Assembly: GCA_018436095.1 (NCBI GenBank)
Contig: JAHDMJ010000008.1
Coordinates: 230,518-294,517 of the forward strand
Direction of reading: 5' to 3'
DNA: 64,000 nucleotides
Origin: Clostridia bacterium
Lineage (GTDB): Bacteria; Bacillota; Peptococcia; DRI-13; UBA5745
Part shown: piece by piece, positions 1 through 64,000 of the stretch
How the letters are laid out: every line of letters begins with the position of its first letter
Position numbering within the stretch: position 1 is the first letter of the stretch
Notes under the pieces: model-generated
The model's input: the letters and a program-made list of their open reading frames with translations, nothing else
What the model was told of the DNA's origin: nothing
Databases searched by the model: none
Made by a program: the position numbers and the translations under genes

Positions 1-1805
1 TCATCAGGGAAATCAATTATGAAGCCGGCAACGTCACCGGCTTCACCGGTGAAGATTTGGTAGTGGTCCGGGGATTTTATGATATTGAGCGGGTGGAGCA
101 TGCCTGTTTGGAACCGGAGGCGGCTCTGGGCAGTTGGCTGGAGTCAGGCGGAGTTCACGTGACGGCCTGCACCCAATCGCCTTTTGAGGTCCGCCGAATG
201 CTGGCGCCGATTACCGGATTGCCGGAAGAAAAAATCCGGGTCACGGCAGCTCCTTTAGGCGGCGGTTTTGGCAGTAAATGTGACGCCACTGTGGAGGCGG
301 CAGCGGCTGTAGCAGCCCTCCGACTGCAAAGAAGCGTCATGATCAGGCTAACCAGGGAGGAATCTCTAAAGCTATCCACCAAAAGACATCGTTATGAAAA
401 CAACTATGAATTGGCAGTGGACCGCCAGGGCAAGATTTGTTATCTGAATGCGGAATTGACTTCCGATGCCGGTCCCTATACCACTTTAAGTCCCGGCGTT
501 TTAGAGCAGGGTTGTATTTTTGCCGGCGGGCCTTACCGCATACCCAATGTCAAAATTCAGGGCCGGACCTTGCGGACCAACAATGCCCAGGGCGGGGCTT
601 TTCGGGGCTTCGGCATTAATCAATCGGCCATTTGCGTGGAAACCTTACTGGATGAGGCGGCAGAAAAGCTGGGAATGGACCCTTTTGAAATACGTCGCCG
701 CAACGCCTTGCGGGCAGGGGACCTGACCATTACCGGCGAGCGGTTGAAAGACAGCGTAGGGATTTACGATACGGTGGCAGCCTGTCAGAAAAAGGCCGGG
801 GAAATCCTGGACCACTATCGCCGGAAGCTGGAGGAGGATATTGCTGCCGGCAGGATAAAGCCAGGGGAGAAGCTTCTGGGGATGGGCGTAGCCAGCGGTT
901 ATAAAAACGTAGGGGTAGGCAAAGGCAATCCCGATGACGGCGGCTGTATTTTGACCCTTTTGCCCAATGGCAGTTATGAGATTAGAATCTCCGGCGTGGA
1001 TATGGGCCAGGGTTTCCGCACAGCCATGATCCAGTTGGCGGCAGAGGCCTTGGAGGCAGAGCCGGAAAGCTTTACTTTAGTCAGCGGTGATACGCTGTTG
1101 ACCCTGGAGCACCGCCAGGCTGTTAGCGAGAGACAGACTCTTTGCACCGGCAAAGCCGTATTGGAAGCGGCAAAGCTTCTTAAAGAAAAACTGGCTGAAG
1201 AGCCTTGGCAGCCGGGAGAAACCCGGCAGGCGGCTTACCGGCATTTGGCCAGCCCCACCTATTCCATACAAGATAAAGAGAGGGTGACCAGGGCCGGCGA
1301 TTATTACCGGAATTATCCCTCTTATGCCTATTTGACCCAATGCGTAATTATCGAGTTAGATACCGGCAACGGCCAGGTTAAGGTACTTCATATAATTTCA
1401 GCTCACGATGTGGGGCGGGCCATTAATCCCCAGATTATTGCGGGGCAAGTGGAGGGTAGCTGTTCTATGGGTATTGGCTATGCGTTGACGGAAGGCTATG
1501 TAATGGAGGAAGGTGTAGCCAAAGCCAAAAATTTCGGTGAACTGGGATTGCCCCGGATCGATGAAACGCCGCAGTACGATATTATTCTGATCGAAGACCC
1601 GGAGCCGGCAGGACCCTATGGGGCAAAAGGCATTTCGGAAGTAGCCACGGTTCCCATAACACCGGCAGTGCTGAATGCCATTTACAATGCGGCAGGTATC
1701 CGGATACGCCAAGTACCGGCCAGGCCGAAGTTGATCCTGCGATTATTAAGGGAAAAGGAGCAGGAAAGATCGTCTGCGGAAAGGAGGGGCTTAGTGAATC
1801 AATAG
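1..1805 (+). CDS. xanthine dehydrogenase / aldehyde oxidoreductase family, molybdopterin-binding large subunit (C-terminal ~600 aa; 5' end outside window)
   Basis: The frame is already open from nt 3 (IREINYEAGNVTGFTGEDL precedes the TTG at 57 used by the ORF track). Family motifs seen: AAPLGGGFGSK, GVDMGQGFRTAMIQLAAEAL, AHDVGRAINPQIIAGQVEGS, GAKGISE. Confidence 0.85.
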   Translation, partial: IREINYEAGNVTGFTGEDLVVVRGFYDIERVEHACLEPEAALGSWLESGGVHVTACTQSPFEVRRMLAPITGLPEEKIRVTAAPLGGGFGSKCDATVEAAAAVAALRLQRSVMIRLTREESLKLSTKRHRYENNYELAVDRQGKICYLNAELTSDAGPYTTLSPGVLEQGCIFAGGPYRIPNVKIQGRTLRTNNAQGGAFRGFGINQSAICVETLLDEAAEKLGMDPFEIRRRNALRAGDLTITGERLKDSVGIYDTVAACQKKAGEILDHYRRKLEEDIAAGRIKPGEKLLGMGVASGYKNVGVGKGNPDDGGCILTLLPNGSYEIRISGVDMGQGFRTAMIQLAAEALEAEPESFTLVSGDTLLTLEHRQAVSERQTLCTGKAVLEAAKLLKEKLAEEPWQPGETRQAAYRHLASPTYSIQDKERVTRAGDYYRNYPSYAYLTQCVIIELDTGNGQVKVLHIISAHDVGRAINPQIIAGQVEGSCSMGIGYALTEGYVMEEGVAKAKNFGELGLPRIDETPQYDIILIEDPEPAGPYGAKGISEVATVPITPAVLNAIYNAAGIRIRQVPARPKLILRLLREKEQERSSAERRGLVNQ

Positions 1806-1886
1806 AAACGTTATTCGTCGTGGCTAAATATGGTTACTGTTGAAATGTTCTGGCTATATGCCTTTACAAGTAGAGGAGGGATATCT

Positions 1887-3347
1887 ATGGATAATGCTAA
1901 AAAGACGCCAACCCTTGCCTTTTCCATCACAACCTTGGTAACTTTGATCCTCTTCATTGCCGCTATGCTTTCCCTTGCTAATGCCCCTATTGTTGTAGTC
2001 ATGCTGTTTGCCTGGCTTTTGCTGATTCCTTTTGCTCGTTATCTGGGATATACCAATGATGAGATCGAGAATTCAGCTTATGATCTGATTAAGATTGCCG
2101 TAGGCCTTTTAGCACTGATGATTGCTATCGGCGCTATGATCTCCATTTGGCTATGCGCCGGTACGGTGCCCACTCTGATCTATTGGGGTCTTCAAATGAT
2201 TACGCCTAAGGTTTTCCTACTTGTGGCCTTTATTATTTGTTCCCTTGTTTCCGTACCTACGGGCACTTCCTGGGGCACCATCAGCACCGCAGGGGTTGCC
2301 ATGATGGGGGTAGGGTTAGGACTTGGGCTGCCCCCGGGCATGATTGCAGGGGCAATTGTCTCCGGCGCTTATTTTGGCGATAAATTCTCACCCCTTTCCG
2401 ACGGGCCGATCTTAGCCGCTACGGTTTGCGAGGTTCCTCTGATGGAGCATATCAAGCATATGGGGACCACCACCGCTATCGCTTGGGGTCTATCGGCTGT
2501 GGCCTATCTGATTTTAGGCTTTAAGTTTGCCGGCACAACCTTGGATGTCAGTACGATAGAAGGCATCAAAATGGCGCTGGACAGCATTTTCAATATTGGC
2601 TGGATTACCATAGTCCCTATGGCGGTCGTTATTATCATGCTGATTTTGCAATATTCCGCTCTGTGGGCTATTATGGTAGGCTGCGTAGTCGGTACTTTGC
2701 TCTCCGTTTTCTATCAGGGCTACGCTCTTACAGAGGTTATTAAGTTTATGGCCAGCGGCTTTTCCGTACAGACCGATAATGCTATTTTGGCCTCTCTTTT
2801 GAACCGGGGCGGCATGGCCAGCATGTATGAGCTGGTAGCCGTTATCGTAGGTTCTTTAGGAATGGGGGGCATTCTCAAAGGCACCGGCATGTTGGATGTG
2901 ATTGTTACTTCAATGAGCAAATCCTTGAGGAGCGTACGCAGCCTGACCCTGGCAACCACTATCGCTGCTGCTATTGCCACAGCCATGGTAGGAACCTACT
3001 ATTTTTCCATGGTATTTGTGGGCACGCTGATGACGCCTTTGTTTAAAAAGGCCAGATTAAAGCCGGAAAATACTTCCCGTATTATTAACGATATCAGTAA
3101 TTGCGGCGTTGCCTTTGTTCCCTGGAATATTGGTGCTATCTTCATCGCCACTAATTTAGGCGTACCTATTGTGAGCGTAATGCCCTGGATCTTTTTTAGC
3201 CTTTTCCTTTTTGCTACCGATATTATTTTTGGTCTTTTTGATATCAATATAACCAGATATAATGATGAGGAATGGGCCAAGATTCAAGAGGAAGAAGCTG
3301 CCTCCGCTCTTGCCGCCGCTGCCGAAGCAGAGCCTGCTGCCAGCTAA
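1887..3347 (+). CDS. nhaC: NhaC-family Na+/H+ antiporter (polytopic membrane protein)
   Basis: Highly hydrophobic multi-TM protein with a GTSWGTISTAG motif typical of NhaC-type antiporters. I prefer the ATG at 1887 (MDNAKK...), preceded by GAGGAGGG, over the track start at 1830. Confidence 0.7.
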   Translation: MDNAKKTPTLAFSITTLVTLILFIAAMLSLANAPIVVVMLFAWLLLIPFARYLGYTNDEIENSAYDLIKIAVGLLALMIAIGAMISIWLCAGTVPTLIYWGLQMITPKVFLLVAFIICSLVSVPTGTSWGTISTAGVAMMGVGLGLGLPPGMIAGAIVSGAYFGDKFSPLSDGPILAATVCEVPLMEHIKHMGTTTAIAWGLSAVAYLILGFKFAGTTLDVSTIEGIKMALDSIFNIGWITIVPMAVVIIMLILQYSALWAIMVGCVVGTLLSVFYQGYALTEVIKFMASGFSVQTDNAILASLLNRGGMASMYELVAVIVGSLGMGGILKGTGMLDVIVTSMSKSLRSVRSLTLATTIAAAIATAMVGTYYFSMVFVGTLMTPLFKKARLKPENTSRIINDISNCGVAFVPWNIGAIFIATNLGVPIVSVMPWIFFSLFLFATDIIFGLFDINITRYNDEEWAKIQEEEAASALAAAAEAEPAAS

Positions 3348-3468
3348 TACCTGGGTTATTACTACGCTTATAATTAGCACCACGCTCATAAAATGATAAG
3401 AGAAAGGAGCATCGTCAGGAAGAATTCTTGGCGATGCTCTCTGCGTCAGTATTCTTAAGAAAAAAAGC

Positions 3469-3497
3469 TTGACAAATCCGACTGATCCTCATATTAT
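3469..3497 (+). promoter_or_regulatory. sigma-A-type promoter of the infC-rpmI-rplT operon
   Basis: TTGACA (3469-3474), a 17-nt spacer, then TATTAT (3492-3497), about 145 nt upstream of infC. Confidence 0.5.
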
Positions 3498-3630
3498 AAA
3501 TAGGTACATTACATCAAGTAGAAGCCATCCGCTTCTCACCTTACGAAAAATCGTCAAGGTAAACACGTATTTCAACTTTAAGTTGTGATGCTATTTAAGC
3601 GGAGGTTTCTCCGCTTTTATTTATTTACGG
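3498..3630 (+). promoter_or_regulatory. long 5' leader with terminator-like hairpin (L20-leader-type attenuator of the infC operon)
   Basis: Untranslated leader between the promoter and infC. Hairpin AAGCGGAG/CTCCGCTT (3597-3616) is followed by TTTATTTATTT. In Bacillus this operon is known to be attenuated by L20 binding its leader. The track's N-terminal extension ([14 protein letters not shown]) is this hairpin read as protein. Confidence 0.45.
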
Positions 3631-3641
3631 AGGTGAAACAT

Positions 3642-4157
3642 ATCAGTAAAGATGGCTTTAGGGTCAATGAAGAAATCAAGACCCGGGAAATTCGTCTGGT
3701 CGGAGAGGCCGGAGAGCAAATGGGAATCATGTCCCCCAGGGACGCTATGCAGATCGCTTTAGAAAGAGGTCTGGATCTGGTGGAGGTAGCGCCTGCCGCC
3801 AAGCCCCCGGTATGCAAGATTATGGACGTAGGCCGCTATAAGTATGAACAAAGTAAGCGGGAAAAAGAAGCCCGCAAGAAGCAGCATGTCATCAGCGTCA
3901 AAGAAGTGAAACTACGCCCTAATATTGAGGACAACGATTTCCACACGAAGGTTCGTAATGCCATCCGTTTTCTTGAAGAGGGAGATAAAGTAAAAGTCAC
4001 CATCATGTTCAGGGGACGGGAAATGTCTCATCCTGAGCTGGGCCGGGAGCTTTTGGACAGAGTTGCCGAGATCATCAAAGATCTGGGCAATATTGAGCGG
4101 GGTGCCAAGCTTGAGGGTAAGAACATGAGTATGATCGTATCCCCTAAACAAAACTAG
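3642..4157 (+). CDS. infC: translation initiation factor IF-3
   Basis: [57 protein letters not shown] is canonical IF-3. The likely start is the non-canonical ATC at 3642, 6 nt after GGAGGTG, because IF-3 genes classically use rare start codons. The track start at 3585 lies in the leader hairpin. Confidence 0.9.
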
Positions 4158-4172
4158 AGAGGAGCCACATCC

Positions 4173-4370
4173 ATGCCTAAGATTAAAACCCACCGGGGCG
4201 CAGCCAAAAGGTTCAGCAAAACCGGCAGCGGTAAAATTCGTAGAAATCACGCTTTTACCAGCCATATTTTAACGAAAAAAACCCAGAAAAGAAAGAGAAA
4301 CTTACGGAAAGCCGCCATCATGGATAAAGGTGACGCCGCCCGTGTAGCCCAGTTAATTCCTTACAAATAA
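4173..4370 (+). CDS. rpmI: 50S ribosomal protein L35
   Basis: [24 protein letters not shown] is canonical L35. It sits between infC and rplT. Confidence 0.95.
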
Positions 4371-4401
4371 AACGGCATCAATAGACAGGAGGAAATAATC
4401 C

Positions 4402-4755
4402 ATGACGAGAGTAAAAGGTGGCAGCCGTGCCCATCAAAGACATGTTAAAATATTAAAACTGGCCCGGGGATACAGGGGGGCCAAATCTAAGCTTTACCGG
4501 CCGGCTCACGAGCAGGTCATGCATTCACTGGCTTATTCTTACGCTCACCGTAAGGATAAGAAAGGCGATTTCCGCAAGCTCTGGATTGCCAGAATTAACG
4601 CCGCCGCCAGAATGAACGGCATTAGCTACAGCCGCTTTATCAACGGCTTGAATAAGGCCGGCGTAGCAGTGAACCGCAAGATGCTGTCCGAGATGGCCAT
4701 CAGCGACGCTCAAAGCTTTACCCAGCTTGTGGAAGTGGCCAAGGCTAACCTGTAA
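4402..4755 (+). CDS. rplT: 50S ribosomal protein L20
   Basis: The sequence [33 protein letters not shown] is canonical L20. Confidence 0.95.
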
Positions 4756-4812
4756 ATCAGGGTTAAAGGGAAATCTTTAAGCAGGCTGCAACTAAATAGC
4801 AATGAATTGAGG

Positions 4813-4841
4813 CATTCCGTGAGAGCGGGATGTCTTTTTTT
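4813..4841 (+). terminator. intrinsic terminator after rplT
   Basis: Stem CATTCCG (4813-4819) / CGGGATG (4826-4832) with one G.U pair, followed by a T7 run (4835-4841). Confidence 0.6.
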
Positions 4842-5195
4842 GTCGGAAATTGAGTTTTTGCATAATAAAAACATTTATGGAGAGTTGACAAATGGTGGAA
4901 AGGAGAATACCTTATACTCAAGTGGGAGTTCGTAAATTTTGGGATTGCTTTATTTAATAAGAAGAGGGATTAAAGATTAAGGAATTATGAGCTATAGAAA
5001 GGTTTGAGAACGTTTTAGAGAAAAGAGTGTTTTTCTAGTGCGAACCCTAAGTGGTAGTATGATTGACATATCTTTCGCACTAAAAATAGCATGAAAAGGT
5101 ATTGTGTGATGTAATATTATCCTTTGTTTTACATAATAGATGATAGCAAAATCTATATGTACGCATGTCTAAGGATAATATGACTATATGTAGCT

Positions 5196-5498
5196 GTCAC
5201 TCTCTGTGAAGAGAGTGGGGATTGAAATTTGGTGTGTTTTTGATGATTTTATTTTTGGTTCGGTCACTCTCTGTGAAGAGAGTGGGGATTGAAATCATAA
5301 GCGGCAATGGCTGCGGCTCCATCTCGCTGTGTCACTCTCTGTGAAGAGAGTGGGGATTGAAATCCGGTTGCGGTATCCCGCACAGATAAAATGCGTTGTC
5401 ACTCTCTGTGAAGAGAGTGTGGATTGAAGTCTCAATATAGGGATTTACCATCAACGCCTCAATGAGTCACTCTCCTCACGGAGAGTGTGGGCCGATGT
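5196..5498 (+). CRISPR. CRISPR array, leader-proximal part (4 full repeats plus 1 repeat truncated after nt 25)
   Basis: 33-nt repeats lie at 5196, 5263 and 5331 (GTCACTCTCTGTGAAGAGAGTGGGGATTGAAAT, three identical copies). A variant lies at 5398 (...GTGTGGATTGAAGT). The unit at 5466 is GTCACTCTCCTCACGGAGAGTGTGG followed by divergent GCCGATGT. Spacers are 34, 35, 34 and 35 nt. The palindromic stem and ATTGAAAT 3' end resemble type I-C-style repeats. An AT-rich leader lies upstream. Confidence 0.9.
5466..5490. repeat. left copy of the 25-nt core shared by both ends of the insertion (attL-like)
   Basis: GTCACTCTCCTCACGGAGAGTGTGG is identical to 14532-14556. It equals the first 25 nt of the CRISPR repeat. 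Confidence 0.85.
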
Positions 5499-5567
5499 CA
5501 AGTAAGGTTACAAAAATATTTTATATTTTTGCGAAATATCATTTTTAAATGAAAGTGAGTATCTTGC

Positions 5568-5613
5568 ATAAAAAGCAACTAAGCTGACACCGCTTGAAAA
5601 GCGACGCCAGCTT
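5568..5613 (-). terminator. strand-specific intrinsic terminator ending the defence operon
   Basis: On the minus-strand transcript, AAGCUGGCGUCGCUU-UUC-AAGCGGUGUCAGCUU forms a 15-bp stem. Three of its pairs are G.U, which would be A/C mismatches on the other strand. AGUUGCUUUUU follows the stem. It lies ~70 nt after the helicase stop. Confidence 0.5.
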
Positions 5614-5685
5614 GCATGATTTTTAGTCGTTTTATGATATGGCTCAATTTTTTTACCTTTTGGGAGAAGTTCAGCAAATAGTATT

Positions 5686-8037
5686 TTATTTAGCATCTGG
5701 GTATTTGAATCGCTCGACAATCTTTTTTTGTTCATCAGTCAACTCATCATATTTGTCATTAAAGATGATTTCTTGCTCATTAATTCCATCAATACAATTG
5801 TTTGCCCACTCAATTTCCTCAAAAGTTAAACCATAACGGAGCATCCAAATATCACGTTCGTCATCTGTTCCATATCGAATATATTTTGCTAACCTCAAGG
5901 CACGGTCATCATCTTTTGAGGTTTGATTTTGATAATACTGATGGAATATAGCATAAAAAATATCTGTGAGTTTAAAGCCTATAAGTTTATCCATGTAATC
6001 ATAGGTGTCATAAATAACACGATCATAATCGACCTGAATTGCTGGCATTGTGCCGAATAGGGAATAGTTATTAAGCGTTTTATCTGGAATATCATCGTAT
6101 TCCCTCAAAAACTGTGCTTCCAATTTACCAATTTCATCCGTCCTTTCGAGCTTTTCAAGTTGTGTACGTTCCTTCTTTTTTGAGGCATAATCATATCTGT
6201 GCTGACAAATTAAGCTGAAAGTTTTTTTGTAAACACGCCAAAGCATAATCTTTATTGCCTGATTCAGGATGCTCTTTTCAGCAGACACTAATTCGCGTCC
6301 AAGGTAAATCTGGTAAAGAGAATAGAAATCTTGATACATTTCTTTTCGATCATTTTGTTCTTCATTGTCCCATTGGGGATAGACAAGCTGTCCATCGTCA
6401 AACATCATATCTAACAAAGTTGGTATAATGGATGTTATTTCTTCCGTAGCAAGCTTTTGGACATCGTTATTCGTTAGATTGTATTCATCATTGAACTGAT
6501 CATTTTTTATTGCTTCCTTGAATTCTTCATACTTTTCGTCAAGTTTCTCATCGTCTTTGTCGAGATGAGATTGTTCCGATATGCGCTCTGGCTTGCTTAT
6601 AACCGAACGAAATGAACTTTGATTGTCTTTTTTTACAATTGCTGCGCCAATATCAAATACATCCTTTTCCGTAGAGCGCCCGGATCTGCCTATTAAGTTT
6701 TTTACAGAGAGAGGCTTGCTTTTTTCAAAGCGATTCAAATAAACCACATCAAACGGCATATTTATACCCTGTTCAAGTGTAGAAGTAGCAAAACAAATCC
6801 GGCAGAAGCCTTTCTGAGTAAAATGCTCCAATATCATTCTTGCCCGAAGAGGCATAGAACCGTGATGGACAACAATACCATGTTTCAGATGTTCAAGTGT
6901 TCTTGAAAAATAATTCGCGTTTTTTCCATTTGAGGCACCGACATATTCCCGCAGTTTTTCTACTAATTCCAATGCTTCGGGATCGGTTATCTGTTGGCAT
7001 AATTGAATGTATTTCTTAAAGTCTGTATAGATTTTGTCGTTGTAAATATGTTTTTTCGGTACATATATAAGGACGCTACCGCCATCATTTATTGCCTTTT
7101 CTATAGGATCAAAAGCGGCAGGAACACGGCGTTCTCCCATAACGCTTTTATCAATACCAAAATGATAAAACTGCCCCGTGGACTGATCGTGAGAATAGAA
7201 TATTTGCCCGACATTCTTTTGTTCATACTGAATAGCCGTGGCATTATCACTTATGTCTACGTTGTTTTTCTTTAATTGCGCTTCAGGGTTAGCTACAAAA
7301 GGATGGGCAAAAACGCACTTAGCGTTAGGAAATGATTTTTGAACACGACGAACTATACTGTCAAAATATAAGCCTCGAACTGAATCTTCATCGCTTAGCT
7401 GGGCTTCATCAAAAAGCACAAGCCCTATGTTCAGTTTATCTTTTAACTTGAACAGCTCTCTTGCCCGTTCCGGGGTTAGAATGAAAATATTGCGTTTTGC
7501 GTGTTTAGTATTGATTATATCGATGAAAGTAAGGATATTAACAGTTTTATCTTCAATAATTTCATGAACACGATCAAAATACTCATTTATTAAAGCCCTT
7601 GAGGGAACGATAACGGCAACATCGTAATCTGCTGTTTTAATAAGATTTCGAAAGACAAACGATTTCCCGGTACTCGTCGGAGCCGAAAAGCTGAAGGTTT
7701 TCATTTGCCGAATCTTCTTCAAAATATCTGCCTGAACAGGAGTATATTCTTCGCCGAACTCTTCTTTTATGTATTTTCCATAATCGGCGAAGATAAGACT
7801 AAGAAAAGTGTCGGGGTTCGGTTTTTTGTAGTATAGGCCCATCATTTCAATGATATCAGATTCATGTTCTTTAAAATAGGCAGGTTGAAAGAGCTTGAGA
7901 TATGAAAATATCTCAAGTACAGAACTGTCGACTGAACCTTCCTTAAAGAGTCTTTGCCGAGCGTAAGCAAGATGTGCATCAAGATTTGTCCCGTCGCGGA
8001 TTTCAGCTATTCGGTTTAAGGATTTTGCAACTATCAT
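5686..8037 (-). CDS. hamB: superfamily-2 DEAD/DEAH-type helicase, HamB-like (Hachiman-type defence helicase)
   Basis: Motif I FSFSAPTSTGKS, motif II LFDEAQL, motif V ATSTLEQGINMP, motif VI LIGRSGRS. A ~300-aa acidic/aromatic C-terminal region has no motif I recognise. Its start overlaps the stop of the upstream small gene (ATGA at 8034-8037). Confidence 0.7.
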   Translation of the reverse strand: MIVAKSLNRIAEIRDGTNLDAHLAYARQRLFKEGSVDSSVLEIFSYLKLFQPAYFKEHESDIIEMMGLYYKKPNPDTFLSLIFADYGKYIKEEFGEEYTPVQADILKKIRQMKTFSFSAPTSTGKSFVFRNLIKTADYDVAVIVPSRALINEYFDRVHEIIEDKTVNILTFIDIINTKHAKRNIFILTPERARELFKLKDKLNIGLVLFDEAQLSDEDSVRGLYFDSIVRRVQKSFPNAKCVFAHPFVANPEAQLKKNNVDISDNATAIQYEQKNVGQIFYSHDQSTGQFYHFGIDKSVMGERRVPAAFDPIEKAINDGGSVLIYVPKKHIYNDKIYTDFKKYIQLCQQITDPEALELVEKLREYVGASNGKNANYFSRTLEHLKHGIVVHHGSMPLRARMILEHFTQKGFCRICFATSTLEQGINMPFDVVYLNRFEKSKPLSVKNLIGRSGRSTEKDVFDIGAAIVKKDNQSSFRSVISKPERISEQSHLDKDDEKLDEKYEEFKEAIKNDQFNDEYNLTNNDVQKLATEEITSIIPTLLDMMFDDGQLVYPQWDNEEQNDRKEMYQDFYSLYQIYLGRELVSAEKSILNQAIKIMLWRVYKKTFSLICQHRYDYASKKKERTQLEKLERTDEIGKLEAQFLREYDDIPDKTLNNYSLFGTMPAIQVDYDRVIYDTYDYMDKLIGFKLTDIFYAIFHQYYQNQTSKDDDRALRLAKYIRYGTDDERDIWMLRYGLTFEEIEWANNCIDGINEQEIIFNDKYDELTDEQKKIVERFKYPDAK

Positions 8038-8723
8038 ATGTTCACCGCCACTATCACAATTTCTTCAAACGGAAGAAGCTTCATGAAATCTTGGTGTTTA
8101 ATCACGCTATCAATCAGGCTGGTGCTTGCCGTGGATTTTGCAGAAAACGCTATTGCAAATCCCTTGAAGCCATCGTTCGCTCTGCTTAGGGCTTCGGAAG
8201 TACAAAAATCGCGCAAATCAGCTAACTGTTTAATATCTTTGGAATCCTCTATAAATTTTGAGACTTGTGAAATCGCAGTAGCGTGAGCACTTTGTCGTGA
8301 GTTGTATTTTGCCTCTCCGAAAATAACGGTATTGGTAGTGTTATTTTGACTGTGAAAATCGAAACCGGGGTTGCCAGAGATTTTCATACCAAGCAGTTCA
8401 GCCAGAGGGATATGTAGGTAGCTCATCTGGCTTAGGAGTGATTCACGCGCCAGCTCAGATACCACATATTCACCAGCTTCTTTAGTTACATTATCATTCG
8501 AGCAATCATCGAACTTTTTCTTGATATCAGCGATTGTTTCCTCCGCGCGCTTCTTGAAACTACTTTTCAAATAATCTTCATCAAAACGGCTCAACCATGA
8601 TAAATCCATAAGTACTTCAATTATTTGGGAGAGTGTGTCCTGCAAATTTTCGGGATCAATGCGGATGAAGGTAATGTTCTTATTATCCTCGTGAGCCACA
8701 GATTTATATTCAATAACCTTCAT
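8034..8723 (-). CDS. hamA: small PD-(D/E)xK-like protein, HamA-like (DUF1837-type)
   Basis: 229 aa, soluble. It has a nuclease-like signature GFDFH (D122) ... FGEAKY (E137, K139) preceded by AGEYVVSELARE. It sits directly upstream of, and overlaps by 4 nt (ATGA), a large SF2 helicase, which is the Hachiman gene order. Confidence 0.55.
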   Translation of the reverse strand: MKVIEYKSVAHEDNKNITFIRIDPENLQDTLSQIIEVLMDLSWLSRFDEDYLKSSFKKRAEETIADIKKKFDDCSNDNVTKEAGEYVVSELARESLLSQMSYLHIPLAELLGMKISGNPGFDFHSQNNTTNTVIFGEAKYNSRQSAHATAISQVSKFIEDSKDIKQLADLRDFCTSEALSRANDGFKGFAIAFSAKSTASTSLIDSVIKHQDFMKLLPFEEIVIVAVNI

Positions 8724-8736
8724 TGCAATATCCCTC

Positions 8737-10962
8737 CTACAGTATTACATCGCGGAGCAACGACCAAAAAGAACTGGAAACGTCGTCGCTATACTCCTCT
8801 GTGCAAATGCATAGTTCGCCGCTCTTTTTATCTTCACGGACAAAACCACCCTTCATGTCGTGTCTTTGCACAAAATCTTTCAATACAGCAAACTTGCGAG
8901 GTGAGAATTTGTCTATATCCTGACTGTTGCCGTATTTATCAAAGCCGCCTTTTGTTTCAATAATCCAGCATTCGCCATTAACACTGATGATATAGTCGGG
9001 AAAGAAAACGCGAACTTTCTGAAAGGCATCCTCGTACACGATGGAAAAATACTCCGATCCTTTATCACCGTTTTTATATAACCATTCTACGGAAGAAGCC
9101 GTTTCGCAGAATTTTTCAAATGCTTTTTCTGAGGAAGAACGAGGAGCGGCAGAAGATAAATAGCCTTCGTAAACATTCTTTTTCCAAATGGTTTGAAGCT
9201 TTTCTGACGCATCATAGGTAAACTCACATTCATGTAAGAATCTGAACTCTTTGTCCGTCCGCTTGTCGTTTAAAGTGTCCGATATCAATCTGATCTGACT
9301 CAGAGTAGCCGCCGATGCATCTCGCACGATATTTTTCAAAAGTTCGCGATTGTTGAGCGTAAAGGCATATAATTCGCTGGTCGTGGTGAATATAAGAATT
9401 TGATAGGTACTCTTATTCGAGTTTTTCATAAAGAACCTTCTGAAAATTGCGTTCAAATGCTCGTATTTTAAACCCACACGCAGAGCAATTTCACCGACAA
9501 TGTGGTGATACTCTCTGCCATGAATAGTTGTGCTTACAGGTGCCTGAATATATGTGGTGTTCAAATCTTGGTAGCTGCTTCTTTCTCCGGCGGCAATAAT
9601 CTCATTTTCTTCAGCGACATACTGCCTTACCTGATCCGAGAAGATAAAGCCGTTAGCTTCCAAGCGTTTTTTATTTTCAACTGTTCTTCCGTCTATGTTA
9701 TATTGCTTTTTGAAATAGCTGTGTATCGCTTTAAGAATCTCTCGTTGATCCCGTGCAAAAGGAACTCCGGAAACTTGTTCACAAGTCAGGCGAACCGATT
9801 TATATTCTGACTTGAGATACAGCGTGGCACCTTCCAGCGCACCTTTTCCGAGACTTTGCTTTACGCTTTCGGTAAATTTTTCGTCAAGTGTAAACAGATA
9901 GCAGCTATCGAGTAACGGATCACCGTAGTGCTTTGCCTCCGGCATCCGGCGGATGCGCCCGATTGTCTGGATTTCAAATGTTTCACTCATATGGTCACGG
10001 AGTTTAACGAGGATGTGTGCTCTTGGGCAGTCCCAGCCTGTAGCAATTGCTTGTTTGATGATTATTGCAATCGGCTTCGCGCTATTCGGTACAATTTCTT
10101 CTTCCGATGAGTTCTCATGCTTTTCGGAAAGACGAACCGCAAGCAATCCGTTGTCATAAGTTATGCCTTTTGCTTCAAACCACTTTTCAACGCCATCCAA
10201 GAGGACATCGTTTTTGTTCGGAAGCTGTACGACAATAAGAGGGTTCACTTTTGAACCACGAGAAGAGAACGACGAATAGAGCTTCCTGTGTTTATCAAGA
10301 GCCTTTGTCAGTAGATAATCTATCTGGTCTGTAACTTCATCGCCTTGCTTTATACCCTCGTTAATAACAAGGACTTTCTTTATAAGCTCTGCGGCAATAA
10401 CCTCCGCTTCCGGCACTTCAATGCGTGTTGCATCGGTGTATGCTTTTGGCGTAGCAGAAGCACGGATGATTTTATCCGTTTTGAAATAATCAATTATTTC
10501 CTTGCCTTTGATGGTGTCCCCTTCATGGCTTTCATCAATTATAATTTTAAAGGAAAGACCAGCGTCAAGAGCGTTTTCTATATGTTCAAGGAAGTTTGTC
10601 CGCTCAGTCGGTTTGAGCGCGTTATTGCTGGACTTGTTCAGCGACTCCCAGTTAATAAAGCAGACATCATTTTCTTCAAAGCCACCTGTCATAACATCTA
10701 AGAGTGTTTTTGTCTGCGAGTTATGGATATACTTATCCATCTTCTTTTTGCTTTGCTCTTCCAGATCGCCTTTGCCCGGAGTAAGCCAAATAAATACCGT
10801 TTTTGCGAATGATTTGAGATACTCATCCATAAAATGGGTGAGTATAATTGTCTTGCCGCTTCCCGTGCAGCTTTTTAGTATAATATCCCGCTTATCATCT
10901 TGCATAGCTACCATAAGGTCAGCAATAGCTTTTAATTGAAAATCAGCTAATGTAATACTCAT
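8737..10962 (-). CDS. res: type III restriction enzyme Res subunit (helicase-nuclease)
   Basis: Motif I SCTGSGKT, motif II IIDESH, motif III ASAT, motif VI QTIGRIRR. A C-terminal PD-(D/E)xK is present (FFPDYIISVNGECWIIETKGG). It starts 5 nt after the stop of a beta-class methyltransferase gene. Confidence 0.8.
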   Translation of the reverse strand: MSITLADFQLKAIADLMVAMQDDKRDIILKSCTGSGKTIILTHFMDEYLKSFAKTVFIWLTPGKGDLEEQSKKKMDKYIHNSQTKTLLDVMTGGFEENDVCFINWESLNKSSNNALKPTERTNFLEHIENALDAGLSFKIIIDESHEGDTIKGKEIIDYFKTDKIIRASATPKAYTDATRIEVPEAEVIAAELIKKVLVINEGIKQGDEVTDQIDYLLTKALDKHRKLYSSFSSRGSKVNPLIVVQLPNKNDVLLDGVEKWFEAKGITYDNGLLAVRLSEKHENSSEEEIVPNSAKPIAIIIKQAIATGWDCPRAHILVKLRDHMSETFEIQTIGRIRRMPEAKHYGDPLLDSCYLFTLDEKFTESVKQSLGKGALEGATLYLKSEYKSVRLTCEQVSGVPFARDQREILKAIHSYFKKQYNIDGRTVENKKRLEANGFIFSDQVRQYVAEENEIIAAGERSSYQDLNTTYIQAPVSTTIHGREYHHIVGEIALRVGLKYEHLNAIFRRFFMKNSNKSTYQILIFTTTSELYAFTLNNRELLKNIVRDASAATLSQIRLISDTLNDKRTDKEFRFLHECEFTYDASEKLQTIWKKNVYEGYLSSAAPRSSSEKAFEKFCETASSVEWLYKNGDKGSEYFSIVYEDAFQKVRVFFPDYIISVNGECWIIETKGGFDKYGNSQDIDKFSPRKFAVLKDFVQRHDMKGGFVREDKKSGELCICTEEYSDDVSSSFWSLLRDVIL

Positions 10963-10967
10963 ATAGA

Positions 10968-12620
10968 TTAACCCTCCAATCCTTTATAGTAATAGTCAGG
11001 AATAACGAACAATTCAATGCCAAGCAATTTAAGCGTTTCTTCCTGTTCGGCGGATAGTAGGACATCATGCCCGACATAGAGCCGCTTGCATGGATTGAGG
11101 GCTTCGGTGTTATCAAAAAAAGAATCAGCTTCTTCATCGGTCAAGACAATGGCGTTCTGGGCATTGTCTGTGAAATTTACGCCGTTTTCCAGTTCGACCA
11201 GTTCCCTCACATGTTCCAGCAATTTCGGCGCATAATCGTAGTAAAAGGTCGGATTGCCGTCTTTATCTTTTTGAGATACAAAATCAACACAGTAATACTT
11301 TAATGACTCCTTGTATTTATCTCTGTCAATAACTCGTCTAATGCGTTCATATGTGACTTCGCGGCAAATATTATTTTCGTTGTTTGTGCAAAGAATAAAG
11401 CGTCTGGTACCGCCATCTTCGGCATTCAGCTTCATAACAGCGTGAGCAGTTGTACCAGAACCTGCGAAGAAGTCAAGAATGGTAGCATTTTTGGACTTTA
11501 GACTAATATCCAGTATTCGCTCGATCAGCCTTATTGGTTTTGGATTTGTAAACATTCCCGCTTTGCCAAAAACGCTTTTCAAATCTCTTGTCCCTTCTTG
11601 GGTATCTCCAACTTCTGCTCTATACCAAATAGTTTTACATACAGTTCCTTGCTGAACTTCGGAAAGAAATGTTTTTATTCGAGGCACATTATTTCCTTTT
11701 GCCCCAAACCAAATTCGGTTATCCTTTTTCAGTGCCTCATAGTTTTCTTGAGATGTTACCCAACTACGGCTGGCTGTAGGGATGACAACTCTTCCTGACG
11801 GAGTTGTGATTGGGTACATATATGCTTCAGATGCCGTTTTTACCGTAAAATCACTTGAAGCCCACACACCTCTTGGATCATTATCGGGATTTGAGTATCT
11901 TTTATCCATTGTTTCAGTTCTACTCAATAAATTGGGATGCCACTTTTCCTTGTTCTTGGCATAAACAAGAATGTGATCATGGCTATCAGATAACCATTTC
12001 GCGTCGTTTTGTGGTGAGAATTTTTTTTCCCAAATAACATTAGCAATAAAATTCTGATAACCAAAAATCTGATCGCAAAGCAACCGCAAAGCTCCGACCT
12101 CATTATCATCTATGGAAATAAAGATAACGCCAAAATCAGACAGAAGGCTCTTAGCAAGCTCCAACCGACGCAACATGAATGAACACCATTTGGAATGTCT
12201 AAATGTATCATTTTTATCTACTAACAAATCAGAGTAAGTAAAACCTTCTTTTAATGTATTGTACGGTGGATCGATATAGATAAGGTCTATCTTTCCACGA
12301 TGCGTTTTTAACAGCAATTGCAAAGAGGCAAGGTTGTCTCCCTCAATGAGAAAGTTCACCTGCCCATCATTGTTGATAAACAAATCAGGTTCTTCAGTAA
12401 GTACAGGTACATTCTCCGCAAGGATTTCATCTATTTCCTCGCGATGCTCTTCAAACACTAAACCATATTTTTTAGACTTGACTTCCTTTTCAAGTTCAGA
12501 TAGGTACACCATCAAAACCCCTGTGTTTTCGTCATGTGGGGTTTCTGCAATATACGTTCGAATGGCTTCGATTTTGTTAATTAAGTTATCCCTTTTTTCT
12601 TTGGAGATATTAGTGCTCAC
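10968..12620 (-). CDS. mod: type III Mod DNA methyltransferase (beta-class N6A/N4C)
   Basis: Motif IV IYIDPPYN precedes motif I LDFFAGSGTTAHA, with a long variable region between them (beta-class order). It is adjacent to Res. Confidence 0.85.
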   Translation of the reverse strand: MSTNISKEKRDNLINKIEAIRTYIAETPHDENTGVLMVYLSELEKEVKSKKYGLVFEEHREEIDEILAENVPVLTEEPDLFINNDGQVNFLIEGDNLASLQLLLKTHRGKIDLIYIDPPYNTLKEGFTYSDLLVDKNDTFRHSKWCSFMLRRLELAKSLLSDFGVIFISIDDNEVGALRLLCDQIFGYQNFIANVIWEKKFSPQNDAKWLSDSHDHILVYAKNKEKWHPNLLSRTETMDKRYSNPDNDPRGVWASSDFTVKTASEAYMYPITTPSGRVVIPTASRSWVTSQENYEALKKDNRIWFGAKGNNVPRIKTFLSEVQQGTVCKTIWYRAEVGDTQEGTRDLKSVFGKAGMFTNPKPIRLIERILDISLKSKNATILDFFAGSGTTAHAVMKLNAEDGGTRRFILCTNNENNICREVTYERIRRVIDRDKYKESLKYYCVDFVSQKDKDGNPTFYYDYAPKLLEHVRELVELENGVNFTDNAQNAIVLTDEEADSFFDNTEALNPCKRLYVGHDVLLSAEQEETLKLLGIELFVIPDYYYKGLEG

Positions 12621-12835
12621 TCAGTTTCCTCCTGTTCAGGCAGAATTTCCATTATGTCTTCAATGCCGCAACTTAGTGCAGCACAAATCTTTACTAATAC
12701 ATCTGTTTGCACATTCTCACCTTTTGTAAGCTTTGCAACCGAAGCAGAGCTGATTCCTGTCATCTGACACAAATCACGCTTCTTTAAATCTTTATCAATC
12801 AACAACTTCCATAGCTTTTTATAGCTAACAATCAC
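12617..12835 (-). CDS. XRE/Cro-type helix-turn-helix regulator (possible controller protein of the operon)
   Basis: 72 aa. LKKRDLCQMTGISSASVAKLTKGENVQTDVLVKICAALSCGIEDI is a typical HTH_XRE. It has a GTG start, and its stop overlaps the mod start by 4 nt. Confidence 0.75.
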   Translation of the reverse strand: MIVSYKKLWKLLIDKDLKKRDLCQMTGISSASVAKLTKGENVQTDVLVKICAALSCGIEDIMEILPEQEETE

Positions 12836-12867
12836 GATTACACCGCCTAAATGTCATTTATTTAATT

Positions 12868-12896
12868 ATTATATTAAATATTGTTGGAAAATACAA
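12868..12896 (-). promoter_or_regulatory. candidate promoter of the HTH-mod-res-hamAB operon
   Basis: On the minus strand: TTGTAT (12896-12891), a 17-nt spacer, TATAAT (12873-12868), ~30 nt upstream of the HTH start. Confidence 0.4.
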
Positions 12897-13004
12897 GCTA
12901 AAACTTCGCGTTCGCAAAATTATTGTTTTTGAAACATAATATTTTATTTTTGTCCATAAACAGATTTAATGTCACTACAGATAATACAAGTTTAATTAAC
13001 TTAA

Positions 13005-14603
13005 TTATACAAGTGGCGCATCGGAAAACGTGCACTTAATCTCAATGCGATCCTTGTCATAGATAATTACCCGGTCGATCAGCGCAACGACAATTTCACG
13101 AGTCAGGCTGCCGTCAAAGGGCAGGTCGAAAAGCACATCATACAATGGGTCTGATATGGTTTCTTTTGGATTTTCTTTTATGGAGAGTTCCATGGCGCGA
13201 ACCTGCTCAGTGAAGCCTTGCAGCTTTCTGTCGGCATCCTCACGTAAGCGAAGGTATTCTTCTTTTTTCATATCTCCGTCACAGAAACGTGTATAAAAGG
13301 ACAGCTTGTCGTTCTCAATGGCATCAATCTGCCGTTCAATGACCTGGATACCTTTCATGCGTTCCATTGTAGCCGCCGTTTGCTTTTCATCCCGGCTCCG
13401 CCGCTTTTTCTCCTTTGCCGCGAATGCACTGTATAATCCACGCAAAGCCGCAAGCACTGTTTCCTCCACAGCGGATACCTTGACACCCTTATGCGGACAA
13501 TCACCGTTTGTATAGAAGGTCTTGTACCCGCACAGATAGGCCGGCTTTTTCGCATTGCTCCGCGACATTACATGACCGCAGCCGCTGCAGCGCACCTTTC
13601 TGGATAACGGACGAACTGTGTGCGGACGTTTTACGATAGATTTTGGGGAGCGGAAAAGGCTCTGAACCGCCTCATATTCCTCCTTGGAAACAATCGCCTC
13701 ATGACGGGTTGGAGAGATATGCCATTGCTCCTTGGGGACAAGATGGTGCCGGTTGTCGCCTACAACACTGCACCGTGTCATGCCCTGCACCAGTAACCCG
13801 GTGTATCGCACATCCTTTAATATCGCCCGGACGGTTCCGTCCGTCCAGACATTATTGGTGTTGTAGCCGACCTTGCGCCCGGTACACTCCAGTTTATAGC
13901 GCCCCGGTGTCAAGATGTTTTCTGTGTTCAGGATTTTTACGATCATCTTCACACCCATGCTATCCAGTGCCATTTTATAAATGCGCTGGACAATGGCGGC
14001 AGCGTCCGGGTCTACCACAATTCTGTGAATATCCGCGCTGTCCTTAATGTAGCCGAACGGGGCGGTTGACGCATGATACTTCCCGCCGTCCCGCAGGGCG
14101 GCAATGCCGGAGCGCACCTTGCGGGAGAGGTCTTTGGAATAGTAGTCGTTACACAGGGATTTGAACGCGACGCTCACATCGCCTGCCGAGCATTCCTGCC
14201 TGGCGCTGTCAAAGCCGTCATTGACACTGATGAACCGTACACGAAGGAAGGGGAAAATCTGCTCAAGATAGTCCCCAACCTCAATGTAGCTCCGCCCGAA
14301 CCGGGAAAAATCCTTCACAAGAATACAATGGATTTCGCCGCGCCTTACTTTTTTCAAAAGCTCTATGATGCCGGGGCGGTTGAAGTTTGTTCCTGTATAA
14401 CCATCGTCGGAAAATTCGAGGAGCTTTGCACCGCACAGGTCAGGGCAGGAAGCAATATAGCTGTCCAGAATATCACGCTGACCCTCAATGCTCTGGCTTT
14501 CGCCGTAGCGCCCATGGCCCTGGCCCGGCAGGTCACTCTCCTCACGGAGAGTGTGGATTGAAGTTCTTGGTATGCTTGTATCAGAGAAAGGAGGCGATGT
14601 CAC
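13005..14603 (-). CDS. large serine recombinase (5' end aberrant; possibly N-terminally truncated)
   Basis: ESQSIEGQRDIL...FSDDGYTGTNFNRPG...ILVKDFSRFGRSY...VRFISVNDGFDS is the resolvase-type catalytic domain. It is followed by the recombinase domain, a Cys-rich zinc-ribbon (CSGCGH...CGY...C) and a coiled coil. The first 24 codons of the track ORF (14532-14603) are CRISPR repeat/spacer DNA. No in-frame ATG lies in the first ~200 codons encoded by the element. Confidence 0.8.
   Translation of the reverse strand: MTSPPFSDTSIPRTSIHTLREESDLPGQGHGRYGESQSIEGQRDILDSYIASCPDLCGAKLLEFSDDGYTGTNFNRPGIIELLKKVRRGEIHCILVKDFSRFGRSYIEVGDYLEQIFPFLRVRFISVNDGFDSARQECSAGDVSVAFKSLCNDYYSKDLSRKVRSGIAALRDGGKYHASTAPFGYIKDSADIHRIVVDPDAAAIVQRIYKMALDSMGVKMIVKILNTENILTPGRYKLECTGRKVGYNTNNVWTDGTVRAILKDVRYTGLLVQGMTRCSVVGDNRHHLVPKEQWHISPTRHEAIVSKEEYEAVQSLFRSPKSIVKRPHTVRPLSRKVRCSGCGHVMSRSNAKKPAYLCGYKTFYTNGDCPHKGVKVSAVEETVLAALRGLYSAFAAKEKKRRSRDEKQTAATMERMKGIQVIERQIDAIENDKLSFYTRFCDGDMKKEEYLRLREDADRKLQGFTEQVRAMELSIKENPKETISDPLYDVLFDLPFDGSLTREIVVALIDRVIIYDKDRIEIKCTFSDAPLV
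14532..14556. repeat. right copy of the 25-nt core (attR-like)
   Basis: Identical to 5466-5490. Here it continues into the proper repeat 3' end, ATTGAAGT. Confidence 0.85.
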
Positions 14604-14631
14604 TCTCCTTACGGAGAGTGTGGATTGAAGT
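14532..14631 (+). CRISPR. CRISPR array, distal part (2 repeats, 1 spacer)
   Basis: GTCACTCTCCTCACGGAGAGTGTGGATTGAAGT (14532-14564), a 34-nt spacer, then GTCACTCTCCTTACGGAGAGTGTGGATTGAAGT (14599-14631). Confidence 0.85.
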
Positions 14632-14800
14632 CTTTTCAGATATAGCTCCTAGAAATTGATGAATAGTCGTATGATAGCGGGTTAGCGTTGCCGGCATCGC
14701 AGAGAAGGGAACTAAACCATAGTCAAGTGATCCGTGGAGCGGATATGTAAAATTTTAATTCTCCTAGCGGAGAACGACTGTGTATCACAACCGGAAAGTC

Positions 14801-14860
14801 AAGGCTTAAAAAGATACGAATATTAGTATATAATATAAGCAAATTTGCTATAACGGATTG
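14801..14860. repeat. direct repeat copy 1 (promoter-like, upstream of the DUF1638 gene)
   Basis: AAGGCTTAAAAAGATACGAATATTAGTATATAATATAAGCAAATTTGCTATAACGGATTG is ~80% identical by eye to 15597-15655 and contains TATAAT. Confidence 0.8.
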
Positions 14861-14876
14861 ACCGTCAGGAGAAAAA

Positions 14877-15605
14877 ATGCGGATACATATAATTGCCTGT
14901 CAGGTATTTAATAGGGAGTTTGCTCATTATATTGCCAAGAGCGACAACATCATTGATGTCTGCTGGCTGGAACAGGGCTTGCACGATACTCCCGTTATTT
15001 TAAAAGAAAAGCTGCAAAACGCTATTTTAGAAGCAGAGAAAAGGAAGAAAAATATACCTGATGCAATCGTCTTGGGATATGGACTTTGCTCTAACGGAGT
15101 AGTTGGGCTTTCTTCTTCTAAATTTCCTCTCGTTGTTCCCCGCACAGACGATTGCATTGCGGTGTTTTTGGGTTCGCAAAAACGATATCTGGAGTATTTT
15201 TATAAAAATAATTCCACCTACTGGCTTAGTTTGGGCTGGATAGAACATGGTTTTGTTCCCAATGAGAAAACGATGTTAGAAAGAAAACAGGGGTATATCA
15301 GAGAGTTTGGGGAAGAAGGGGCAGAGTATTTGTACCAATTTGATATCGATTGGACAAAAAAGTATTCTTATCTCACTTATATTCAAAATAAGTTTTATCA
15401 AAATGAGAACTACTTAAAAGAGGCCCGGGAAATTGCCCTCAATTATGATTGGACTTTAGATATAGCAGAGGCCGACGATTCGCTAATTGAGGATTTAATT
15501 GAAGGCCGATGGGACGAGGAAAGATTTTTGGTCTGTCCTCCAAATCACACAATAGAACTAAGCTATGATGAAACAAAAATAACTGCCACATTAAATAAGG
15601 CTTAA
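14877..15605 (+). CDS. DUF1638 domain protein
   Basis: MRIHIIACQVF...GLHDTP..L...IVLGYGLCSNG...VVPRTDDCIAVFLGS matches the DUF1638 pattern as I remember it. The gene is AT-rich compared with its neighbours. Confidence 0.65.
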   Translation: MRIHIIACQVFNREFAHYIAKSDNIIDVCWLEQGLHDTPVILKEKLQNAILEAEKRKKNIPDAIVLGYGLCSNGVVGLSSSKFPLVVPRTDDCIAVFLGSQKRYLEYFYKNNSTYWLSLGWIEHGFVPNEKTMLERKQGYIREFGEEGAEYLYQFDIDWTKKYSYLTYIQNKFYQNENYLKEAREIALNYDWTLDIAEADDSLIEDLIEGRWDEERFLVCPPNHTIELSYDETKITATLNKA

Positions 15606-15655
15606 AGAAATACTGATTTTAGTATATAATATAAACAAATCGTTATAGCTAATTG
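15597..15655. repeat. direct repeat copy 2 (overlaps the DUF1638 stop; likely TrmH-family gene promoter)
   Basis: AAGGCTTAAAGAAATACTGATTTTAGTATATAATATAAACAAATCGTTATAGCTAATTG. TATAAT lies at 15625-15630. Confidence 0.8.
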
Positions 15656-15685
15656 CGGAAAAACACTAAACTTGGAGAACCCACT

Positions 15686-16468
15686 ATGGAGATCATCACC
15701 TCGGCCCAGAACCAATGGGTGCTGGAGGCCAGAAAACTGCAGCAAAAGAAGTTCCGGGAGGCCAAGGGGCTTTTCCTGGTGGAAGGCTTGCGCTTAGCGG
15801 AAGAAGCGGCTAAGTCGGCTTTCGTGGAAGAGGTCTATTATCATGAGACTCTGGGGGCTACGGAACGGGGAGAGGAGCTGTTAAAAACCCTGTCGGCCAA
15901 AGCCCGCCGTTTTTTTCAGGTTACTTCAAAAGTGTTAAATACCCTGGCGGAGACCGAGACCCCTCAGGGAATTGTGCTGGTTTGCCGCTGTGCTTCCTCC
16001 TCGTTAAAGGATTTCCGTCCGGCTGAGGGGCCGGTGGTTGTATTGGACGGCTTGCAGGATCCCGGCAATTTGGGGACTATTCTGCGTACCTTATGGGCGG
16101 CAGGCGGCAAAGGCCTGATCTGCCTTCAGGGGTCTGCAGATCCCTACGGCGGCAAGGCTGTCCGGGCTTCTATGGGCGGCATCTTTCATTTACCGGTATT
16201 TACGGATGTGACCTGGAGCGCTGCGGCCAGGTGGGCCCTGGATCAGAGCTATCAAACGGTTGCTGCCGACGCCGGCGGCGGCAGGGATTACCGCAAGCTG
16301 ACCTGGCAGGACAAGACTATGCTGTGTATTGGCAATGAGGCCCGGGGCCTGCTGTCCATCCCTGTGGCAGAGGTGGACGAACGGGTGTTTATCCCTTTGG
16401 CTCAGGGTGCGGAATCTTTAAATGCAGCGGTAGCTGCAGGCATATTGATTTATGAAGCCGTAAGATAA
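15686..16468 (+). CDS. TrmH/SpoU-family RNA 2'-O-methyltransferase
   Basis: GLQDPGNLGTILRT, IGNEARGL and ESLNAAVAAGILIYE are the SpoU motifs. The ATG at 15686, after GGAGAA, is preferred over the TTG at 15653. The position after rplT matches Bacillus ysgA synteny. Confidence 0.8.
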   Translation: MEIITSAQNQWVLEARKLQQKKFREAKGLFLVEGLRLAEEAAKSAFVEEVYYHETLGATERGEELLKTLSAKARRFFQVTSKVLNTLAETETPQGIVLVCRCASSSLKDFRPAEGPVVVLDGLQDPGNLGTILRTLWAAGGKGLICLQGSADPYGGKAVRASMGGIFHLPVFTDVTWSAAARWALDQSYQTVAADAGGGRDYRKLTWQDKTMLCIGNEARGLLSIPVAEVDERVFIPLAQGAESLNAAVAAGILIYEAVR

Positions 16469-16491
16469 CAATAAAAAAGGATTAGGACTAT

Positions 16492-17790
16492 ATGACAGAA
16501 CCAAAAGAAACCTCCAATACGGGTTATTCCATGTATGAAGCCATAAAAGAGGCCAAGCGCTGCCTGCGCTGCAAAAATCCTTCCTGCCAAAAGAACTGCC
16601 CCATCAATAACGACATCCCTGATTTTATTTATCAGTTATCAAAAGGGAATCTGGGGGAGGCCAGGGAGATACTGGCCAAGAAGACTAATCTGCCCGCCGT
16701 TTGCGGCAGAGTCTGCCCCCACGAAAAACAATGTGTGGGTCATTGTATCCTAAATGGCAAAAGTGCTCCCATTCAGGTAGGCAAGTTGGAAGAGTTTATT
16801 GCTGATTTTGATGCGGAAATGGGCTTGATCAAAGAAAACCTGCCTCATAAAACCAGAGGCAAGGTAGCGGTGATTGGCTCCGGGCCCGCGGGCCTTACCG
16901 TAGCCGGCGATCTGGCCAGGCAAGGTTTTAATGTGGTGGTTTATGAAAACGAAAGCGAGCCCGGCGGCGTCTTGCTTTACGGCATACCGGAATTTCGCCT
17001 GCCCAAAGAGATCGTCAGAAGGGAAATCAAAAGAATCGAAGCCCTGGGCGTCAGTTTTTTAACCAGCGTGATGGTGGGCCGGGATCTTACCATAGACGAT
17101 ATGTTTGCCCGAAACTTCGATGCAATATTTATTGGTACAGGCACGGCTCTGGCCCGGGATTTGGATATTCCCGGCCGGGGCAAAAGCGGCGTACTGCAGG
17201 CCACCTATTTTCTGCGCATGGTCACTCTGTATAACGGGGGCAATGTAGACAGAGACGAAGTTCCCGTAGAAGAAGGGGATAAGACCATCGTCATCGGAGC
17301 CGGCAATGTAGCTATGGATGCAGCCAGAACGGCTCTGCGGATGGGGGCGAAATCCGTTACGGTGGTGTCCAGAAGCGGCTTCGATAAAATGCCGGCTTTG
17401 CTTGCCGAATACAACAGCGCCCTTGAGGAAGGGGTGGAATTCCTCTGGGATGCCCAGCCTCTTGAGTTTACCGGTTATCAGAGCGTCAAAGGTCTGAAAT
17501 ACCGGAAAAACGGCGAGATACAAGAAATTGAAGGGGATACCGTGATGCTTGCCGTAGGCTCAAGGCCCGCCAGCCGGATAGTATCCACCACAACGGGCAT
17601 AGAAGTTAATGAAAACGGCTATGTCATCACGAGGGAGCGGCCTTACGGCATGACCACGAGAAAAGGCGTCTTTGCCGGCGGCGATGTGGTGCATAAGCCT
17701 GCCACGGTGGTGCTGGCTATGAAAGAAGCCAAAAGGGTAGCCGAGGGCATAGCTTCTTATGTGGATGCCATTAAGCTCCTTGATTTATAG
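16492..17790 (+). CDS. GltD-like NAD(P)H-dependent Fe-S flavoprotein oxidoreductase (glutamate synthase small-subunit family)
   Basis: N-terminal Cys clusters (CLRCKNPSCQKNCP, CGRVCPHEKQCVGHC), then VAVIGSGPAGL and a second dinucleotide fold, IVIGAGNVAMD. Confidence 0.8.
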   Translation: MTEPKETSNTGYSMYEAIKEAKRCLRCKNPSCQKNCPINNDIPDFIYQLSKGNLGEAREILAKKTNLPAVCGRVCPHEKQCVGHCILNGKSAPIQVGKLEEFIADFDAEMGLIKENLPHKTRGKVAVIGSGPAGLTVAGDLARQGFNVVVYENESEPGGVLLYGIPEFRLPKEIVRREIKRIEALGVSFLTSVMVGRDLTIDDMFARNFDAIFIGTGTALARDLDIPGRGKSGVLQATYFLRMVTLYNGGNVDRDEVPVEEGDKTIVIGAGNVAMDAARTALRMGAKSVTVVSRSGFDKMPALLAEYNSALEEGVEFLWDAQPLEFTGYQSVKGLKYRKNGEIQEIEGDTVMLAVGSRPASRIVSTTTGIEVNENGYVITRERPYGMTTRKGVFAGGDVVHKPATVVLAMKEAKRVAEGIASYVDAIKLLDL

Positions 17791-17800
17791 GATGATAAAA

Positions 17801-17845
17801 GGGTGTCTCGGAAAATGAATCTTTGGATTCGTTTCCGAGACACCC
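17801..17845. terminator. bidirectional terminator hairpin between convergent genes
   Basis: GGGTGTCTCGGAAA (17801-17814) pairs with TTTCCGAGACACCC (17832-17845), a perfect 14-bp stem. Confidence 0.7.
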
Positions 17846-17888
17846 TTGCTTTATGGATTTATGTCTTATCGGTTTTATTGTTTTTATT

Positions 17889-19559
17889 TTACTGGCCGTT
17901 GACAATGAAAGTGCCCTTGCTGTCTTTCAGGGCCACCGTTTGATTAAAGACTCCCGGCGTATGGCTGTCGGGCGTAAAATAGCCGGTGCGGACAAACTGG
18001 CAAGACTGGCCGGCCTGGGCCTCGGTTAAAGCGGCCTCGATTTTAGCTTCTTTCCTGACCTGAAGAGAATTGGGATTGATGTAATCGTCGTAGTCCTTGC
18101 CTTCGGGAATACTATTGACATCCTCAATGGTGAAGAGGTTTTCATAAAGGCGGATCTCTGCATCCTTGGCATGGGCAGCAGAGAGCCAGTGGATGGTGCC
18201 CCGGACTTTGCGGCCGTCGGCAGGCATGGCATTGCCCGTCTCCAAATCGGCGGAGCAGCGCAGTTCCACTACCTTGCCGCTGTCATCCTTAATGACCTCA
18301 TCACAGCGCACAATATAAGCGCCCATCAGCCGTACCTCGCCGCCGGGCTTCAACCGGAAGAACTTATTGGGGGCGTCTTCCATGAAATCGGACTGCTCTA
18401 CATAAAGCTCCCGGGTAAAGGGAAGCTGCCGGCTGCCGGCTTCCGGATTTTCCGGGTGATTGGGCAGGGAGAAATATTCCGTTTTGTCCCCGGGATAATT
18501 GGTAATGACCACTTTCAGAGGCTCAAGAACCGCCACCCGGCGCAGAGCCACGGCATTGAGCTCCTCCCGGATGCAGTGCTCCAGCAGGCGGATATCCACG
18601 ATACTGTAGACCTTGGAAATACCGACCTTGCGCAAAAAGTTGAAGAGGGCGGAAGGGGTATAGCCCCGGCGGCGCAAACCGGAAAGAGTGGGTATGCGGG
18701 GATCGTCCCAACCGTCCACCAGGCCCGTTTCCACCAGCTTGCGCAAATAGCGTTTGCTCATGACGGTATTGGTAATATTTAATCTGGCAAATTCATATTG
18801 ATGGGGAGGATGGGCAAAACCGATTTTTTCGATGACCCAATCATAAAGAGGCCGGTTGTTGGTGAACTCCAGGGAGCAGAGGGAGTGGGTGATCCCTTCG
18901 ATGGCATCCTGAATAGGATGGGCATAGTCATATAAAGGATATATACACCACTTGTCCCCTTGGCGGTGATGGGGTACCCGTAAAATCCGGTAAATTGCCG
19001 GATCCCGTAAGACGATATTGGGGGAGCTCATGTCAATCTTGGCCCGCAGGGTGCGGCTGCCGTCTGCAAATTCGCCGTTTTTCATGCGGACGAAGAGGTC
19101 TTCGTTTTCCGCCGGCGTCCGGTTGCGGTAAGGGCTTTCCTTACCGGGCTCCGTCAGGGTGCCCCGGTACTCCCGCATCTCATCGGCAGAGAGGTCGCAG
19201 ACGTAAGCGTCGCCCTGGCGGATCAGCTTCAAGGCATATTCATAGCATTGGTCGAAATAATCGGAACCGAAAAAAATACCGCCGCTGGGCTCTTCGCCGA
19301 TAAGCCAGCGGATATCCTCCTCGATGGAACGTACAAAGGAATCATCCTCTTTGGCCGGGTTGGTATCGTCATAGCGCAAATTGAATTTGCCGCCGTATTT
19401 TTTGGCGGTGGTATAATTGATCCAGATAGCCTTAGCGCTGCCGATATGGAGGCAGCCGTTAGGCTCCGGCGGGAAGCGGGTATGGACGTGGGTTTCCCGC
19501 CCGGCGGCCAAGTCGGCGTCGATGACATCATGAATAAAGTTGGGTATAGTTCCGCTCAT
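17889..19559 (-). CDS. glnS: glutamine--tRNA ligase
   Basis: Class I HIGH motif (PEPNGCLHIGSAKA), the VMSKR motif, and overall GlnRS-like sequence. The start is taken at MSGTIPNFIHD. Confidence 0.9.
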   Translation of the reverse strand: MSGTIPNFIHDVIDADLAAGRETHVHTRFPPEPNGCLHIGSAKAIWINYTTAKKYGGKFNLRYDDTNPAKEDDSFVRSIEEDIRWLIGEEPSGGIFFGSDYFDQCYEYALKLIRQGDAYVCDLSADEMREYRGTLTEPGKESPYRNRTPAENEDLFVRMKNGEFADGSRTLRAKIDMSSPNIVLRDPAIYRILRVPHHRQGDKWCIYPLYDYAHPIQDAIEGITHSLCSLEFTNNRPLYDWVIEKIGFAHPPHQYEFARLNITNTVMSKRYLRKLVETGLVDGWDDPRIPTLSGLRRRGYTPSALFNFLRKVGISKVYSIVDIRLLEHCIREELNAVALRRVAVLEPLKVVITNYPGDKTEYFSLPNHPENPEAGSRQLPFTRELYVEQSDFMEDAPNKFFRLKPGGEVRLMGAYIVRCDEVIKDDSGKVVELRCSADLETGNAMPADGRKVRGTIHWLSAAHAKDAEIRLYENLFTIEDVNSIPEGKDYDDYINPNSLQVRKEAKIEAALTEAQAGQSCQFVRTGYFTPDSHTPGVFNQTVALKDSKGTFIVNGQ

Positions 19560-19744
19560 ACGATCATATCTCCTTAAGTGATGGCATGGTATACTCGTCA
19601 TGCATTAGTGTGGACACGATTTATGTGTCATTATAGCATCACAATGGCCAAACAACAAGCAAAATGCAATGTTTCCTTGTATATGCTTTCACAATCCGTT
19701 ATAATTGAGATAAGATAAAGTTTCCAATGCTGGGAGGGTTTGCT

Positions 19745-20311
19745 ATGGCCGCGATCATGCATACTGTATATATGGTTTGCCTGCTTGTAGGCGTTTTATT
19801 CAGCCTGCTTTCCTTGCTGGCCGGCAATCTCTTGGACGGCCTGGATTTTGACTTCGATTTCGACTTCGATTTCGATTTTGACTTCGGCCTGGGGGCTATT
19901 TTGCCTTTAAAGCCCTTTACGCTGATGGCTTTTGCTGCGGTTTTGGGGGGCGCCGGCCTAATCTTTGAAACTCTGTTGCCCCCCCTTGTCTGCTTGCTGC
20001 TCAGTGCCTTTGCCGGCCTTGTGGTTTCCGCCCTGCTTTACCGCTTTGTTTATCTCAAGCTCAAAAGCTATGAAACTACTGTGCCCAGGGAGGAAGATGC
20101 TTTGCTGCTGCGGGCTCAGGTGGTGGAAGCTATTGCGCCGGGGGGCTTCGGCAAGATATCTTATACCCTAGAGGGCAATATCCTTTCCGGCACAGCCAAG
20201 GAAAAAAAGCCCGGACCGGGTATTGTCAGGGGAGCGGAAGTCTTCATTGTATCGATTCAGGACAATATTCACTACGTTTGCGAAGATTTACAATTCTTTT
20301 CAGCAAAATAA
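19745..20311 (+). CDS. NfeD-like membrane protein
   Basis: N-terminal TM segments and a C-terminal soluble OB-like part, directly upstream of a flotillin gene (yuaF-yuaG-like arrangement). The ATG at 19745 follows GGGAGGG. Confidence 0.6.
   Translation: MAAIMHTVYMVCLLVGVLFSLLSLLAGNLLDGLDFDFDFDFDFDFDFGLGAILPLKPFTLMAFAAVLGGAGLIFETLLPPLVCLLLSAFAGLVVSALLYRFVYLKLKSYETTVPREEDALLLRAQVVEAIAPGGFGKISYTLEGNILSGTAKEKKPGPGIVRGAEVFIVSIQDNIHYVCEDLQFFSAK
19844..19885 (+). repeat. 42-nt coding microsatellite encoding (Asp-Phe)x7
   Basis: GATTTTGACTTCGATTTCGACTTCGATTTCGATTTTGACTTC encodes DFDFDFDFDFDFDF inside the NfeD-like protein. Confidence 0.95.
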
Positions 20312-20335
20312 AATAAGGTCAGGAGGTAAACATTA

Positions 20336-22003
20336 ATGAACAACCCTATCATCATTGCGGCAATAGTTTTGGGCGTTCTCATTCTGTTGATCGTCAGCGT
20401 CTTATCCATGTGGCGCAAGGTGCCCCAGGATAAGGCTCTCGTGGTAACCGGCTTGAAAAAGCGGGTGATTTCCGGCGGCGGCGGCCTGGTGATACCCCTT
20501 TTGGAACGGACCGACGCCATCAGTCTGGAAAATATGCAGATTTCCGTCAATGTCCGAGGCTTGACCTCCACCGGCGTGGATATCGAGGTTGGCGCCTTAA
20601 CAATTATAAAAATTAAGAATGTTACGGAAAAAATCCTGGCCGCTATGGAGCAGTTTAATACCGGCGATATTACGGGCACCATCAGAAATATTACCGAAAC
20701 CTCCAAAGAGGTATTGGAAGGCAAGCTGAGAGAAATTCTGTCCGGCATGACCGTGGAAGAGATTTACCAAAACCGGGAGAAGTTTGCCTCTTCCGTTCAG
20801 GAAGTGGCGGCCAAAGAGCTGGAGGATATGGGTCTTGAAATCAAGGCCTTTACCATCAAAGAAATTAAAGACGATCAAGGGTATCTGGACTCCTTAGGCA
20901 AAAAGCAAGTGGCCGAGGTGAAGAAAAACGCTTTGATTGCCGAGTCCAATGCTTTGCGGGAGCAGGAAATCACCATTGCGCAAAATGCCCGGGAAACGGC
21001 TACCAAAACTGCAGAGCTCCAAAAAGAAACGGCTATTCAGTTGGCTATCGCCAAGCAGCAGGAGCAGGAAGCCCAGGCGGAGGCGGACATTAAGATCGCT
21101 AATGCTACTAAAGATAAAGATTTGATTGTGCTGGCCAATATGGAAGCCACCCAAAAGAAGCAGGCTATGGCCGACTCTGCCTACCAGATCGAAAGCAACC
21201 GGGTGCAAAAAGAGATCATTGCCACCCAGATGGATGCCCAGTTGGTTCAGGAAGAGAAAAACGTTGAGCTGACCAAAGCCCAAATGGAAGTGCAGCGTAC
21301 CAGAGAAGAGCAGGAAACCACAGTGGCCCGTCAAAAGGCGTTGCGCCGCCAGGAGGAACTGAATTCCGAGGTCCAAAAAGAAGCCGAGGCCCAGGCGGAA
21401 AAAATCCGCACCATGGCCGACGCCGAAGCTTACCGCCGCCAAAAAGAAGCGGAAGCCAGAAAGTACGAAGACATTGCCAAAGCCGAGGCGGAAGCCGCCA
21501 AGCGCAAGCTGGAAGCAGAAGCTGAAGCCGAAGCGGTGAAGGTCAGCGGTTTGGCTGAGGCGCAGTCCACCGAGGCCATCGGTAAAGCCAAGGCTCAGGC
21601 CATCCAGGCCGAAGGCTTGGCGGAGGCGGAGGTTATCCGGGAGAAAGCCTTTGCGGAAGCCGAGGCCAAACGGAAGCTGGCAGAAGCTTATAAGGAATAC
21701 GGCGAAGCGGCCATGATGGAAATGGTGGTCAAGGTGCTGCCTGAGATTACCGGTTCCATCACCCAGGCCATTGCCGAACCGGTGGGCAAAATCGGTCAGA
21801 TCACCATTGTGGATTCCGGCGACGGCTCAAAGAGCGTATCCAAGGTAGCCGGCTATTCCGCCGAATTGCTGACTCAGGTCCCCGCCATGGTGAAAACCGT
21901 TTCCGGCATTGACCTGCAAAGCTTGCTAAAAAACGTGGTCAATAATGTGGAGCTGTTTAAAGACAAAAGCCAAGAGAGCTTCGGAGACCAAAGACCTGAG
22001 TAA
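20336..22003 (+). CDS. floT: flotillin-like SPFH/band-7 protein
   Basis: An N-terminal membrane anchor, an SPFH domain, then a long Ala/Glu/Lys-rich coiled coil (EAEAEA tracts). Confidence 0.8.
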   Translation: MNNPIIIAAIVLGVLILLIVSVLSMWRKVPQDKALVVTGLKKRVISGGGGLVIPLLERTDAISLENMQISVNVRGLTSTGVDIEVGALTIIKIKNVTEKILAAMEQFNTGDITGTIRNITETSKEVLEGKLREILSGMTVEEIYQNREKFASSVQEVAAKELEDMGLEIKAFTIKEIKDDQGYLDSLGKKQVAEVKKNALIAESNALREQEITIAQNARETATKTAELQKETAIQLAIAKQQEQEAQAEADIKIANATKDKDLIVLANMEATQKKQAMADSAYQIESNRVQKEIIATQMDAQLVQEEKNVELTKAQMEVQRTREEQETTVARQKALRRQEELNSEVQKEAEAQAEKIRTMADAEAYRRQKEAEARKYEDIAKAEAEAAKRKLEAEAEAEAVKVSGLAEAQSTEAIGKAKAQAIQAEGLAEAEVIREKAFAEAEAKRKLAEAYKEYGEAAMMEMVVKVLPEITGSITQAIAEPVGKIGQITIVDSGDGSKSVSKVAGYSAELLTQVPAMVKTVSGIDLQSLLKNVVNNVELFKDKSQESFGDQRPE

Positions 22004-22009
22004 AGGCAG

Positions 22010-22426
22010 ATGGGGGCAGGATACATGGGAATTTCGCCTTTCGGCGGCTTTGGGGGAATAATGTTCACCATTGTGCCGGTAATTGTGGCTGCAGGATTTA
22101 TCTTTGTCTTTGGCACTATTATTGTACGTTCCATCCGGGGTGCCAAGGAATGGAAAAGGAATAACGATTCTCCCCAGCTTACGGTAGACGCCGCAGTAGT
22201 AACCAAACGGCCGGAGGTAAGCTACCATAACCATAGCGGGGGAGAGGCACATATGCACCATACTTCCTCATCAACGGTATATTATGCTACCTTTGAGGTA
22301 GAAAGCGGTGACCGCATGGAGCTTAGAGTCCCTAATAAAGAATACGGTCTCCTTGTGGAGGGGGACCGGGGCAGGCTGACCTTCCAGGGCACACGCTATC
22401 TGGGCTTTGAACGCAGCCGGGATTAG
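22010..22426 (+). CDS. DUF2500-like small membrane-anchored protein
   Basis: One N-terminal TM, then ...YYATFEVESGDRMELRV....YGLLVEGDRGRLTFQGTRYLGFER, which resembles DUF2500. Confidence 0.5.
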   Translation: MGAGYMGISPFGGFGGIMFTIVPVIVAAGFIFVFGTIIVRSIRGAKEWKRNNDSPQLTVDAAVVTKRPEVSYHNHSGGEAHMHHTSSSTVYYATFEVESGDRMELRVPNKEYGLLVEGDRGRLTFQGTRYLGFERSRD

Positions 22427-22477
22427 AGCGGTGCAGGGCGAGCTCATGAAAAGGAAAAGGCCAGTTGCTCAAAAATT

Positions 22478-22609
22478 GAGGTTGTGCGACAGTCTTATGC
22501 AAAAGCCAGTGCATATATGCAGGTCGTGCCGAATTATGCACATAATTAATCAAAAATCGGCTTTTGGAGCCGTAACAATTACTATTAAGACCGCACAACC
22601 TCGTTTTTT
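22478..22609 (+). other. structured element: 17-bp interrupted closing stem enclosing ~88 nt, followed by T6
   Basis: GAGGTTGTGCG-ACA-GTCTTA (22478-22497) pairs with TAAGAC-CGCACAACCTC (22586-22602), then GTTTTTT. Internal small hairpins are present (AATTAT/ATAATT, GGCT/AGCC, GTAA/TTAC). Confidence 0.25.
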
Positions 22610-22720
22610 GAACAGTTAGCCTCTCCCAATGGTGATAAACCTGCAAATTTGTGCAGTTATCTTCATCTAACATCTGATTCCGCCAAAAACTTGTTGTCCG
22701 CCGCCTTTATAAGCACGCCT

Positions 22721-22790
22721 TGAGAATAATGACTTGAGAATAGTGACTTGAGAATAGTGACTTGAGAATAGTGACTTGGGAATAAAGATT
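22721..22790. repeat. 14-bp tandem repeat x5 (TGAGAATAGTGACT)
   Basis: The units start at 22721, 22735, 22749, 22763 and 22777. The first and last are degenerate and the middle three are identical. Confidence 0.9.
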
Positions 22791-22796
22791 TTTCCC

Positions 22797-22826
22797 TTGT
22801 CAGCAGGGCTCTGCTCATGATACAAT
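22797..22826 (+). promoter_or_regulatory. candidate pheST promoter
   Basis: TTGTCA (22797-22802), an 18-nt spacer, then TGATACAAT (extended -10, TACAAT at 22821-22826). Confidence 0.4.
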
Positions 22827-22834
22827 CAGCCATA

Positions 22835-23160
22835 TATTTAAACTGCATAAGATAAGCAAAGACCGTGAACGGGAGCTGCACCGAAGATGGCGGCTACAGG
22901 GAGCAAGGGGTGATTGAGAACCTTGCGCCGCTGCTGGTGACAGGTTCGCCCGGGAGTTGTTTGCCTGAAAGGAAGCGGTCAATGGCCGCTGATCATAGTA
23001 GGGCAAGCCGGCCGCCGCCGTTACCGGCATAAAAGTGAACGCCTGCAAGGATGGCTTCTTTCGGTTGTGATATACCGGCAAGGATCGGTCTTGGGGGCTG
23101 TTAATCAGGGTGGTACCGCGGAAAGAGGCTTTTCGTCCCTAGGGAGAAGGCCTCTTTTTT
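22835..23160 (+). promoter_or_regulatory. T-box leader upstream of pheS
   Basis: The conserved T-box sequence AATCAGGGTGGTACCGCG lies at 23103-23120. It is followed by the terminator hairpin AAAGAGGC...GCCTCTTTTTT (to ~23160), directly upstream of pheS. Confidence 0.85.
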
Positions 23161-23210
23161 ATATGATAAATACTTGTTAAATTTTAAAAAAGTTAGCGGA
23201 GGAAAAGCGT

Positions 23211-24233
23211 ATGCGGGAACAATTACGGGAATTGCAGGAGAAGGCTTTAGCCAGAATCCAGGCAGCAGGCTTACTGGAAGAACTGAATGAGTTGAAGCTT
23301 CAATACACCGGCAAAAAAGGCGAGCTGACTCAGATCTTACGGAATATGGGCGGTTTGTCGGCGGAGGAACGGCCGGTAATGGGCCAATTGGCCAATGAGG
23401 TCAGGGACAAGCTGGAAGAGGCTTTTGCCAATATGGCGGAGAAGCTTCAGGAACAAGCTTACCAGATCCAATTAAAACGGGAAACCCTGGATATCACCCT
23501 GCCGGGCCGCCAGCGGCCTCTGGGCAGCCGCCATCCCTTATACCAGGCTATGGATGAAATCGAAGAGATTTTCATTAGCATGGGTTTTGGCGTGGAAGAA
23601 GGCTATGAGGTGGAGACGGATTATTACAACTTTGAAGCCATGAATCTGCCGAAAAACCACCCCGCCCGGGACATGCAGGACACTTTTTATATTAGCGAGG
23701 ATATTCTGCTGCGCACCCATACTTCCCCTACCCAAACCAGGGTTATGGAGAAGATGTGTCCTCGGTTGCCCGTTAAGGTGATCATCCCCGGCAAGGTCTA
23801 CCGCCGGGATGACGACGCCACCCACTCCCCCATGTTCCATCAGGTAGAAGGTTTAGTCATCGATGAGCACATCCGGTTTTCCGATTTGAAGGGTATTTTG
23901 CTATCCTTCATCAAACGGTTCTTTGGCGAGGATCAGGAGATCCGCCTGCGGCCCAGCTACTTTCCTTTTACAGAACCCAGCGCCGAGGTGGATTGCCGCT
24001 GTGTCATCTGCGGCGGCAAAGGCTGCCGTACCTGTAAAGGCACCGGCTGGCTGGAGATTTTGGGCTCCGGCATGGTTCATCCCAATGTGTTGAGGATGGG
24101 GGGCTATGATCCGGCCAAGGTCAGCGGCTTCGCCTTTGGCATGGGTGTGGAGCGGCTGGCCATGCTGAAATATGGCGTGGATGATCTGCGGCTCTTCTTT
24201 GAAAATGATGTACGTTTCTTGCGGCAATTTTAG
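23211..24233 (+). CDS. pheS: phenylalanine--tRNA ligase alpha subunit
   Basis: The sequence shows canonical PheS features, including FTEPSAEVD and [10 protein letters not shown]. Confidence 0.95.
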
Positions 24234-24263
24234 TAAGCCATAGGCTGACGGGAGGAAAAGAAA

Positions 24264-26699
24264 ATGAGAGTATCCTGGAAATGGTTAAAAGAACTGGTTG
24301 ATATAGATATAACCCCGGAGGAAGGGGCGGCTGTGCTGACTAAGGCCGGCCTGGAGGTAGAGGGTGTAGAATACCTGGATAAAGGCGTGAAAAATGTGGT
24401 CACCGGCCGTATCCTGGAAGTGGAGCCCCATCCCCAGGCGGACAAGCTGGTGGTGACCAAAGTAGACGCCGGTTTGGAAAAGCCTCTTACCATCGTAACG
24501 GGAGCCCCTAATGTCAAGGCGGGCCAATGCGTGCCGGTGGCTTTGATAGGAGCCAAGCTGCCCAATGACAATCATCCGGAAATCCTGCTGTCTCAGTTGA
24601 GGGGCGTCTGGTCCGAGGGCATGATGTGCGGCGCCGATGAAATCGGCCTGGATGTCGGCAAACTTTCCCCGGAGGAAAAAGAGGGCTTGTATCCTCTGCC
24701 GGCGGATACGGAGCCGGGCCAGCCCATTGTGGAATTTCTGGGTCTGGACGACGTGGTGCTGGAGTTGGGTCTGACCCCTAACCGGGCGGATTGCATGGGC
24801 ATGATCAACGTGGCCAGGGAATTGGCAGCCCTTACCGGCTGTAGGCTGACTTTGCCTGCCATCACCCCCTCTGAGCCCGGCGGTGAGTGCGCCCGGCTTG
24901 CTTCCATAGAAGTGGAGGAAGGAGACGCTTTGTGTTACCGCTTTGGCGGCCGCATGGTCAAGGACGTAAAGGTAGGGCCTTCCCCCCAATGGATGAGACA
25001 GCGGCTGATGGCCATGGGCATGCGTTCCATCAATAATCTGGTGGATATTTCCAATATTGTCATGCTGGAAATGAACCGTCCTTTGCATTTCTTCGATTTT
25101 GATAAATTAGAAGGCAAAGGCTTATGGATCCGCCGGGCCAAGGCAGGGGAGACCATGGAGACTCTGGACGGCCAATTGCGCCAGCTTACGGAGACCATGA
25201 CTATGGTAACGGATCAGGCAGGCCCTGTAGCTATAGCCGGCATCATGGGCGGCGCCCGCACCGAGGTGACGGCTGCCACCGATAAAATCCTTATTGAAGC
25301 TGCCTGCTGGAACGGTCCCAAAACCAGGAAAACCGCTCAAGCCCTGGCCTTGCGTTCAGAAGCTGCCCAGCGCTTTGAAAAAGAAGTGGATATTCAGGAA
25401 ACCATCGCCGTTATAGACCGGGCCGTACAGTTAATTGAAGCCTGCCAGGCAGGAGTTGCCGTGCCCGGACATATCGACGTTTACCCCAAGCCCCAGGAGT
25501 TGCCCCAAACCCGGGTCAGCCTCTCCCGTATCAATTGGCTTTTGGGTATAGAGGTGACGAAGGAGGAGGCCGCCGCCATTTGGCAAGCTCTGCAAATCAA
25601 AGTAATTAAAGAAGAAGGCGATGGTTGGCTGCTGGAAGCCCCCTCCTGGCGGAAGGATTTGCGGATCGAAGAGGATTATGTAGAAGAAATCGTGCGCCTC
25701 TATGGCTATGATAAGCTGGCGGCTACTTTGCCGGCGGGATCCGCCACTCAGGGCTACCGGCTGCCGGGCCACCAGCTGCGCCGCCGTTTAAGCCAGACCA
25801 TGATCGGCTTAGGCTACCGGGAAGTCATCAATTACAGCTTCATCAATCCGATCAATCTGGACCGGCTGCAAGTGCCCCAGGAGCATCCCTGGCGGCAAGC
25901 GGTGCCTTTAATGAATCCTTTGTCCGAGGAGCAGGGTATCCTGCGGACCACCGTATTGCCCAGCATGATTCAGCGGGCGGTATTTAATATCAACCGGCGT
26001 AACCGGGATCTGCAGCTTTTTGAGATGGGCAAGGTTTATCTGGCCAAAAAAGGCAATGGCCAACCGGAAGAACGCTGGACCCTGGCCGCCCTTTGCACCG
26101 GCGTCAGCCCCAAAACCTGGCTGGCCCCGGAAAGCCCTCTGGATTTCTATAGTTTAAAAGGCGCGGTGGAAACCCTGCTGGCCGCCGCCGGCGCCGGCAA
26201 TCCCCGTTTTGAAAGAGCTCAGGATATTCCCGGCCTCCATCCAGGCCGTAGCGCCCGGATTTTCTGCGGCAATAGGCAATTAGGCTATATCGGCGAAGTG
26301 GACCCCAAGGTGGCGGCGGTTTTTGAAGCGGATCAGCGCCTTAGCGTTGCTTCCCTCGATGTGGAAGAGCTGTTGGCTGCCTCGATCCAAAAAGAATACC
26401 GGCCCCTGGGCAAATATCCGGAAATGACCCGGGATCTGGCCGTGGCTTTACCGAAAGAAGTAGCCGCGGCAGCGGTGGAGGAAAAAATTAAAGCTTGCGG
26501 CGGCAATCTGCTGCAGGATGTACAGCTTTTCGACGAATACCAGGGCAGCCAGTTAGGGGAAAATCAAAAGAGTTTGGCTTTTGCCTTGACCTGGCGCTCC
26601 GATGAACGTACACTGAAAGATGAAGAAATTCAAGTGTTGCACCAGGAGATCGAAAAAGAGCTGGCTACAGCCTTCGGCGGTATCATCCGGGGCAGATAA
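24264..26699 (+). CDS. pheT: phenylalanine--tRNA ligase beta subunit
   Basis: 811 aa. MRVSWKWLKELVD at the N-terminus, a tRNA-binding domain, and B3/4 and B5 domains. It follows pheS. Confidence 0.95.
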   Translation: MRVSWKWLKELVDIDITPEEGAAVLTKAGLEVEGVEYLDKGVKNVVTGRILEVEPHPQADKLVVTKVDAGLEKPLTIVTGAPNVKAGQCVPVALIGAKLPNDNHPEILLSQLRGVWSEGMMCGADEIGLDVGKLSPEEKEGLYPLPADTEPGQPIVEFLGLDDVVLELGLTPNRADCMGMINVARELAALTGCRLTLPAITPSEPGGECARLASIEVEEGDALCYRFGGRMVKDVKVGPSPQWMRQRLMAMGMRSINNLVDISNIVMLEMNRPLHFFDFDKLEGKGLWIRRAKAGETMETLDGQLRQLTETMTMVTDQAGPVAIAGIMGGARTEVTAATDKILIEAACWNGPKTRKTAQALALRSEAAQRFEKEVDIQETIAVIDRAVQLIEACQAGVAVPGHIDVYPKPQELPQTRVSLSRINWLLGIEVTKEEAAAIWQALQIKVIKEEGDGWLLEAPSWRKDLRIEEDYVEEIVRLYGYDKLAATLPAGSATQGYRLPGHQLRRRLSQTMIGLGYREVINYSFINPINLDRLQVPQEHPWRQAVPLMNPLSEEQGILRTTVLPSMIQRAVFNINRRNRDLQLFEMGKVYLAKKGNGQPEERWTLAALCTGVSPKTWLAPESPLDFYSLKGAVETLLAAAGAGNPRFERAQDIPGLHPGRSARIFCGNRQLGYIGEVDPKVAAVFEADQRLSVASLDVEELLAASIQKEYRPLGKYPEMTRDLAVALPKEVAAAAVEEKIKACGGNLLQDVQLFDEYQGSQLGENQKSLAFALTWRSDERTLKDEEIQVLHQEIEKELATAFGGIIRGR

Positions 26700-26724
26700 C
26701 TTGGGGATAAAGGAGTGAAAGAAT

Positions 26725-26976
26725 ATGCCTCAGAATCAGAACCGCATGCAGGTAAAGTTTTTGGGAGAGACTTTCACGGTAAAAGGAGCCGCTACTAAGG
26801 AAGAAATCAAGAAAACCAGCGACTATCTCAATGAGCAGTTGGAGTACCTGCATAAGCGCTGCCCCATGCTGACCCAAAAGAACCTGGCTATTTTGACGGC
26901 CTTTAATTTGGCCGATGAGCTTTTGCGGGTAAAACGGGATTACGAGGAATTGGTTGCTATTTTGGATAAGCAATAA
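26725..26976 (+). CDS. zapA: cell division protein ZapA
   Basis: 83-aa ZapA-like sequence (VKFLGETFTVKG...LAILTAFNLADELL). Its position after pheT matches Bacillus synteny. Confidence 0.8.
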   Translation: MPQNQNRMQVKFLGETFTVKGAATKEEIKKTSDYLNEQLEYLHKRCPMLTQKNLAILTAFNLADELLRVKRDYEELVAILDKQ

Positions 26977-27004
26977 CCGGCGGGAAGCCGCCTACAGGAG
27001 AAAT

Positions 27005-29434
27005 ATGGGACAAGATCGCCAACGGCCGGAGCTTTTAGCTCCGGCCGGCAGCCCCGAGGCTTTCATTGCCGCCGTGGAAAACGGCGCCGATGCTGTCTAT
27101 TTAGGGGGCAAAATTTTTAACGCCCGGCATTTTGCTAAGAATTTTGAGGCCGAAGAAATCCGCCGCCTTACCCGTTATGCTCATTTGCACGGCGTCAGGG
27201 TTTATATCACCCTCAATATTTTAGTGTTTGACCGGGAGCTGCCTCAGGCCTTGGACTATGCCTATAGTTTGGCTTTGGACGGGGTGGACGGCGTTATCGT
27301 TCAGGATCCGGGGTTTTTGGCTGTCCTGGGCCGGCTCTTTACCGATAGGCCCGAGGTGCACGCCAGTACCCAAATGACTTTGATGAATAGCTGGGGCGTG
27401 GCTTTTGCCCAGCGGCTGGGGGCCAGCCGGGTGGTGCTGGCCAGAGAGGTTTCTTTAGCCAACATCCGCCGCATCAAAGCAAAGAATCCGATGACATTAG
27501 AAGCTTTTGGCCACGGGGCTTTATGCACCGCCTGGTCCGGCCAGTGCCTGTTCAGCAGCATGGTTGGAGGCCGCAGCGGCAACCGGGGCCAGTGCGCCCA
27601 GCCCTGCCGGCTGCCTTATCAACTGCTCAGAGGCCGGGAAAGAGTAGCAGGGCTAGCAGGAGAAGAAGAATATTTACTATCAACTAAGGATTTGCGGACC
27701 CTGGAGTTTCTGGAAGAGATGGCAGAAGCCGGCGTCAGTTCTTATAAGCTGGAAGGCCGGATGAAGCAGCCGGAATATGTGGCCATGGTCATTCGCCAGT
27801 ACCATGAGCAGCTAGTGCGGAATCAAGAAGAGCAGGATCGGAGCCAGGAAACCCGCCAAGGCAGGGAGCCGGGTCAAAAGCGGCGGCTGGATATCCTGAG
27901 CCGTTGCTTCAACAGAGGCTTCACCGGCGGCTATTACCGCCAAGCCCCCGGCCCCCATTTGATGGGCCGGGACAAGCCCAATAACCGAGGCGAAGTTGAC
28001 GAAGGGTTGCTCCAGGAAGCCAGGGACAGCTTTCATCAGCCCGGCCTGCGCCGCCGTTTGCCCATTGCTATGAGTGTAAGGGCCTTTGCCGGTGAGCCGT
28101 TTTTTCTGAAAGCCAAGGATCAGGAGGGCCATGAAGTAATCGTCCAATCCTCAGGCAATTGCGAAAGAGCCGCCGGGGCCGGGATAAATGAGGAAAGGCT
28201 GCGGTCCCAGCTAGACCGTTTAGGCAATACGGTATTTTCTTTGGCGGAGCTAACCGTTGATACCGACGGCCAGGCTTTCCTTCCGGCCAGCTTGCTGAAC
28301 CAATTGCGGCGGCAGCTAATTGAAGCGCTGGAGGAAGCCCGGCTCAAGCCCTATCAATTAACAACGTCAGAAAAAGAAGGGCTGCAGCAGCGCTATCAGG
28401 AGCTATGCCGCAGTCTGTCTGCTGTGACGGTTGAAGATTCCGGCCAGACTAACCATAACCGGCCGGAGCAAAAATCTTCAGATAGCCGGCAGCAGGAAGA
28501 AATCTTGCCGGTGCTGACCATCAGCGTAGGCAGCCCGGAAGCTTTGACGGCAGCTTTGGGCGCTGGCCTGAAAGAAATATATATAGACGGCGTCTTTTTT
28601 GGCGGCAAAAGCCAAAAAGGCCGTCTGGAGGCTATAGAAAAAGCAGGCCGCGCTTGTGCCGCCGCCGGTGTTTCCTGGCAGTACCGGATTCCCCGGTTTA
28701 TTCAGGAGGACCAGGCTGCTAAAGAGAAGGAAGCCTGCCTGACAGCCAAGGCCTGCGGCGCTGCCGGCTTTGCGGCAGCCAACCCCGGCGCTATCATCAT
28801 GGCTGAGGAATGGGCTTTGCCTCTGCTCACCATGGACTGGCCCTTAAACGTTTGCAACAGCTTAACGGCGGAATTGCTTAAAAGCTATGGGCCCGAAAGA
28901 ATTTGTCTTTCGCCGGAATTGACATTGACTCAAATCAAGGAGATGAGCCTGGCAGGCTGCCAAAAAGAAGCCGTAGTTCACGGGCGGCTGCCTTTAATGA
29001 TCCTTGAACACTGTTTGCCGGGAACTTTAATTGAGGGCAAAACAGGCAAGCTTTGCTCAAGATGGGACGGTCCGGGGGAGAAACCCTGCCTGCAGGGGGA
29101 CTATTTTTTAGAGGACCGTTTAGGGCTGCAATTCCCGGTGAAAACAGACCGGGACTGCCGTAATTGGCTGTTTAATGCGAAAACTCATAGCCTGCTTGAA
29201 CATTTGTTTGCCTTAGGCCGGGCAGGCGTCAGCCATTGGCGGATTGAGGCAGCGGACCAAAGCCCCCAATGGATTGCCGCAGTGGCGGATATCTACCGGC
29301 AAACCATTGCCGCCATGGCCAGAGGAGAAAACGGTAAAGCCGTGGCCAAAAGCTACCGGCCCCCTCTCCAGGAATTGGCGCCTCAGGGATATACCACGGG
29401 CCACTATTTTCGAGGTTTGGCCGAGGAGGTTTAA
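27005..29434 (+). CDS. U32-family peptidase-like protein (long form)
   Basis: PELLAPAGSPEAFIAAVENGADAVYLGG and E.F.HGALC...GQC..S are U32 signatures. The ATG at 27005 avoids overlap with zapA. Confidence 0.8.
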   Translation: MGQDRQRPELLAPAGSPEAFIAAVENGADAVYLGGKIFNARHFAKNFEAEEIRRLTRYAHLHGVRVYITLNILVFDRELPQALDYAYSLALDGVDGVIVQDPGFLAVLGRLFTDRPEVHASTQMTLMNSWGVAFAQRLGASRVVLAREVSLANIRRIKAKNPMTLEAFGHGALCTAWSGQCLFSSMVGGRSGNRGQCAQPCRLPYQLLRGRERVAGLAGEEEYLLSTKDLRTLEFLEEMAEAGVSSYKLEGRMKQPEYVAMVIRQYHEQLVRNQEEQDRSQETRQGREPGQKRRLDILSRCFNRGFTGGYYRQAPGPHLMGRDKPNNRGEVDEGLLQEARDSFHQPGLRRRLPIAMSVRAFAGEPFFLKAKDQEGHEVIVQSSGNCERAAGAGINEERLRSQLDRLGNTVFSLAELTVDTDGQAFLPASLLNQLRRQLIEALEEARLKPYQLTTSEKEGLQQRYQELCRSLSAVTVEDSGQTNHNRPEQKSSDSRQQEEILPVLTISVGSPEALTAALGAGLKEIYIDGVFFGGKSQKGRLEAIEKAGRACAAAGVSWQYRIPRFIQEDQAAKEKEACLTAKACGAAGFAAANPGAIIMAEEWALPLLTMDWPLNVCNSLTAELLKSYGPERICLSPELTLTQIKEMSLAGCQKEAVVHGRLPLMILEHCLPGTLIEGKTGKLCSRWDGPGEKPCLQGDYFLEDRLGLQFPVKTDRDCRNWLFNAKTHSLLEHLFALGRAGVSHWRIEAADQSPQWIAAVADIYRQTIAAMARGENGKAVAKSYRPPLQELAPQGYTTGHYFRGLAEEV

Positions 29435-29435
29435 C

Positions 29436-30320
29436 ATGCTGTTTTATACGCAAAAACAACCTGAGCCTATTGTTATCGTGGTGATCATTTGCCGCTATCA
29501 GGGTAAATGGCTGCTGGTCAGGCATAAAGAAAGAAATACCTATGAATTTCCCGGCGGTCATGTGGAGCCGGGGGAAAGTCCCGAAGGGGCGGCCCGGCGG
29601 GAATTGTATGAAGAAAGCGGCGCTGCGGAATTTCATTTGTGGCCCGTTACGTCTTATGGAGTTTTAAACGGCTATAAAGCCGCTTACGGCATGCTTTATT
29701 TTGCTCATATTGAAAGCTTCGGGGAACTGCCACCTTACGAAATGGCAGAGCGCCGCTTTATTACGGAGCTGCCCGATAATTTGACCTATGCCGCTATTCA
29801 GCCAAAGCTATTGCAAAGAGTGGAAAGATGGCTGATCAATAACCGGACACTACTTTATGTGGTGTGCTATGGAGAAGAAAATCCTCAGCCGGGAGGCTTT
29901 AGCCGGATATTGGCGGATTGCCATTTGGACCGTATTTATTGCGGTTCCGGCCAAGGGATAAAAAAAGTTATGGAGGCTCTGGCCAGAGACCGGGGACTGC
30001 CCCTGCTGGCGGCAGACTGGCTATCGCCGGCAGAGTTTAGAGATCAGGTTCAGGAAGCGGGTTCGGAGGAGCATAAAGAAGGGCCGCCCCCAAAGGAGGA
30101 GTTGCTGAAGCAGCAATTGGCGGAACTGATCAAAAAAGAAGAAAAGCATTCAGTGGCAATAAGTTTAAAAGATTCTCTTGCGGAGAAGGTCTTCAATCAG
30201 GGAACGGCCTATGATTTTAACCAGGATGGCTTGAGGCAAGGTCAACCCCGGGTTTTGCGATTGGAGTTTATTGACGGCATTTTGATTGGAGAGCAAGTTT
30301 TATGGAAGAAAAGGTTTTAG
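29436..30320 (+). CDS. NUDIX hydrolase with ~150-aa uncharacterised C-terminal extension
   Basis: Nudix box GGHVEPGESPEGAARRELYEESG. The ATG at 29436 lies 1 nt after the U32 stop. The track's upstream extension overlaps U32 and is rejected. Confidence 0.7.
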   Translation: MLFYTQKQPEPIVIVVIICRYQGKWLLVRHKERNTYEFPGGHVEPGESPEGAARRELYEESGAAEFHLWPVTSYGVLNGYKAAYGMLYFAHIESFGELPPYEMAERRFITELPDNLTYAAIQPKLLQRVERWLINNRTLLYVVCYGEENPQPGGFSRILADCHLDRIYCGSGQGIKKVMEALARDRGLPLLAADWLSPAEFRDQVQEAGSEEHKEGPPPKEELLKQQLAELIKKEEKHSVAISLKDSLAEKVFNQGTAYDFNQDGLRQGQPRVLRLEFIDGILIGEQVLWKKRF

Positions 30321-32671
30321 CAAAATTAGAATATCCGCAGATCATTACTATGCTGCGGGAGTCTGCCGCTACCATTACCGGCAAGGAACGGGCCCAAGAG
30401 CTTCTGCCCATGCAAAGCTTGTATGAGATTAATTTGGCTCTTGAGGAAACCAGCCAGGCCAAGGAGCTGCAGCGGCTATATCCCACTTTTTCTCTGGGCG
30501 GCGTTCACGACTTGCGGGCCATGGAAAAACGGGCCTTGATGGGCGGCATTATTGACGGCCAGGAATTTTTGCAGCTTTTGGATACCTTGCGGGCATCCCA
30601 CCGGATCAGGGATTTTTTGAAAGAACCGGAGCTGCCTTTTCCGGCTTTAAAAGAGATGGCCTATGGCCTTCATCCCCTGCCTCATTTGGAGAGCGCCATC
30701 AGCCGCACCATTACCAATGAGGGAGAGGTGGCGGATAAAGCCACTCCTGAGTTAGCCAGGTTACGGGCAAAGCTCCGTTCCCTGCAGGGTAAAGCCCGGG
30801 AGAAGCTGGAGGCGATGATCCGCAATCCGGATATTGCCAAATATCTGCAGGATCCCATCGTATCGATCAGGGGCGACCGGTACGTTTTGCCCGTCAGGCT
30901 GGAATACCGCCAGCAGATACCGGGCATTATCCACGACCAGTCCGGCAGCGGCGCTACAATTTTTGTGGAGCCCATACAGGTGGTGGAAATCAACAATGAG
31001 ACGCAAACCTGCGAGATAGAAGAGAGGGCAGAGGTGACGCGAATTCTGCGGCAGTTGACGGAGCAGGTGAAGTCCTGCGGCGATCAACTGGCAGATATAC
31101 GGGAAAGCTTGACCCAGCTTGATTTTGCCATGGCCAAAGGTAAACTCAGCGCCAGCCGGGATTGGGGCCGTCCTGTGATGAATGAGGAAGGGCGGATTGC
31201 CTTGAAGCAGGCCCGCCATCCCCTGATTGCCGGCAAGGTAGTACCGGTAACCGTAGAGCTGGGCCGGGATTTTGACGCTATTATCGTCACCGGCCCCAAC
31301 ACGGGAGGCAAAACGGTACTGCTCAAAACCATCGGTCTGCTGACGCTGATGGCCCAGGCGGGCCTCCACGTGCCGGCAGAAACCGGTACGGAGATGGCGG
31401 TGTTTCGGCAGGTTTTTGCCGATATCGGCGATGAACAAAGTATCGAGCAGTCTTTAAGTACTTTCTCCTCCCATATGATGAACATTATTGCCATCACCGC
31501 CAAAGCCCGGCGGGGCAGCCTGGTGCTTTTGGATGAGCTGGGAGCCGGCACCGATCCGGCAGAAGGCGCGGCCTTGGCTATGGCAATCATCGAGGACCTT
31601 CTCAATAAAGAGGCGAAGCTGGTGGCCACCACTCATTACAGCGAGCTGAAAAGCTTTGCTTCCGGCCGGGAACGGGTGGAAAATGCCAGCGTGGAGTTTG
31701 ATGTGGAGACTTTGCGGCCTACCTACCGTCTGATGATGGGCATTCCCGGCCGCAGCAATGCCTTCGATATATCGCTGCGTCTGGGTCTGGATCCGGCTAT
31801 TGTGGAAGGAGCGAAGGCTTTCCAGTCAAAAGAAGAGGCCCGGACGGCCAATCTGATCCGGGATTTGGAGACCAACCAGATTCTGACGGAAAAGGAGCGG
31901 CAGGAAGCGGCGGATATGAGGAAGCAGGCGGCGGATATGCTGGCCTGGCTACAGAAAAAAGAAGAGGATACGAAAAAGCGGGCGGCTCAAGCTTTGGAAA
32001 AAGCCCAGGAAGAGGCTTTAGAATTAGTGACCCAGGCCCGCAAGGAAAGCGAAAGCTTATTAAAAGAAATCCGGGAAATGCAAAAGCTGGGCTTTAAAGC
32101 CATGGACGAGCAGGCCGCCCAGAAAGCCAGGGAGAAGCTGCGGCAGCAGGAAGGCCGTCTCTACGATAATTTAGAGGCCCGGGGACCGAAAAACGAACAT
32201 TTAGCAGCGGAACTGGAGCCGGGAGATCTGGTATATCTGCGGAAGCTGCGGCAAAAGGGCCAGGTGCTGGCCAAGGCCAACAGCCAGGGCGAAGTGCTGG
32301 TCCAAGCCGGCATTATGAAGCTGACGGTGAAAGCAAAAGATTTAGAGCCTCTGATGGAAGATAAGATTGAAGAGGTGAAAGGAAAAACCGGCGCCGGCGC
32401 CCTGGGGGCAGCCAAGGCTAAAAGCATCAGTACGGAATTGGACCTGCGGGGCAAGCTGGTGGACGAAGCCATCGAAGAGGTAGAAAAATATCTTGACGAT
32501 GCTTATCTGGCGGGCCTTGGCCAAATCAGCATCATTCACGGCAAAGGTACCGGCGCTTTGCGCAAAGCCATCCGGGATCTGGTGTCGAAGCATCCTTTCG
32601 TGGCCGGGGCCCGGCAAGGGGCGCATAATGAAGGCGGCGACGGGGTAACGGTGATTACGATCAAGAAGTGA
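30302..32671 (+). CDS. mutS2: endonuclease MutS2
   Basis: Walker A GPNTGGKT, DELGAGTDP, a long coiled coil and a C-terminal Smr domain (LDLRG...IIHGKGTGALR). Confidence 0.9.
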   Translation: MEEKVLAKLEYPQIITMLRESAATITGKERAQELLPMQSLYEINLALEETSQAKELQRLYPTFSLGGVHDLRAMEKRALMGGIIDGQEFLQLLDTLRASHRIRDFLKEPELPFPALKEMAYGLHPLPHLESAISRTITNEGEVADKATPELARLRAKLRSLQGKAREKLEAMIRNPDIAKYLQDPIVSIRGDRYVLPVRLEYRQQIPGIIHDQSGSGATIFVEPIQVVEINNETQTCEIEERAEVTRILRQLTEQVKSCGDQLADIRESLTQLDFAMAKGKLSASRDWGRPVMNEEGRIALKQARHPLIAGKVVPVTVELGRDFDAIIVTGPNTGGKTVLLKTIGLLTLMAQAGLHVPAETGTEMAVFRQVFADIGDEQSIEQSLSTFSSHMMNIIAITAKARRGSLVLLDELGAGTDPAEGAALAMAIIEDLLNKEAKLVATTHYSELKSFASGRERVENASVEFDVETLRPTYRLMMGIPGRSNAFDISLRLGLDPAIVEGAKAFQSKEEARTANLIRDLETNQILTEKERQEAADMRKQAADMLAWLQKKEEDTKKRAAQALEKAQEEALELVTQARKESESLLKEIREMQKLGFKAMDEQAAQKAREKLRQQEGRLYDNLEARGPKNEHLAAELEPGDLVYLRKLRQKGQVLAKANSQGEVLVQAGIMKLTVKAKDLEPLMEDKIEEVKGKTGAGALGAAKAKSISTELDLRGKLVDEAIEEVEKYLDDAYLAGLGQISIIHGKGTGALRKAIRDLVSKHPFVAGARQGAHNEGGDGVTVITIKK

Positions 32672-32714
32672 GGGGTTGTGCTATTCTTTTAGTAGATTAG
32701 GGGGCAAACGGATA

Positions 32715-33447
32715 TGACGAAGAAAAAAATAATGACATTACAATCCGCAGCTCTGCTGCCGAATATCTGACTTTCATTGCATCGACGGGAGATAGCCAGG
32801 ATAGCTTCGAAATGCGTTACGAGGATGAAAATATCTGGCTGACGCAGAAGATGATGGCGACCTTATATGATGTGTCCGTGCCCGCAATTAATCAACATAT
32901 AAAGAAAATCTTTGAAGATGGCGAGTTGATATCTACGGCAGTTATTAAGGATTACTTAATAACTGCCGTAGACGGCAAACAGTACAATACAAAACATTAC
33001 AATCTACAAATGATTATCGCAGTGGGCTTCAAAGTGAATTCTGATCGCTCTGTGCAATTTCGTAAATGGGCGGGCCAAATTGTAAAGGATTATACGATTC
33101 AAGGGTGGACCATGGATGTGGGCCGCTTGAAAAACGGACATATGTTTACTGATGAATATTTTGACCGTCAACTCGAATACATCCGAGAAATACGCCTGTC
33201 GGAGCGCAAGTTCTATCAGAAAATTATGATGCATTTGTGCCAAGACATAAGTTCAAAAAGTTATATGCCAGTTGTTGTCACAAATAAGCATGTAGTTAAT
33301 AATAGTAGCAAGTGTATATTTGATTTTTGCAAAGCTGACAAATTGGGCAATCCCCTTGATAGGGAGAACTTCATTATTCCTGTATTAATAGTCAGGGTTA
33401 AGGCAATGAAACCGGAGCGAAATTATCTGCTCCGATTTTATTTTTAA
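32715..33447 (+). pseudogene. RhuM-family protein remnant (frameshifted at an A-run and C-terminally truncated)
   Basis: AAEYLTFIASTG...RYEDENIWLTQKMMATLYDVSVPAINQHIKKIFEDGEL...IIAVGFKVNSDRSVQFRKWA is RhuM-like. The ATG at 32715 (MTKKK) is out of frame with the rest across AAAAAAA at 32723-32729. Similarity stops after ...ERKFYQKI. The region is AT-rich. Confidence 0.6.
33413..33445 (+). terminator. intrinsic terminator
   Basis: The stem CGGAGC (33413-33418) / GCTCCG (33429-33434) is followed by ATTTTATTTTT. Confidence 0.5.
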
Positions 33448-33451
33448 ATAA

Positions 33452-33467
33452 ATGACACCCTTGTCAT
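33452..33467. promoter_or_regulatory. perfect palindrome ATGACA-CCCT-TGTCAT, candidate TetR operator overlapping a -35-like TTGTCA
   Basis: Seen at 33452-33467, ~45 nt upstream of the TetR-family gene that heads the ABC exporter operon. Confidence 0.4.
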
Positions 33468-33510
33468 ATAGTCTTGTCCTATGGTAAGATAAGGCAAAGG
33501 GGGAAGCTTC

Positions 33511-34134
33511 ATGCCAACAGAAACTTTTCATCGCTTGCCGGCGGAAAAAAAGCAGCGAATATTCCAGGCGGCTGTCCGGGAGTTTGCCCGCTGCCGTTTT
33601 TCCGAGGCATCCATCAATCAGATTATTAAGCAAGCAGACATTCCCAGGGGCAGCTTTTATCAATATTTTGCCGGCAAAGAAGATTTATATCTTTATATAC
33701 TGCAAGAAATCAGCAAAGAAAAGCTTGATGTCTACAACCGTTTCACTGTCGCCGATAGCAGCCGGGGTTTTTTCGATGTGATGGAGGAGGCCATACACGC
33801 CATTTTTGCCTGGGCCGACGACAATGAGGATTACAATATGATCGGCCTGCGGATGGCTCAGGATGATTCTGATTTTATGCGGGAGACCATAAGAAAGATG
33901 GCAGGCTCCAAAAGCAGGATGATCACTATCATCGAACAGGATCAGAAAAAAGGCAAGATTAGGCAAGATGTGGAGGCAGAGGCCATATTGGAAATTATTC
34001 AGAATATTTCCTATCCTCTTATTCAGGAATATTACAGCTCCAAGAATCAAAAGGCGGCCATCGATAAAATCAAGATATATTTTGATATTCTTTTTCGGGG
34101 CCTTCAGGCAAAGCAGGAAGCGGGTGGTCATTGA
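33511..34134 (+). CDS. TetR-family transcriptional regulator
   Basis: The N-terminal HTH FQAAVREFARCRFSEASINQIIKQADIPRGSFYQYF is typical of TetR regulators. Confidence 0.85.
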   Translation: MPTETFHRLPAEKKQRIFQAAVREFARCRFSEASINQIIKQADIPRGSFYQYFAGKEDLYLYILQEISKEKLDVYNRFTVADSSRGFFDVMEEAIHAIFAWADDNEDYNMIGLRMAQDDSDFMRETIRKMAGSKSRMITIIEQDQKKGKIRQDVEAEAILEIIQNISYPLIQEYYSSKNQKAAIDKIKIYFDILFRGLQAKQEAGGH

Positions 34135-34838
34135 TGAGAGAAGCGGTATTGCGGGGAGAAAACCTGGGCCGCTATTATGGAGGCAGCGGCTTTAGCGTTA
34201 CGGCATTGGCCGGGGCGGCTTTTGAGATTTATGCCGGTGAATTCATAGCGGTGCTGGGACCTTCCGGCTCCGGCAAATCCACGCTGTTAAACATCCTGGG
34301 AGGTATGGACCGGCCCAGCGAAGGGCGGTTTTGGTATAAGGACCAGGAGATAACCCATTACTCCCAGGAGAAATTGGCGGACTACCGCCGGGATGTAGTG
34401 GGCTTTGTCTTCCAATTTTTTAATCTGATTCCTTCATTGACAGCCCTGGAAAATGTGGATTTGTCCGCCAGCATCGTGAAAAATGCCATGGCGCCGAAAG
34501 AAGTATTAGGAATGGTAGGCCTTGAGGGCCGGGAAAGCCATTTCCCGGCCCAGCTTTCCGGCGGCGAGCAGCAGCGGGTAGCCATTGCCAGAGCTATCGT
34601 CAAGCAGCCGGGGCTGCTTTTATGCGACGAGCCTACCGGGGCCCTGGATAGCAAAAACAGCGCCGCCATTATCAAGCTGCTTATCGATATAGGCCAAAAG
34701 CTCCATTGCCCGGTTATTGTCATCACCCATGACTTGTCCATTGCAAAAGTGGCCCACCGGATATTTTATATGAAGGACGGCCGGATAGAGCGCCAGGAGG
34801 TTAATGACCGGCCTCTGTCCCCGGAAGAACTGGCATGA
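34134..34838 (+). CDS. ABC transporter ATP-binding protein (MacB/LolD-type)
   Basis: Walker A GPSGSGKST, signature LSGGEQQRVAIARA, Walker B LLLCDEPT. The TGATG start overlaps the tetR stop. Confidence 0.9.
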   Translation: MREAVLRGENLGRYYGGSGFSVTALAGAAFEIYAGEFIAVLGPSGSGKSTLLNILGGMDRPSEGRFWYKDQEITHYSQEKLADYRRDVVGFVFQFFNLIPSLTALENVDLSASIVKNAMAPKEVLGMVGLEGRESHFPAQLSGGEQQRVAIARAIVKQPGLLLCDEPTGALDSKNSAAIIKLLIDIGQKLHCPVIVITHDLSIAKVAHRIFYMKDGRIERQEVNDRPLSPEELA

Positions 34839-37201
34839 TAAGATTATTATTTTTAAAAATGTTCAGAGAAATCAGAAGAAGTGCAGGCACCTACGGCGTT
34901 TGTATCCTGATCATCGCCATCGGCTTTTGCGGCTACTCGGTGCTGGCCATTGCTTCCGATAAGCTGACGGCGGCCAGTCAGAGCTTTTACCGCCAAACCT
35001 CCTTTCCTGACGCCATAGCCGAGGTGGAGTCGGCGCCTTTGCAGGCTGCCAAAAAGCTGCTGGCCATCGAGGGTGTGGAGCGGGTGGAGGGCCGGCTGAC
35101 GGCAACCCTGCGGGTGGCGGGACTGACAGAGGAAGACAGCATCAAAGAGGCCGAACTGAAGCTCTTTTCCTTAGGCCCGGAAAAAATGGCCATGCCCCTG
35201 CTTTCCCAGGGCCAAATACCCCGGCCCGGCCTGCGGGAGCTGGCTATCGGCGATAACTTCATGGCGGCCAATGGCCTGAAAGTGGGCCAGGACGTGGAAC
35301 TGGTGGTCCAGGGCCGCAAGCTGAGCTTTACCATTTGCGGCGGCGGACTGTCGCCGGAAAATATTTATATGCTCAAATCCATCAGTGATCTGCTGCCGGA
35401 TCCTGCCGGCTATGACGCGGGCTTCATCAGCTATGATACGCTATCGAAGCTCTTGGGCAAGCCGGGCATGGCTAATGAATTTCTGATTATGCTGAAGCCC
35501 GGCGCCGTCTGGGAGGAGGTCAAGGAAGAAATTCGCAATACTCTTGAGCCTTACGGTTGCTATCAGGTATATCCCCGCAAAGATCAATCTTCTGTGGCTA
35601 TGCTGGAAATGGAGCTGGAGCAGTTAGTGAAAATGACGCTGGTGGTGCCTTTCCTGTTTCTGATGGTAGCTGCGGTAATCCTTTATATATCCTTACACCG
35701 GATGGTACAGCAGCAAAGGCTGCAGATCGGCTGCATGCTGGCCATCGGCTTAAAGCCTAAGGTCATCCGGCGGCATTATCTGGGCTACGGCGCAGCAGTA
35801 GGTTTTGCCGGCGGTCTTTTGGGTATTCTGCTTGGCTATGCCGCCGCCGACCCTATGGTGGAATTCTACCGGACCTATTTCAGTCTGCCGGATATCAACG
35901 TACCCGTTTCCCTGGACTATATGGTGACGGGCCCTTTAATGGCCACTGTGTTTTGTGCAGGCATCGGCTGGCTGACGGCTTTTCAACTGGGTAATCTGAT
36001 GCCGGCGGAGACACTGCGGCCTCCGTCGCCGAAAGCTGCCCGCCAGTCTTTTTTGGAAAGAATCCCTCATTTTCTTTCCCTGCTGACGGTTCCCGGCATT
36101 ATGGCCTTGCGGGGCATTGCCCGAAACCGCCGCCGCTCCCTGCTTTCCATAGGGGGTATTGCCATGGCCTATATGATCACCGCTACGTTGGTATCCATGT
36201 ACAGCATGTTTGATATCTTTCTCTTTGATTATTTGGAGGTTACCCAAAAGCAGGATATTTCCATCCATTTTGAAAGGCCGGTGGAGGGCCGGCAAGCCCT
36301 GGGAGCTTTGCGCCATCCGGCAGTGGAATATGCCGAGGGCATCATTGAGTTCGGCGGCACATTAAAGGGGCCGGAGGGCAAAATCACCGCTTCCTTACAG
36401 GGAATTAACCGGGATTCCCGGCTCTTTCAGCTTTATGACGAGGCCGACCGGCCCCTGCAGGTTCAGGAAAGAGGAATAGTGATTTCCACTCACATGGCCA
36501 ACTCCCTGGGAGTCGGCATTGGGGATTACCTGGAGCTGGAACTGGAATACCCGAGAAAAAGGCAGGCTAAGATTGCGGTAACCGGTGTGGCCGCTCAATA
36601 TGTCGGCAGCACAGCTTATCTTTCCCACGAAGGGGTGAGGGCCGTCAGTGATTATGGCGGCGCCTACACCACGGTGCTGGTAAAAGGCAATCAGGGGGCG
36701 GCCAAAGAAATTGCGGCAGCTTTGGATGAGGCTAAGTTGGTTAGCGCCGTCACCAGCCGCCAGGAAAAGCTGGATATGTACCGGAGCACCATGGGCAATA
36801 TGAACGGTATTATGGCCTCTATGGCCATGATCGGCGTGATCATTGGTTTAGCGGTGGTTTACGTCAGCTCCCTGATCAGCTTTGAGGAGCTGAAACGGGA
36901 GATTGCAGTGATGATGGCTCTGGGCATGAAAAGTAAGCAATGCCTGGAGGTGGTTTCCGTAGAGCAGGGGCTGTTGACTGTGGCCGGCATTATCCTGGGC
37001 ATTCCCCTGACTATGTGGATGAGCGGATTGATTTCCGTTTCCATTGCTACCGATATGTTCACTATTCCAAGCTTTGTGGACGCCTCATCTCTTTTTCTTT
37101 CGGTTTTTCTAATTTTAATGGCAGTCTGGATCAGCGGCAAACTTATGCATCGCAAAATTAAAAAAATAGCACCGGTAGTCTTATTGCGGGAAAGGGAGTA
37201 G
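34835..37201 (+). CDS. ABC transporter permease, FtsX-like (two FtsX domains)
   Basis: A 788-aa polytopic protein with large extracytoplasmic loops. It overlaps the ATPase gene by 4 nt (ATGA). Confidence 0.85.
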   Translation: MIRLLFLKMFREIRRSAGTYGVCILIIAIGFCGYSVLAIASDKLTAASQSFYRQTSFPDAIAEVESAPLQAAKKLLAIEGVERVEGRLTATLRVAGLTEEDSIKEAELKLFSLGPEKMAMPLLSQGQIPRPGLRELAIGDNFMAANGLKVGQDVELVVQGRKLSFTICGGGLSPENIYMLKSISDLLPDPAGYDAGFISYDTLSKLLGKPGMANEFLIMLKPGAVWEEVKEEIRNTLEPYGCYQVYPRKDQSSVAMLEMELEQLVKMTLVVPFLFLMVAAVILYISLHRMVQQQRLQIGCMLAIGLKPKVIRRHYLGYGAAVGFAGGLLGILLGYAAADPMVEFYRTYFSLPDINVPVSLDYMVTGPLMATVFCAGIGWLTAFQLGNLMPAETLRPPSPKAARQSFLERIPHFLSLLTVPGIMALRGIARNRRRSLLSIGGIAMAYMITATLVSMYSMFDIFLFDYLEVTQKQDISIHFERPVEGRQALGALRHPAVEYAEGIIEFGGTLKGPEGKITASLQGINRDSRLFQLYDEADRPLQVQERGIVISTHMANSLGVGIGDYLELELEYPRKRQAKIAVTGVAAQYVGSTAYLSHEGVRAVSDYGGAYTTVLVKGNQGAAKEIAAALDEAKLVSAVTSRQEKLDMYRSTMGNMNGIMASMAMIGVIIGLAVVYVSSLISFEELKREIAVMMALGMKSKQCLEVVSVEQGLLTVAGIILGIPLTMWMSGLISVSIATDMFTIPSFVDASSLFLSVFLILMAVWISGKLMHRKIKKIAPVVLLRERE

Positions 37202-37206
37202 AGCAC

Positions 37207-38421
37207 ATGAAAAAACAATATAAAATCATTTTGGCCGTAATTTTAGCGGTGATTTGCCTCGGTTATGCAGGCTGGTCCATGACCCGGCCCCTGACGGTGA
37301 AGACTTCAACCTTGGCTGCCGGTACTTTACAGGAGAAGTATGCTGTGCAGGGAACTCTGCTGCCTAAAAACAGCCTGATTCTCAACGCCGGTGTAAGCGG
37401 AATTATAGCCAGGCTGCCTTTTCCGGCGGGCCAGCCGGTGAAAGCCGGTGAGACGGTGGCAGTGCTCAGCGGTGAAAGCGATCCCGAAACGGAGCTGCGG
37501 CTGGCTCAGTTGCGGCAAGGCCTGGCGGCAGCCCGGCAGGAATATGCTGCCCGCTATGGCGACAAAGGCGCCATCCGGGCCAATCTGGAGCTGGCTCAAG
37601 GGGAGTACGACAGAGCAAAATGGGATTACGATGCTGTTCTTAAGATGAATGAGGCCATTCCCGGCACTTATACGGAAGCGGAAACCAAAGGGCTGGAAAA
37701 CCGTTTGTCAGCGGCAGAGCAGAATTTGGCGTTGGCGGAGCGGGAAAACAGCGAGGCTACCAAAGCCTATTATCAAGAGCAGATTACCTCCTGGGAAAGC
37801 CAGATTGCCTCCTTGGAAAAAACCCTGGAAGCCAATCCGGTAACGGCTCCCTATGACGGCGTTTTGTGGGAGCTTTTTGTGGAAGAAGGGACCTATGTAT
37901 CAAAATATCAGCCCCTGGTCAAACTTTATGGTCAAGGGGAGATGAAGCTGGAGGCCGGGGTATTGACGGAAGACGCCATGAGGCTGTCCGCCGGTGACAC
38001 TGCTTACTGTACCTTGGCCGATGGTACGGAATTCACTGCTGAAGTTGTCTATATTTCTCCCGTAGCCAACAAAGGTTTATCCGCTATCGGCATAGAGGAA
38101 AGCCGCAATACGATTGAACTGGCTCCCGGCCCGCTGCCGGCATCTGTAGGCGCCGGCCATCAGGTGGATATTGTCTTTACCAATGTGCAAGCGGAAAATG
38201 TGCTGACGGCTCCTCTGTCCTCCATTATTCCTTTAGCTTCGGGAGAGGACGGGGTTTATGTGATAAAAGACAAGAAGGCTATACTAACGCCGGTGGTAAC
38301 GGGGAAAACAGGCGGCGGCTATGTGGAACTGTCCTCCGGTGTGGGGGCAGGAGACCTGCTGATTTTGGATCCCTTTGATCAGGGCGTTAAAGAGGGCATG
38401 AAAGTCATCGCAGAAAATTAA
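37207..38421 (+). CDS. HlyD/efflux-adaptor family periplasmic adaptor subunit
   Basis: An N-terminal anchor, a lipoyl-like segment, a long coiled-coil hairpin and a beta-barrel C-terminus. It follows the MacB-like genes. Confidence 0.8.
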   Translation: MKKQYKIILAVILAVICLGYAGWSMTRPLTVKTSTLAAGTLQEKYAVQGTLLPKNSLILNAGVSGIIARLPFPAGQPVKAGETVAVLSGESDPETELRLAQLRQGLAAARQEYAARYGDKGAIRANLELAQGEYDRAKWDYDAVLKMNEAIPGTYTEAETKGLENRLSAAEQNLALAERENSEATKAYYQEQITSWESQIASLEKTLEANPVTAPYDGVLWELFVEEGTYVSKYQPLVKLYGQGEMKLEAGVLTEDAMRLSAGDTAYCTLADGTEFTAEVVYISPVANKGLSAIGIEESRNTIELAPGPLPASVGAGHQVDIVFTNVQAENVLTAPLSSIIPLASGEDGVYVIKDKKAILTPVVTGKTGGGYVELSSGVGAGDLLILDPFDQGVKEGMKVIAEN

Positions 38422-38502
38422 GGTTGAAGCAAAAAGTTTAAGTTGAAATGATGGGCCTGCAGCCGCTAAAATAGAGCCAAAAGCAGAAGGGGAGTGCAGG
38501 GG

Positions 38503-39180
38503 ATGGAAGAAAAGTTTATTCCGGAGTTTAGCGGCAATTTACGCAGCCATATGATCAAAATACCTGAGAATATTTATAAATGCGGCGGTATCCGTATTTT
38601 TGGCAAACGCATTAAGTCCATTGTTTTTACCACGGATGTGGCGGTGATCCGCAATATCAATGCCGATGCGGTTATTGCCGTATATCCCTTTACGCCTCAG
38701 CCTATTATCACCCATGCCTTGATGATGGCGGCGGATATTCCCGTGTTTTGCGGTGTGGGAGGCGGTACCACCACCGGCAGCCGGGTGGTGCAGCTAGCCT
38801 CCGACGCCGAATTTCAAGGCGCCATGGGCGTGGTGGTTAATGCTCCTACGCCCAACAGCACCATTGAGGCCATTCATCAAGTAGTGGATATTCCTGTGGT
38901 GGTCACCGTGGTCAGTGAGAAGAACGATATACGGGGCCGTCTGGAGGCCGGCGCTGCCATTCTTAATGTCTCGTCGTCGGTACAGACTCCCTGGCTGGTG
39001 GAAAAAATCCGGCGCCAGTTCCCCGAGGTGCCGATTATCGCCACCGGCGGCCCCACCGAGCAGTCCATTTTGGATACCATAAATGCCGGCGCCAACGCCA
39101 TTACCTGGACGCCGCCTACCCCGGGAGAATTATTTAAGGAAATGATGGAGCGCTACCGCAGGCAGAGCGATATCGAGTAA
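38503..39180 (+). CDS. conserved hypothetical protein (alternating beta/alpha pattern, possibly barrel-like)
   Basis: A long ORF with good coding look (GVGGGTTTGS, IIATGGPT). I do not recognise a family. Confidence 0.4.
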   Translation: MEEKFIPEFSGNLRSHMIKIPENIYKCGGIRIFGKRIKSIVFTTDVAVIRNINADAVIAVYPFTPQPIITHALMMAADIPVFCGVGGGTTTGSRVVQLASDAEFQGAMGVVVNAPTPNSTIEAIHQVVDIPVVVTVVSEKNDIRGRLEAGAAILNVSSSVQTPWLVEKIRRQFPEVPIIATGGPTEQSILDTINAGANAITWTPPTPGELFKEMMERYRRQSDIE

Positions 39181-39300
39181 AAAAGGGACAAGCCTTACAA
39201 AATGAAGAGATTCAGAAAGAATATTTTTACAAAAACGGCTACCGCTGTTGATTTAATTATGATATACTAATGGATAATAGACAGCGAGGAGGGTATTCAT

Positions 39301-39738
39301 ATGGCATTTTTTGATAAAGCTCTCGAACTTGGTAAAAAGGTAGGAGAAACCACGGCATCTGTTGCCAAGTCAGCAGCTATGGCAGCTAAAGAAAAGTCAG
39401 AGCAAGCCATTGAGATCGGTAAGCTGAAAAAAGACATTATGGTGGAAAACGGCAAGATCACCAAGCTTTATGAAGATATCGGCAAGCATGCTTACGACAT
39501 TTATTGCAGCTCCCAGGACTACTCCGTGCTGGAACCCTTGTTCTTACAGATCAGCGGCAGCCTGTCCAGGATTGAGGAATGCAAGGCCAAGATCGAAGAA
39601 GTGAAGCTGTCTTCCAATATTGAGGACGACGATGATATTCTCGTAGATGAGGAATATTTGCCGGCAGATCCTGATGCTATTCTGGAAGATGAGATTAAGG
39701 ATACCCCTCAGGACTATGTTTCAAGCAACGAGGAGTAA
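39301..39738 (+). CDS. hypothetical acidic coiled-coil protein
   Basis: The ORF is preceded by GAGGAGGG and followed by a terminator. I recognise no family. Confidence 0.4.
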   Translation: MAFFDKALELGKKVGETTASVAKSAAMAAKEKSEQAIEIGKLKKDIMVENGKITKLYEDIGKHAYDIYCSSQDYSVLEPLFLQISGSLSRIEECKAKIEEVKLSSNIEDDDDILVDEEYLPADPDAILEDEIKDTPQDYVSSNEE

Positions 39739-39765
39739 AAAGAATAAAATAGCAAGATAAAATGA

Positions 39766-39807
39766 AAGCCAAGCTGAGATGCTATTTCTCCGGCTTGGCT
39801 TTTTTTG
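39766..39807 (+). terminator. intrinsic terminator
   Basis: The stem AGCCAAGC (39767-39774) / GCTTGGCT (39793-39800) is followed by TTTTTT. Confidence 0.7.
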
Positions 39808-39913
39808 TGGGCGCCTGCGGCCTTCTTTTAGGCGATCAATTTACACAATTTTGGGGCTGATCCCTTGTAGCGGACAAGGAAATTGCCCAGCCGAGGCGGG
39901 GCAGTGCTTTCGG

Positions 39914-40157
39914 TGTACAAAATTTCCGCTTATACGCTATTGAAGAAGATCAGCTGTACAAAATTTTCGTTTGTGAGTAGAGTGCAAAGTCCAGGCAGTC
40001 AGTGAACTTGCCCATAAACGCAATAAATGCACCGATTTGGGTTGAAACTAATCTGAACCGGCCCGGATTTGGCCCGGCAGTGCTTGCAATTTACATACAA
40101 GTGGAAAAATTGTACAGGCAGAAGCCTGAAGCTGCATACAGACGAAAAAAATGTACA
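39914..40157. repeat. four copies of a 22-bp motif (TGTACAWWWTTTYCRYYTRTRW): two direct, two inverted
   Basis: Copies lie at 39914-39935 and 39955-39976 (+) and at 40095-40116 and 40136-40157 (-). The spacing within each pair is exactly 41 bp. Confidence 0.6.
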
Positions 40158-40272
40158 GGAATGTCCTGCCGCCAGATCCCTGGCGCTCCTGTGGTTCCCA
40201 AGCCCCCTGCCCCGAAAAACCTAAAGCAGATTTTGGCTCGGTCTGGCTAGGGCATGCTATAAAACTTTTTCC

Positions 40273-40590
40273 TTGACATCTTAAAATCCCTGGCGTATAA
40301 TTTGCCACAACAGAATACCCACAAACCTATGACTGAGAAGAGTACCCTATTTCAAGCCTACTCAAAGAGAGCCGCCGCCGGTGAGAGTGCGGTAGTAGCG
40401 AAGCAGGGGAATGGACTCACGAGGGCGGCAAGAAAGCACAAGCGAGTAATGGCCGACGGGATCTTCACCCGTTATGAAGGAAGCATGCATGTTGGTGCAT
40501 GGAGCAAGTGGGCGAGTTTTCGCCAATTTGGGTGGTACCGCAGAAGTTCACGCTTTTGTCCCTTTATAGGGACAGAAGCGTTTTTTTATT
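40273..40590 (+). promoter_or_regulatory. promoter plus Trp-specific T-box leader of the trp operon
   Basis: TTGACA (40273-40278), a 17-nt spacer, TATAAT (40296-40301). A specifier-like GAA-UGG-A has UGG at 40412-40414. The T-box sequence AATTTGGGTGGTACCGCAG lies at 40525-40543. The terminator CGCTTTTGTCCCT/AGGGACAGAAGCG plus T7 runs to ~40587. The track ORF 40302-40697 is this leader. Confidence 0.85.
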
Positions 40591-40709
40591 GCAGCGAAGG
40601 AGGGATTCAATTGAAATTAGAGCAGAGACGATGGCGGCCGTACCTCTATAACTCACAACCCCATAAACATAAACACAATATTCTAATGCAAACATAGCGT
40701 ACTGAAAGG

Positions 40710-41768
40710 ATGAAAACGATGATTACCAATATATTGAGCAAATTGACAAAGCAAATGGAGCTGACCAGTGAGGAAATTTCCGGCCTGATCAGGGCTATCA
40801 ACGAAGATAAAATCAGCCCGGTACAGATTGCCGGCTTCCAGGTGGCCTTAATGATGAAAGGTCCCACTCTGGCGGAAGTCTCGGCTATTGCTCAAGCCAT
40901 GCGGGACAATTGTGTCCAGCTTTCTCCCAAGGTGCCCGGCGATCTCATGGATACCTGCGGTACCGGCGGCGGCTTGTCCACTTTCAATATCTCCACCGCC
41001 GTAGCTATTGTAGCGGCGGCGGCAGGTATCCCGGTAGCTAAGCACGGCAGCCGTTCCATATCCAGCCTTTCCGGCAGCGCCGATGTGCTGGAGGCTCTGG
41101 ATGTGGCTATTGACCTTGATCCCGCTGACGCTTCCAAAATGATGGAAGATATCGGCATCGCCTTTTTGTATGCGCCTCTGTTTCATCCCGTTATGGGCAA
41201 AGTGCTGCCGCCGGAGACGGAACTGGGCATTAAGACTATTTTTTACACCATTATCGGGCCGCTAATTAATCCGGCGGGAGCAAAGCTGCACCTCATGGGC
41301 GTATATAAGCCGGAGTTGTTAGAAACCGTAAGCCAGGTGGCCCGCAATCTGGGCTACCGGCGGGGGCTCTTTGTTCATGGTACCGACGGTTTGGATGAAA
41401 TTTCTCTGCTGGGTCCGACTCTTATCCATGAGCTGAGGGACGGCGAAATAAGCCGTTATGAAATCACCCCGGAACAATTCGGCCTGAGCCGCTGTACCAT
41501 TGCCGATATTGCAACGGGTACGCCTGCGGAAAATGCCCATACTATCCGTCAGGTCTTTGCCGGCGTCGACAAAGGTCCCCGCCGTGACTCCATTTTGCTG
41601 AATGCAGCGGGAGCCCTGTATGTAGGGGGGCTTGCTGAGAGCGTTGCCCAGGGCCTGACTATGGCTGCCGGCCTGATTGACAGCGGCAAAGCCCAGTCAA
41701 AATTGCAGCAGCTATCCGAGACTTCCAACATGTATGCCGGAAAGAAAAGGGAGAAGGAGTCGGCATGA
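40710..41768 (+). CDS. trpD: anthranilate phosphoribosyltransferase
   Basis: The sequence shows canonical TrpD features, including DTCGTGGG and KHGSRSISS. Confidence 0.9.
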   Translation: MKTMITNILSKLTKQMELTSEEISGLIRAINEDKISPVQIAGFQVALMMKGPTLAEVSAIAQAMRDNCVQLSPKVPGDLMDTCGTGGGLSTFNISTAVAIVAAAAGIPVAKHGSRSISSLSGSADVLEALDVAIDLDPADASKMMEDIGIAFLYAPLFHPVMGKVLPPETELGIKTIFYTIIGPLINPAGAKLHLMGVYKPELLETVSQVARNLGYRRGLFVHGTDGLDEISLLGPTLIHELRDGEISRYEITPEQFGLSRCTIADIATGTPAENAHTIRQVFAGVDKGPRRDSILLNAAGALYVGGLAESVAQGLTMAAGLIDSGKAQSKLQQLSETSNMYAGKKREKESA

Positions 41769-42454
41769 GGTTTAGCAGTGAGCTTGAAAAAAGAAAAGCT
41801 GCCGGTCTTTTAACGGTAATCCCTGACCTGAAGCGCAAATCTCCCAAGGAGGGAGATTTGTTCAAAGGCAGAGAACTCCGGGAGCTGGCCGAAGCCTTGC
41901 AGGACGCCGGTGCGCCTGTTCTGTCGGTGGTCACCGAAGCCCGGCATTTTGAGGGCTCTCTGACAATGCTAAAGGAGGCCGCTGCCATGGGACTGCCCGT
42001 GCTGCGCAAGGATTTTATCAAAACAGAGCGGGATATCGAAGAGACGGCGGCTGCCGGGGCAGCGGCAGTATTGCTTATCGTCTCAATGCTGGATGAGGAA
42101 ACTCTGGCCCGTTTGTTTGCCAAATGCGGCTCTTGCGGACTGGATGCCCTGGTGGAGGTTCACAATGCCGCGGAACTGGAGATCGCCAATCGGCTAGGCC
42201 CCAAGCTGATGGGAATCAACAACAGAGATATTTTGCGGCTGGAAAAAGATAATGGTACAGTGACCAATACCGCCGCCCTGGCGCCTCTGGTCAAAAGGCC
42301 GGCCTTGGTGATCAGCGAAAGCGCCATTAATGACCGGGCGGATGTGCAGATGGCCTTGGCCGCCGGCGCCGATGCTGTGCTGGTGGGTACCGCCCTTTTG
42401 CAGGCAGCGGATACCGGCGCTAAATATAGAGAATTGCAGGCGGCTCTGCCATGA
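41765..42454 (+). CDS. trpC: indole-3-glycerol phosphate synthase (short form, 229 aa)
   Basis: LTVIPDLKRKSPKEG, LRKDFI, EVHN, GINNRD and SESAI are IGPS signatures. It overlaps its neighbours by 4 nt on each side. Confidence 0.85.
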   Translation: MRFSSELEKRKAAGLLTVIPDLKRKSPKEGDLFKGRELRELAEALQDAGAPVLSVVTEARHFEGSLTMLKEAAAMGLPVLRKDFIKTERDIEETAAAGAAAVLLIVSMLDEETLARLFAKCGSCGLDALVEVHNAAELEIANRLGPKLMGINNRDILRLEKDNGTVTNTAALAPLVKRPALVISESAINDRADVQMALAAGADAVLVGTALLQAADTGAKYRELQAALP

Positions 42455-43161
42455 TGCCGGTGAAGATCTGCGGCATGACCAATGAAGAGGATATTCTCAT
42501 GTGTTCGCAGCTGGTGGTTCAGGCCCTGGGCCTGGTTGTGGAATATCCCTTGCCTGTTCCCTGGAACCTGACGGCGGAGCAGGCCCAGGCCTTGCGCCGG
42601 GCCATTCCTGCCAACGTAACGGCCTGTATGGTCACCGGCGGCAAGCCGGAGGAGATTATCGCCAGGGCCAAGCAGGTGCGGCCTCAGATGGTGCAATTGC
42701 ACTTTGAAGAGACTCTGGAGGAAACCGCTTATATCGTCGAGGCCCTTGCCACCGAAAACATAGGCGTGATCAAGGCTTTGCGGGTAGGGCCAGAGGGCAG
42801 GCTGCTTTTTGAGATCACCGATCCTGTTGAAGCGGCCCGCCTGCTTAGCCAAACCGGCGTAGCCGCCTTGCTGGTGGATTCCGGCACTGCAAAGCGCCCC
42901 GGCGGCAGCGGCCTGGTTGTGGATCAGGCGATTTATCGGGCCATTGCCGGAGCCAGCAGCCTGCCGGTAATACTGGCGGGAGGGCTGACCGCCCAAAACC
43001 TCCGGGAAATCCTTCCCGCTGATTTGCCGCCCAGTGCAGTGGACGTACTGAGCGGCGTGGAAGCCCGGCCTGGGCAAAAAGACAGAGAAAAGGTCAGTGC
43101 ATTTCTGCATGAAGCAAAATCGCTGCCGAAAAGGAGTGGAAAACTATGGATCAACCCATAA
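42451..43161 (+). CDS. trpF: phosphoribosylanthranilate isomerase
   Basis: VKICGMT at the N-terminus, QLH, LLVDSG and ILAGGL, in trp operon context. Confidence 0.85.
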
Positions 43162-44342
43162 AAAAAGGACGCTTTGGCCTCCATGGCGGCCAATATGTCC
43201 CTGAAACGCTGATGAACGAGCTGTTGAAGCTGGAACAGGCTTATACTCAAGCAATGGAGGATGCAGAATTCCGGCAGGAGCTCAATAGCTTGCTGACCAA
43301 ATATGCGGGCCGGCCTTCCCTTTTGTACCATGCCAAAAAGATGTCGGCAGATTTAGGCGGCCCCCAAATCTACCTGAAGCGGGAGGATTTGAACCATACC
43401 GGCTCCCATAAAATCAACAATGTGCTGGGCCAGGTGCTTTTAGCAAAGCGTATGGGCAAAACCCGGGTGATTGCCGAAACGGGGGCCGGCCAGCATGGGG
43501 TAGCTACTGCCACGGCTGCCGCTCTCCTGGACCTTGCATGCGTTATCTTTATGGGCAAAGAAGACGTGGAGCGCCAGTTGCTCAACGTTTACCGTATGGA
43601 GCTTTTGGGAGCCACGGTAATACCGGTAACAACGGGAACCATGACATTGAAGGACGCGGTAAACGAAACCATGCGGGAGTGGACCCGGCGGGTGGAGGAT
43701 ACCCTTTATGTGCTGGGATCGGTGATGGGACCTCATCCCTTTCCGACGATGGTTCGGGATTTTCAAAGCGTTATCGGCAGCGAAACCCGGGCCCAGATCC
43801 TAAAAGAAACCGGCAGCCTTCCCGTTGCTGTGCTGGCTTGTGTAGGCGGCGGCAGCAATGCTATGGGTATGTTTTATCCTTTCATTCAGGATGAGGGAGT
43901 GAGGCTGATTGGCTGCGAGGCTGCGGGCCAGGGCATTGAGACGGAGAAGCATGCCGCCACCATTGCCAAAGGCAGCCTGGGGGTCTTCCACGGCATGAAG
44001 TCCTATTTCTGCCAGGATGAGTATGGTCAGATTGCCCCGGTTTATTCTATCTCAGCGGGATTGGATTATCCGGGTATTGGTCCCGAGCATGCCCACCTCT
44101 ATGATAGCGGCCGGGGGGAATACCGGCCCGTCACCGATGAGGAGGCTGTCCAGGCTTTTGAATACCTGGCCCGGACGGAAGGCATCATTTGCGCCATCGA
44201 AAGCGCCCATGCCGTAGCCCAGCTCATGAAAATGGCCAAAGAATTCTCAGCCCAAGACAGTGTTGTAATCTGCCTGTCCGGTAGGGGTGATAAAGACGTG
44301 GCGGCCATTGCCCGGTACAGAGGGAGGAATATCTATGAATAG
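43146..44342 (+). CDS. trpB: tryptophan synthase beta chain
   Basis: [16 protein letters not shown] (PLP lysine motif) and GGGSNAMG are present. Confidence 0.95.
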
Positions 44343-45123
44343 AATTGCTAAGACTTTTGAAGCTAATCGGCCTTTTATTGGTTTTATCACCGGAGGAGAT
44401 CCGTCGGTGGCCAAAACGGAAGAGTTTATTTTGGAGATGATCGCCGGCGGCGCCGACGTCATTGAGATAGGCATTCCCTTTTCCGATCCCATAGCAGAAG
44501 GGCCCGTCATCCAGGAAGCCAACCTGCGGGCCCTGGGTAATGGGGCCAACGTAGACAAGCTCTTTGCTATGGTGGCTTCCCTGCGGCTGAAAACCCAAAC
44601 GCCTCTTTTGTTCATGACTTATCTGAACCCGGTTTTCCGCTATGGCTATGAGCGGTTCTTTAGCCGCTGCCAGGAATGCGGGTTGGACGGCATCATTATC
44701 CCCGATCTGCCTTACGAAGAGCGGCAGGAGGTGGAGGAGGTTGCAAGCCGGTATGGGATAATCCTTATTTCCATGGTTGCGCCTACCTCTAAAGACCGGA
44801 TCAAACAAATTGTAGAGCAGGCCCAAGGTTTTATCTATACCGTTTCTTCCATGGGGGTTACGGGGGTTCGCAGCAATTTGGACGGCAGCATTGGGGAATT
44901 GGTGGAAAGCATCAAAAAAGAAACCCAAGTGCCGGTGGCCGTGGGTTTTGGGATCAGCAATCCCCAGCAAGCCCGGGCGGTGGCTGAATTTGCCGATGGG
45001 ATAATTGTGGGCAGTGCTTTAGTAAAAATAGTGGCGGCCCATGGTGAGAAGGCCGGGCTTTTGCTGCGGCAATATGTGCAGGCGATGAAAGAGGCTATGG
45101 CGGCGGCCGCATCAAGGCAGTAG
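44335..45123 (+). CDS. trpA: tryptophan synthase alpha chain
   Basis: [25 protein letters not shown] and GFGIS are present. The ATG at 44335 overlaps the trpB end. Confidence 0.9.
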
Positions 45124-45225
45124 CGGCAGATGGATGTCACGCCAGTGATTTCGTATTTTTAGTTTTTATATGCTAAAATAGGGGCATATTAAAGCTTAAG
45201 CTTATAATAAAAGGAGGGTTTATCT

Positions 45226-45573
45226 GTGAACAAGTTTATTTTCAAAGATTATTTTCATGATCCTGAGGGAAAAATCGCCAAGCGGATGATTTTCAAAAGC
45301 GATAATGTGATTGCTTTTGTTTTAAACATTGCAAAAGGGGAAATACTGCCGGCACACACGCATCTGGAATCAACTCTTTTGCTGCAGGCCATAGAGGGCA
45401 ATGCCAAGGTTGTTGCGGATAGCAAAGAAACCTTGCTGCAGGCCGGCGAGTTAATGCAGATTGACGGGCAGGAAAACATGCAGGTTATAAACACCGGTGA
45501 AGGCGTCTTGCGCCTTTACGTCACCATTTCCCCAATGGGTTCAGAGGCCTTTGCGAAGGATGCAAATATTTAA
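45226..45573 (+). CDS. cupin domain protein
   Basis: A 115-aa protein with a His-containing cupin-like core (LPAHTH...L.V..G). Confidence 0.6.
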   Translation: MNKFIFKDYFHDPEGKIAKRMIFKSDNVIAFVLNIAKGEILPAHTHLESTLLLQAIEGNAKVVADSKETLLQAGELMQIDGQENMQVINTGEGVLRLYVTISPMGSEAFAKDANI

Positions 45574-45617
45574 GCCCTTATTAAAATCATATAATGGTCA
45601 TGAGAAGCAACCCCCGC

Positions 45618-46583
45618 TTAATACAGATAGACATAGCCCTCCACTGCCTGGGCGGGGGTAATTTTCGTTACATTGATCTGAGGTTCGTCAAAAGACGTAT
45701 CGTCATATGTGTATTCACCAATAAAAAGGGTTCCTTCCACCGTTACCCAAGAGTCGTTTTCCAGTTGGGAAGCCTTATCATATTTGCATAATAGTCCAAC
45801 AGGCATTAAATCCGCAACACAGCAGGACATCATCAACCGCATAGGGACAAAGGCATTTTCACCTAGTTCTTTGGAATCCTTAAATACGAATCCCGTTATG
45901 CTAACCGTGTACCCTTCATATTTCTCCATATTCACATAGAGTTCAGAAATCCATAGGCCAAAATCTTCATTGGAAACAGTAATTGTTTTATTGATTGAAT
46001 CCAAGCCGGGCAAATTGGAGAAATCATAGGCATAATTCGGCGTGTCCAGAATGGCGGAGTCTAGAGAATCTGTTGGTGCTTCATCTTCCGGCAAGAGCTC
46101 GCTGTCAACAGCAGAGAAAGGATCGCTGGCAGGTTCGGTGTTTCTTTCTGCGGGAGCTTCGGCTGGCATGGGTCCGGCAGCATTGGATTCGGAGTTGGCC
46201 GGCGGATTCTGCCGTTGCGGTGTGCTGCCATATGGGCTTGCTTGACCGGAAAGAATATTCCCGCCAATATAGCTGCCGGAAATATCTGCTGTACCCAAAG
46301 ATCTATGGGGAAGCAAAAGCAGCAAAATGGGGAGCGCCAGTACGAAACAGTGCATAGAGCGTATCTTGTGCTGGGGCCGCAACAATCTGCCCAGGGTAAC
46401 CATAGCCCAGATTCCTATGACTACTGCCGAAAAGATCAAGTAGGGTTTCATTCGAGGCGTGACATAAGATAGATATCTCCCGCTGCTCAACAAATAGATC
46501 ATCAAAACAGCATATGAAACATAGCAGATTAACTCTAAAAATATCTGGGGATTAAAGACTTTAGCCCGTATTTGCATATTCAT
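45618..46583 (-). CDS. TIGR03943/DUF1980-type membrane protein (partner of DUF318-type permease)
   Basis: N-terminal TMs, a low-complexity linker, and a C-terminal domain with RLMMSCCVADLMPVG. The ATG at 46583 overlaps the upstream stop (ATGA). Confidence 0.6.
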   Translation of the reverse strand: MNMQIRAKVFNPQIFLELICYVSYAVLMIYLLSSGRYLSYVTPRMKPYLIFSAVVIGIWAMVTLGRLLRPQHKIRSMHCFVLALPILLLLLPHRSLGTADISGSYIGGNILSGQASPYGSTPQRQNPPANSESNAAGPMPAEAPAERNTEPASDPFSAVDSELLPEDEAPTDSLDSAILDTPNYAYDFSNLPGLDSINKTITVSNEDFGLWISELYVNMEKYEGYTVSITGFVFKDSKELGENAFVPMRLMMSCCVADLMPVGLLCKYDKASQLENDSWVTVEGTLFIGEYTYDDTSFDEPQINVTKITPAQAVEGYVYLY

Positions 46584-48163
46584 ATCACTCCCAAGCCGTA
46601 AAAGATAAAAACGACAGCAAAACATAGGATAAAGGTAATCAGCAGTAGTTTAACGATAAAGCCTTTTGAAAATCCCGAGGAAAGCATCATAAGGTTTTTG
46701 ATGTCCATCATGGGGCCAAAGATAAGAAAGCCCATGACTGCTCCCATGGGAAAGCGATTGGCAAAGCTACGGGCAATGATGGCGTCGGAAGACGAGCAGA
46801 GGGAAAGAAGGAAGGCCATGGCCATCATGATGATCATGGACAGAGCCAGTCCGCCTCCGCTTTGCGGGGCGTTGAAAATTGAGGCCCCCATTACCTGAAA
46901 AACCGTGGCGACAAAGGTTCCGATCACCAGATACTTCCCCACATCAAAGAACTCCGCCTGGGAATGGCGGATAAACAGGCCTGCCTTACCGAAGAAAGTG
47001 CTGATGGAATCGGCATCCTCATAGCAGCCGCAACTGCACATCATCCGGTCGAGAGCGCCTCCCGAGAGTACCTGGCCTTTCGGCGGCCGAAGGGCAAAAA
47101 ACAACCCGATGAGGGTGGCTGCCACAATACCAAGGGCTACCCGGGTGATAACGATAGAGAGATTGCCACTGAAGGCATAATAGGTTGATAATATCACTAC
47201 AGGATTGATGACCGGCGTAGCCGTCATAAAGGTAATGGCTACCGGCAGCGGTATGCCCTTTCTCACCAAACTCCGGAAAATAGGGATGGAGGCACAGTCG
47301 CAGACCGGCAGGCAAAATCCGGCCAGGATGGCCACCAGCATGCCCAACCCAATGGATTTCGGAAACCAACGTTCAATGAAACGCTGGGGTACAAAAACCT
47401 GAATCGCCGAGGAGAGCAAGACACCGATTAGTAAGAAGGGGATGGCCTGTAGGATAATTCCCAAGAACACATTGATGATGGTGTTGACAGGGAGTTGAAG
47501 GACTTCAAGAACGGGCCGGGCAAAAATATGCAGAGCTATGAGAAGGAGCACAGTGAGGAAGAAGAGGCTCAGCGGATGTTCCCGCCTGCCGAAAAGCCGC
47601 CGATACAAATCCTGATGCAGTTTTGTCCCTCTGACTTCATAGATATCCACACCCGGATTGAGGCCGCGGAGCAGGCGGCAAATTCGCCGATAAGCAACGG
47701 AAGAATAAATATTGCGCACCACGATAAAATCGCTGCTGGCGATTTGTTCAGGCAGAGCGCTTCCCGTTCGGCCCAACAAGCCTTCTATGGCTGCTCCGTC
47801 CCCGACATGTATAACTTTTTGGGTTTTACATAGGTCACGAAGACCTTTTTGTAAAAGCAAAGCCTGTAAATCAGAAAATGGAACGACGCCGTTCCATTCA
47901 ATCCAGATTTCGTCGGGAGTATAGACCCGCAAAACTTCCAGTATTTCTTCGACAATCTGCAGGGGCTGCTGCTCTAAGGTTTTTTTGGGAAAAGAAATGA
48001 ACTGGCAGTTGCGATAGCAGCTTCGGAATTCCTCTTCGCCGGTTTCAAACTGTACTACCAGCATTTTTATGTCCTGCCAGTTATACTTGTTGAGCAGAGT
48101 ATTCAAAAAAGTAGTCTTCCCGGCGTCCAAAAAACCGGTTACAACATAAACAGGTATCGCCAT
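46580..48163 (-). CDS. fusion protein: CobW-like G3E GTPase domain + DUF318/ArsP-type permease
   Basis: The N-terminus has VYVVTGFLDAGKTTFLNTLL (P-loop) over ~190 aa. Then comes a polytopic permease with CLPVCDCASIPIF and a Cys-rich loop, MMCSCGCYEDAD. The ATG at 48163 is preceded by GGGGAG. Confidence 0.65.
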   Translation of the reverse strand: MAIPVYVVTGFLDAGKTTFLNTLLNKYNWQDIKMLVVQFETGEEEFRSCYRNCQFISFPKKTLEQQPLQIVEEILEVLRVYTPDEIWIEWNGVVPFSDLQALLLQKGLRDLCKTQKVIHVGDGAAIEGLLGRTGSALPEQIASSDFIVVRNIYSSVAYRRICRLLRGLNPGVDIYEVRGTKLHQDLYRRLFGRREHPLSLFFLTVLLLIALHIFARPVLEVLQLPVNTIINVFLGIILQAIPFLLIGVLLSSAIQVFVPQRFIERWFPKSIGLGMLVAILAGFCLPVCDCASIPIFRSLVRKGIPLPVAITFMTATPVINPVVILSTYYAFSGNLSIVITRVALGIVAATLIGLFFALRPPKGQVLSGGALDRMMCSCGCYEDADSISTFFGKAGLFIRHSQAEFFDVGKYLVIGTFVATVFQVMGASIFNAPQSGGGLALSMIIMMAMAFLLSLCSSSDAIIARSFANRFPMGAVMGFLIFGPMMDIKNLMMLSSGFSKGFIVKLLLITFILCFAVVFIFYGLGVI

Positions 48164-48167
48164 CTCA

Positions 48168-49181
48168 TTACTCCCCGCCAAAGAGAGCGCACAGCTCCTG
48201 CCTGTTTAAATTCCGGCCGATGATACACAGCATATTACCTTTGGCGGCACATTTGGTTACTTTGATATCTCCGGGCAGGTATTGCAGATTCATATACCCC
48301 AACGGCCCGCGGACAATACCCTTGGCGCGGAGGATTGTTCCTTTTGCACTTTCCTCCATTTGGGATACCCGGGCCCGCAGCTCCTCCATGCTGAATGTCC
48401 GGTTGGTTCGAAGGGTGATGGTGTCGAATATTTCTTCAGCAGCATGGCTATGACCGCAGGCGCAGTTGTGCCCCTGCCCATGGTCATGGTCATGGGCAGG
48501 GTGATGCCCTGAGCGGTTGTGGGCGCCGTCGTGATGCCCGCATTGGCAGCCGCAATGTATAGCATCGTGACTTTTCGCAGAAAGGGGTTCATCGCGGCGA
48601 GGGCAGAGTATCACATCCCCATGAATTTGGCTCCAGGGCTTTTCATGGATGATGGCGTGAGAATTGAGCTTCCGGATGATTGCCTGAGCGGCAGGTACTT
48701 TGTCCGGAAACGCTTCCGTGCGGCTAAGCAAGACGGTATCAGCATTTTGAATCTGATCTTCGAAAAATTCACCGAAGTTGTCAAGATACATCTTGCAGCG
48801 CTTTACATCCACAATTGTGATTTTTGCCTGTACTTTAGCAAGGGGCAGGATGCGTGGATCAGAGCAGGCCTTTATGATATCCGACAACTTGCCCACGCCC
48901 GACGGCTCTATAATAATTTTATTCGGCTGAAAGCGGTCCAGAAGCTCTTTCATGGCTTTGATAAAATCACCGGAAAGGCTGCAGCAGATGCATCCGGAAT
49001 TGATCTCCTTTACTTCGATGCCGCCGGATTTCAAGAGGGCAGCATCAACGCTAATGTCGCCAAAATCATTTTCAATCAGAACCACCTTTTCTCTTTGAAA
49101 GGCCTCTTTTAGCAGCTTCTGGATCAGCGTGGTTTTCCCCGCCCCCAAAAAACCTGAAATTACATAAATTTCTGCAAGCAT
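48168..49181 (-). CDS. CobW/G3E-family metallochaperone GTPase with His/Cys-rich insert
   Basis: P-loop GFLGAGKTT, a CICCSL (CxCC) motif, the tract HCGCQCGHHDGAHNRSGHHPAHDHDHGQGHNCACGHSH, and a CobW C-terminal domain. Confidence 0.85.
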   Translation of the reverse strand: MLAEIYVISGFLGAGKTTLIQKLLKEAFQREKVVLIENDFGDISVDAALLKSGGIEVKEINSGCICCSLSGDFIKAMKELLDRFQPNKIIIEPSGVGKLSDIIKACSDPRILPLAKVQAKITIVDVKRCKMYLDNFGEFFEDQIQNADTVLLSRTEAFPDKVPAAQAIIRKLNSHAIIHEKPWSQIHGDVILCPRRDEPLSAKSHDAIHCGCQCGHHDGAHNRSGHHPAHDHDHGQGHNCACGHSHAAEEIFDTITLRTNRTFSMEELRARVSQMEESAKGTILRAKGIVRGPLGYMNLQYLPGDIKVTKCAAKGNMLCIIGRNLNRQELCALFGGE

Positions 49182-49244
49182 AGACAACCCCCTATATTCA
49201 ATATTTTTTCTTAATGGCAAGCATATCCTATGCTTGCCATTAAG

Positions 49245-49661
49245 TTATTGCTGGCTGCACTCCCTGCAATAGCCATAAATCTCTAAATTATGGCCCTTTA
49301 CTTGAAAGCCGTCACCAATCATCTCCGGCAGCGATTGTTCCACCGGGCAGTATTCCATGGGAAACATTTTCTGACAGCCCCAACAGACGGCATAATGCTT
49401 ATGCTGGGACCGGGTAAGCTCGTAGACCGCCAATTCATGATTCATGATTGTCAGCTTTGTTATGACTCCTTTTTTTATAAACTGTTCAAGGGAACGATAA
49501 ACTGTTGACAGCGAAGAAGGGGGATTATTCTTTTTTATTTCAGCCCAAATTTCCATGGCGCTTAAGGGTTTTGCCGCATTTTTGAGCACAAAGAGCATCC
49601 GCTCCCGGTGCTTTGTTTTTATAATGCCGGCCGGCCAGCTTTCAAGATTCTCATGTATCAT
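49245..49661 (-). CDS. zur: Fur-family metalloregulator (Zur inferred from context)
   Basis: A winged-helix N-terminus (RERMLFVLKNAAKPLSAMEIW...STVYRSLEQF), plus CWGC...C..C Cys pairs. It is the first gene of the CobW/permease cluster. Confidence 0.65.
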   Translation of the reverse strand: MIHENLESWPAGIIKTKHRERMLFVLKNAAKPLSAMEIWAEIKKNNPPSSLSTVYRSLEQFIKKGVITKLTIMNHELAVYELTRSQHKHYAVCWGCQKMFPMEYCPVEQSLPEMIGDGFQVKGHNLEIYGYCRECSQQ

Positions 49662-49772
49662 TCTTTCAACTCCGATTAAAAGAAAATAAACCGCCCTTAT
49701 CAGAATGTCCAACTATTTAGTATTGATATGCGGCAGGAGGCAATTAGATGCATATGATTCGCATCCGCATTT

Positions 49773-49801
49773 ATTATATTCTTGCCTCCCATGAAAGTCA
49801 A
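49773..49801 (-). promoter_or_regulatory. strong sigma-A-type promoter of the zur cluster
   Basis: On the minus strand: TTGACT (49801-49796), a 17-nt spacer, TATAAT (49778-49773). An imperfect palindrome lies just downstream (GATGCGAATCATATGCATC, ~49747-49765 on the plus-strand scale). Confidence 0.55.
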
Positions 49802-49828
49802 TTCGCTGCAAAGGGGCTGCGCCTAAAA

Positions 49829-49870
49829 AAGAAGGTTGAAGAACTGCAGCTGCAGTTCTTCAACCTTCTT
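49829..49870. terminator. bidirectional terminator hairpin
   Basis: AAGAAGGTTGAAGAACTGCAGC pairs with GCTGCAGTTCTTCAACCTTCTT in a perfect long palindrome flanked by A- and T-runs. Confidence 0.7.
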
Positions 49871-49924
49871 TTATTTATTGAATCTGTTTGCAGACTCCCT
49901 TACGGTAATTCAGCTGCTTTTTAA

Positions 49925-52789
49925 TCAAGGCACCGTGGCATACAGCCGGCTGGACGGGGAGATAGGCGTATTGAGGGTCATATCCATGCCGGCTACCCGG
50001 TAGTAATAGGTCTTGCCGCTTTCCACGGAGGTATCCGTATAGGAATTGGTCTCCAGGCTGCCGGCGGCAGACAGTAAGGTGGAAGCGCCGATTTCAAAAT
50101 TGGGTTCCTCGGAACGGTAGATCTGATAAATAGCTTGGTTGCCGGGGTTGATCTCATTCCACAGAAGCTGGACGGCGTATTTGGAGCCGTAAGGAATCAA
50201 AGCGCCCTCCAGGCGGAGAGAGGTCTGGGAATTACCGAAAGGTGACTCGCCGATGACTGCTTTGGTTTCCGGGGAAGAGCCCAGAACTTCGCCGTTGGTT
50301 TTGTCGATGGCCTGCATGTAATAGTAATAGGTGCCGTATTCGGTAGGTGCGAAAGCGTCGGTATAGGTTGCGCTGGTGCTGTTGAGCACGGCGATTCTGG
50401 TGGCGGCATTGACAGGGGTGCGGGGCTCCGTAGCCCGGTAAATATGGAAAGTGGTATTGGCGTCGGCCTTAGCGGCATACCAGGAAAGGCTTACGTTAGT
50501 GCCTTCATCACCCCTGTCCACATGGCTGTAGAGGCGGAGGGGGGTGGAGCCGTCGCCGGGGATGTCGATAACACCGCCGGGACCGTGAATATTGCAGTAC
50601 TCCGTGGGTACTTCCAGGGCCGCATCCTGAGGAGCTATATCGCCTACCCAAGGCACTTGCCGCCGCAAGAAGGTCTTCAACTCCGTATGAGGGCAATTGT
50701 CCGTCAGCAAAAGTCCGCTGTCGGCGCAAACGGGGGCTTGTACCCAAACGTTTGATTCCTCGGTGGGAACGTAATCGCCATTGAATTTCTCGGAAATCGT
50801 AAATTCTTTCGGCGTCAGCTCCGAAGGCAGCAGGCCTGATTTGGCGTCGATAGTGACGGTCCTGATATTTTCCGGGACAGGGAAGTTGGTCACCGGCAGA
50901 TCCCGGTGGGCCACGGTCATGATTTCTTTCCAGACGGGAGCGCAGTAGGTGCCGCCAAAGACGCCGGGCATTTTCTCGGAGATATCATAGCCCATCCAGA
51001 CGGCGGCGGCCAGATCGGGGGTAAAGCCGGCGAACCAGGCGTCTACGTTGAGAGAGGTGGTACCGGTTTTACCGGCAGTGGGCCGGTCCAGCCGGGCTCT
51101 GGTACCGGTGCCGCTGGATACAGCGGAAACCAGCATATCCGTCATCAGGTAGGCCGTCTGAGGAGACATGGCCACATGGCTTTCTAAAGTATGTTCATAA
51201 AGTACGTTGCCTTTATGATCTTCGATGCGGCGGATGGCAAAGGGCTTATTGTAAACGCCCCCATTGGAGAAGGTGGCAAAAGCCGCAGTCAGCTCCAGAG
51301 GGGAGACGCCCTTGGTGACGCCGCCTAAGGCAACGGCAGGGCCTAAGTCATTGTAGCTGCCGGATTCTACCAGGCTGGTAATGCCCAGCTTTTTGGCGAA
51401 GGCAATACCGTTTTCTACGCCGATTTGCTCGATGAGCTTGACGGCGATAGTGTTAAGAGAGCTTTGGACGGCGGCCCGCAAGGTTACCAGGCCCCGATAG
51501 GTATTGTCGCTGTTGACGAACTTCTTTTCTTGAACCATAAAGCCGTCGGGATAATCGTCCAAGACGTTGCCGGGATTCCAGCCCATCTCCAAAGCCGGAC
51601 CGTAAACCACCACAGGCTTAAAGGATGAGCCGGGCTGGCGCAGGGCGTCGGCGGCCCGGTTGAAGCCCCGGACTTCGTTGATGTTTCTGCCGCCGATCAT
51701 CATCAGAATCTCACCATTTTTTACATTGGTTACCACCATAGCCGATTGGATGATTTTGCCATCACCTTTGACTTTGGGGAACTTCTCATCGTTGGCATAA
51801 ATCTCTTCAGCTTTGGCTTGGGTAACCGTGTCCAGAGTGGTGTAAATACGGTAACCGCCGGTATACATACGGATGGCGTTGGACTGGTCGATGCCCAGGA
51901 TAGTGCAGGCTTCATTGAACGTATAGTCCAGGAAGGACTGGTTGGCAAAATCCCGGTCTTCCACGCTGCTGGTGGCTTTGACTACATTTAAAGGAGCCTC
52001 CTTGGCCGCTTTGGCTTCCTCTTCGCTGATGTAGCCCATTTTTACCATTTCATTGAGAACGATGGCCTGGCGGTTTTTGGCCTTCTCCATATTTTTGAAG
52101 GGATCAAATACGCCGGGGCCGTTGACCACGCCGGCCAGGAAGGCATATTCGCCGATGCTCAGATCATGGATGTCTTTATTAAAGTAGTTTTGAGCGGCAG
52201 TGGCACAGCTGTAGGCCCGCTGGCCGAAATAAACGTTATTTAAGTAGAAGGCCAGAATCTGCTCCTTGGAGTAGACCTTCTCCAGCTCCATGGCGATATA
52301 GGCTTCTTGAATTTTGCGCTCGTATTTTTTCTCCTCATTGCCTACTTCCAGAATAACCAGCCGGGCCACCTGCATGGTGATGGTGCTGGCCCCCTGGCCC
52401 CGGCTGCCGGAAAGCAGATTGGCCCGGGCAGCCCCCAGGACACGGATGGGATCCACGCCCTTGTGTTGGAAAAAGCGCTGGTCTTCAATGGACACTATAG
52501 CCTGCTTCATTCGCAAAGGGATTTCCGTAGGCTCTAAAGGAACCCGGTCTTTTTCGGAATGGAAAACGCCGATCTGCTCGTTGTTGCGGTCATAAACATA
52601 AGTGGTCAGTTCGCCGGAAAGTACTGTAAGATCCATATCCGGCATAGAATTAATTACGTTGTAGACGTAACCGCCTACCAAGCCGGCGGCCACAAAACCA
52701 AGAATAACGCAAATAAAGAAAATCAGCGAAAGTATCCGGCCGGCGATTTTAACTGGTTTGCGGCGGCCTTTGCCTTTGCTCGCTGCCAT
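49925..52789 (-). CDS. bifunctional class A penicillin-binding protein (PBP1A-type) with C-terminal tandem Ig/FN3-like repeats
   Basis: GT51 motifs (EDQRFFQHKGVD, RKIQE). Transpeptidase SxxK (SSFKP), SxN (SSLN) and KTGT. The start is taken at MAASKGKGRRKP. Confidence 0.9.
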   Translation of the reverse strand: MAASKGKGRRKPVKIAGRILSLIFFICVILGFVAAGLVGGYVYNVINSMPDMDLTVLSGELTTYVYDRNNEQIGVFHSEKDRVPLEPTEIPLRMKQAIVSIEDQRFFQHKGVDPIRVLGAARANLLSGSRGQGASTITMQVARLVILEVGNEEKKYERKIQEAYIAMELEKVYSKEQILAFYLNNVYFGQRAYSCATAAQNYFNKDIHDLSIGEYAFLAGVVNGPGVFDPFKNMEKAKNRQAIVLNEMVKMGYISEEEAKAAKEAPLNVVKATSSVEDRDFANQSFLDYTFNEACTILGIDQSNAIRMYTGGYRIYTTLDTVTQAKAEEIYANDEKFPKVKGDGKIIQSAMVVTNVKNGEILMMIGGRNINEVRGFNRAADALRQPGSSFKPVVVYGPALEMGWNPGNVLDDYPDGFMVQEKKFVNSDNTYRGLVTLRAAVQSSLNTIAVKLIEQIGVENGIAFAKKLGITSLVESGSYNDLGPAVALGGVTKGVSPLELTAAFATFSNGGVYNKPFAIRRIEDHKGNVLYEHTLESHVAMSPQTAYLMTDMLVSAVSSGTGTRARLDRPTAGKTGTTSLNVDAWFAGFTPDLAAAVWMGYDISEKMPGVFGGTYCAPVWKEIMTVAHRDLPVTNFPVPENIRTVTIDAKSGLLPSELTPKEFTISEKFNGDYVPTEESNVWVQAPVCADSGLLLTDNCPHTELKTFLRRQVPWVGDIAPQDAALEVPTEYCNIHGPGGVIDIPGDGSTPLRLYSHVDRGDEGTNVSLSWYAAKADANTTFHIYRATEPRTPVNAATRIAVLNSTSATYTDAFAPTEYGTYYYYMQAIDKTNGEVLGSSPETKAVIGESPFGNSQTSLRLEGALIPYGSKYAVQLLWNEINPGNQAIYQIYRSEEPNFEIGASTLLSAAGSLETNSYTDTSVESGKTYYYRVAGMDMTLNTPISPSSRLYATVP

Positions 52790-52907
52790 AACATATTCCT
52801 CCTTAGTGGGATATACACGGAAACCATAGGAATCCATAAATGCTAACTACTAAGCTATTATATCACAAAATATTCAAATGGCTATAGAGTAAAGAGAAGG
52901 AGAGTCC

Positions 52908-53711
52908 ATGCTGAGAAGGAAAAAGCTGCAATTCCGGGGTAGCTGGCGGCTGCGGCGGCTGCCGGCAGGTCCGCCGCTGCGGCGGTCCTCATGGAAGTCC
53001 GGGGCAATAGGGAAGAGCAAAACAGAGGGGCCCGATAAAGGACCGGGCGGTGGGAAGAGCCGCCGGCGAATAATCCGCTATGCCGCTTTGGTTTTAACCC
53101 TGTGGCTGGTTTTTTATAGCATTGCTTTTGTGGATAACAGGATTAGGCCGGCGGTAATGGATATAGCCAGCCTGACGGCTCATCAGATGGCCACGGAAAT
53201 CATTTATAAAACCATGTACCAGGAGATACTGCCGGAGATCGGTTATCAGGATCTGGTTATCTATCGCCAGGATGAAAGCAGCCAGTTGATTTATCTCAAG
53301 GTGGACAGCGTGGCTTTGGGCCGGCTGGTGACGGCCAGCGCCGCCGCCATTAAAGAGCATTTGGCGGATTTGGAGCAAAAGATTATTGAAGTGCCTCTGG
53401 GCCAGGCCACGGGGATTTACCTTCTGGCCAATTACGGTCCGGTTTTGAAAATCCCGGTGAAATCTATGGGCGTTGTGGACATAAAAGTAGAGGATAGCTT
53501 CCAGCAAGCCGGGATCAATCAGGTCAAGCATACCATATATATGGATATACAAACGGATATACAGGTTGTGCTGCCTTTTATGCCCCATAAGGAAAAGGCA
53601 GGCTTGCGGCTGCCTATAGCCGATTCCGTTATTGTGGGCAAGGTGCCGGAGGTCTATTTGTCCCCCGGCAGCGGCTTATTTTCGACGCCGCCGGCTTCCT
53701 TCGGGCAGTAA
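52908..53711 (+). CDS. yunB: sporulation protein YunB-like
   Basis: A TM segment followed by a YunB-like domain (NRIRPAVMDIASLTAHQMATEII...VPLGQATG...). It has an Arg/Gly-rich ~60-aa N-terminal extension. Confidence 0.65.
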   Translation: MLRRKKLQFRGSWRLRRLPAGPPLRRSSWKSGAIGKSKTEGPDKGPGGGKSRRRIIRYAALVLTLWLVFYSIAFVDNRIRPAVMDIASLTAHQMATEIIYKTMYQEILPEIGYQDLVIYRQDESSQLIYLKVDSVALGRLVTASAAAIKEHLADLEQKIIEVPLGQATGIYLLANYGPVLKIPVKSMGVVDIKVEDSFQQAGINQVKHTIYMDIQTDIQVVLPFMPHKEKAGLRLPIADSVIVGKVPEVYLSPGSGLFSTPPASFGQ

Positions 53712-53842
53712 TCCTAATATAAGACGAAAATTGGCGATTATTTGTTCCCTCATATGTACAACCGCCGCTTTTCATCATATAATAATTAGGAAGTGGCCGG
53801 CAAATAAGCTGTGGGAACGGGGGGAAAACCATAAAGCCTAAG

Positions 53843-55165
53843 GTGGAACGAGGCCTGTTAGAGATGACATGGCCGATTTTTTTTGAATTGGTTTTACAAA
53901 TGTTGGTCGGCAATGCCGATCAATTTATGATCAGCCGTTACTCCCAGACAGCAGTGGCCGCCATTGGCAATAGCAATCAGGTTCTCAATGTGCTGCTCTT
54001 ATCTTTTGGCGTAGTCAACACCGCCACCGTTATCCTGTTTTCCCAATATAAAGGGGCCGGCCAGCGGGAAAAGATGAATCAAGTGGCCAGCTTGGCTTTG
54101 CTGACCAATATGATCCTGGGTCTTTTGATCGGCGGGATTTTAGTGGCTGCCAAAGGCCGGATTTTTACTTGGATGCAGGTGCCGGCGGATGCCTTTGACG
54201 AGGCCTGCAGATACGTGGATATTGTGGGAAGCTGCCTGGTTTTGCCCGCATTATTCATGACGCTTTCCGCCATATTTCGCAGCAACGGCTGGCTGAAGGA
54301 AGCCTTGGGCATCTCCGCTGTGATGAATGTGCTGAATATTACCGGCAATGCCCTGTTGATTCATGGCTTTGGTCCTTTGCCTGCTTTAGGCCTCAGCGGC
54401 GTGGCCTACTCCAGCAATTTTGCCCGCTTTGCGGGAATCCTCCTGTTTATTTGGTTTTTGCGCCGCCGCCGGCAGCAGCTGGGGATAGCCGTTGCTTATC
54501 TTAACCCCTTTCCCTGGGCCCAGGAAAAGAGGCTTTTGTCTATCGGCCTGCCGGCGGGAGGGGATTCTTTATCCTATACTTCGGCTCAGGTATGCATTTT
54601 GCGCATGATCAATACCTTCGGCACACCGGTGGTAGCTGCTGGTATTTATAGTAAGATGTTTGCCAATTTATCCTTTTTATATTCGCTGGCCCTGGCCCAG
54701 GCCTCCCAGATTTTGGTGGGCTATCGGATCGGCGCCGGCGAAAAGGACCAGGTGGACAAGCAGGTTACCAAAACGGCAGCCCTTGCCGTCATGATTTCTT
54801 GCACTATGTCGGTGATCATGTTTCTCTTATCGGAGCAGCTTTTCGGTTTATTTACGAAGGACCCTCAGGTTATTGCTTTAGGCAGAAAGATTATGCTTAT
54901 CGATATTCCCCTGGAAGCCGGCCGGGCTGTCAATATGGTGATGGTTCGCTCCCTGCAGGCTGCCGGTGATATCCGTTTTCCCGTTGTTTCCGGTATCCTT
55001 TGCGTTTGGCTTGTGGAAGTCACCGGCTGCTATCTCTTTGGAGTAAGGGCCGGCTATGGTCTTGTGGGTATTTGGGCGGTTATGGCCTTTGATGAGGTGT
55101 TCCGGGCAGTGATTTATCTTTGGCGCTGGCGGCAAGGTCTGTGGCGGCAGCGCAGCTTAATTTGA
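53843..55165 (+). CDS. MATE-family efflux transporter
   Basis: A 12-TM-like profile. WPIFFELVLQMLVGNADQFMIS is a typical MATE N-terminus. The start is uncertain (GTG at 53843 or ATG at 53864). Confidence 0.85.
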   Translation: MERGLLEMTWPIFFELVLQMLVGNADQFMISRYSQTAVAAIGNSNQVLNVLLLSFGVVNTATVILFSQYKGAGQREKMNQVASLALLTNMILGLLIGGILVAAKGRIFTWMQVPADAFDEACRYVDIVGSCLVLPALFMTLSAIFRSNGWLKEALGISAVMNVLNITGNALLIHGFGPLPALGLSGVAYSSNFARFAGILLFIWFLRRRRQQLGIAVAYLNPFPWAQEKRLLSIGLPAGGDSLSYTSAQVCILRMINTFGTPVVAAGIYSKMFANLSFLYSLALAQASQILVGYRIGAGEKDQVDKQVTKTAALAVMISCTMSVIMFLLSEQLFGLFTKDPQVIALGRKIMLIDIPLEAGRAVNMVMVRSLQAAGDIRFPVVSGILCVWLVEVTGCYLFGVRAGYGLVGIWAVMAFDEVFRAVIYLWRWRQGLWRQRSLI

Positions 55166-55220
55166 GCAGCAGTGGTTTACCATAATCAATGATAGAATAA
55201 GCGGAAAGAGGGCGTATAAT

Positions 55221-55787
55221 TTGGACAAGGCTTATGTGAGACAGATTAAAGAGTTTCAGGCGGGCTGCCTTCAGGAGGCGGCGGACAAAGAACTGATTTT
55301 GCAGCTTTGCCTCCGGTATCCGGACATCCTGACCAGGGAAAATCTGGTCTGCCATTTGACCAGCTCCGGTTTGATTCTCAATGAAAACTGCGATAAAATA
55401 CTAATGGTACACCATAATATTTACCGTACCTGGACCTGGACCGGCGGCCATGCCGACGGTGATGAGGATCTGGCGGCCATCGCCCTCAAAGAGGCGGCAG
55501 AAGAGACCGGGGTGGGACAAGTTCGTCTATTGTTGCCGGAGATGGCTTCTTTGGACATCATTCCCGTCTATGGCCATATGAAAAAAGACCGTTACGTCAG
55601 CGCCCATCTTCATCTTAACGCCGCTTATGTTTTACAGGCCTCTGAAGATGAGGCCTTATCCATATGCCGGGAAGAAAACAGCGGTGTAGCTTGGGTACCT
55701 TTAGCGGAAGCGCCGGCCCGTTCCGGTGAGCCGGAGTTAATCAGGATTTATGATAAAATGCTTAAACGGACAGGAGTTAAGTTTTAA
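55221..55787 (+). CDS. NUDIX hydrolase
   Basis: The protein contains the Nudix box GGHADGDEDLAAIALKEAAEETG. Confidence 0.75.
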   Translation: MDKAYVRQIKEFQAGCLQEAADKELILQLCLRYPDILTRENLVCHLTSSGLILNENCDKILMVHHNIYRTWTWTGGHADGDEDLAAIALKEAAEETGVGQVRLLLPEMASLDIIPVYGHMKKDRYVSAHLHLNAAYVLQASEDEALSICREENSGVAWVPLAEAPARSGEPELIRIYDKMLKRTGVKF

Positions 55788-55804
55788 TTCAAGGAGCGGT
55801 ACCT

Positions 55805-56464
55805 TTGACAACAGAATCACAGTTTCCCCGCATTGGCATGCGGAATATTAAAACGGGTATATCGGCTGCCCTTTGCGCCCTCATTTATGAATTGGGGGAC
55901 AGGAATGCTACTTTTGCCTGCATCGGCGCAGTCTTCGGCATGGACAGCAACCTGCAGCGGTCCTTGTATACCGGCGGCAACCGCCTGATCGGCACGGTCA
56001 TCGGCGGCTTTCTCGGCATGCTCCTTTTTTACCTTCACCATACGCAGTCCAGTCTAAGCATTCCTTTTCATCTGCCTCTGCCTTTGTTTTTGCTGGCGGG
56101 CGTCACTCTGCTGATTTTTCTTTGCCAGCTTTTGCACGTTACCGGCAGCATCCAGGCCGGTGCTGTGGTCTTTTTTATTGTTATGCTGAATACGCCGGAA
56201 AACGAATACGTCAGTTATGCCATCAACCGCATGATCGATACGGGCTTCGGCGTACTGATGTCTATATTAATCAATGATCTTCTGTCTGTGGAAGTCCTGG
56301 AGAAACTTATCCACCGCTGGGAGAAAGGCCATAGCAAGCAGATAAAACACATGAAAAAAGCCAACGGCTTTGACCGTTGGCTGGAAAGCTATCGTCACAT
56401 ACCTGAACCAATGCTTTGGGATCACCATCACGGCAGGAAGGACGAGGGAAATAAGGATAACTAG
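55805..56464 (+). CDS. aromatic-acid-exporter (ArAE/FUSC)-like membrane protein
   Basis: IGMRNIKTGISAALCALIYEL at the N-terminus plus 4-5 TMs, resembling the YgaE/YqjA-type family. Confidence 0.55.
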   Translation: MTTESQFPRIGMRNIKTGISAALCALIYELGDRNATFACIGAVFGMDSNLQRSLYTGGNRLIGTVIGGFLGMLLFYLHHTQSSLSIPFHLPLPLFLLAGVTLLIFLCQLLHVTGSIQAGAVVFFIVMLNTPENEYVSYAINRMIDTGFGVLMSILINDLLSVEVLEKLIHRWEKGHSKQIKHMKKANGFDRWLESYRHIPEPMLWDHHHGRKDEGNKDN

Positions 56465-58188
56465 CCCTGCTTCAAGGGGTACACCAGACGCAGGCCTTCG
56501 TAGCCCTTTTGGGTGGGGAAACAATAGCTGTGAGTAGCACAGGATAAACAGGCATTTTGATCCCGGATCTCCAAAGACCAGTCGGATTGGGGATAGCGCT
56601 CATTCATCAAGGCCCACAGGCAAATGGCTTTTTCCAGACCGTCGCCGGTTTTGAAATTCCAGACCTCGTCGGGCTGAGCCAGCCGGGAACCGTCATAGAT
56701 GGAATCATGATCAAATTTGCGGAGAATTTCATACAAAGCCATAGGCGAGCGGCGGCGGCCGGCTTCCAGACATACGGGGTTGCGCTCTAAGGCCGCTTTG
56801 AGAAAGGGCTCCCAGGGAGCTAACTCCATATCCCGGTAAGCCATAAAGGCCAGGTCGGCTACAGGTGAAACGCCCCGCATGGATTGCAGATAATCAATAA
56901 CTTCCTGGCGGCTGCCCAGATCCCGCAGATCCAGGCCGGGCTGGGACAGCCAGATTTTTTCGTTGCCGGGCAAACGGGGGGTAATCCGGCAGAAGGCTAA
57001 AAACTCCTGGCGCAAGAGCTCCGGCACTTCTTCATAAATAGCCTCCAGATCCTTGCGCAACAGAACCCGGTTTGCTAAAGGGGCCTCAGATAATGCCTCC
57101 GAAGGCAGCAAAGGGGCCAGTTTGTTTAATGTAGCTTCATTGGCCGTATAATTGCTGCCGGGCTCCAAAGCGTACACGGCTTCGGCAGCGGCATAATAAT
57201 GACCGCTTTCAAGATTCAGGCGAAATTGAAACTTCTCCTGCCATTGGGGAGCTTGCCGCAGAAAATTAACCAGCAGGTCTTGATTGGGCGGAGAATCCAG
57301 GAAGCTGGTAATCTGCTTGCAAAAATGGTCATAGCGATTAGGCGGCAGGGTGGCTTCGGGGTAAAGGGTATGAACGTAACCCTCATTGGTGCAAACGATG
57401 GTGACCTGTTCATTTTCCAGAGCCCGCCGGGCTTTGGCCGAAAGCTCCGTACCATTGCACCACATAGCTTTCGTCACCAGCCGCCGGTTATTGGTCAAAA
57501 CCCCGTCTTTCATATCAATGAAGTTTTGAGAGTGGAGAGGGGTAGCCATCATATACATGTCTTCCAGAGGAATGCCGGCTAAGACATAGAGAGCGGCATA
57601 ATAAAGCACGGAGAAGGAAACGCATTCGCCGGCGCCTCTGTCATGGCCTTCCTTGCGGTAAAAGGCAGCCATGGCTTCCAAAGTCTCTGTTTTCCAATAC
57701 GGAATCACATTGGAATGGTATTTGTCCAGGCCAAAATGGCGGCGGATATCGATATCGAAATAATATTTATCCCCTTCGTAACCAAAAAGGGCGTTGCTTT
57801 GGGACAAGGCTTTCTCATCCACAAAAGAGCTGAATCTGGCTAATTCTTTTTCTTTGGTGGTAAGACCCCAGGTATCCAGGTCCAGGTTGAAGGCAAAACG
57901 GTCGATGATGAACTGCTTTACCCGCAGTACCTTGCGGTAGGGGGAAAGCTTTTCCATACCTTCAAACCAGGGATCCTCCCGCCAGGACCAGATCATGGGA
58001 GACATGATATTGGCTAAAGCCAAAGCAATAATCAGATCGGGGAAAATAAAGACTTCCATGTCCGACAGGCTAACGGCAGAAGAATATTTTTCTAAATCCG
58101 CAGGGGTAAAGGCCGATAAAGGTAAAGGCTCGATTTCCTTACGGTTTTTTTTGCTGCTGCAGGGGCAGCCGTTACTGCTTGCACTCAT
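56461..58188 (-). CDS. conserved hypothetical protein with transglutaminase-like Cys core
   Basis: 575 aa. GAGECVSFSVLYYAALYVLAGIP resembles the GxCxxF catalytic-Cys segment of transglutaminase-like folds. The N-terminus is Cys-rich (NGCPCSS). Confidence 0.35.
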   Translation of the reverse strand: MSASSNGCPCSSKKNRKEIEPLPLSAFTPADLEKYSSAVSLSDMEVFIFPDLIIALALANIMSPMIWSWREDPWFEGMEKLSPYRKVLRVKQFIIDRFAFNLDLDTWGLTTKEKELARFSSFVDEKALSQSNALFGYEGDKYYFDIDIRRHFGLDKYHSNVIPYWKTETLEAMAAFYRKEGHDRGAGECVSFSVLYYAALYVLAGIPLEDMYMMATPLHSQNFIDMKDGVLTNNRRLVTKAMWCNGTELSAKARRALENEQVTIVCTNEGYVHTLYPEATLPPNRYDHFCKQITSFLDSPPNQDLLVNFLRQAPQWQEKFQFRLNLESGHYYAAAEAVYALEPGSNYTANEATLNKLAPLLPSEALSEAPLANRVLLRKDLEAIYEEVPELLRQEFLAFCRITPRLPGNEKIWLSQPGLDLRDLGSRQEVIDYLQSMRGVSPVADLAFMAYRDMELAPWEPFLKAALERNPVCLEAGRRRSPMALYEILRKFDHDSIYDGSRLAQPDEVWNFKTGDGLEKAICLWALMNERYPQSDWSLEIRDQNACLSCATHSYCFPTQKGYEGLRLVYPLKQG

Positions 58189-58339
58189 AAAGGACCTCGT
58201 TTCTGGATAATTCTCTTTTCATATTGAATTGGTAGATATTAATTATACACAGTTCTCTGTATAATGCAATGTTTTAGGTATAAAAAATGTTAAAATTGTC
58301 CACCCTATTAATAATTCTTTTTAAATATGGGGTGGAATC

Positions 58340-58936
58340 ATGAAACGATATTTAAGGCTAACTCTGTTTTTTTGCGGCCTTTTTCTACTTAGCTTTGGCT
58401 TTGCCGCCTATACAAACCAATTGGGCCCGCCTTTGCCTTACTATCGGGAAGAGACCCAGGCCGGCGTCCCGATAAAGCCGGCGGTGGTGGAAGAAGGCAC
58501 CATTGTGGATATCCAGGAAAGCTACAGTTTTTGCCGGCAAAGCGGCTTTAGCTGTGCCGACAGGCGGCCTTTGACGGGAGCGCCCCGGCAAGCCTTAAAC
58601 GGCAAGGGCAGCGAAGAGATTTCCTTATTATATAGCAGCGCCGAGGGCTGGCAGGTGCAATGGGAAGACGGCGGGGCCGAGCTGCTAATTTGGCGGACGA
58701 AAGAAGGCTTCTGTCCGGAGCACACCGGATACTGGCATTTTGAAGAAGGCGACAGGGGCAATATTGAGGTTTACCAAGGTCCTGCCGGCAGCGGCAAGTT
58801 GGGTGAGCTGACTCTTTCCACAACCATTAAAGTAAATTCTTTGCCGGAGGCTTATCAGGAAAAGGTACGCAACGGTAGCTGGCAGTTTCAAAACCGGGAT
58901 GACCTGCAAAATGTCATCGACAGCCTGGACAGTTAG
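58340..58936 (+). CDS. BofC-like sporulation protein
   Basis: Signal/anchor N-terminus. The C-terminal part (GFCPEH...IEVYQGPAGS...T.I...LPE......G..F...DDL....DSL) resembles the BofC C-terminal domain. Its location near ruvAB matches B. subtilis. Confidence 0.5.
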   Translation: MKRYLRLTLFFCGLFLLSFGFAAYTNQLGPPLPYYREETQAGVPIKPAVVEEGTIVDIQESYSFCRQSGFSCADRRPLTGAPRQALNGKGSEEISLLYSSAEGWQVQWEDGGAELLIWRTKEGFCPEHTGYWHFEEGDRGNIEVYQGPAGSGKLGELTLSTTIKVNSLPEAYQEKVRNGSWQFQNRDDLQNVIDSLDS

Positions 58937-59181
58937 CTGGCAGCACTTTGGGAAGAACGTGAGAAGACAGAATCTGAACAAGGGATAAAACCCTCTCAAT
59001 TAGGAAAGGGCAAGTCGGCAGCAGCGCAGAAAAGCGGGCAGGCTGATTTGCCCTTTTCTAGTATGCCCTGTTTTTGTCTGCCAATGCTTTGGCTCCCATG
59101 CGCCTTGCAGAAGATAATCCGGTGAAGTATAATATAAAGATGAAAAAATGAATTGCAGGTATACTTGAGGGAGGAAACAAT

Positions 59182-59937
59182 ATGTCAGGTCATTCAAAAT
59201 GGGCCAATATTAAACATCGCAAGGGCAAACAAGATGCGGTAAAAGGCGTGATGTTCACCAAGCTGGGTAGGGAGATCATCGTGGCGGCCAGAGCCGGCGG
59301 CGGCAATCCCGAGGCCAATTTCCGCTTAAAGATAGCTATAGCAAAAGCGAAAGCAGCCAATATGCCTAATGATAATATTAAGAGAGCTATCGAAAAAGGC
59401 GCCGGCGGCATGGACGGGGCCAATTATGAGGAGCTGACCTATGAGGGCTACGGTCCCGGCGGCACCGCCGTTATGGTTAAGGCCATGACGGACAACCGCA
59501 ACCGGACCGCCGGTGAAATCCGCCATATTTTTTCGAAAAATGGCGGCAATATGGGGGAGACAGGCTGCGTCGGCTGGATGTTTAAAGAAAAGGGCGTCCT
59601 GACTATTGATAAAGAAGACTGTAAGCAGAGTGTGGACGATCTGATGCTTCTGGCTTTGGACCTGGGGGCCGATGATCTGCAGGAAGAAGAAGACGCCATT
59701 GAGATTACTACGCCTCCCGAGGCTTTCCAGGCGGTTAAAGAAGGTATGGAGGCCGCCGGCGTGGTGTTCAGCGACGGCGAAGTGACCATGGTGCCGGAAA
59801 ACTCCGTAATAGTGACGGATTTAGAGCAGGCCAAATACGTGCTAAGGATGATGGAGGCACTGGAGGATCACGACGATGTGCAAAACACCTTTACGAATTT
59901 CGACGTGCCTGATGAGATTGCCGAGAAGCTGGCCTGA
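59182..59937 (+). CDS. yebC: YebC/PmpR-family DNA-binding transcriptional regulator
   Basis: The N-terminal sequence [19 protein letters not shown] is canonical for this family. Confidence 0.9.
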
Positions 59938-59967
59938 CCGGCATAATCGGCTCAAAAAGGAGAAACG

Positions 59968-60465
59968 ATGATCGTTTTGGGCATAGATCCCGGCACTGCC
60001 ATTATGGGCTACGGTGTGGTAAGCTATCAGAATAGTAAGCATAAACCTTTGACTTACGGGGTCTTACGGACAGATAAAGAGGAGAAGACGGAAGACCGGC
60101 TAAAAAAGCTTTTTCACGGGATCAACGGGCTTTTAGACGAGTACCGGCCGGATGTGATGGCGGTGGAGGAGTTGTTTTTTAATCGCAATGTAACTACGGC
60201 CATTACCGTAGGCCAGGCCAGGGGCGTGGCTTTATTGGCTGCCAGCCTGCGGGGTATACCGGTAGGCGAATACACGCCTTTGCAGGTCAAGCAGGCAGTG
60301 GTGGGCTATGGCCGGGCGGAAAAGCAGCAGGTACAGTACATGATTCAGCGTATATTGGGGCTGCAGGAAGTACCAAAACCCGATGATGCGGCGGACGCTT
60401 TGGCCATTGCCATTTGCTATTGCCAGTTCGGGGGAAAGAGTAGCTGGCGCAGCAGCAAAGGCTGA
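59968..60465 (+). CDS. ruvC: crossover junction endodeoxyribonuclease RuvC
   Basis: [16 protein letters not shown], plus the DAADALAIA motif near the C-terminus. Confidence 0.9.
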
Positions 60466-60511
60466 TGCGGAGCCTGTCCATCGGATGAAAAGCAGATAAG
60501 GGAGAGTTTGC

Positions 60512-61120
60512 ATGTTTGAGTTTATTGAGGGTGAGATTGTAGCCAAAGAGCTGCAGCGGCTGGTGGTCAAAACCGGCAGTATCGGCTATAGCCTGCTGGT
60601 TTCCAATCAAACCTTGTCCAGCCTGCCGCCGGCAGGGAGCAAGGCCCTGGTATATACTAACCTCCAAGTGCGGGAGGATGATATCAGCCTATATGGCTTT
60701 GCCACTAAAGAGGAACGAGCTTTCTTTGAACTGCTGATTCAGGTTTCCGGTGTGGGACCGAAGCTGGCCCTGACTACGCTGTCGGCTTACCCCATCGTCA
60801 CCTTAAAAAAAGCCATAATCATGGGGGATTTGGCGGCCTTGACCAGCGTTGCCGGCATCGGCAAAAAGACGGCCCAACGGCTGATTTTGGAGCTTAAAGA
60901 TAAATTGAGCAAGGAAATGCTGCCGGAGTACGAAGGCAGCGAATTAGCGGCGGTTGCCGCCGGCGACGCCGAGGGAATAATCGGTCAGGCTATAGAAGCC
61001 TTGGAGGCCTTGGGCTATTCCCGCAGCGAAGTGATGAAAGTCTTTGCCGGCAAGGAAATAGGCGATCTGGATGTGGAAGGCTTGATTAAATTCGGCTTGA
61101 AACAGCTAGCCAGATTTTAA
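60512..61120 (+). CDS. ruvA: Holliday junction helicase subunit RuvA
   Basis: MFEFIEGEI..., and LIQVSGVGPKLAL / VAGIGKKTAQRLILELK HhH motifs. Confidence 0.95.
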   Translation: MFEFIEGEIVAKELQRLVVKTGSIGYSLLVSNQTLSSLPPAGSKALVYTNLQVREDDISLYGFATKEERAFFELLIQVSGVGPKLALTTLSAYPIVTLKKAIIMGDLAALTSVAGIGKKTAQRLILELKDKLSKEMLPEYEGSELAAVAAGDAEGIIGQAIEALEALGYSRSEVMKVFAGKEIGDLDVEGLIKFGLKQLARF

Positions 61121-61149
61121 ACGCAGGCAAAGGAAAATAAGGAGGCTAC

Positions 61150-62271
61150 ATGGAGGAGGAACGTCTGGTCAGCCCTGATGCGGGGCGGGATGAAACAGAG
61201 GAAGGCAGCATCCGGCCTTTGCGGCTGGCGGACTACATCGGTCAGTCAAAGGTCAAGGAAAACCTGGAGGTCTTTATCACTGCCGCCAGGCAGCGCCGGG
61301 ACCCTCTTGACCATGTCTTGCTTTATGGCCCCCCGGGCTTGGGCAAGACCACTTTGGCCAATATTATAGCGGCGGAAATGGGGGCTAATTTGCGCAGCAC
61401 CTCAGGGCCGGCCATTGAGCGGCCAGGGGATTTAGCGGCTATTTTAACGAATCTGGAGCCTATGGATGTACTGTTTATCGATGAGATCCACCGGTTAAAC
61501 CGCTCGGTGGAAGAGGTCCTTTATCCGGCCATGGAGGACTTCTGTCTGGATATTATGATCGGCAAAGGCCCCAGCGCCAGGACTATCCGTATGGACATAC
61601 CGCCCTTTACCCTGGTGGGAGCCACTACCAGAGCGGGCAGGCTGTCGGCGCCTTTGCGGGACCGTTTCGGCGTCATCAACCGGCTGGAGTATTATAATGT
61701 GGATAGCCTGGTGACGATAGTCACCAGAGCCGCCAGAATCCTCAATATTGATATTGAGCCGGAGGGGGCCAAAGAAATCGGCCGGCGGGCCAGGGGCACC
61801 CCCAGAATAGCTAACCGGCTATTAAAGCGGGTCCGGGATTTTGCCCAGGTTACCAATCACAATATGATCGATTACACCACCGCCAAGGAAGCCATGGACC
61901 GTCTGGAGGTGGATGAATTAGGGCTGGATGCGGTGGACCGCCATATGCTGTTGACGATCATCCAGAAGTTTGGCGGCGGACCCGTAGGCCTGGATACTCT
62001 GGGGGCCTCCATCAGCGAGGAGACGGAGACCATCGAGGATGTTTACGAGCCTTACCTTTTGCAGATGGGGCTTTTGCAGCGGACGACCCGGGGCCGGATG
62101 GCCACGGCAGAGGCTTACCAGTATTTGCGGCAGCCCCTGCCCGCCGACAGAGAGGCAAAAATCCTCCAAGGCAGTATTTTTAACGGCGAACAGGATGAGA
62201 CTCAGGAAGGGAGCAGTGCTTCCCGCCTCAGCATCAGCCAAAAGAGTTTGTTTGAGCAGGAAGGACTATGA
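61150..62271 (+). CDS. ruvB: Holliday junction helicase subunit RuvB
   Basis: [31 protein letters not shown] and [10 protein letters not shown]. It has a ~35-aa acidic/Ser-rich C-terminal tail beyond the usual end. Confidence 0.95.
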
Positions 62272-62834
62272 GCGAAAATAAGATTTTTTTACATAGCTGC
62301 TGCGGCCCCTGTACCATGTACCCTTTAGAGGCTTTGCGGCAGGAGGGCTTTGCGGTACAAGGCTATTTTTACAATCCGAATATTCACCCCTATCGGGAGT
62401 TTAAAGCCCGTCTGGATTCCTACCGCCAGATGGCTGCAGTGCAGGATTTGCCTGTGCAGGTAGAAGAAGACTACGGCCTGGCTGTCTTTCTGGAGGAACT
62501 GCAGGACAAGGATCTCGGGGTTTATCAGGCGAAATCGGCGGAACGCTGTCAGACCTGTTACCGGCTGCGGTTGGAGAAGGCGGCCCAGGCCTGCCGGCAG
62601 GCGGGACTTAAGGTGTTCAGCACCACCCTGCTGGTCAGCCCCTACCAGCAGCATGAAATGATTAAAGAAGCCGGCCGGCAGGCGGCAGCCGCTGCAGGGG
62701 TGACCTTCCTATACCGGGATTTCCGGCCTGGCTTCCGGCAGGGACAACAAAAAGCCCGGGCCTTAAACCTGTATATGCAAGGCTACTGCGGCTGTGTCTT
62801 CAGCGAATACGAACGTTATGGCAGCAAAGCATGA
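62268..62834 (+). CDS. queH: epoxyqueuosine reductase QueH (DUF208)
   Basis: LHSCCGPC near the N-terminus and GYCGCVFSE near the C-terminus. Confidence 0.85.
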
Positions 62835-62878
62835 GTTGGAGGAGAATGAGTTAGTAAAGCATAAGCTTGGGAGGCGTC

Positions 62879-64000
62879 ATGAAAGATAGATTTTTAAAAA
62901 AGGGCTTTGCACTGGCAACACTCTTTATATTAACGGCGTTGCTCTTTTCCTTATTAGATATAGGAGGAAGCCGGCAGTTGGAAGCGGCGGTGACTGTGCC
63001 CCAGGGAGCCTCTATTGTCCGGGTGGCGGTGGCTCTTAATCAGTCCAGCGCCGTCTTGACGGTGCGGGAAGGCACCTACAGCCTGGGGGATCCCGACAAA
63101 GGAATAGAAGCAGGAGCCGCCGGCGCCGGGCAAAGGCTGTCTCTCAGCCCTGCCGGCAGCGGCCTGTCGGTAAGCCAGGAGGGCAATACCGTAAATATTA
63201 CGGGCAGCCGGCTTTTGCTGACGCCTCAAGGAGAGGGCAGAACCCTGATCAATCACGGCAGCCGTACCTATCGAGGCAGTTTCTTGGTGGAAAACAAGAA
63301 CGGCACTTTAAACGTCATCAATATTCTAGACGTGGATCTTTATCTTTTGGGTGTGCTGCCTATGGAAATGGGGATGAGCACCGCGCCGCCGGAAGCATTA
63401 AAAGCCCAGGCCGTAGTCAGCAGGACTTACGCCCTGCGCAAAAAGTCTGCTAACGGTTCTTATGACCTGGTTTCCGGCACTGCCGATCAATTGTACGGCG
63501 GCTATGGCAATGAAAAGTCCTTTACTACGGCGGCAGTGGAGGCCACAAAGGGACAGGCTATATTTTATGACGGCAAAATCATCGAAGCCTTTTTTAGCGC
63601 CAATGCCGGAGGCTATACGGAGGATGCGGAAAACGTCTGGAATGAAGCATTGCCTTATGCCAAAGCTGTAGCCTCTCCCTACGACGCTTATGCTTTAGAA
63701 ATGGCTCAGGATAGTACGGGCTATCCCGGTTATACTTATCGCTGGCAGGTTCGCTATACCATTGCCGAATTGGAAAGCAGAATAACCAAATGGAATCAGG
63801 ACAACCCCAGCATTCCCATAAATATCGGCAGTTTTCGCCAGCTTAAGGGCTACGCTCTGGCCTATGACCCAAATACGAGAAAGATTACTGACCGCTCAAA
63901 TAGCTCCGGCCGGATTACTAAGCTGGATATTGTGGGCAGCACCAATACCTTTTCCATGCACCGGGAGACCCTGCGGTCTTTTCTAAGCCTGCGCAGCACT
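62879..64000 (+). CDS. spoIID: SpoIID/LytB-domain sporulation protein (3' end outside window)
   Basis: The ORF from the ATG at 62879 stays open to the window edge (374 codons) and is absent from the ORF track for that reason. LYLLGVLPMEMG...EALKAQAVVSRTYAL and FFSANAGGYTEDAENVW are SpoIID signatures. Confidence 0.85.
   Translation, partial: MKDRFLKKGFALATLFILTALLFSLLDIGGSRQLEAAVTVPQGASIVRVAVALNQSSAVLTVREGTYSLGDPDKGIEAGAAGAGQRLSLSPAGSGLSVSQEGNTVNITGSRLLLTPQGEGRTLINHGSRTYRGSFLVENKNGTLNVINILDVDLYLLGVLPMEMGMSTAPPEALKAQAVVSRTYALRKKSANGSYDLVSGTADQLYGGYGNEKSFTTAAVEATKGQAIFYDGKIIEAFFSANAGGYTEDAENVWNEALPYAKAVASPYDAYALEMAQDSTGYPGYTYRWQVRYTIAELESRITKWNQDNPSIPINIGSFRQLKGYALAYDPNTRKITDRSNSSGRITKLDIVGSTNTFSMHRETLRSFLSLRST

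Follow-up and report, generated by a model that had tools for sequence, protein, structure and literature searches.

How did a 9-kb block of DNA carrying two anti-phage systems come to lie inside a CRISPR repeat, and is it a complete mobile element or part of one? The stretch analyzed here (the window) is 64,000 nucleotides long. A first-pass annotation had proposed that a small serine-recombinase element of about 9.07 kb was inserted site-specifically, with the CRISPR repeat as attB and a repeat-like sequence on the element as attP. The described arrangement was confirmed to the base, while the interpretation placed upon it was only partly supported.

The 25-nt sequence GTCACTCTCCTCACGGAGAGTGTGG was found exactly at positions 5466-5490 and 14532-14556, 9,066 bp apart, with a one-mismatch copy at 14599; none is expected by chance (0 matches in 100 shuffles). 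The left copy continues as GCCGATGT, while the right copy continues as ATTGAAGT, followed by a 34-nt spacer and the repeat at 14599-14631. The cargo is 32-44% GC against about 45-56% in the flanks. Deletion of one copy plus the insert does restore 6 repeats and 5 spacers, as was claimed, but this is not diagnostic since any two repeats of an array satisfy it. A serine-recombinase gene does abut the right junction; however, it lacks its first 17 codons, and its open reading frame (13005-14603, minus strand) reads through the repeat and the spacer to a GTG inside the last repeat, both of which had been missed. The features of the region are as follows.

5033-5195, plus strand: CRISPR leader, AT-rich, with a candidate promoter (TTGACA-18-TAGCAT) at 5063-5092
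5196-5430, plus strand: repeats R1-R4 (5196, 5263, 5331 and 5398; 33 nt each) with spacers S1-S3; R4 is a hybrid variant ending ...GTGTGGATTGAAGT
5431-5465, plus strand: spacer S4 (35 nt)
5466-5490, plus strand: first 25 nt of repeat R5, forming the host (B) arm of attL, with the inferred crossover within TGG at 5488-5490
5491-5555, minus strand: conserved element end (P' arm), ...AAAATATTTTTGTAACCTTACTTGACATCGGC on the minus strand, carrying an outward-facing TTGACA
5581-5613, minus strand: terminator-like hairpin after hamB
5678-12844, minus strand: portable defence cassette (HTH, Type III mod, Type III res, hamA and hamB), AT-rich
5686-8037, minus strand: hamB, the Hachiman helicase (783 aa)
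8034-8723, minus strand: hamA-like gene (229 aa)
8737-10962, minus strand: Type III restriction subunit, res (741 aa)
10968-12620, minus strand: Type III methyltransferase, mod (550 aa)
12617-12835, minus strand: Cro/C1-type HTH gene (72 aa), probably the controller of the cassette
13005-14512, minus strand: 5'-truncated large serine recombinase (LSR), equivalent to the third gene (LSR3) of a three-LSR module
14513-14531, no strand assigned: 19-nt orphan segment CATGGCCCTGGCCCGGCAG, proposed to be the 3' remainder of a half-deleted spacer
14532-14631, plus strand: complete repeat R5' (14532-14564), spacer S5 (34 nt) and terminal repeat R6 (14599-14631)

The host array has the characteristics of type I-C, namely regular 33-nt palindromic repeats ending in ATTGAA(A/G)T, 34-35-nt spacers and a leader. 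The leader is 74% identical to that adjoining a full I-C cas operon (cas3-cas5-cas8c-cas7-cas4-cas1-cas2) in relative L016, whereas no Cas homolog was identified within the window by tblastn; cas genes elsewhere in the genome cannot be excluded. The array is chromosomal, and an uninterrupted array exists at this locus: relative L027 is 94% identical across the trmH-DUF1638 flank, the trailer and the terminal repeat, and then continues into an uninterrupted array. Its terminal repeat is identical in sequence to R5'.

The left junction (5488-5516) is a genuine attachment site. The element end GCCGATGTCAAGTAAGGT... is conserved downstream of the third recombinase gene in relatives that carry three tandem LSRs, with 92% identity over 40 nt in relatives L001-3 and further matches in L004-7, L073 and L076, each with a different flank. 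In two independent metagenome relatives (L001-3 and L076) this end abuts position 25/26 of two other type I-C-like repeats. Three different repeats, GTCACTCTCCTCACGGAGAGTGTGG (window), GTCTCTCCCCACACGGGGAGAGTGG (L001-3) and GTCGCTCCCTGCGAGGGGAGCGTGG (L076), are thus joined at the same position and in the same orientation, and each is followed by spacers and full repeats of its own array. The flanks of L004-7 and L073 are not recognizable CRISPR repeats, so target specificity varies within the wider family.

L076 also shows the reciprocal junction, ...TATTATACCGCCAGCA|TGGATTGAAAT, which overlaps attL by TGG only, and from this the crossover was inferred to lie within TGG at repeat positions 23-25. 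The reconstructed attP (...TTGACATCGGC-CCA-TGCTGGCGGTATAAT...) contains no repeat copy and gives TTGACA-17 nt-TATAAT across the joint. Both attR and attP are derived from this single short contig (1.9 kb), which could equally represent two insertions in one array or a circle carrying a mini-array, and no full-length member with both junctions on one contig was recovered. The dyad symmetry of the reconstructed attP is weak, at 11 of 24 positions, no better than several other centres tested. In the window only attL is canonical.

The right junction is not an att site, since it lies inside the recombinase gene. This gene retains the C-terminal Recombinase (PF07508, E = 1.2e-21) and zinc-ribbon (PF13408, E = 1.2e-9) domains and corresponds to residues 18 to about 519 of intact homologs, with 87% identity to LSR3 of L001. 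The Pfam Resolvase match starts at profile position 14, tblastn starts at residue 18, and DNA homology to L001 covers only 13017-14510. Homologs begin M..LAKYLRLSDDDGRYGESQ, whereas the window reads ...LREESDLPGQGHGRYGESQ; the catalytic-serine motif YLRLSDDD (Y-x-R-x-S) is absent. The gene is the third of three LSR genes in every relative examined (L001, L004, L070 and L073), but no other LSR, helicase or sigma-like homolog exists in the 64 kb, and the other element end, sought as the L076 P-end motif, is absent from the window. Between the truncated gene and a complete repeat lie the 19 nt for which no homolog was found in any relative. The truncation is recent, as dN/dS against L001 is 0.13 and the open reading frame is intact.

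The cargo is a separate module. Copies 88-91% identical were found in L038 and L061-L069, there adjacent to relaxase, NikA and a giant SNF2 protein inside conjugative elements, with homology stopping at 5678 and 12844. That related strains might carry the same DNA at non-CRISPR sites without the 25-nt core had been named beforehand as grounds for rejecting the original proposal, and for the 7.2-kb cargo, though not for the whole block, this was observed. HamB was identified by PADLOC (E = 3e-52) and by Pfam DEAD and Helicase_C. The assignment of HamA rests upon weak precomputed PF08878 hits and on one member of its 90% cluster named as a HamA C-terminal domain protein, with no direct Pfam or PADLOC hit; the two genes overlap by 4 nt. 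Res was identified by Pfam ResIII (E = 5.6e-21) and PADLOC REase_III (E = 7e-14), and Mod by PADLOC MTase_III (E = 1e-117) and Pfam N6_N4_Mtase, its central recognition region differing between cassette copies. The HTH gene matched Pfam HTH_26 (E = 1.7e-19).

The explanation which we favor, as somewhat more likely than not, is that window 5491-14512 is the immobilized remnant of an integrative element from a family, apparently undescribed, which carries three tandem LSRs (LSR1-3) and uses the type I-C CRISPR repeat as attB. The circular element recombined with repeat R5 within TGG, about where Cas5c would cut the pre-crRNA, to give attL as repeat[1-25] + GCCGATGTCAAG...; canonical integration leaves attR as ...CCAGCA + TGGATTGAA(A/G)T + spacer and duplicates nothing, and it splits the promoter-like joint of the circle. 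The defence cassette lies between LSR3 and the element end and replaced the 3' tail of LSR3. A subsequent deletion would have removed LSR3 codons 1-17 including the catalytic serine, LSR2, LSR1 and the rest of the element, attR and roughly half of the next spacer, leaving 19 nt of that spacer in front of the next repeat, R5'. We regard the integration as shown by comparison of sequences, and the arrangement of the cargo as shown, while the deletion, the spacer origin of the 19 nt and recombination activity as such are inferred. In this view the two 25-nt copies are neighboring repeats rather than a duplication or a shared att core, and the block cannot excise by itself but persists as a fixed defence island. 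The perfect 25/25 match follows automatically from duplication models but requires identical neighboring repeats here, which is plausible because in the closest relative the CCTCACGG variant occupies two adjacent trailer repeats.

Of the alternatives, a Campbell-type homologous recombination survives best, although it is unlikely. An already truncated circular fragment (LSR3 remnant, cargo and element end) carrying one repeat copy picked up from a previous array would have entered R5 through about 25-33 nt of homology. This explains the perfect 25-nt identity and the intact downstream repeat, L076 shows that array fragments can lie between the two element ends, and 25 nt is close to the minimal length for RecA-dependent recombination. 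However, it needs the same illegitimate truncation plus an excision and a rare short-homology integration, more events than one in situ deletion; no circle and no second copy was found, and the left junction is exactly the canonical LSR attL.

The original proposal, a complete small element whose attP contains a 25-nt copy of the repeat, possibly mobilized in trans by recombinases encoded elsewhere, is more doubtful still. It was correct in that foreign DNA was inserted site-specifically into a chromosomal repeat by serine-recombinase chemistry, and the direct repeat and the restored spacing agree with it. An attP with this mimic would have the joint ...CCCGGCAG + the 25-nt repeat + GCCGATGT...; the hypothetical joint would read ...CATCGGC[core]CTGCCGG..., and the GCCG on both sides of the core also agrees with the proposal. 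The repeat-like attP, the self-contained element and the right junction as an att site were, however, not supported. The canonical attP of the family has no repeat copy and shares only TGG with the repeat, and the canonical far end is P-end + TGGATTGAAGT. Close relatives sit in repeats that differ at 6-9 of the 25 positions while their element ends are 92-100% identical, so that a heritable mimic would have had to be rewritten for each host. Translation of left end, core and right end gave MTSAHTLREESDLPGQGHGRYGE, with no YxRxS motif, and hence the recombinase gene is not rebuilt across a circular joint. No other copy of the right end exists in any locus retrieved.

A 25-bp target-site duplication produced by staggered cuts from a transposase-like or Cas1-Cas2/casposase-like integrase is very unlikely: the geometry (target 1-25, insert, target 1-25 then 26-33) is formally appropriate, but the block encodes no transposase or Cas1, the window has no cas genes, there are no terminal inverted repeats beyond GCCG, the reciprocal junctions in L076 overlap by 3 nt rather than 25, and Cas1-Cas2 would duplicate the whole 33-nt repeat. 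An assembly artefact is the least likely, for although arrays commonly break or mis-join in short-read assemblies and several relatives' contigs end inside arrays, a Logan contig (L008) from a second assembler is 100% identical to window 5396-22496 across both junctions (its read set, SRR13787010, is probably the window's own, so that this tests the assembler rather than providing an independent sample), the shared stretch is 25 nt while Logan assembles with k = 31, in which case the junction k-mers would be unique, and the left junction is reproduced in independent samples with other repeats.

Elements with related properties were compared one by one. Integrative conjugative elements of Streptococcus use a triplet of serine recombinases (Ambroset et al. 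2016, PMC4701971), and relatives L001, L004, L070 and L073 have exactly this arrangement of three tandem genes at one end. The streptococcal elements reportedly target protein-coding genes; no conjugation module was seen in the parts of our relatives that were read, and the window retains only the truncated third gene. A Streptococcus pyogenes prophage integrates into CRISPR repeats and splits the array (Varble et al. 2021, Nat Microbiol; cited in PMC10651486 and PMC11837452). That case is reported to involve a type II-A array and a repeat-like sequence on the phage, whereas here the genes are all recombinase, HTH, R-M or Hachiman, without phage genes or any match in the phage collection or IMG/VR, the repeats are type I-C and the integrase is a serine-recombinase triplet. 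Tn7-like transposons of cyanobacteria also target CRISPR repeats (PMC11837452), but by transposition rather than conservative serine recombination, and they are minimal and cargo-free, while this family carries cargo. Tn4451/Tn5397 of clostridia (TnpX/TndX) likewise have an LSR gene at the element end, a circular intermediate and a promoter assembled only at the circle joint; they use a single recombinase and a GA-dinucleotide target of low specificity, and have no known link to CRISPR. SCCmec-type LSR islands carry anti-phage defences (PMC11470126); SCCmec elements use Ccr recombinases with the attB in rlmH, not in a CRISPR repeat.

It is probable that such a three-LSR family has evolved to use the I-C repeat itself as attB, with crossover at the TGG which separates the repeat hairpin from the 11-nt crRNA 5' handle. 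Every repeat of every compatible array would then be a landing pad, allowing several insertions in one array; insertion would cut the array transcript at about the point of pre-crRNA processing, suggesting a simple anti-CRISPR effect; other defence systems could be deposited inside the array, which would show how Type III R-M and Hachiman come to be embedded in CRISPR loci; and a promoter may exist only in the excised circle. A bolder extension is that, if the array fragments between the element ends of L076 travel with the element, it could move spacers between hosts. CRISPR arrays are usually seen as records of mobile elements, not as their attachment sites; in the literature searched only the streptococcal prophage and the cyanobacteria-restricted Tn7-like transposons were precedents, and this family would add a third, mechanistically different route. 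LSRs with a short, defined, naturally multi-copy attB are also of interest as integration tools. For this genome the conclusion is more modest, namely a dead, fixed defence island in an array with no cas genes nearby.

No other copy of the 9 kb was found in the plasmid or phage collections, the best LSR relative in plasmids was 37% identical, and the L076 joint region had no plasmid match. IMG/VR scans with the 25-mer, the element end (two patterns) and the LSR3 protein returned nothing. The 19-nt segment had no match in the arrays of the relative, and its five IMG/VR hits were all in contigs of 51-71% GC, three of them homologous to each other, which is chance level. The spacers had no targets among the loci retrieved, Rfam gave no hit on the window region, and no inverted copy of the end motif was found at the other end of relatives. 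A 7-nt match (CTCTCCG) shared by the repeat and the LSR3 catalytic-serine codons was considered as the cause of the truncation, but the observed junction is not at that site. Sister-strain contigs carrying the flanking oxidoreductase were identified. The other element end was also sought through the DinG-type helicase, which led to L074 and L075, members of a lineage with a different third recombinase and a non-CRISPR context; these show only that the riboswitch-sigma-helicase module is shared.

The first-pass annotation had described a serine-recombinase element inserted inside a CRISPR repeat, with the same 25 nt of repeat sequence at each junction, and this observation is correct. The 25-mer GTCACTCTCCTCACGGAGAGTGTGG is present at 5466-5490 and at 14532-14556, with a one-mismatch copy at 14599, while no match appeared in 100 shuffles. 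The left copy continues GCCGATGT, whereas the right copy continues ATTGAAGT and is followed by a 34-nt spacer and a last repeat at 14599-14631. Four more 33-nt repeats (5196, 5263, 5331 and 5398) follow an AT-rich leader just downstream of rplT. The GC content of the insert is 32-44%, against about 45-56% around it. A Logan contig (L008) is 100% identical over 5396-22496 and crosses both junctions; since its read set (SRR13787010) is probably the window's own, this represents the result of a second assembler rather than a second sample.

Six genes were identified in the insert, of which five are cargo and specify two defence systems. The genes are:

13005-14603, minus strand: large serine recombinase (LSR) ORF (Pfam Resolvase, Recombinase and Zn-ribbon)
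12617-12835, minus strand: Cro/C1-type HTH gene (Pfam HTH_26)
10968-12620, minus strand: Type III mod (PADLOC MTase_III, E = 1e-117)
8737-10962, minus strand: Type III res (Pfam ResIII; PADLOC REase_III)
8034-8723, minus strand: hamA-like gene (weak precomputed HamA hit only)
5686-8037, minus strand: hamB (PADLOC HamB, E = 3e-52)

The recombinase gene is a truncated third gene of a three-gene module. The Pfam Resolvase match starts at profile position 14; homologues begin M..LAKYLRLSDDDGRYGESQSIEGQ, whereas the window reads ...IHTLREESDLPGQGHGRYGESQSIEGQ. A tblastn comparison with the closest intact homologue starts at residue 18 of the latter, and DNA homology (87.6%) covers only 13017-14510. 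The catalytic-serine strand is therefore missing. The ORF stays open only because it reads through the reverse complement of repeat R5' and spacer S5 to a GTG inside the terminal repeat, R6, and no promoter-like site was found upstream of it. Joining the two ends of the insert as a circle does not restore the motif. In every related locus this gene is the third of three tandem LSR genes (LSR1-3), and in the closest relatives (metagenome contigs L001-2 and L004-5) these follow a DinG-type helicase and a DUF6870 gene. The window contains no other LSR, helicase or sigma-like homologue. The dN/dS value against the L001 gene is 0.13, so the truncation is recent or the gene has not yet decayed. The related three-LSR element of L001 (2251-2340 and 3498-3584) carries a c-di-GMP-I riboswitch (RF01051, 78.8 bits) ahead of a sigma-like gene and a dinG RNA motif (RF03082) ahead of its DinG-type helicase; the riboswitch region is shared with L075, a contig of a lineage with a different third recombinase. 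In some relatives (P0005/L076 12-1343; L004 11596-11967) a small resolvase-domain gene (123-135 aa) follows LSR3. In L076 it is fused in frame to LSR3, while in L001 only a remnant of it survives as the LSR3 C-terminal tail.

The left end of the insert is a genuine, conserved element end. Window 5491-5555 matches the sequence immediately downstream of the LSR genes in L001-3 (92% over 40 nt), L004-7, L073 and L076, whereas beyond ...CTTACTTGACATCRGC the sequences differ between lineages. Two relatives are decisive. In L001-3 (LSR3 87% identical) the end abuts GTCTCTCCCCACACGGGGAGAGTGG, which is the first 25 nt of another 33-nt repeat, and a 34-nt spacer and a full copy of that repeat follow up to the contig end. 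In L076 (LSR3 83% identical, from a different sample) the end abuts GTCGCTCCCTGCGAGGGGAGCGTGG, after which come a spacer, a full repeat, another spacer, and then only TGGATTGAAAT joined to unrelated DNA (...TATTATACCGCCAGCA) leading to a ParA-like gene. Three different repeats are thus joined at the same position and in the same orientation, and each truncated copy is identical to the repeat of its own array; these are therefore independent site-specific insertions. The flanks of L004-7 and L073, by contrast, are not recognisable CRISPR repeats. Contigs L004 (12022-12051) and L005, L006 and L007 (equivalent position) are identical through the element end plus 30 nt (CCACTTGCCCTGCTTGCCGTTTAGCGGAAA) and then follow two different continuations; the L005-7 version begins GGCCGATATGGGGTATAAT, which resembles the far end seen in L076, in which case the two ends would flank only about 30 nt. 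Contigs L070, L071 and L072, from three samples (LSR3 47% identical), all stop exactly 49 nt after the small resolvase gene, following CTTGACACCATCAC plus 29 nt. Such breaks are typical of a repeated target, possibly another repeat family.

The two L076 junctions overlap by TGG (repeat positions 23-25), which is what a serine recombinase crossing over at a central dinucleotide would leave, and canonical integration thus duplicates nothing. In this view the two junctions with type I-C repeats would read TGG|GCCGATGTCAAG and CCAGCA|TGGATTGAA. The attP reconstructed from them (...TTGACATCGGC-CCA-TGCTGGCGGTATAAT...) contains no repeat copy. Both attR and attP rest on this one 1.9-kb contig, no full-length element with both junctions having been found on a single contig among the relatives. 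Moreover, the two-spacer piece of a CRISPR array which lies between the two ends of the element family in L076 (1404-1536) indicates either that two elements are inserted in one array or that a circular element carries array fragments, and the latter would move spacers horizontally. The reconstructed joint reads TTGACA-17 nt-TATAAT, a consensus promoter sequence that would exist only in the circle, reminiscent of Tn4451/Tn5397. Dyad symmetry around CA is weak (11 of 24 positions), and no better than at several other centres tested.

The array is chromosomal, and an uninterrupted array exists at this locus in a relative, a metagenome-assembled genome with two informative contigs. The first, L027, is 94% identical to window 17931-14599, covering trmH, DUF1638, the trailer and the terminal repeat, and then runs into an uninterrupted array of the same repeat family, the last two repeats of which are of the CCTCACGG variant. 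The second, L016 (705-8000), has a leader 74% identical to window 5033-5226 next to a complete type I-C operon, cas2-cas1-cas4-cas7-cas8c-cas5-cas3. No Cas homologue was found anywhere in the 64-kb window, in which, at 4756-5195, the leader lies directly after rplT, and its short array is apparently cas-less, at least locally. This suggests that the cas operon was deleted in this lineage.

The right junction is not an att site. The far-end motif of L076 is absent from the window, and instead the truncated gene is followed by 19 nt (14513-14531) with no homologue in any relative and then by a complete 33-nt repeat. The simplest history is canonical integration into repeat R5 followed by a deletion, which ran from LSR3 codon 17 through LSR2, LSR1, the rest of the element, attR and part of the next spacer. 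In this view the far end would originally have read ...CCAGCA|TGGATTGAAGT, the 19 nt would be what is left of a spacer ending ...CATGGCCCTGGCCCGGCAG before a CCTCACGG-type repeat, and the two 25-nt copies are neighbouring repeats of one variant, as in the trailer of the relative. The integration step is supported by sequence comparison with the relatives, whereas the deletion and the spacer origin of the 19 nt are inferred, the IMG/VR hits of this segment being chance-level matches in high-GC contigs; recombination itself and activity of the joint promoter are likewise inferred from sequence alone. A prior truncation followed by homologous recombination through the repeat remains possible, though less likely. 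The interpretation offered in the first-pass annotation is only partly supported, in that site-specific insertion into a CRISPR repeat holds, but a repeat-mimicking attP, the joint of which would read ...CCCGGCAG + 25-mer + GCCGATGT, is unlikely. A target-site duplication or an assembly artefact is very unlikely.

Triplets of serine recombinases are a recognised integration module of streptococcal integrative conjugative elements (PMC4701971), and integration into CRISPR repeats is known for an S. pyogenes prophage (Varble 2021) and for Tn7-like transposons (PMC11837452). Full-text searches, limited to open-access papers, found no report of serine-recombinase elements that use CRISPR repeats as attB. 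The copy in the window is a decayed member, which lacks the catalytic motif and the three-gene arrangement but keeps the orthologous gene and the canonical attL.

The cargo is a separate module. Window 5678-12844 recurs at 88-91% identity in contigs L038 and L061-L069. In the longer of these (L061-L068) it lies next to a relaxase; L061, L062 and L065 also show YpsA and NikA-like genes, and L061 a 2,655-aa SNF2-type gene. In other words, it sits there inside conjugative or mobilisable elements with no CRISPR context. In the window it is located between LSR3, whose C-terminal tail it replaced, and the element end. The central part of the Type III methyltransferase gene (about 11306-12256) is diverged or replaced between cassette copies that are otherwise about 90% identical, and the protein is 550 aa here against 605-617 aa elsewhere, which is consistent with a swap of the target-recognition domain.

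Follow-up and report, generated by a model that had tools for sequence, protein, structure and literature searches.

A conserved type III-like restriction–modification and Hachiman-like gene block carried in a defence operon of a Clostridia bacterium

The operon described here is no chance neighbourhood but contains a conserved anti-phage unit of two layers, as its four core genes, encoding a type III-like restriction–modification (R-M) enzyme (Mod and Res) and a Hachiman-like pair (HamA and HamB), are inherited together across many bacterial species. In the window (the whole 64,000-nt stretch of a Clostridia bacterium contig that was analysed) these genes follow a small HTH regulator gene, and we consider it rather probable that the whole is a mobile defence operon of about 7.2 kb in which one promoter serves two mechanistically autonomous DNA-targeting systems.

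Operon organization and expression signals

The original prediction of five co-oriented genes with minimal spacing was correct: an ORF check of the window returned all five at the same coordinates on the minus strand, and every junction was confirmed on re-reading the sequence.

12617..12835, minus strand: HTH regulator gene, 72 aa, GTG start
10968..12620, minus strand: mod, 550 aa
8737..10962, minus strand: res, 741 aa
8724..8736, minus strand: res–hamA spacer, 13 nt, with a Shine–Dalgarno sequence (GAGGGA) abutting the res stop codon
8034..8723, minus strand: hamA-like gene, 229 aa
5686..8037, minus strand: hamB helicase gene, 783 aa

As read from the sequence, the HTH stop and mod start overlap by 4 nt (GTGA), mod and res are separated by 5 nt (TAATCTATATG), res and hamA by 13 nt (TAG-GAGGGATATTGCA-ATG), and the hamA stop overlaps the hamB start by 4 nt (ATGA). 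The GC content of the operon is 37–42%. Two candidate expression signals flank it:

12868..12896, minus strand: candidate sigma-70-type promoter (TTGTAT, 17-nt spacer, TATAAT), read from the sequence
5581..5613, minus strand: intrinsic-terminator-like hairpin from a scan (15-bp stem, T-rich tail), 70 nt past the hamB stop

The candidate promoter (−35 at 12896–12891, −10 at 12873–12868) is not listed by the scan tool because its −35 hexamer matches at only three of six positions, which is below threshold; its −10 hexamer, the Shine–Dalgarno sequence and the GTG start are invariant across four orthologous cassettes. A single promoter had been proposed, and here the candidate stands but its singleness is not established, as the scan places nine further promoter-like sites on the minus strand within the operon. 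Over the whole region the count is 30, which is within chance expectation (23.7 ± 4.5), so that internal promoters can be neither demonstrated nor dismissed. The same scan recovers the predicted terminator, which lies outside the block common to the sister cassettes, where homology stops at 5695.

The HTH protein is of the Cro/C1 type (Pfam HTH_26, 1.7e-19; 78.9 bits, below cut-off, against the NCBIfam VanU-like model). It had been proposed as an XRE/controller protein regulating the whole unit, a role that is weakened by its distribution: the gene lies next to mod only in the window locus and nine others (L001–L009) whose cassettes are at least 90% identical, and so is not a conserved component, while elsewhere the position upstream of mod is held by AbiEii, Fic, DUF6650 or nothing. 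An operator search at the HTH promoter returned short AT-rich inverted repeats only. A semi-conserved TTTGC-N4-GCAAA-like element just upstream of the promoter may be a weak operator candidate, the four sequences compared being too few to judge.

The restriction–modification enzyme

The prior assignment of Mod to type III is well supported, as the protein matches Pfam N6_N4_Mtase (1.7e-39) and, over its full length, PADLOC MTase_III (9.8e-118), with PDB matches to H. pylori Mod (6k0w, 3e-56) and EcoP15I Mod (4zcf_A, 4e-42). Its motifs run in the order DPPY (motif IV, about aa 115), TRD and FAGSGT (motif I FxGxG, about aa 385), and Mod is confidently predicted to be a true type III, beta-class N6-adenine DNA methyltransferase. 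The centre of mod (roughly nt 370–1500) is replaced between sister cassettes; such a swap is what diversifying selection on a target-recognition domain should produce, and hence is a signature of an active R-M system.

Res combines an N-terminal SF2 ATPase (TGSGKT, DESH, QTIGRIRR) with a C-terminal PD-(D/E)xK nuclease (PDY...ETK), and these motifs are invariant among 25 homologues. It matches Pfam ResIII (5.6e-21) and, in part, PADLOC REase_III (7e-14), and scores 20 bits against the NCBIfam type III endonuclease model (cut-off 564). A search of its sequence against the PDB gave no match, and the best Foldseek match of its structural model (mediocre, pLDDT 69) is EcoP15I Res (4zcf_C, E 2.8e-6, TM 0.21–0.24). 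We regard Res as a divergent type III-like helicase–nuclease, with a weak connection to those type III Res proteins that have been characterised. In most related loci mod lies directly upstream of res and co-oriented with it, at a gap of 0–5 nt.

The Hachiman-like pair

A Hachiman-like pair had been predicted, and its helicase half is firmly upheld: the 783-aa protein matches PADLOC HamB (3e-52) and 20 more HamB models, Pfam DEAD and Helicase_C, and in the PDB 9wh1_B (5e-25), HamB 8vx9_B (1e-6) and AbpB 8zue_B (2e-4). The protein carries Walker A (GKS) and DEAQ motifs and by homology is assigned as HamB, a Ski2-like SF2 helicase.

The identity of the 229-aa protein is less direct. Searches against Pfam (PF08878, the DUF1837/HamA domain) and the PADLOC HamA models gave no match at E<0.01, and hhalign against a bona fide HamA found nothing; a precomputed PF08878 match is flagged weak, and close relatives reach E 0.006–0.024 (15–17 bits, cut-off 25). 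By structure, the top PDB match of its AF2 model (pLDDT 89.9) in Foldseek is E. coli HamA over the full length (8vxy_A, probability 0.97, E 2e-3, TM 0.45), a moderate TM score which makes this match support, not proof; 8vx9_A and AbpA 8zue_A follow. Residues D122, E137 and K139 do not vary among 31 homologues, and in the structural match E137/K139 correspond to the published HamA E138/K140. The predicted HamA-like identity is thus backed by the fold and by E137/K139, but not by the profile searches. Given the fold, the D-ExK motif and the pairing with HamB, we regard the protein as HamA-like, presumably a divergent HamA with a PD-(D/E)xK nuclease.

Conservation and co-divergence of the four core genes

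A gene-neighbourhood check of the kind originally suggested places Mod-Res-HamA-HamB in 40 or more loci from about 30 species and three phyla (29 GTDB species loci and 11 of 80 metagenome loci), including the cultured Paenibacillus silvae CGMCC 1.12770, Dielma fastidiosa JC13, Gardnerella vaginalis GED7760B and Paenibacillus sp. HB172176. The Res–HamA gap is 9–17 nt, with a Shine–Dalgarno sequence overlapping or abutting the res stop, in 39 of the 40 loci with a measurable spacer, and the 4-nt hamA/hamB overlap is likewise kept in 39 of 40. Recurring in some 40 independent loci, this spacing indicates that the arrangement is more than chance.

Identities of Res/HamA/HamB to the window proteins fall together (95/93/95, 76/68/76 and about 57/53/59%), and their distances are correlated (Res-HamA 0.78, Res-HamB 0.67; Mantel p=0.001), so the three proteins diverge in parallel. 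All linked HamB proteins form one clade nested within stand-alone HamAB, which implies one ancestral capture. Spacing, co-divergence and the monophyly of linked HamB all support the view that Mod-Res-HamA-HamB behaves as one evolutionary unit.

Defence genes generally cluster, the flanks of related loci are rich in them (AbiEii, Fic, FRG-domain and TIR-like proteins), and the slot behind res is variable (see below), all of which would suit five independent systems tightly packed in a defence island without any selective link. This reading is already disfavoured, and we hold it to be extremely unlikely, as Res, HamA and HamB co-diverge over about 40 loci in three phyla, linked HamB is monophyletic, the spacing is near-invariant and the cassette has moved as one block with sharp ends. 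The exclusive long-term linkage of one HamAB clade with one Res family exceeds what simple island co-localisation requires.

Mobility and island boundaries

The five-gene cassette and its promoter form a block common to L002, L008 and L009 at about 90% nucleotide identity, with sharp ends, and L002 lies in a conjugative-element context. The cassette thus appears to be horizontally mobile and to have been transferred as one block. Further features mark the island around it in the window:

5466..5490, plus strand: left island junction, first 25 nt of a CRISPR repeat
13005..14531, minus strand: large serine recombinase gene; Pfam Resolvase (from profile position 14), Recombinase and Zn_ribbon_recom
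14532..14564, plus strand: right island junction, complete CRISPR repeat

The 25 nt at the left junction match, letter for letter, the opening 25 nt of the repeat at 14532, which is followed by a spacer and then by another repeat (14600–14632). A CRISPR array is interrupted by the island. The recombinase gene lies within the island and outside the conserved cassette, at a GC content of 51.7% compared with 37–42% in the operon; it is apparently 5′-truncated, the catalytic YxRLS motif of its homologues being replaced by HTLREES, read from a CRISPR repeat.

Mobility also bears on a highly unlikely alternative, in which HamAB is a guard or addiction module that monitors the R-M enzyme and fires when restriction is inhibited or Mod is lost, such that loss of Mod would lead to self-cleavage, DNA ends and cell killing, and so stabilise the mobile cassette. 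Abortive effectors inside R-M operons have precedent, and the closest analogy is PrrC, an anticodon nuclease within the EcoprrI type I R-M locus that is checked by physical binding to EcoprrI. Both arrangements encode a second-line effector inside an R-M transcription unit, with which it is inherited, but the R-M type and the effector type differ. The conjugative-element and island contexts of the cassette fit this alternative, as does the response of Hachiman to host DNA damage (PMC12278908). Against it, a physical interaction of Res with HamAB is without support, the cargos of the slot are heterogeneous, and in contigs L002–L006 mod is split into two ORFs with res and hamAB intact, which, unless the split is an assembly error, cells should not survive if a strict guard model held.

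A variable slot behind res

Most members of the Mod-Res family are without HamAB and carry other cargo in the same 3′ slot: a 307+179-aa pair, PD-Lambda-5, a DUF4238 pair or a 664-aa protein and, in a single case (L164), an unrelated Hachiman pair. Comparison of linked and unlinked proteins found no linkage-specific insertions, indels or fixed residues in Res or HamB. Within the linked clade, L024 and L042 have lost res or Mod-Res and kept hamAB, although hamA is frameshifted in L042. HamAB relatives of the same size occur in stand-alone loci, and stand-alone relatives can likewise have a restriction gene just upstream: RE_LlaJI in L039, type I HsdR in L044 and, in L042, the gene of a NOV_C nuclease-like protein.

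These observations bear on obligate sequential coupling, a reading that we regard as possible but doubtful, in which the type III enzyme is a sequence-specific sensor and HamAB its dedicated downstream shredder. HamB would load onto Res-made double-strand ends on unmethylated DNA and HamA would destroy the restricted molecule, blocking repair, recombination rescue and escape by methylation, much as RecBCD acts after restriction or Cas3 after Cascade. The near-restriction of this HamAB clade to positions behind one co-diverging Res family, the translational-coupling-type spacing, the second Hachiman capture in L164, the restriction genes adjoining stand-alone relatives and the activation of Hachiman by free DNA ends and DNA damage (PMC12278908) all point this way. 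The prevalence of unrelated cargo, the lack of linkage-specific residues or indels, the same-size stand-alone relatives and the retention of hamAB in L024 and L042 argue against it, and as E. coli HamA, once activated, does not spare host DNA (PMC12278908), each successful restriction would be costly.

The co-regulation and coupling originally proposed for the five genes are supported in part: the genes behave as one evolutionary unit, but with a non-conserved HTH gene, a Mod-Res family mostly free of HamAB and no linkage-specific features, mechanistic coupling can only be inferred. A modular arrangement, with two autonomous systems transcribed together, accounts for the data no less well. The exclusive linkage, together with L164, nevertheless hints at a specific functional relationship, which is optional if the systems are autonomous.

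A proposed two-layer operon

Under the autonomous-systems reading that we prefer, all five genes would be co-transcribed from the one candidate promoter, which the HTH protein most likely autoregulates in the manner of an R-M controller, in this lineage only. HamAB occupies an exchangeable cargo position directly 3′ of res, was captured once and has been co-inherited with Res since, and hamAB would be translated from the Shine–Dalgarno sequence abutting the res stop codon. In the first layer, judging from its family, Mod should methylate adenine within its recognition sequence, and Mod-Res should cut unmethylated DNA after ATP-triggered sliding between sites; enzymes of type III hemimethylate an asymmetric site, and their ATP-dependent cleavage requires two unmodified sites in inverse orientation. 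In the second, by analogy with E. coli HamAB (PMC12278908), HamB would load onto free or damaged DNA ends and free HamA to degrade DNA. Restriction would hit unmodified DNA, and Hachiman those phages that escape restriction or generate aberrant DNA ends; presumably the layers are kept together because they are complementary. A break made by Res may be a natural HamB substrate as well, and coupling via such restriction-made ends is plausible but unproven.

It is not yet settled how Hachiman discriminates between foreign and host DNA; in the published model it is activated by free DNA ends or by DNA damage. The natural and long-conserved operon described here has a Hachiman clade immediately after an enzyme predicted to break only unmethylated DNA, sequence-specifically, and so offers a ready test of whether restriction breaks license the helicase–nuclease and of how the host is protected from two nucleases. 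At least two unannotated gene sets in the slot, the 307+179-aa pair and the 664-aa protein, are candidate defence effectors. More tentatively, and in our view improbably, Mod-Res may be a platform enzyme whose 3′ slot accepts interchangeable effectors, so that Mod-Res-HamAB would be one immune system of four components instead of two systems. If so, the sequence-specific type III enzyme would mark or break foreign DNA and pass it to the plugged-in effector, this dedicated Hachiman clade would be a restriction-licensed DNA shredder, PD-Lambda-5, the DUF4238 pair and the 307+179-aa and 664-aa proteins would take its place in other loci, and the last two would be new defence effectors. Because neither the Pfam nor the PADLOC HamA models pick up this whole HamA subfamily, Hachiman systems that carry it are under-counted.

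Comparison with known systems

The Res of EcoP15I is about 970 aa long, and the Res described here is shorter (741 aa) and without detectable sequence similarity to it. What is shared with EcoP15I/EcoP1I-type type III R-M systems (4ZCF) is the mod-then-res order, a beta-class m6A Mod clearly homologous to that of EcoP15I, an N-terminal SF2 DEAH-type ATPase and C-terminal PD-(D/E)xK nuclease in Res, and a mod central domain that varies among alleles. Unlike those operons, this one has two extra genes following directly and, in this lineage, an HTH gene in the lead. That gene resembles R-M controller (C) proteins such as C.AhdI and C.Csp231I (PMC2275141, PMC4321490) in encoding a small HTH protein as first gene of an R-M operon, in overlapping the next gene and perhaps in having a palindrome-like element near its own promoter. 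However, C proteins are usually encoded ahead of the endonuclease gene in type II systems, and this gene precedes a type III mod; its product is an HTH_26, VanU-like protein, and most members of the operon family lack the gene.

As in type I Hachiman (E. coli ECOR31, PMC12278908; AbpAB, PMC10732053), hamA lies immediately upstream of hamB and overlaps it, HamB is a Ski2-like helicase, and HamA has a PD-(D/E)xK-type fold with ExK at positions equivalent to E138/K140. Unlike type I Hachiman, HamA here is a 229-aa protein missed by the PF08878 and PADLOC HamA models, so that standard tools would probably report an orphan HamB, and hamAB has no evident promoter region of its own, being joined to the 3′ end of an R-M operon.

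A published description of a type III R-M and Hachiman operon was not found in the literature searched, but Hachiman genes do occur in one operon with other modules. In PezAT-HamAB of Streptococcus (PMC13064477) they share a promoter with an upstream module that regulates expression, across an intergenic gap of 18 bp, and in HamC-HamA-HamB and trypsin-MBL-Hachiman (10.1101/2025.09.03.673762) the Hachiman core is likewise combined with another module under a shared promoter. What sets the present operon apart from these extended Hachiman operons is that the partner is a complete R-M enzyme, and not a toxin–antitoxin or protease module.

Organization of the five-gene cassette

The five co-oriented ORFs of the original prediction were all found on the minus strand, behind the promoter candidate proposed with them:

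12896-12868, minus strand: candidate promoter (TTGTAT, 17 nt, TATAAT)
12835..12617, minus strand: HTH gene, 72 aa ORF
12620..10968, minus strand: mod, 550 aa ORF
10962..8737, minus strand: res, 741 aa ORF
8723..8034, minus strand: hamA-like gene, 229 aa ORF
8037..5686, minus strand: hamB helicase gene, 783 aa ORF

The junctions also read from the sequence exactly as predicted, with HTH and mod overlapping at GTGA, mod and res 5 nt apart, hamA and hamB overlapping at ATGA, and a 13-nt res-hamA spacer, GAGGGATATTGCA; the predicted terminator was recovered by a terminator scan as a hairpin at 5613..5581. The promoter candidate was not listed by the promoter scan because its -35 hexamer matches at only 3/6 positions, and promoter-like sites in the region (30, versus 23.7 +/- 4.5 in shuffles) show no excess. 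Across four orthologous cassettes there is no variation in the candidate's -10 hexamer, in the Shine-Dalgarno sequence or in the GTG start. The operon has a G+C content of 37-42%, versus about 50-52% in the rest of the window. An A8 homopolymer lies within mod (window 12021-12028, mod nucleotide 593, codons about 198-200), and is short for phase variation.

A type III-like enzyme and a putative divergent Hachiman pair

Mod matches PADLOC MTase_III over its full length (1e-117), as well as the Mod subunits of EcoP15I (4e-42) and of an H. pylori system (3e-56), and its motif order (DPPY, then the target-recognition domain [TRD], then FxGxG) completes the picture of a predicted bona fide type III methyltransferase. 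Res is type III-like in architecture but divergent: its SF2 motifs (TGSGKT, DESH, QTIGRIRR) and C-terminal nuclease motif (PDY...ETK) are all invariant across 25 homologues, while it matches Pfam ResIII at 5.6e-21, PADLOC REase_III only partially, and no solved structure by sequence. The best Foldseek match of its AlphaFold (AF2) model is EcoP15I Res at a low TM score, which is weak evidence because the model is mediocre (pLDDT 69). The HTH protein is of the Cro/C1 type (HTH_26 at 1.7e-19).

The 783-aa helicase, predicted to be Hachiman-like, is indeed a HamB (PADLOC HamB 3e-52, with HamB and AbpB matched in the PDB). For its 229-aa partner, direct assignment by sequence was unsuccessful, and the HamA identity rests on structure comparison. 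The protein has no HamA match in Pfam, PADLOC or NCBIfam; its relatives reach HamA E values of 0.006-0.024; PDB phmmer and profile searches gave spurious matches only; and hhalign, comparing the family profile with a bona fide HamA (that of L164, a metagenome locus described below), returned a probability of 0.7%. In contrast, the confident structural model (pLDDT 89.9) is closest to E. coli HamA (8vxy_A), which it matches over the full length at probability 0.97 and TM 0.45; 8vx9_A and AbpA are also among the matches. D122, E137 and K139 are invariant across 31 homologues, and E137/K139 are the counterparts of the catalytic residues E138/K140 in the published work. The HamA-like identity originally proposed is supported by the fold; given the structural match, the invariant residues and the constant 4-nt overlap with hamB, we call the protein a putative divergent HamA, missed by current HMMs.

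Mod-Res-HamAB as a conserved, mobile unit

With each GTDB species represented by a single genome, a HamA family profile scan returned 80 loci; Mod-Res lies immediately 5' of HamA-HamB in 29 of them, the remainder being HamA-HamB without this Mod-Res. Linked loci occur in three phyla: Bacillota (Paenibacillus, many Clostridia, Dielma, Selenomonadaceae), Actinomycetota (Gardnerella vaginalis) and Cyanobacteriota (a Gastranaerophilaceae MAG). Their layout is constant, with a Res-HamA spacer of 9-17 nt whose Shine-Dalgarno sequence overlaps or abuts the res stop (TGAGGTG or TAAGGAGG) in 39 of the 40 loci with a measurable spacer, and a hamA/hamB overlap of 4 nt in 39/40 linked loci. Identities of Res, HamA and HamB to the window proteins fall in step (95/93/95, 76/68/76 and about 57/53/59%), and pairwise distances correlate between Res and HamA (0.78) and between Res and HamB (0.67; Mantel p=0.001). 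Chance adjacency of the two systems appears highly improbable. The correlation for Mod is lower (0.53), and the central ~1.1 kb of mod is swapped between cassettes that are otherwise 90% identical, as would be expected for a target-recognition domain under diversifying selection. For example, in four 93%-identical cassettes on conjugative-element contigs (L002:5905-7757, L003, L004, L006) gene calling splits mod into two ORFs (327 + 272 or 285 aa), through either a real frameshift or an assembly error, and its central ~1.1 kb is unrelated to that of the window, a TRD swap.

The HamB tree puts every linked HamB into one clade, which sits among the stand-alone HamAB of Bacillota; this implies a single ancestral capture. 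Two loci inside this clade have altered 5' neighbours: in L024:3-4394 HamA comes straight after Mod (aligned to residues 59-501), res being deleted, and in L042:3019-6030 a NOV_C protein (1798-3012) stands where Mod-Res is expected, with hamA frameshifted.

The nucleotide block common to the window and three other cassettes (L009, L008, L002) is exactly 5695 to 12874/12928, that is, the five genes plus promoter and nothing else, and the cassettes L002-L006 have a conjugative-element setting, in which a 2777-aa SNF2 protein accompanies MobC and a relaxase. These boundaries and this context point to the five-gene cassette being a discrete mobile module. A tblastn search with HamA against PLSDB and INPHARED gave no match, and thus no plasmid or phage carriage was seen there.

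The five-gene unit as first proposed holds for the Mod-Res-HamA-HamB block, through its spacing, co-divergence and single HamB clade, and not for the HTH gene, which is confined to cassettes at least 90% identical to that of the window. This absence elsewhere rules out the HTH protein as a conserved controller of the operon family; within its own cassettes it would probably work as R-M controller proteins do and autoregulate the promoter. In many related loci the genes directly upstream of mod are co-oriented with it and of defence type: an AbiEii toxin followed by DUF6680, Fic/DOC with HTH_17, DUF6650, or a weakly TIR_2-like protein (L113:1331-2762, L017:4412-5320, L026:5223-6146, L103:3412-3882, L145:3526-4356). 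The neighbourhood as a whole is a packed defence locus. Extra genes also occur between mod and res, namely a 381-aa FRG-domain protein (4e-21; L012:2453-3595, L136, L160) or an unannotated ORF of 130-150 aa (L013:4832-5224, L089, L135, L148, L156).

An island interrupting a CRISPR array

In the window the cassette forms, with its terminator region and the gene of a large serine recombinase, an island of 9,041 bp (5491-14531) that interrupts a type I-C-like CRISPR array:

5196, 5263, 5331, 5398: four CRISPR repeats left of the island
5466-5490: partial CRISPR repeat, 25 nt
14532-14564: full CRISPR repeat right of the island, its first 25 nt the same as 5466-5490
14600-14632: further CRISPR repeat
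13005-14603, minus strand: large serine recombinase ORF, apparently 5'-truncated

The 25-nt direct duplication fits either a single crossover at the repeat or an insertion with deletion. The array was rejected as a component of the cassette, its repeat being found in no other locus than L001, which is the window sequence itself. An AT-rich leader-like region (4840-5195) lies downstream of the rplT terminator, and no cas genes were found among ten large window ORFs checked, all of which are housekeeping or non-defence genes.

The first ~24 codons of the recombinase ORF lie within CRISPR repeat and spacer, and the catalytic-serine motif of its homologues (YxRLSxDD in L026, L028, L086 and L156) is replaced by HTLREESD; lacking the YxRLS motif, the enzyme is probably inactive. 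Whether joining the ends into a circle would restore the gene was tested, and this was rejected: the in-frame upstream sequence meets a stop codon and still provides no YxRxS. At 51.7% G+C the gene is unlike the operon, and it lies outside the block common to the sister cassettes. The only Rfam match was an L20 leader (RF00558, 66.7 bits, window 3510-3628) upstream of infC-rpmI-rplT; the leader itself is ordinary, and together with these genes it places the island in a conserved housekeeping neighbourhood, which extends from rplT past a SpoU methylase gene as far as pheT (large ORF 24264-26699).

A variable cargo slot behind res

In metagenomes, a Res profile scan gave 80 loci whose Res shares 56-77% identity with that of the window; only 11 of these loci carry window-type HamAB. 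The others carry different cargo or none, usually starting 4-18 nt past res.

Other cargo directly after res in metagenome Res loci
Unannotated 307+179-aa pair: about 40 loci
664-aa protein: 4 loci
DUF4238 + 388 aa: 2 loci
PD-Lambda-5_A (6e-83) + AAA_15 ATPase: 1 locus
Canonical Hachiman pair unrelated to that of the window: 1 locus (L164)
Miscellaneous cargo or none: remaining loci

The commonest cargo, the 307+179-aa pair (for example L103:7743-9199 and L119:8212-9665, starting 4-18 nt past the res stop), follows one large Res clade and is a candidate uncharacterised defence module. The 307-, 179-, 664- (L090:2668-4659) and 388-aa proteins match nothing in Pfam, PADLOC, NCBIfam or the PDB; the 388-aa protein accompanies DUF4238 in L137:3267-5319, and in L130:5217-8282 PD-Lambda-5_A occurs with an AAA_15/AAA_21 ATPase. 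Res linked to HamAB and Res bearing other cargo are intermixed in the Res tree. The Hachiman pair of L164:7134-10128 (HamA 315 aa, PF08878 6e-13; HamB 703 aa, PADLOC 1e-97) occupies the same slot, a second and independent acquisition of Hachiman within this Mod-Res family.

Stand-alone relatives of the window HamAB also have restriction genes as neighbours. In L039:5711-9975 a McrB-like AAA_5/EVE protein is present along with RE_LlaJI, and the RE_LlaJI ORF runs up to the hamA start; in L044:613-3852 HamAB stands directly behind a type I HsdR, and the NOV_C protein of L042 is a further restriction-type neighbour. In two gammaproteobacteria (L051, L054) the pair follows ligA and another ligase-like gene, which carries a BRCT domain. 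The L164 capture and the pairs behind RE_LlaJI and HsdR suggest that this Hachiman lineage has a recurrent affinity for restriction enzymes.

Coupled or autonomous layers

Such repeated association, by independent capture in L164 and in stand-alone relatives behind restriction genes, is what an obligate coupling of type III R-M and HamAB has in its favour. Against it, HamAB occurs in only 11/80 Res loci with other cargo elsewhere, L024 and L042 are exceptions within the linked clade, and no insertions or fixed residues distinguish RM-linked HamB from its stand-alone sisters or HamAB-linked Res from other Res, in what were coarse tests. Obligate coupling is on balance unlikely, and the functional coupling originally envisaged retains the co-conserved block in its favour, while most Mod-Res relatives lack HamAB and linkage-specific sequence features are missing. 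A guard or addiction role of HamAB seems improbable.

The best-supported reading, to which we give fair credence, is modular, with one promoter serving two autonomous DNA-targeting layers. Type III enzymes as a family are established to discriminate by methylation, and in the first layer the window enzyme would likewise tell DNA apart on this basis. In the second, HamAB would attack free or damaged DNA ends: in E. coli Hachiman a free ssDNA end entering HamB leads to ATP hydrolysis and HamA activation, and DNA-damaging agents activate the system without phage (PMC12278908). Because Res would make double-strand breaks in unmodified DNA only, and the resulting ends would be natural HamB substrates, it is plausible that Res and HamAB act sequentially even without physical interaction.

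Comparison with known Hachiman extensions

Known extensions of Hachiman include HamC-HamAB, AbpAB, PezAT-HamAB, which shares a promoter (PMC13064477), and trypsin-MBL-Hachiman (10.1101/2025.09.03.673762). Full-text literature searches, of incomplete coverage, turned up no account of a Mod-Res-HamAB operon, or of a type III res followed by a variable effector slot. The operon unites type III R-M with a divergent Hachiman clade that HMMs miss, and is a conserved composite of known kinds rather than a categorically new system.

What the first reader, a model, noticed from the sequence alone, without database searches (positions are those of the whole stretch)
5686..8723. HamA/HamB-like pair with a ~300-aa uncharacterised helicase C-terminus
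The 229-aa protein has a PD-(D/E)xK-like arrangement, GFDFH (D122) and FGEAKY (E137/K139), preceded by a GE..V.E segment. This is what I associate with DUF1837/HamA.

The 783-aa partner has a COG1204-like SF2 core (APTSTGKS, DEAQ, ATSTLEQGINMP, GRSGR). After about residue 480 it continues into an acidic, Tyr/Asp/Glu-rich region (for example DEKYEEFKEAIKNDQFNDEYNL, YDRVIYDTYDYMDKL) with no motif I can name.

The assignment is from motif memory only. If it fails, the pair is an unclassified nuclease-helicase candidate defence system.
Basis: partly seen in the sequence, partly recalled or inferred. Interest (0 to 1): 0.65.

Follow-up and report, generated by a model that had tools for sequence, protein, structure and literature searches.

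The report
Divergent Hachiman defence pair, R-M-linked
The two genes are a real but sequence-divergent version of the known Hachiman anti-phage system (a DNA-cutting enzyme held in check by a helicase), and here they sit in one mobile five-gene operon with a type III restriction-modification system that has landed inside a CRISPR array.

Summary
Both ORFs and all quoted motifs are present exactly as described and are conserved. The 783-aa protein is a HamB helicase: PADLOC HamB1 E=3e-52, and the top structural matches are E. coli HamB 8VXA/8VX9. Its "uncharacterised" C-terminus is confidently folded and α-helical. It aligns end to end with HamB, Hel308 and Pol-theta helicases, and taken alone it still hits a HamB1 model in 18 of 37 relatives. 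It is the normal HamB C-terminal module, not a new appendage.

The 229-aa protein has a PD-(D/E)xK core, and D122/E137/K139 are the only invariant residues across 112 relatives. The window copy does not reach any HamA/DUF1837 threshold. HamA is nevertheless the only family its relatives hit repeatedly, and the gene sits directly upstream of a co-diverging HamB in 77 of 80 genomes. I read it as a divergent HamA.

New context: HTH–Mod–Res–HamA–HamB form one tightly packed operon that moves as a unit (92% nucleotide identity to an Anaerofustis MAG, unrelated flanks). Both modules also occur alone, so the coupling is optional. The cassette interrupts an orphan CRISPR array. Verdict: new member of a known kind, moderate interest.

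The parts
8034..8723 (-). hamA-like gene: 229-aa PD-(D/E)xK nuclease, a divergent DUF1837/HamA. The catalytic D122, E137 and K139 codons lie within 8307-8360.
   Evidence: ORF. Invariant D122/E137/K139. AF2 model has pLDDT 91 with alpha-beta-beta-beta-alpha-beta nuclease topology. Weak but exclusive HamA hits among relatives. Decoy-controlled HMM test. hhalign motif alignment.
5686..8037 (-). hamB gene: 783-aa SF2 Ski2/Hel308-like helicase, the sensor/regulator subunit.
   Evidence: PADLOC HamB1 3e-52 plus Pfam DEAD and Helicase_C. PDB sequence hits to 9wh1_B, 8vx9_B and 8zue_B. AF2 model pLDDT 86. Foldseek top hits 8vxa_A and 8vx9_B.
7753..8037 (-). HamB residues 1-95: N-terminal alpha-helical bundle, the presumed HamA-binding domain (NAH/TPR of published HamB).
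   Evidence: Helices at 9-14, 19-33, 38-50, 52-56, 59-65 and 78-94 in the model. The role is inferred from PMC12278908 and PMC11914072 and was not tested here.
6598..7752 (-). HamB residues 96-480: RecA1 and RecA2 helicase core, with motif I APTSTGKS, motif II DEAQ, ATSTLEQGINMP and GRSGR.
   Evidence: Pfam DEAD 99-236 and Helicase_C 379-455. Invariant motifs.
5689..6597 (-). HamB residues 481-783: C-terminal, mainly alpha-helical region, equivalent to the WH* and C-terminal helical/ratchet region of HamB and Hel308. It carries a family-invariant motif D672...T678-Y679-D680..D683-K684.
   Evidence: pLDDT mostly 80-93. Foldseek alignments with HamB, Hel308 and PolQ helicases span the full length. 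The C-terminus alone hits PADLOC HamB1 in 18/37 relatives. No Pfam or PDB sequence hit. Invariant columns.
5581..5613 (-). Intrinsic-terminator-like hairpin (15 bp stem, T-rich tail) 73 nt downstream of the hamB stop; the likely end of the operon.
8737..10962 (-). Linked neighbour: 741-aa type III-style Res subunit, with a ResIII helicase domain and a C-terminal PD...ETKGG nuclease motif. It ends 13 nt before hamA.
   Evidence: Pfam ResIII 5.6e-21 and partial PADLOC REase_III 7e-14. Helicase and nuclease motifs invariant in 28 sequences. Adjacent to hamA in 26 genome loci.
10968..12620 (-). Linked neighbour: 550-aa type III Mod DNA methyltransferase. The central target-recognition part (about 11,480-12,100) is swapped relative to the closest relatives.
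   Evidence: PADLOC MTase_III 9.8e-118 over the full length and Pfam N6_N4_Mtase. The nucleotide-homology break is shown.
12617..12835 (-). First gene of the operon: 72-aa HTH_26 (Cro/C1-type) regulator, probably a controller protein. Its stop overlaps the mod start by 4 nt.
   Evidence: Pfam HTH_26 1.7e-19. Conserved at the same position in L001, L002 and L084-L087.
12836..13004 (-). AT-rich intergenic region upstream of the HTH gene, with promoter-like hexamers; the presumed operon promoter.
   Evidence: consensus matches only
13005..14495 (-). Large serine recombinase gene (Resolvase, Recombinase and Zn-ribbon domains). It appears 5'-truncated: there is no ATG and no Y-x-R-x-S catalytic motif, and the N-terminal codons read through a CRISPR repeat.
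5196..5498 (+). CRISPR array, left part: five 33-nt repeats (GTCACTCTCTGTGAAGAGAGTGGGGATTGAAAT and variants) spaced 67-68 nt apart. The last repeat diverges over its 3' 8 nt.
   Evidence: 0 matches expected by chance
14532..14631 (+). CRISPR array, right part: two further repeats of the same family, 9,033 nt beyond the fifth repeat. The defence cassette lies between the two parts.

Best explanation
The pair is a Hachiman-type two-protein anti-phage system. It most resembles the 'type I-A' layout: a HamA made only of a nuclease domain with an intact active site, plus a HamB helicase.

Shown here:
- HamB is a Ski2/Hel308-like SF2 helicase with intact ATPase motifs, an N-terminal helical bundle and the usual C-terminal helical module.
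- The 229-aa protein is a PD-(D/E)xK nuclease with an invariant D-ExK triad.
- The two genes are translationally coupled, always adjacent and co-diverging.

Inferred from the published ECOR31, K-12 and S. thermophilus systems: HamB binds HamA through its N-terminal helical domain and keeps it in check while scanning intact DNA. When HamB loads on free 3' single-stranded DNA or damaged DNA produced during infection, ATP-driven ratcheting activates or releases HamA. HamA then degrades DNA non-specifically, clearing the phage at the cost of the cell.

In this genome the pair is the distal half of an HTH-Mod-Res-HamA-HamB operon carried on a mobile cassette. The type III R-M module is autonomous, but its cleavage of unmodified phage DNA would create exactly the kind of DNA ends HamB senses, so the two may reinforce each other (speculative).
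For: HamB:
- PADLOC HamB1 PDLC00190 E=3e-52, plus 18 other HamB models.
- Best PDB sequence hit is 9wh1_B, the HamB of trypsin-HamAB (E=5e-25); 8vx9_B and 8zue_B are also hit.
- Foldseek top hits are 8vxa_A and 8vx9_B (E about 1e-16, about 918 columns), followed by Hel308 and PolQ helicases over their full length.
- ATPase motifs are invariant.

HamA:
- The model has pLDDT 91 with PD-(D/E)xK topology.
- D122/E137/K139 are the only invariant residues in 112 relatives. This matches the essential D127/E147/K149 of S. thermophilus HamA, E138/K140 of ECOR31 and E150/K152 of DEC14B.
- HamA is the only recurrent hit: 8/112 members in Pfam (best 1.1e-5) and ten PADLOC HamA models (best 1.6e-5).
- The precomputed PF08878 hit on a 93%-identical homologue is graded 'weak', and UniRef names a 76%-identical homologue as HamA-domain-containing.
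- The family HMM scores all 14 B. cereus-type HamAs at 9-13 bits against a best of 4.1 bits in 4,920 decoys.
- hhalign aligns GEY/GEF, GFD/GFD and GEAK/GESK.
- Foldseek ranks HamA 8zue_A third, among other PD-(D/E)xK nucleases. 8zue_A is also the only solved HamA that B. cereus HamA itself detects, and only at E=0.0014.

Context:
- HamA is followed by HamB in 77/80 loci.
- HamA and HamB identities co-vary (Spearman 0.94, n=74).
- ATGA start/stop overlap.
- The pair lies in a low-GC island and on mobile-element cargo.
Against: - The window's own 229-aa protein has no PF08878 hit even at E<=10 and no PADLOC or NCBIfam HamA hit.
- The family profile finds no solved HamA by sequence.
- An exhaustive profile search over 1.84 billion representatives returns only a compact family of 322 clusters; the 150 best listed are mostly about 230 aa, so the search shows no bridge to canonical HamA.
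- hhalign E-values are only about 0.01.
- The family HMM does not detect ECOR31/Klebsiella-type or Arthrobacter-type HamA.
- No Foldseek hit for the nuclease model reaches E<0.001.
- No HamA-HamB complex model and no functional data exist for this subfamily.
Confidence: 0.85

Rival explanations
1. The five genes form one integrated machine. Type III R-M and HamAB are functionally coupled: Res cuts unmodified phage DNA, and HamB loads on the resulting ends and unleashes HamA to shred the genome. This would be a restriction-primed Hachiman, not just two neighbours.
For: - Tight single-operon packing: overlaps or gaps of 13 nt or less from HTH to HamB, one promoter region and one terminator.
- The Res-to-HamA gap is fixed at 14-23 nt in 23/24 genome loci across several phyla.
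- Res and HamB identities co-vary (Pearson 0.99, Spearman 0.62).
- The five genes transfer as one block: 92% nucleotide identity over window 5678-12874 to L002, with unrelated flanks.
- Mod and Res are the only recurrent neighbours of this HamAB family.
- Hachiman is activated by DNA damage and 3' ssDNA (PMC12278908).
Against: - Both modules are autonomous. About 50 of 77 HamAB loci lack Mod-Res.
- 51 of 62 metagenomic Res741-family loci with enough downstream sequence lack HamAB.
- Linked and unlinked Res proteins are interleaved on a crude NJ tree, forming 16 separate pure-linked blocks.
- Defence genes commonly cluster without mechanistic coupling.
- No paper reporting such a coupling was found.
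Confidence: 0.2
2. The 229-aa protein is not a HamA homologue but an unrelated PD-(D/E)xK nuclease that replaced HamA next to a HamB-like helicase. It would have the same logic but a different ancestry.
For: It fails every curated HamA threshold. No significant profile-profile or fold match was found. An exhaustive profile search shows no bridge to canonical HamA.
Against: - All sub-threshold hits point to HamA and to nothing else.
- The decoy-controlled signal to B. cereus-type HamA is clear.
- Motif order and spacing are the same as in HamA.
- Verified HamAs are barely detectable from one another: B. cereus HamA against 8zue_A gives E=0.0014, and 8vx9_A is not detected at E<=0.01.
Confidence: 0.1
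3. The pair is a housekeeping DNA-repair helicase-nuclease (Hel308/Lhr-like), not a defence system.
For: The fold and core motifs are Hel308/PolQ-like.
Against: - NCBIfam Hel308 and related equivalog scores are 29-46 bits against cut-offs of 887-1216.
- HamB models score 176 bits.
- The pair lies in a low-GC mobile cassette with R-M genes.
- The distribution is patchy and cross-phylum, with variable flanks.
- Relatives sit next to relaxase and MobC genes.
Confidence: 0.03

Closest known systems
Type I-A Hachiman (HamA made only of DUF1837 with an active D-ExK site, plus HamB; e.g. E. coli DEC14B, B. cereus-type systems; PMC11914072)
   Same: Two-gene hamA-to-hamB operon. Single-domain nuclease with intact D...ExK. 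SF2 helicase with an N-terminal helical HamA-binding region. The family HMM detects B. cereus-type HamA above all decoys. HamB matches PADLOC HamB1 models.
   Different: HamA is shorter (229 aa against 259-312 aa) and falls below Pfam and PADLOC HamA thresholds. It forms its own compact family of 322 clusters at 50% identity. In one set of loci the pair is operon-fused to a type III R-M.
ECOR31 HamAB (PDB 8VX9, 8VXA, 8VXY; PMC12278908)
   Same: Best structural match for the helicase (Foldseek E about 1e-16). The catalytic ExK sits at almost the same position (E138/K140 against E137/K139). Presumed same sensing-and-release mechanism.
   Different: ECOR31 HamB is 1174 aa with a C-terminal OB-like barrel. 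Here HamB is 783 aa, so it is too short to carry comparable extra domains, and its model is mostly alpha-helical at the C-terminus. Sequence similarity is limited to RecA2 (E=1e-6). The family HMM does not detect Klebsiella/ECOR31-type HamA.
HamB of the Hachiman-trypsin-MBL system (PDB 9WH1; bioRxiv 10.1101/2025.09.03.673762)
   Same: Closest solved helicase by sequence (E=5e-25 over residues 93-441). Similar size (853 aa), with helical N- and C-terminal domains.
   Different: That system has a trypsin-fused, catalytically dead HamA and a separate MBL nuclease effector. Here HamA has an intact active site and no protease domain, and no recurrent extra partner gene was seen near this family.
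AbpAB / type I-B Hachiman of E. coli K-12 (PDB 8ZUE)
   Same: 8zue_A is the third-ranked Foldseek match for the nuclease model. 8zue_B is detected by the helicase.
   Different: AbpA carries an N-terminal Cap4 nuclease and an inactive DUF1837. The protein here is a single domain with a conserved active site.
Hel308/Hjm and the Pol-theta helicase domain (Ski2-like DNA helicases)
   Same: Full-length fold alignment with TM about 0.5, including the region after RecA2.
   Different: These have no nuclease partner and are housekeeping repair enzymes. Curated Hel308 model cut-offs are not met.

Membership tests
Hachiman (HamAB) | hamA immediately upstream of hamB in one operon | tested here: met
   ATGA start/stop overlap in the window. 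The same order, with a 0-80 nt gap, in 77/80 genome loci.
Hachiman (HamAB) | HamB is an SF2 Ski2-like helicase that matches HamB profiles and has intact ATPase motifs | tested here: met
   PADLOC HamB1 E=3e-52. Motifs I, II and VI invariant. Top Foldseek hits 8vxa_A and 8vx9_B.
Hachiman (HamAB) | HamB N-terminal alpha-helical domain (NAH/TPR) that binds HamA and is absent from other Ski2 helicases | tested here: inconclusive
   A helical bundle at residues 9-94 precedes RecA1 in the model. Its equivalence to NAH and its binding of HamA were not tested, because no multimer prediction was available.
Hachiman (HamAB) | HamB C-terminal WH* and alpha-helical region after RecA2 | tested here: met
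   Confidently folded helical C-terminus. End-to-end Foldseek alignments with HamB and Hel308. The C-terminal 300 aa alone hit HamB1 PDLC00190 in 18/37 relatives.
Hachiman (HamAB) | HamA contains the DUF1837/HamA domain (PF08878) at curated threshold | tested here: inconclusive
   The window copy has no hit at E<=10. Among relatives, 8/112 hit PF08878 (best E=1.1e-5), and ten PADLOC HamA models are hit. The precomputed PF08878 hit on a 93%-identical homologue is graded 'weak'. The decoy-controlled HMM test is positive for B. cereus-type HamA only. hhalign E is about 0.01.
Hachiman (HamAB) | HamA has a PD-(D/E)xK fold with a conserved D...ExK active site | tested here: met
   Model topology. 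D122/E137/K139 invariant in 112 sequences. All Foldseek neighbours near the top are PD-(D/E)xK nucleases.
Hachiman (HamAB) | 1:1 HamA-HamB complex and phage protection that depends on both active sites | not testable with these tools
   Needs complex prediction or biochemistry, and plaque assays.
Hel308/Ski2 housekeeping helicases (NCBIfam equivalogs) | Score at or above the curated equivalog cut-off | tested here: not met
   Best score is 45.9 bits against a cut-off of 891 (PRK01172). helicase_Hel308 scores 29 bits against 1200.
AbpAB / type I-B-D Hachiman | HamA with an extra N-terminal effector domain (Cap4, peptidase) and an inactive DUF1837 | tested here: not met
   The protein is 229 aa and a single domain with an intact D-ExK. 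No Cap4 or trypsin hit in Pfam.
Type III restriction-modification (neighbouring Mod/Res) | Mod methyltransferase of type III class next to a Res subunit with an SF2 helicase domain and a PD-(D/E)xK nuclease | tested here: met
   Mod matches PADLOC MTase_III at 9.8e-118 over the full length. Res matches Pfam ResIII at 5.6e-21, and its helicase motifs and PD...ETKGG are invariant in 28 sequences. Caveat: the REase_III model matches are partial (7e-14), and no solved Res such as EcoP15I is detectable by sequence.

The most novel reading that the evidence does not exclude
In one set of this family's loci, Hachiman has been captured into a single C-protein-controlled operon with a type III R-M system (HTH-Mod-Res-HamA-HamB) that is inherited and transferred as one unit. 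The two layers would cooperate mechanistically: Res-generated breaks in unmodified phage DNA become the loading sites that trigger HamB and release HamA. Sequence-specific restriction would thereby be converted into complete genome shredding, with methylation adding self/non-self discrimination to an otherwise damage-sensing system.
Probability: 0.2. Interest if true: 0.6.

Novelty: new member of a known kind. Interest (0 to 1): 0.4.

Why it matters
There are three modest points.

1. A sizeable, cross-phylum HamA subfamily lies below the thresholds of the Pfam and PADLOC HamA models used here. It comprises 322 clusters at 50% identity and 932 at 90%, across Bacillota, Bacteroidota, Pseudomonadota, Actinomycetota and Melainabacteria. 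Annotation pipelines that require both HamA and HamB are therefore likely to miss these Hachiman systems (inference; PADLOC and DefenseFinder were not run). A dedicated profile would recover them.

2. The recurrent, tightly packed Mod-Res-HamA-HamB operon is a natural test case for whether restriction and a DNA-damage-sensing helicase-nuclease system synergise through shared DNA intermediates. This idea is currently being explored for other systems such as Druantia and Zorya.

3. A defence cassette sitting inside a CRISPR array, next to a decapitated serine recombinase, is an unusual snapshot of how defence loci are assembled.

The helicase C-terminus, which motivated the finding, is not new.

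Tried and rejected
- Direct family scans of the 229-aa protein (Pfam, PADLOC, NCBIfam) found no HamA hit.
- The family profile against PDB sequences returned only noise.
- Foldseek of the nuclease model against the PDB gave nothing below E=0.01.
- hhalign of the family profile against single HamA sequences was insignificant. Against profiles built from 120 canonical HamAs it reached only E about 0.01, because those profiles have low diversity (Neff 1.4-2.8).
- Reverse HMM searches (canonical HamA HMMs against the family) barely exceeded the decoys.
- The profile of the helicase C-terminal 300 aa against PDB sequences found nothing.
- Rfam scan of the island found nothing.
- The CRISPR repeat pattern was absent from all 87 loci fetched up to that point.
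- Literature searches for a Hachiman and type III R-M operon found no report.
- I considered a third conserved Hachiman gene (a HamC-like partner) and rejected it, because no neighbour other than Mod and Res recurs in more than 7 of 77 loci.
- I considered obligate R-M and Hachiman coupling and downgraded it after the reverse-synteny test.


Full report
OBSERVATION. The window contains a 229-aa ORF at 8034-8723 and a 783-aa ORF at 5686-8037, both on the minus strand. The stop of the first overlaps the start of the second (…AAC ATA TGA / ATG ATA…). In the small protein, G84-E85, E90, D122 (GFDFH) and E137/K139 (FGEAKY) are invariant in 32 homologues. D122, E137 and K139 are the only invariant columns in a 112-sequence alignment that reaches 25% identity. 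In the large protein, APTSTGKS, DEAQ, ATSTLEQGINMP and GRSGR fall on invariant or nearly invariant columns. The genes lie in a low-GC stretch (0.37-0.42 against about 0.52 in the flanks).

THE HELICASE IS A HamB. Pfam sees only the DEAD, Helicase_C and ResIII domains. PADLOC matches 19 HamB models, the best being HamB1 PDLC00190 (E=3e-52, 176 bits, residues 94-572). NCBIfam Hel308-type equivalogs score 29-46 bits against cut-offs of 887-1216, so the protein is not a housekeeping Hel308.

By sequence, the closest solved chain is 9wh1_B (E=5e-25). The depositors labelled it "DNA polymerase theta (helicase domain only)", but it is the HamB of the Hachiman-trypsin-MBL system. 8vx9_B (ECOR31 HamB) and 8zue_B (E. 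coli K-12 HamB) are also detected.

An AlphaFold2 model built with 64 homologues has pLDDT 85.8 and pTM 0.84. Its best Foldseek matches in the PDB are HamB 8vxa_A and 8vx9_B (E about 1e-16, about 918 alignment columns). Next come Hel308, Hjm and the Pol-theta helicase domain, aligned over essentially their whole lengths with TM about 0.5.

THE C-TERMINUS. Residues 481-783 have no Pfam hit. A profile of the last 300 residues from 37 diverse relatives finds no solved structure by sequence. It is not a novel appendage, however:
- It is confidently folded and mainly helical, with helices at 501-511, 532-545, 564-579, 585-604, 607-618, 621-629, 671-704, 712-722, 727-734 and 739-748.
- The structural alignments with HamB, Hel308 and PolQ helicases span the full length, so they include this region.
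- It is conserved over its full length in all 77 family loci, down to 37% identity.
- Taken alone, it hits PADLOC HamB1 PDLC00190 in 18 of 37 relatives (best E=4e-7), and no family other than HamB is hit.

It therefore corresponds to the degenerate winged-helix and C-terminal α-helical region described for HamB (PMC12278908). At 783 aa the protein is much shorter than ECOR31 HamB (1174 aa), which carries an additional OB-like barrel. A family-invariant motif in the long helix (D672, T678-Y679-D680, D683-K684) has no assigned role. It is the only unexplained feature of this region.

THE 229-AA PROTEIN.

Negative results:
- The window copy has no PF08878/HamA hit even at E<=10, and no PADLOC or NCBIfam HamA hit.
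- The family profile finds no solved HamA by sequence.
- An exhaustive HMMER search of 1.84 billion representatives returns a compact family of 322 clusters, and the 150 best listed are mostly about 230 aa, so the search shows no bridge to canonical HamA.
- Foldseek gives no hit below E=0.01.

Positive evidence, weak in each case but convergent:
(a) The model (pLDDT 91) has the classical α-β-β-β-α-β nuclease core. E85/E90 lie on the helix, D122 at the start of β2, E137-x-K139 on β3 and Q153 on the following helix.
(b) Motif order and spacing match those shown to be essential in HamA: G89/D90/E93, D127 and E147/K149 in S. thermophilus, E138/K140 in ECOR31, and E150/K152 in DEC14B.
(c) Among 112 diverse relatives, HamA is the only family hit more than twice in Pfam (8 members, best 1.1e-5). 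In PADLOC, ten different HamA models are hit (best 1.6e-5), and every non-HamA hit is a singleton.
(d) Many 70-93%-identical homologues carry a precomputed PF08878.17 hit. That hit is graded 'weak' on the 93%-identical one. UniRef names the Sporomusa homologue "HamA C-terminal domain-containing".
(e) hhalign against a B. cereus-type HamA profile gives E about 0.01 and aligns GEY/GEF, GFD/GFD and FGEAK/LGESK in register.
(f) The family HMM scores all 14 B. cereus-type HamAs (verified PF08878, E=1.8e-48) at 9-13.4 bits. The best of 4,920 composition-matched decoys scores 4.1 bits.

I conclude that this is a divergent, catalytically intact HamA. I record formal Pfam membership as inconclusive.

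CONTEXT. Eighty reference-genome loci encoding relatives of the small protein were retrieved. They span Bacillota, Bacteroidota, Pseudomonadota, Actinomycetota, Campylobacterota and Melainabacteria. In 77 of them a full-length HamB homologue starts 0-80 nt downstream in most cases. The three exceptions are two contig ends and one fragment. HamA and HamB identities to the window proteins co-vary (Pearson 0.98, Spearman 0.94, n=74), which matches the co-evolution reported for Hachiman. Clustering of all neighbours shows no third conserved gene. The only recurrent neighbours are a type III Mod and a Res, each in 26 loci, always upstream and co-oriented.

THE FIVE-GENE OPERON. In the window, HTH_26 (12617-12835), Mod (10968-12620), Res (8737-10962), HamA and HamB follow each other with overlaps or gaps of 13 nt or less. 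An AT-rich promoter-like region lies upstream of the HTH gene. A 15-bp hairpin terminator lies 73 nt after hamB. Mod is a full-length type III methyltransferase (PADLOC 9.8e-118). Res has ResIII helicase motifs and a C-terminal PD…ETKGG nuclease motif, all invariant in 28 sequences, although it has no sequence-detectable solved relative.

The Res-to-HamA gap is 14-23 nt in 23 of 24 linked loci, and Res identity tracks HamB identity (Pearson 0.99, Spearman 0.62). Nucleotide homology to an Anaerofustis MAG (L002; 92% over 7.2 kb) covers window 5678-12874, which is exactly the operon, and neither flank is shared. In L001 and L084 the homology breaks only inside Mod, as expected for a swapped target-recognition domain. 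In Logan contigs the same cassette lies next to relaxase, MobC/NikA and SNF2-type genes. The operon is thus a mobile unit.

IS THE COUPLING OBLIGATE? No. About two-thirds of HamAB loci of this family lack Mod-Res. In the reverse test, 51 of 62 metagenomic Res741-family loci with enough downstream sequence have no HamAB and 11 do. Linked and unlinked Res proteins are interleaved on a crude NJ tree. Both modules are therefore autonomous. The fusion is optional and has been gained or lost repeatedly. Functional synergy remains plausible, because Hachiman senses DNA damage and 3' ssDNA and restriction makes DNA ends. It is untested, and I give it a probability of about 0.2.

MECHANISM. Shown here: an intact SF2 ATPase with HamB architecture, an intact PD-(D/E)xK nuclease, translational coupling, co-evolution and a mobile defence context. 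Inferred from the characterised systems (PMC12278908, PMC11914072, PMC13064477): the proteins form a 1:1 complex through the HamB N-terminal helical domain. HamA is inactive or restrained until HamB engages free 3' ssDNA or damaged DNA and hydrolyses ATP. Non-specific DNA degradation follows.

NOVELTY. Hachiman is well known and structurally characterised, and this is a new, divergent member of it. The useful additions are the sub-threshold HamA subfamily, the recurrent R-M and Hachiman operon, and the unusual insertion site.

SIDE OBSERVATIONS. The cassette lies inside a CRISPR array. Five 33-nt repeats at 5196-5498 follow an AT-rich leader-like region after rplT, and two more repeats lie at 14532-14631. 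Ten of the larger ORFs elsewhere in the window were scanned against Pfam and none is a cas gene. The adjacent large serine recombinase lacks an ATG start and the catalytic-serine motif, and its first codons read through a CRISPR repeat, so it appears truncated.

Noticed in passing
window 5196-5498 and 14532-14631 (+): A CRISPR array of 33-nt repeats (GTCACTCTCTGTGAAGAGAGTGGGGATTGAAAT, spacing 67-68 nt, type I-C-like ending by recollection) is split by the 9-kb defence cassette: five repeats lie before it and two after. The fifth repeat diverges in its last 8 nt. It shares the CCTCACGG loop variant with the first repeat on the far side, which suggests they were once neighbours. Ten of the larger ORFs elsewhere in the window were scanned and none is a cas gene, so the array looks orphan.
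   Followed up: partly
window 13005-14603 (-): The large serine recombinase next to the cassette has no ATG start. Its Pfam Resolvase match begins at profile position 14. The Y-x-R-x-S catalytic-serine motif upstream of 'SIEGQ' is absent, and its first ~24 codons are read through a CRISPR repeat. It looks 5'-truncated, which would leave the cassette immobilised.
   Followed up: partly
window 5678-12874; L002 3852-11049: The five-gene operon HTH-Mod-Res-HamA-HamB is 92% identical at nucleotide level to a locus in an Anaerofustis MAG, with unrelated flanks. This indicates recent horizontal transfer of exactly this unit.
   Followed up: yes
window about 11,300-12,260 (inside mod, 10968-12620); L001, L084, L085: Nucleotide homology to the closest relatives breaks only in the central part of Mod (Mod is 57% identical in L001 while Res is 95%). 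This is consistent with a swapped target-recognition domain and hence a changed methylation specificity. In L084-L087 Mod is called as two ORFs (327 aa plus 272 or 285 aa), which could be a frameshift or phase variation.
   Followed up: no
L084-L087 (Logan contigs carrying the 93%-identical HamA): There the same cassette sits beside relaxase (PF03432), MobC/NikA-like, DUF3849 and a 2777-aa SNF2-type gene, so it is cargo of a conjugative or mobilisable element. In L086 HamB is split into 445-aa and 328-aa ORFs, a likely pseudogene.
   Followed up: no
window 5689-6597 (HamB residues 481-783), especially residues 672-684: A motif in the long C-terminal helix (D672, T678-Y679-D680, D683-K684), plus E587, F607, P651, G723, I730 and Y735-G736, is invariant across relatives down to 30% identity. 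It has no assigned function. It may be the ratchet or DNA-contact helix.
   Followed up: partly
It has no sequence-detectable solved relative such as EcoP15I. Most copies are plain Mod-Res pairs without HamAB.
   Followed up: partly
PDB entry 9WH1 chain B: The closest solved relative of the helicase is deposited under the molecule name 'DNA polymerase theta (Helicase domain only)', but according to the source preprint it is a bacterial HamB. The name could mislead automated annotation.
   Followed up: yes
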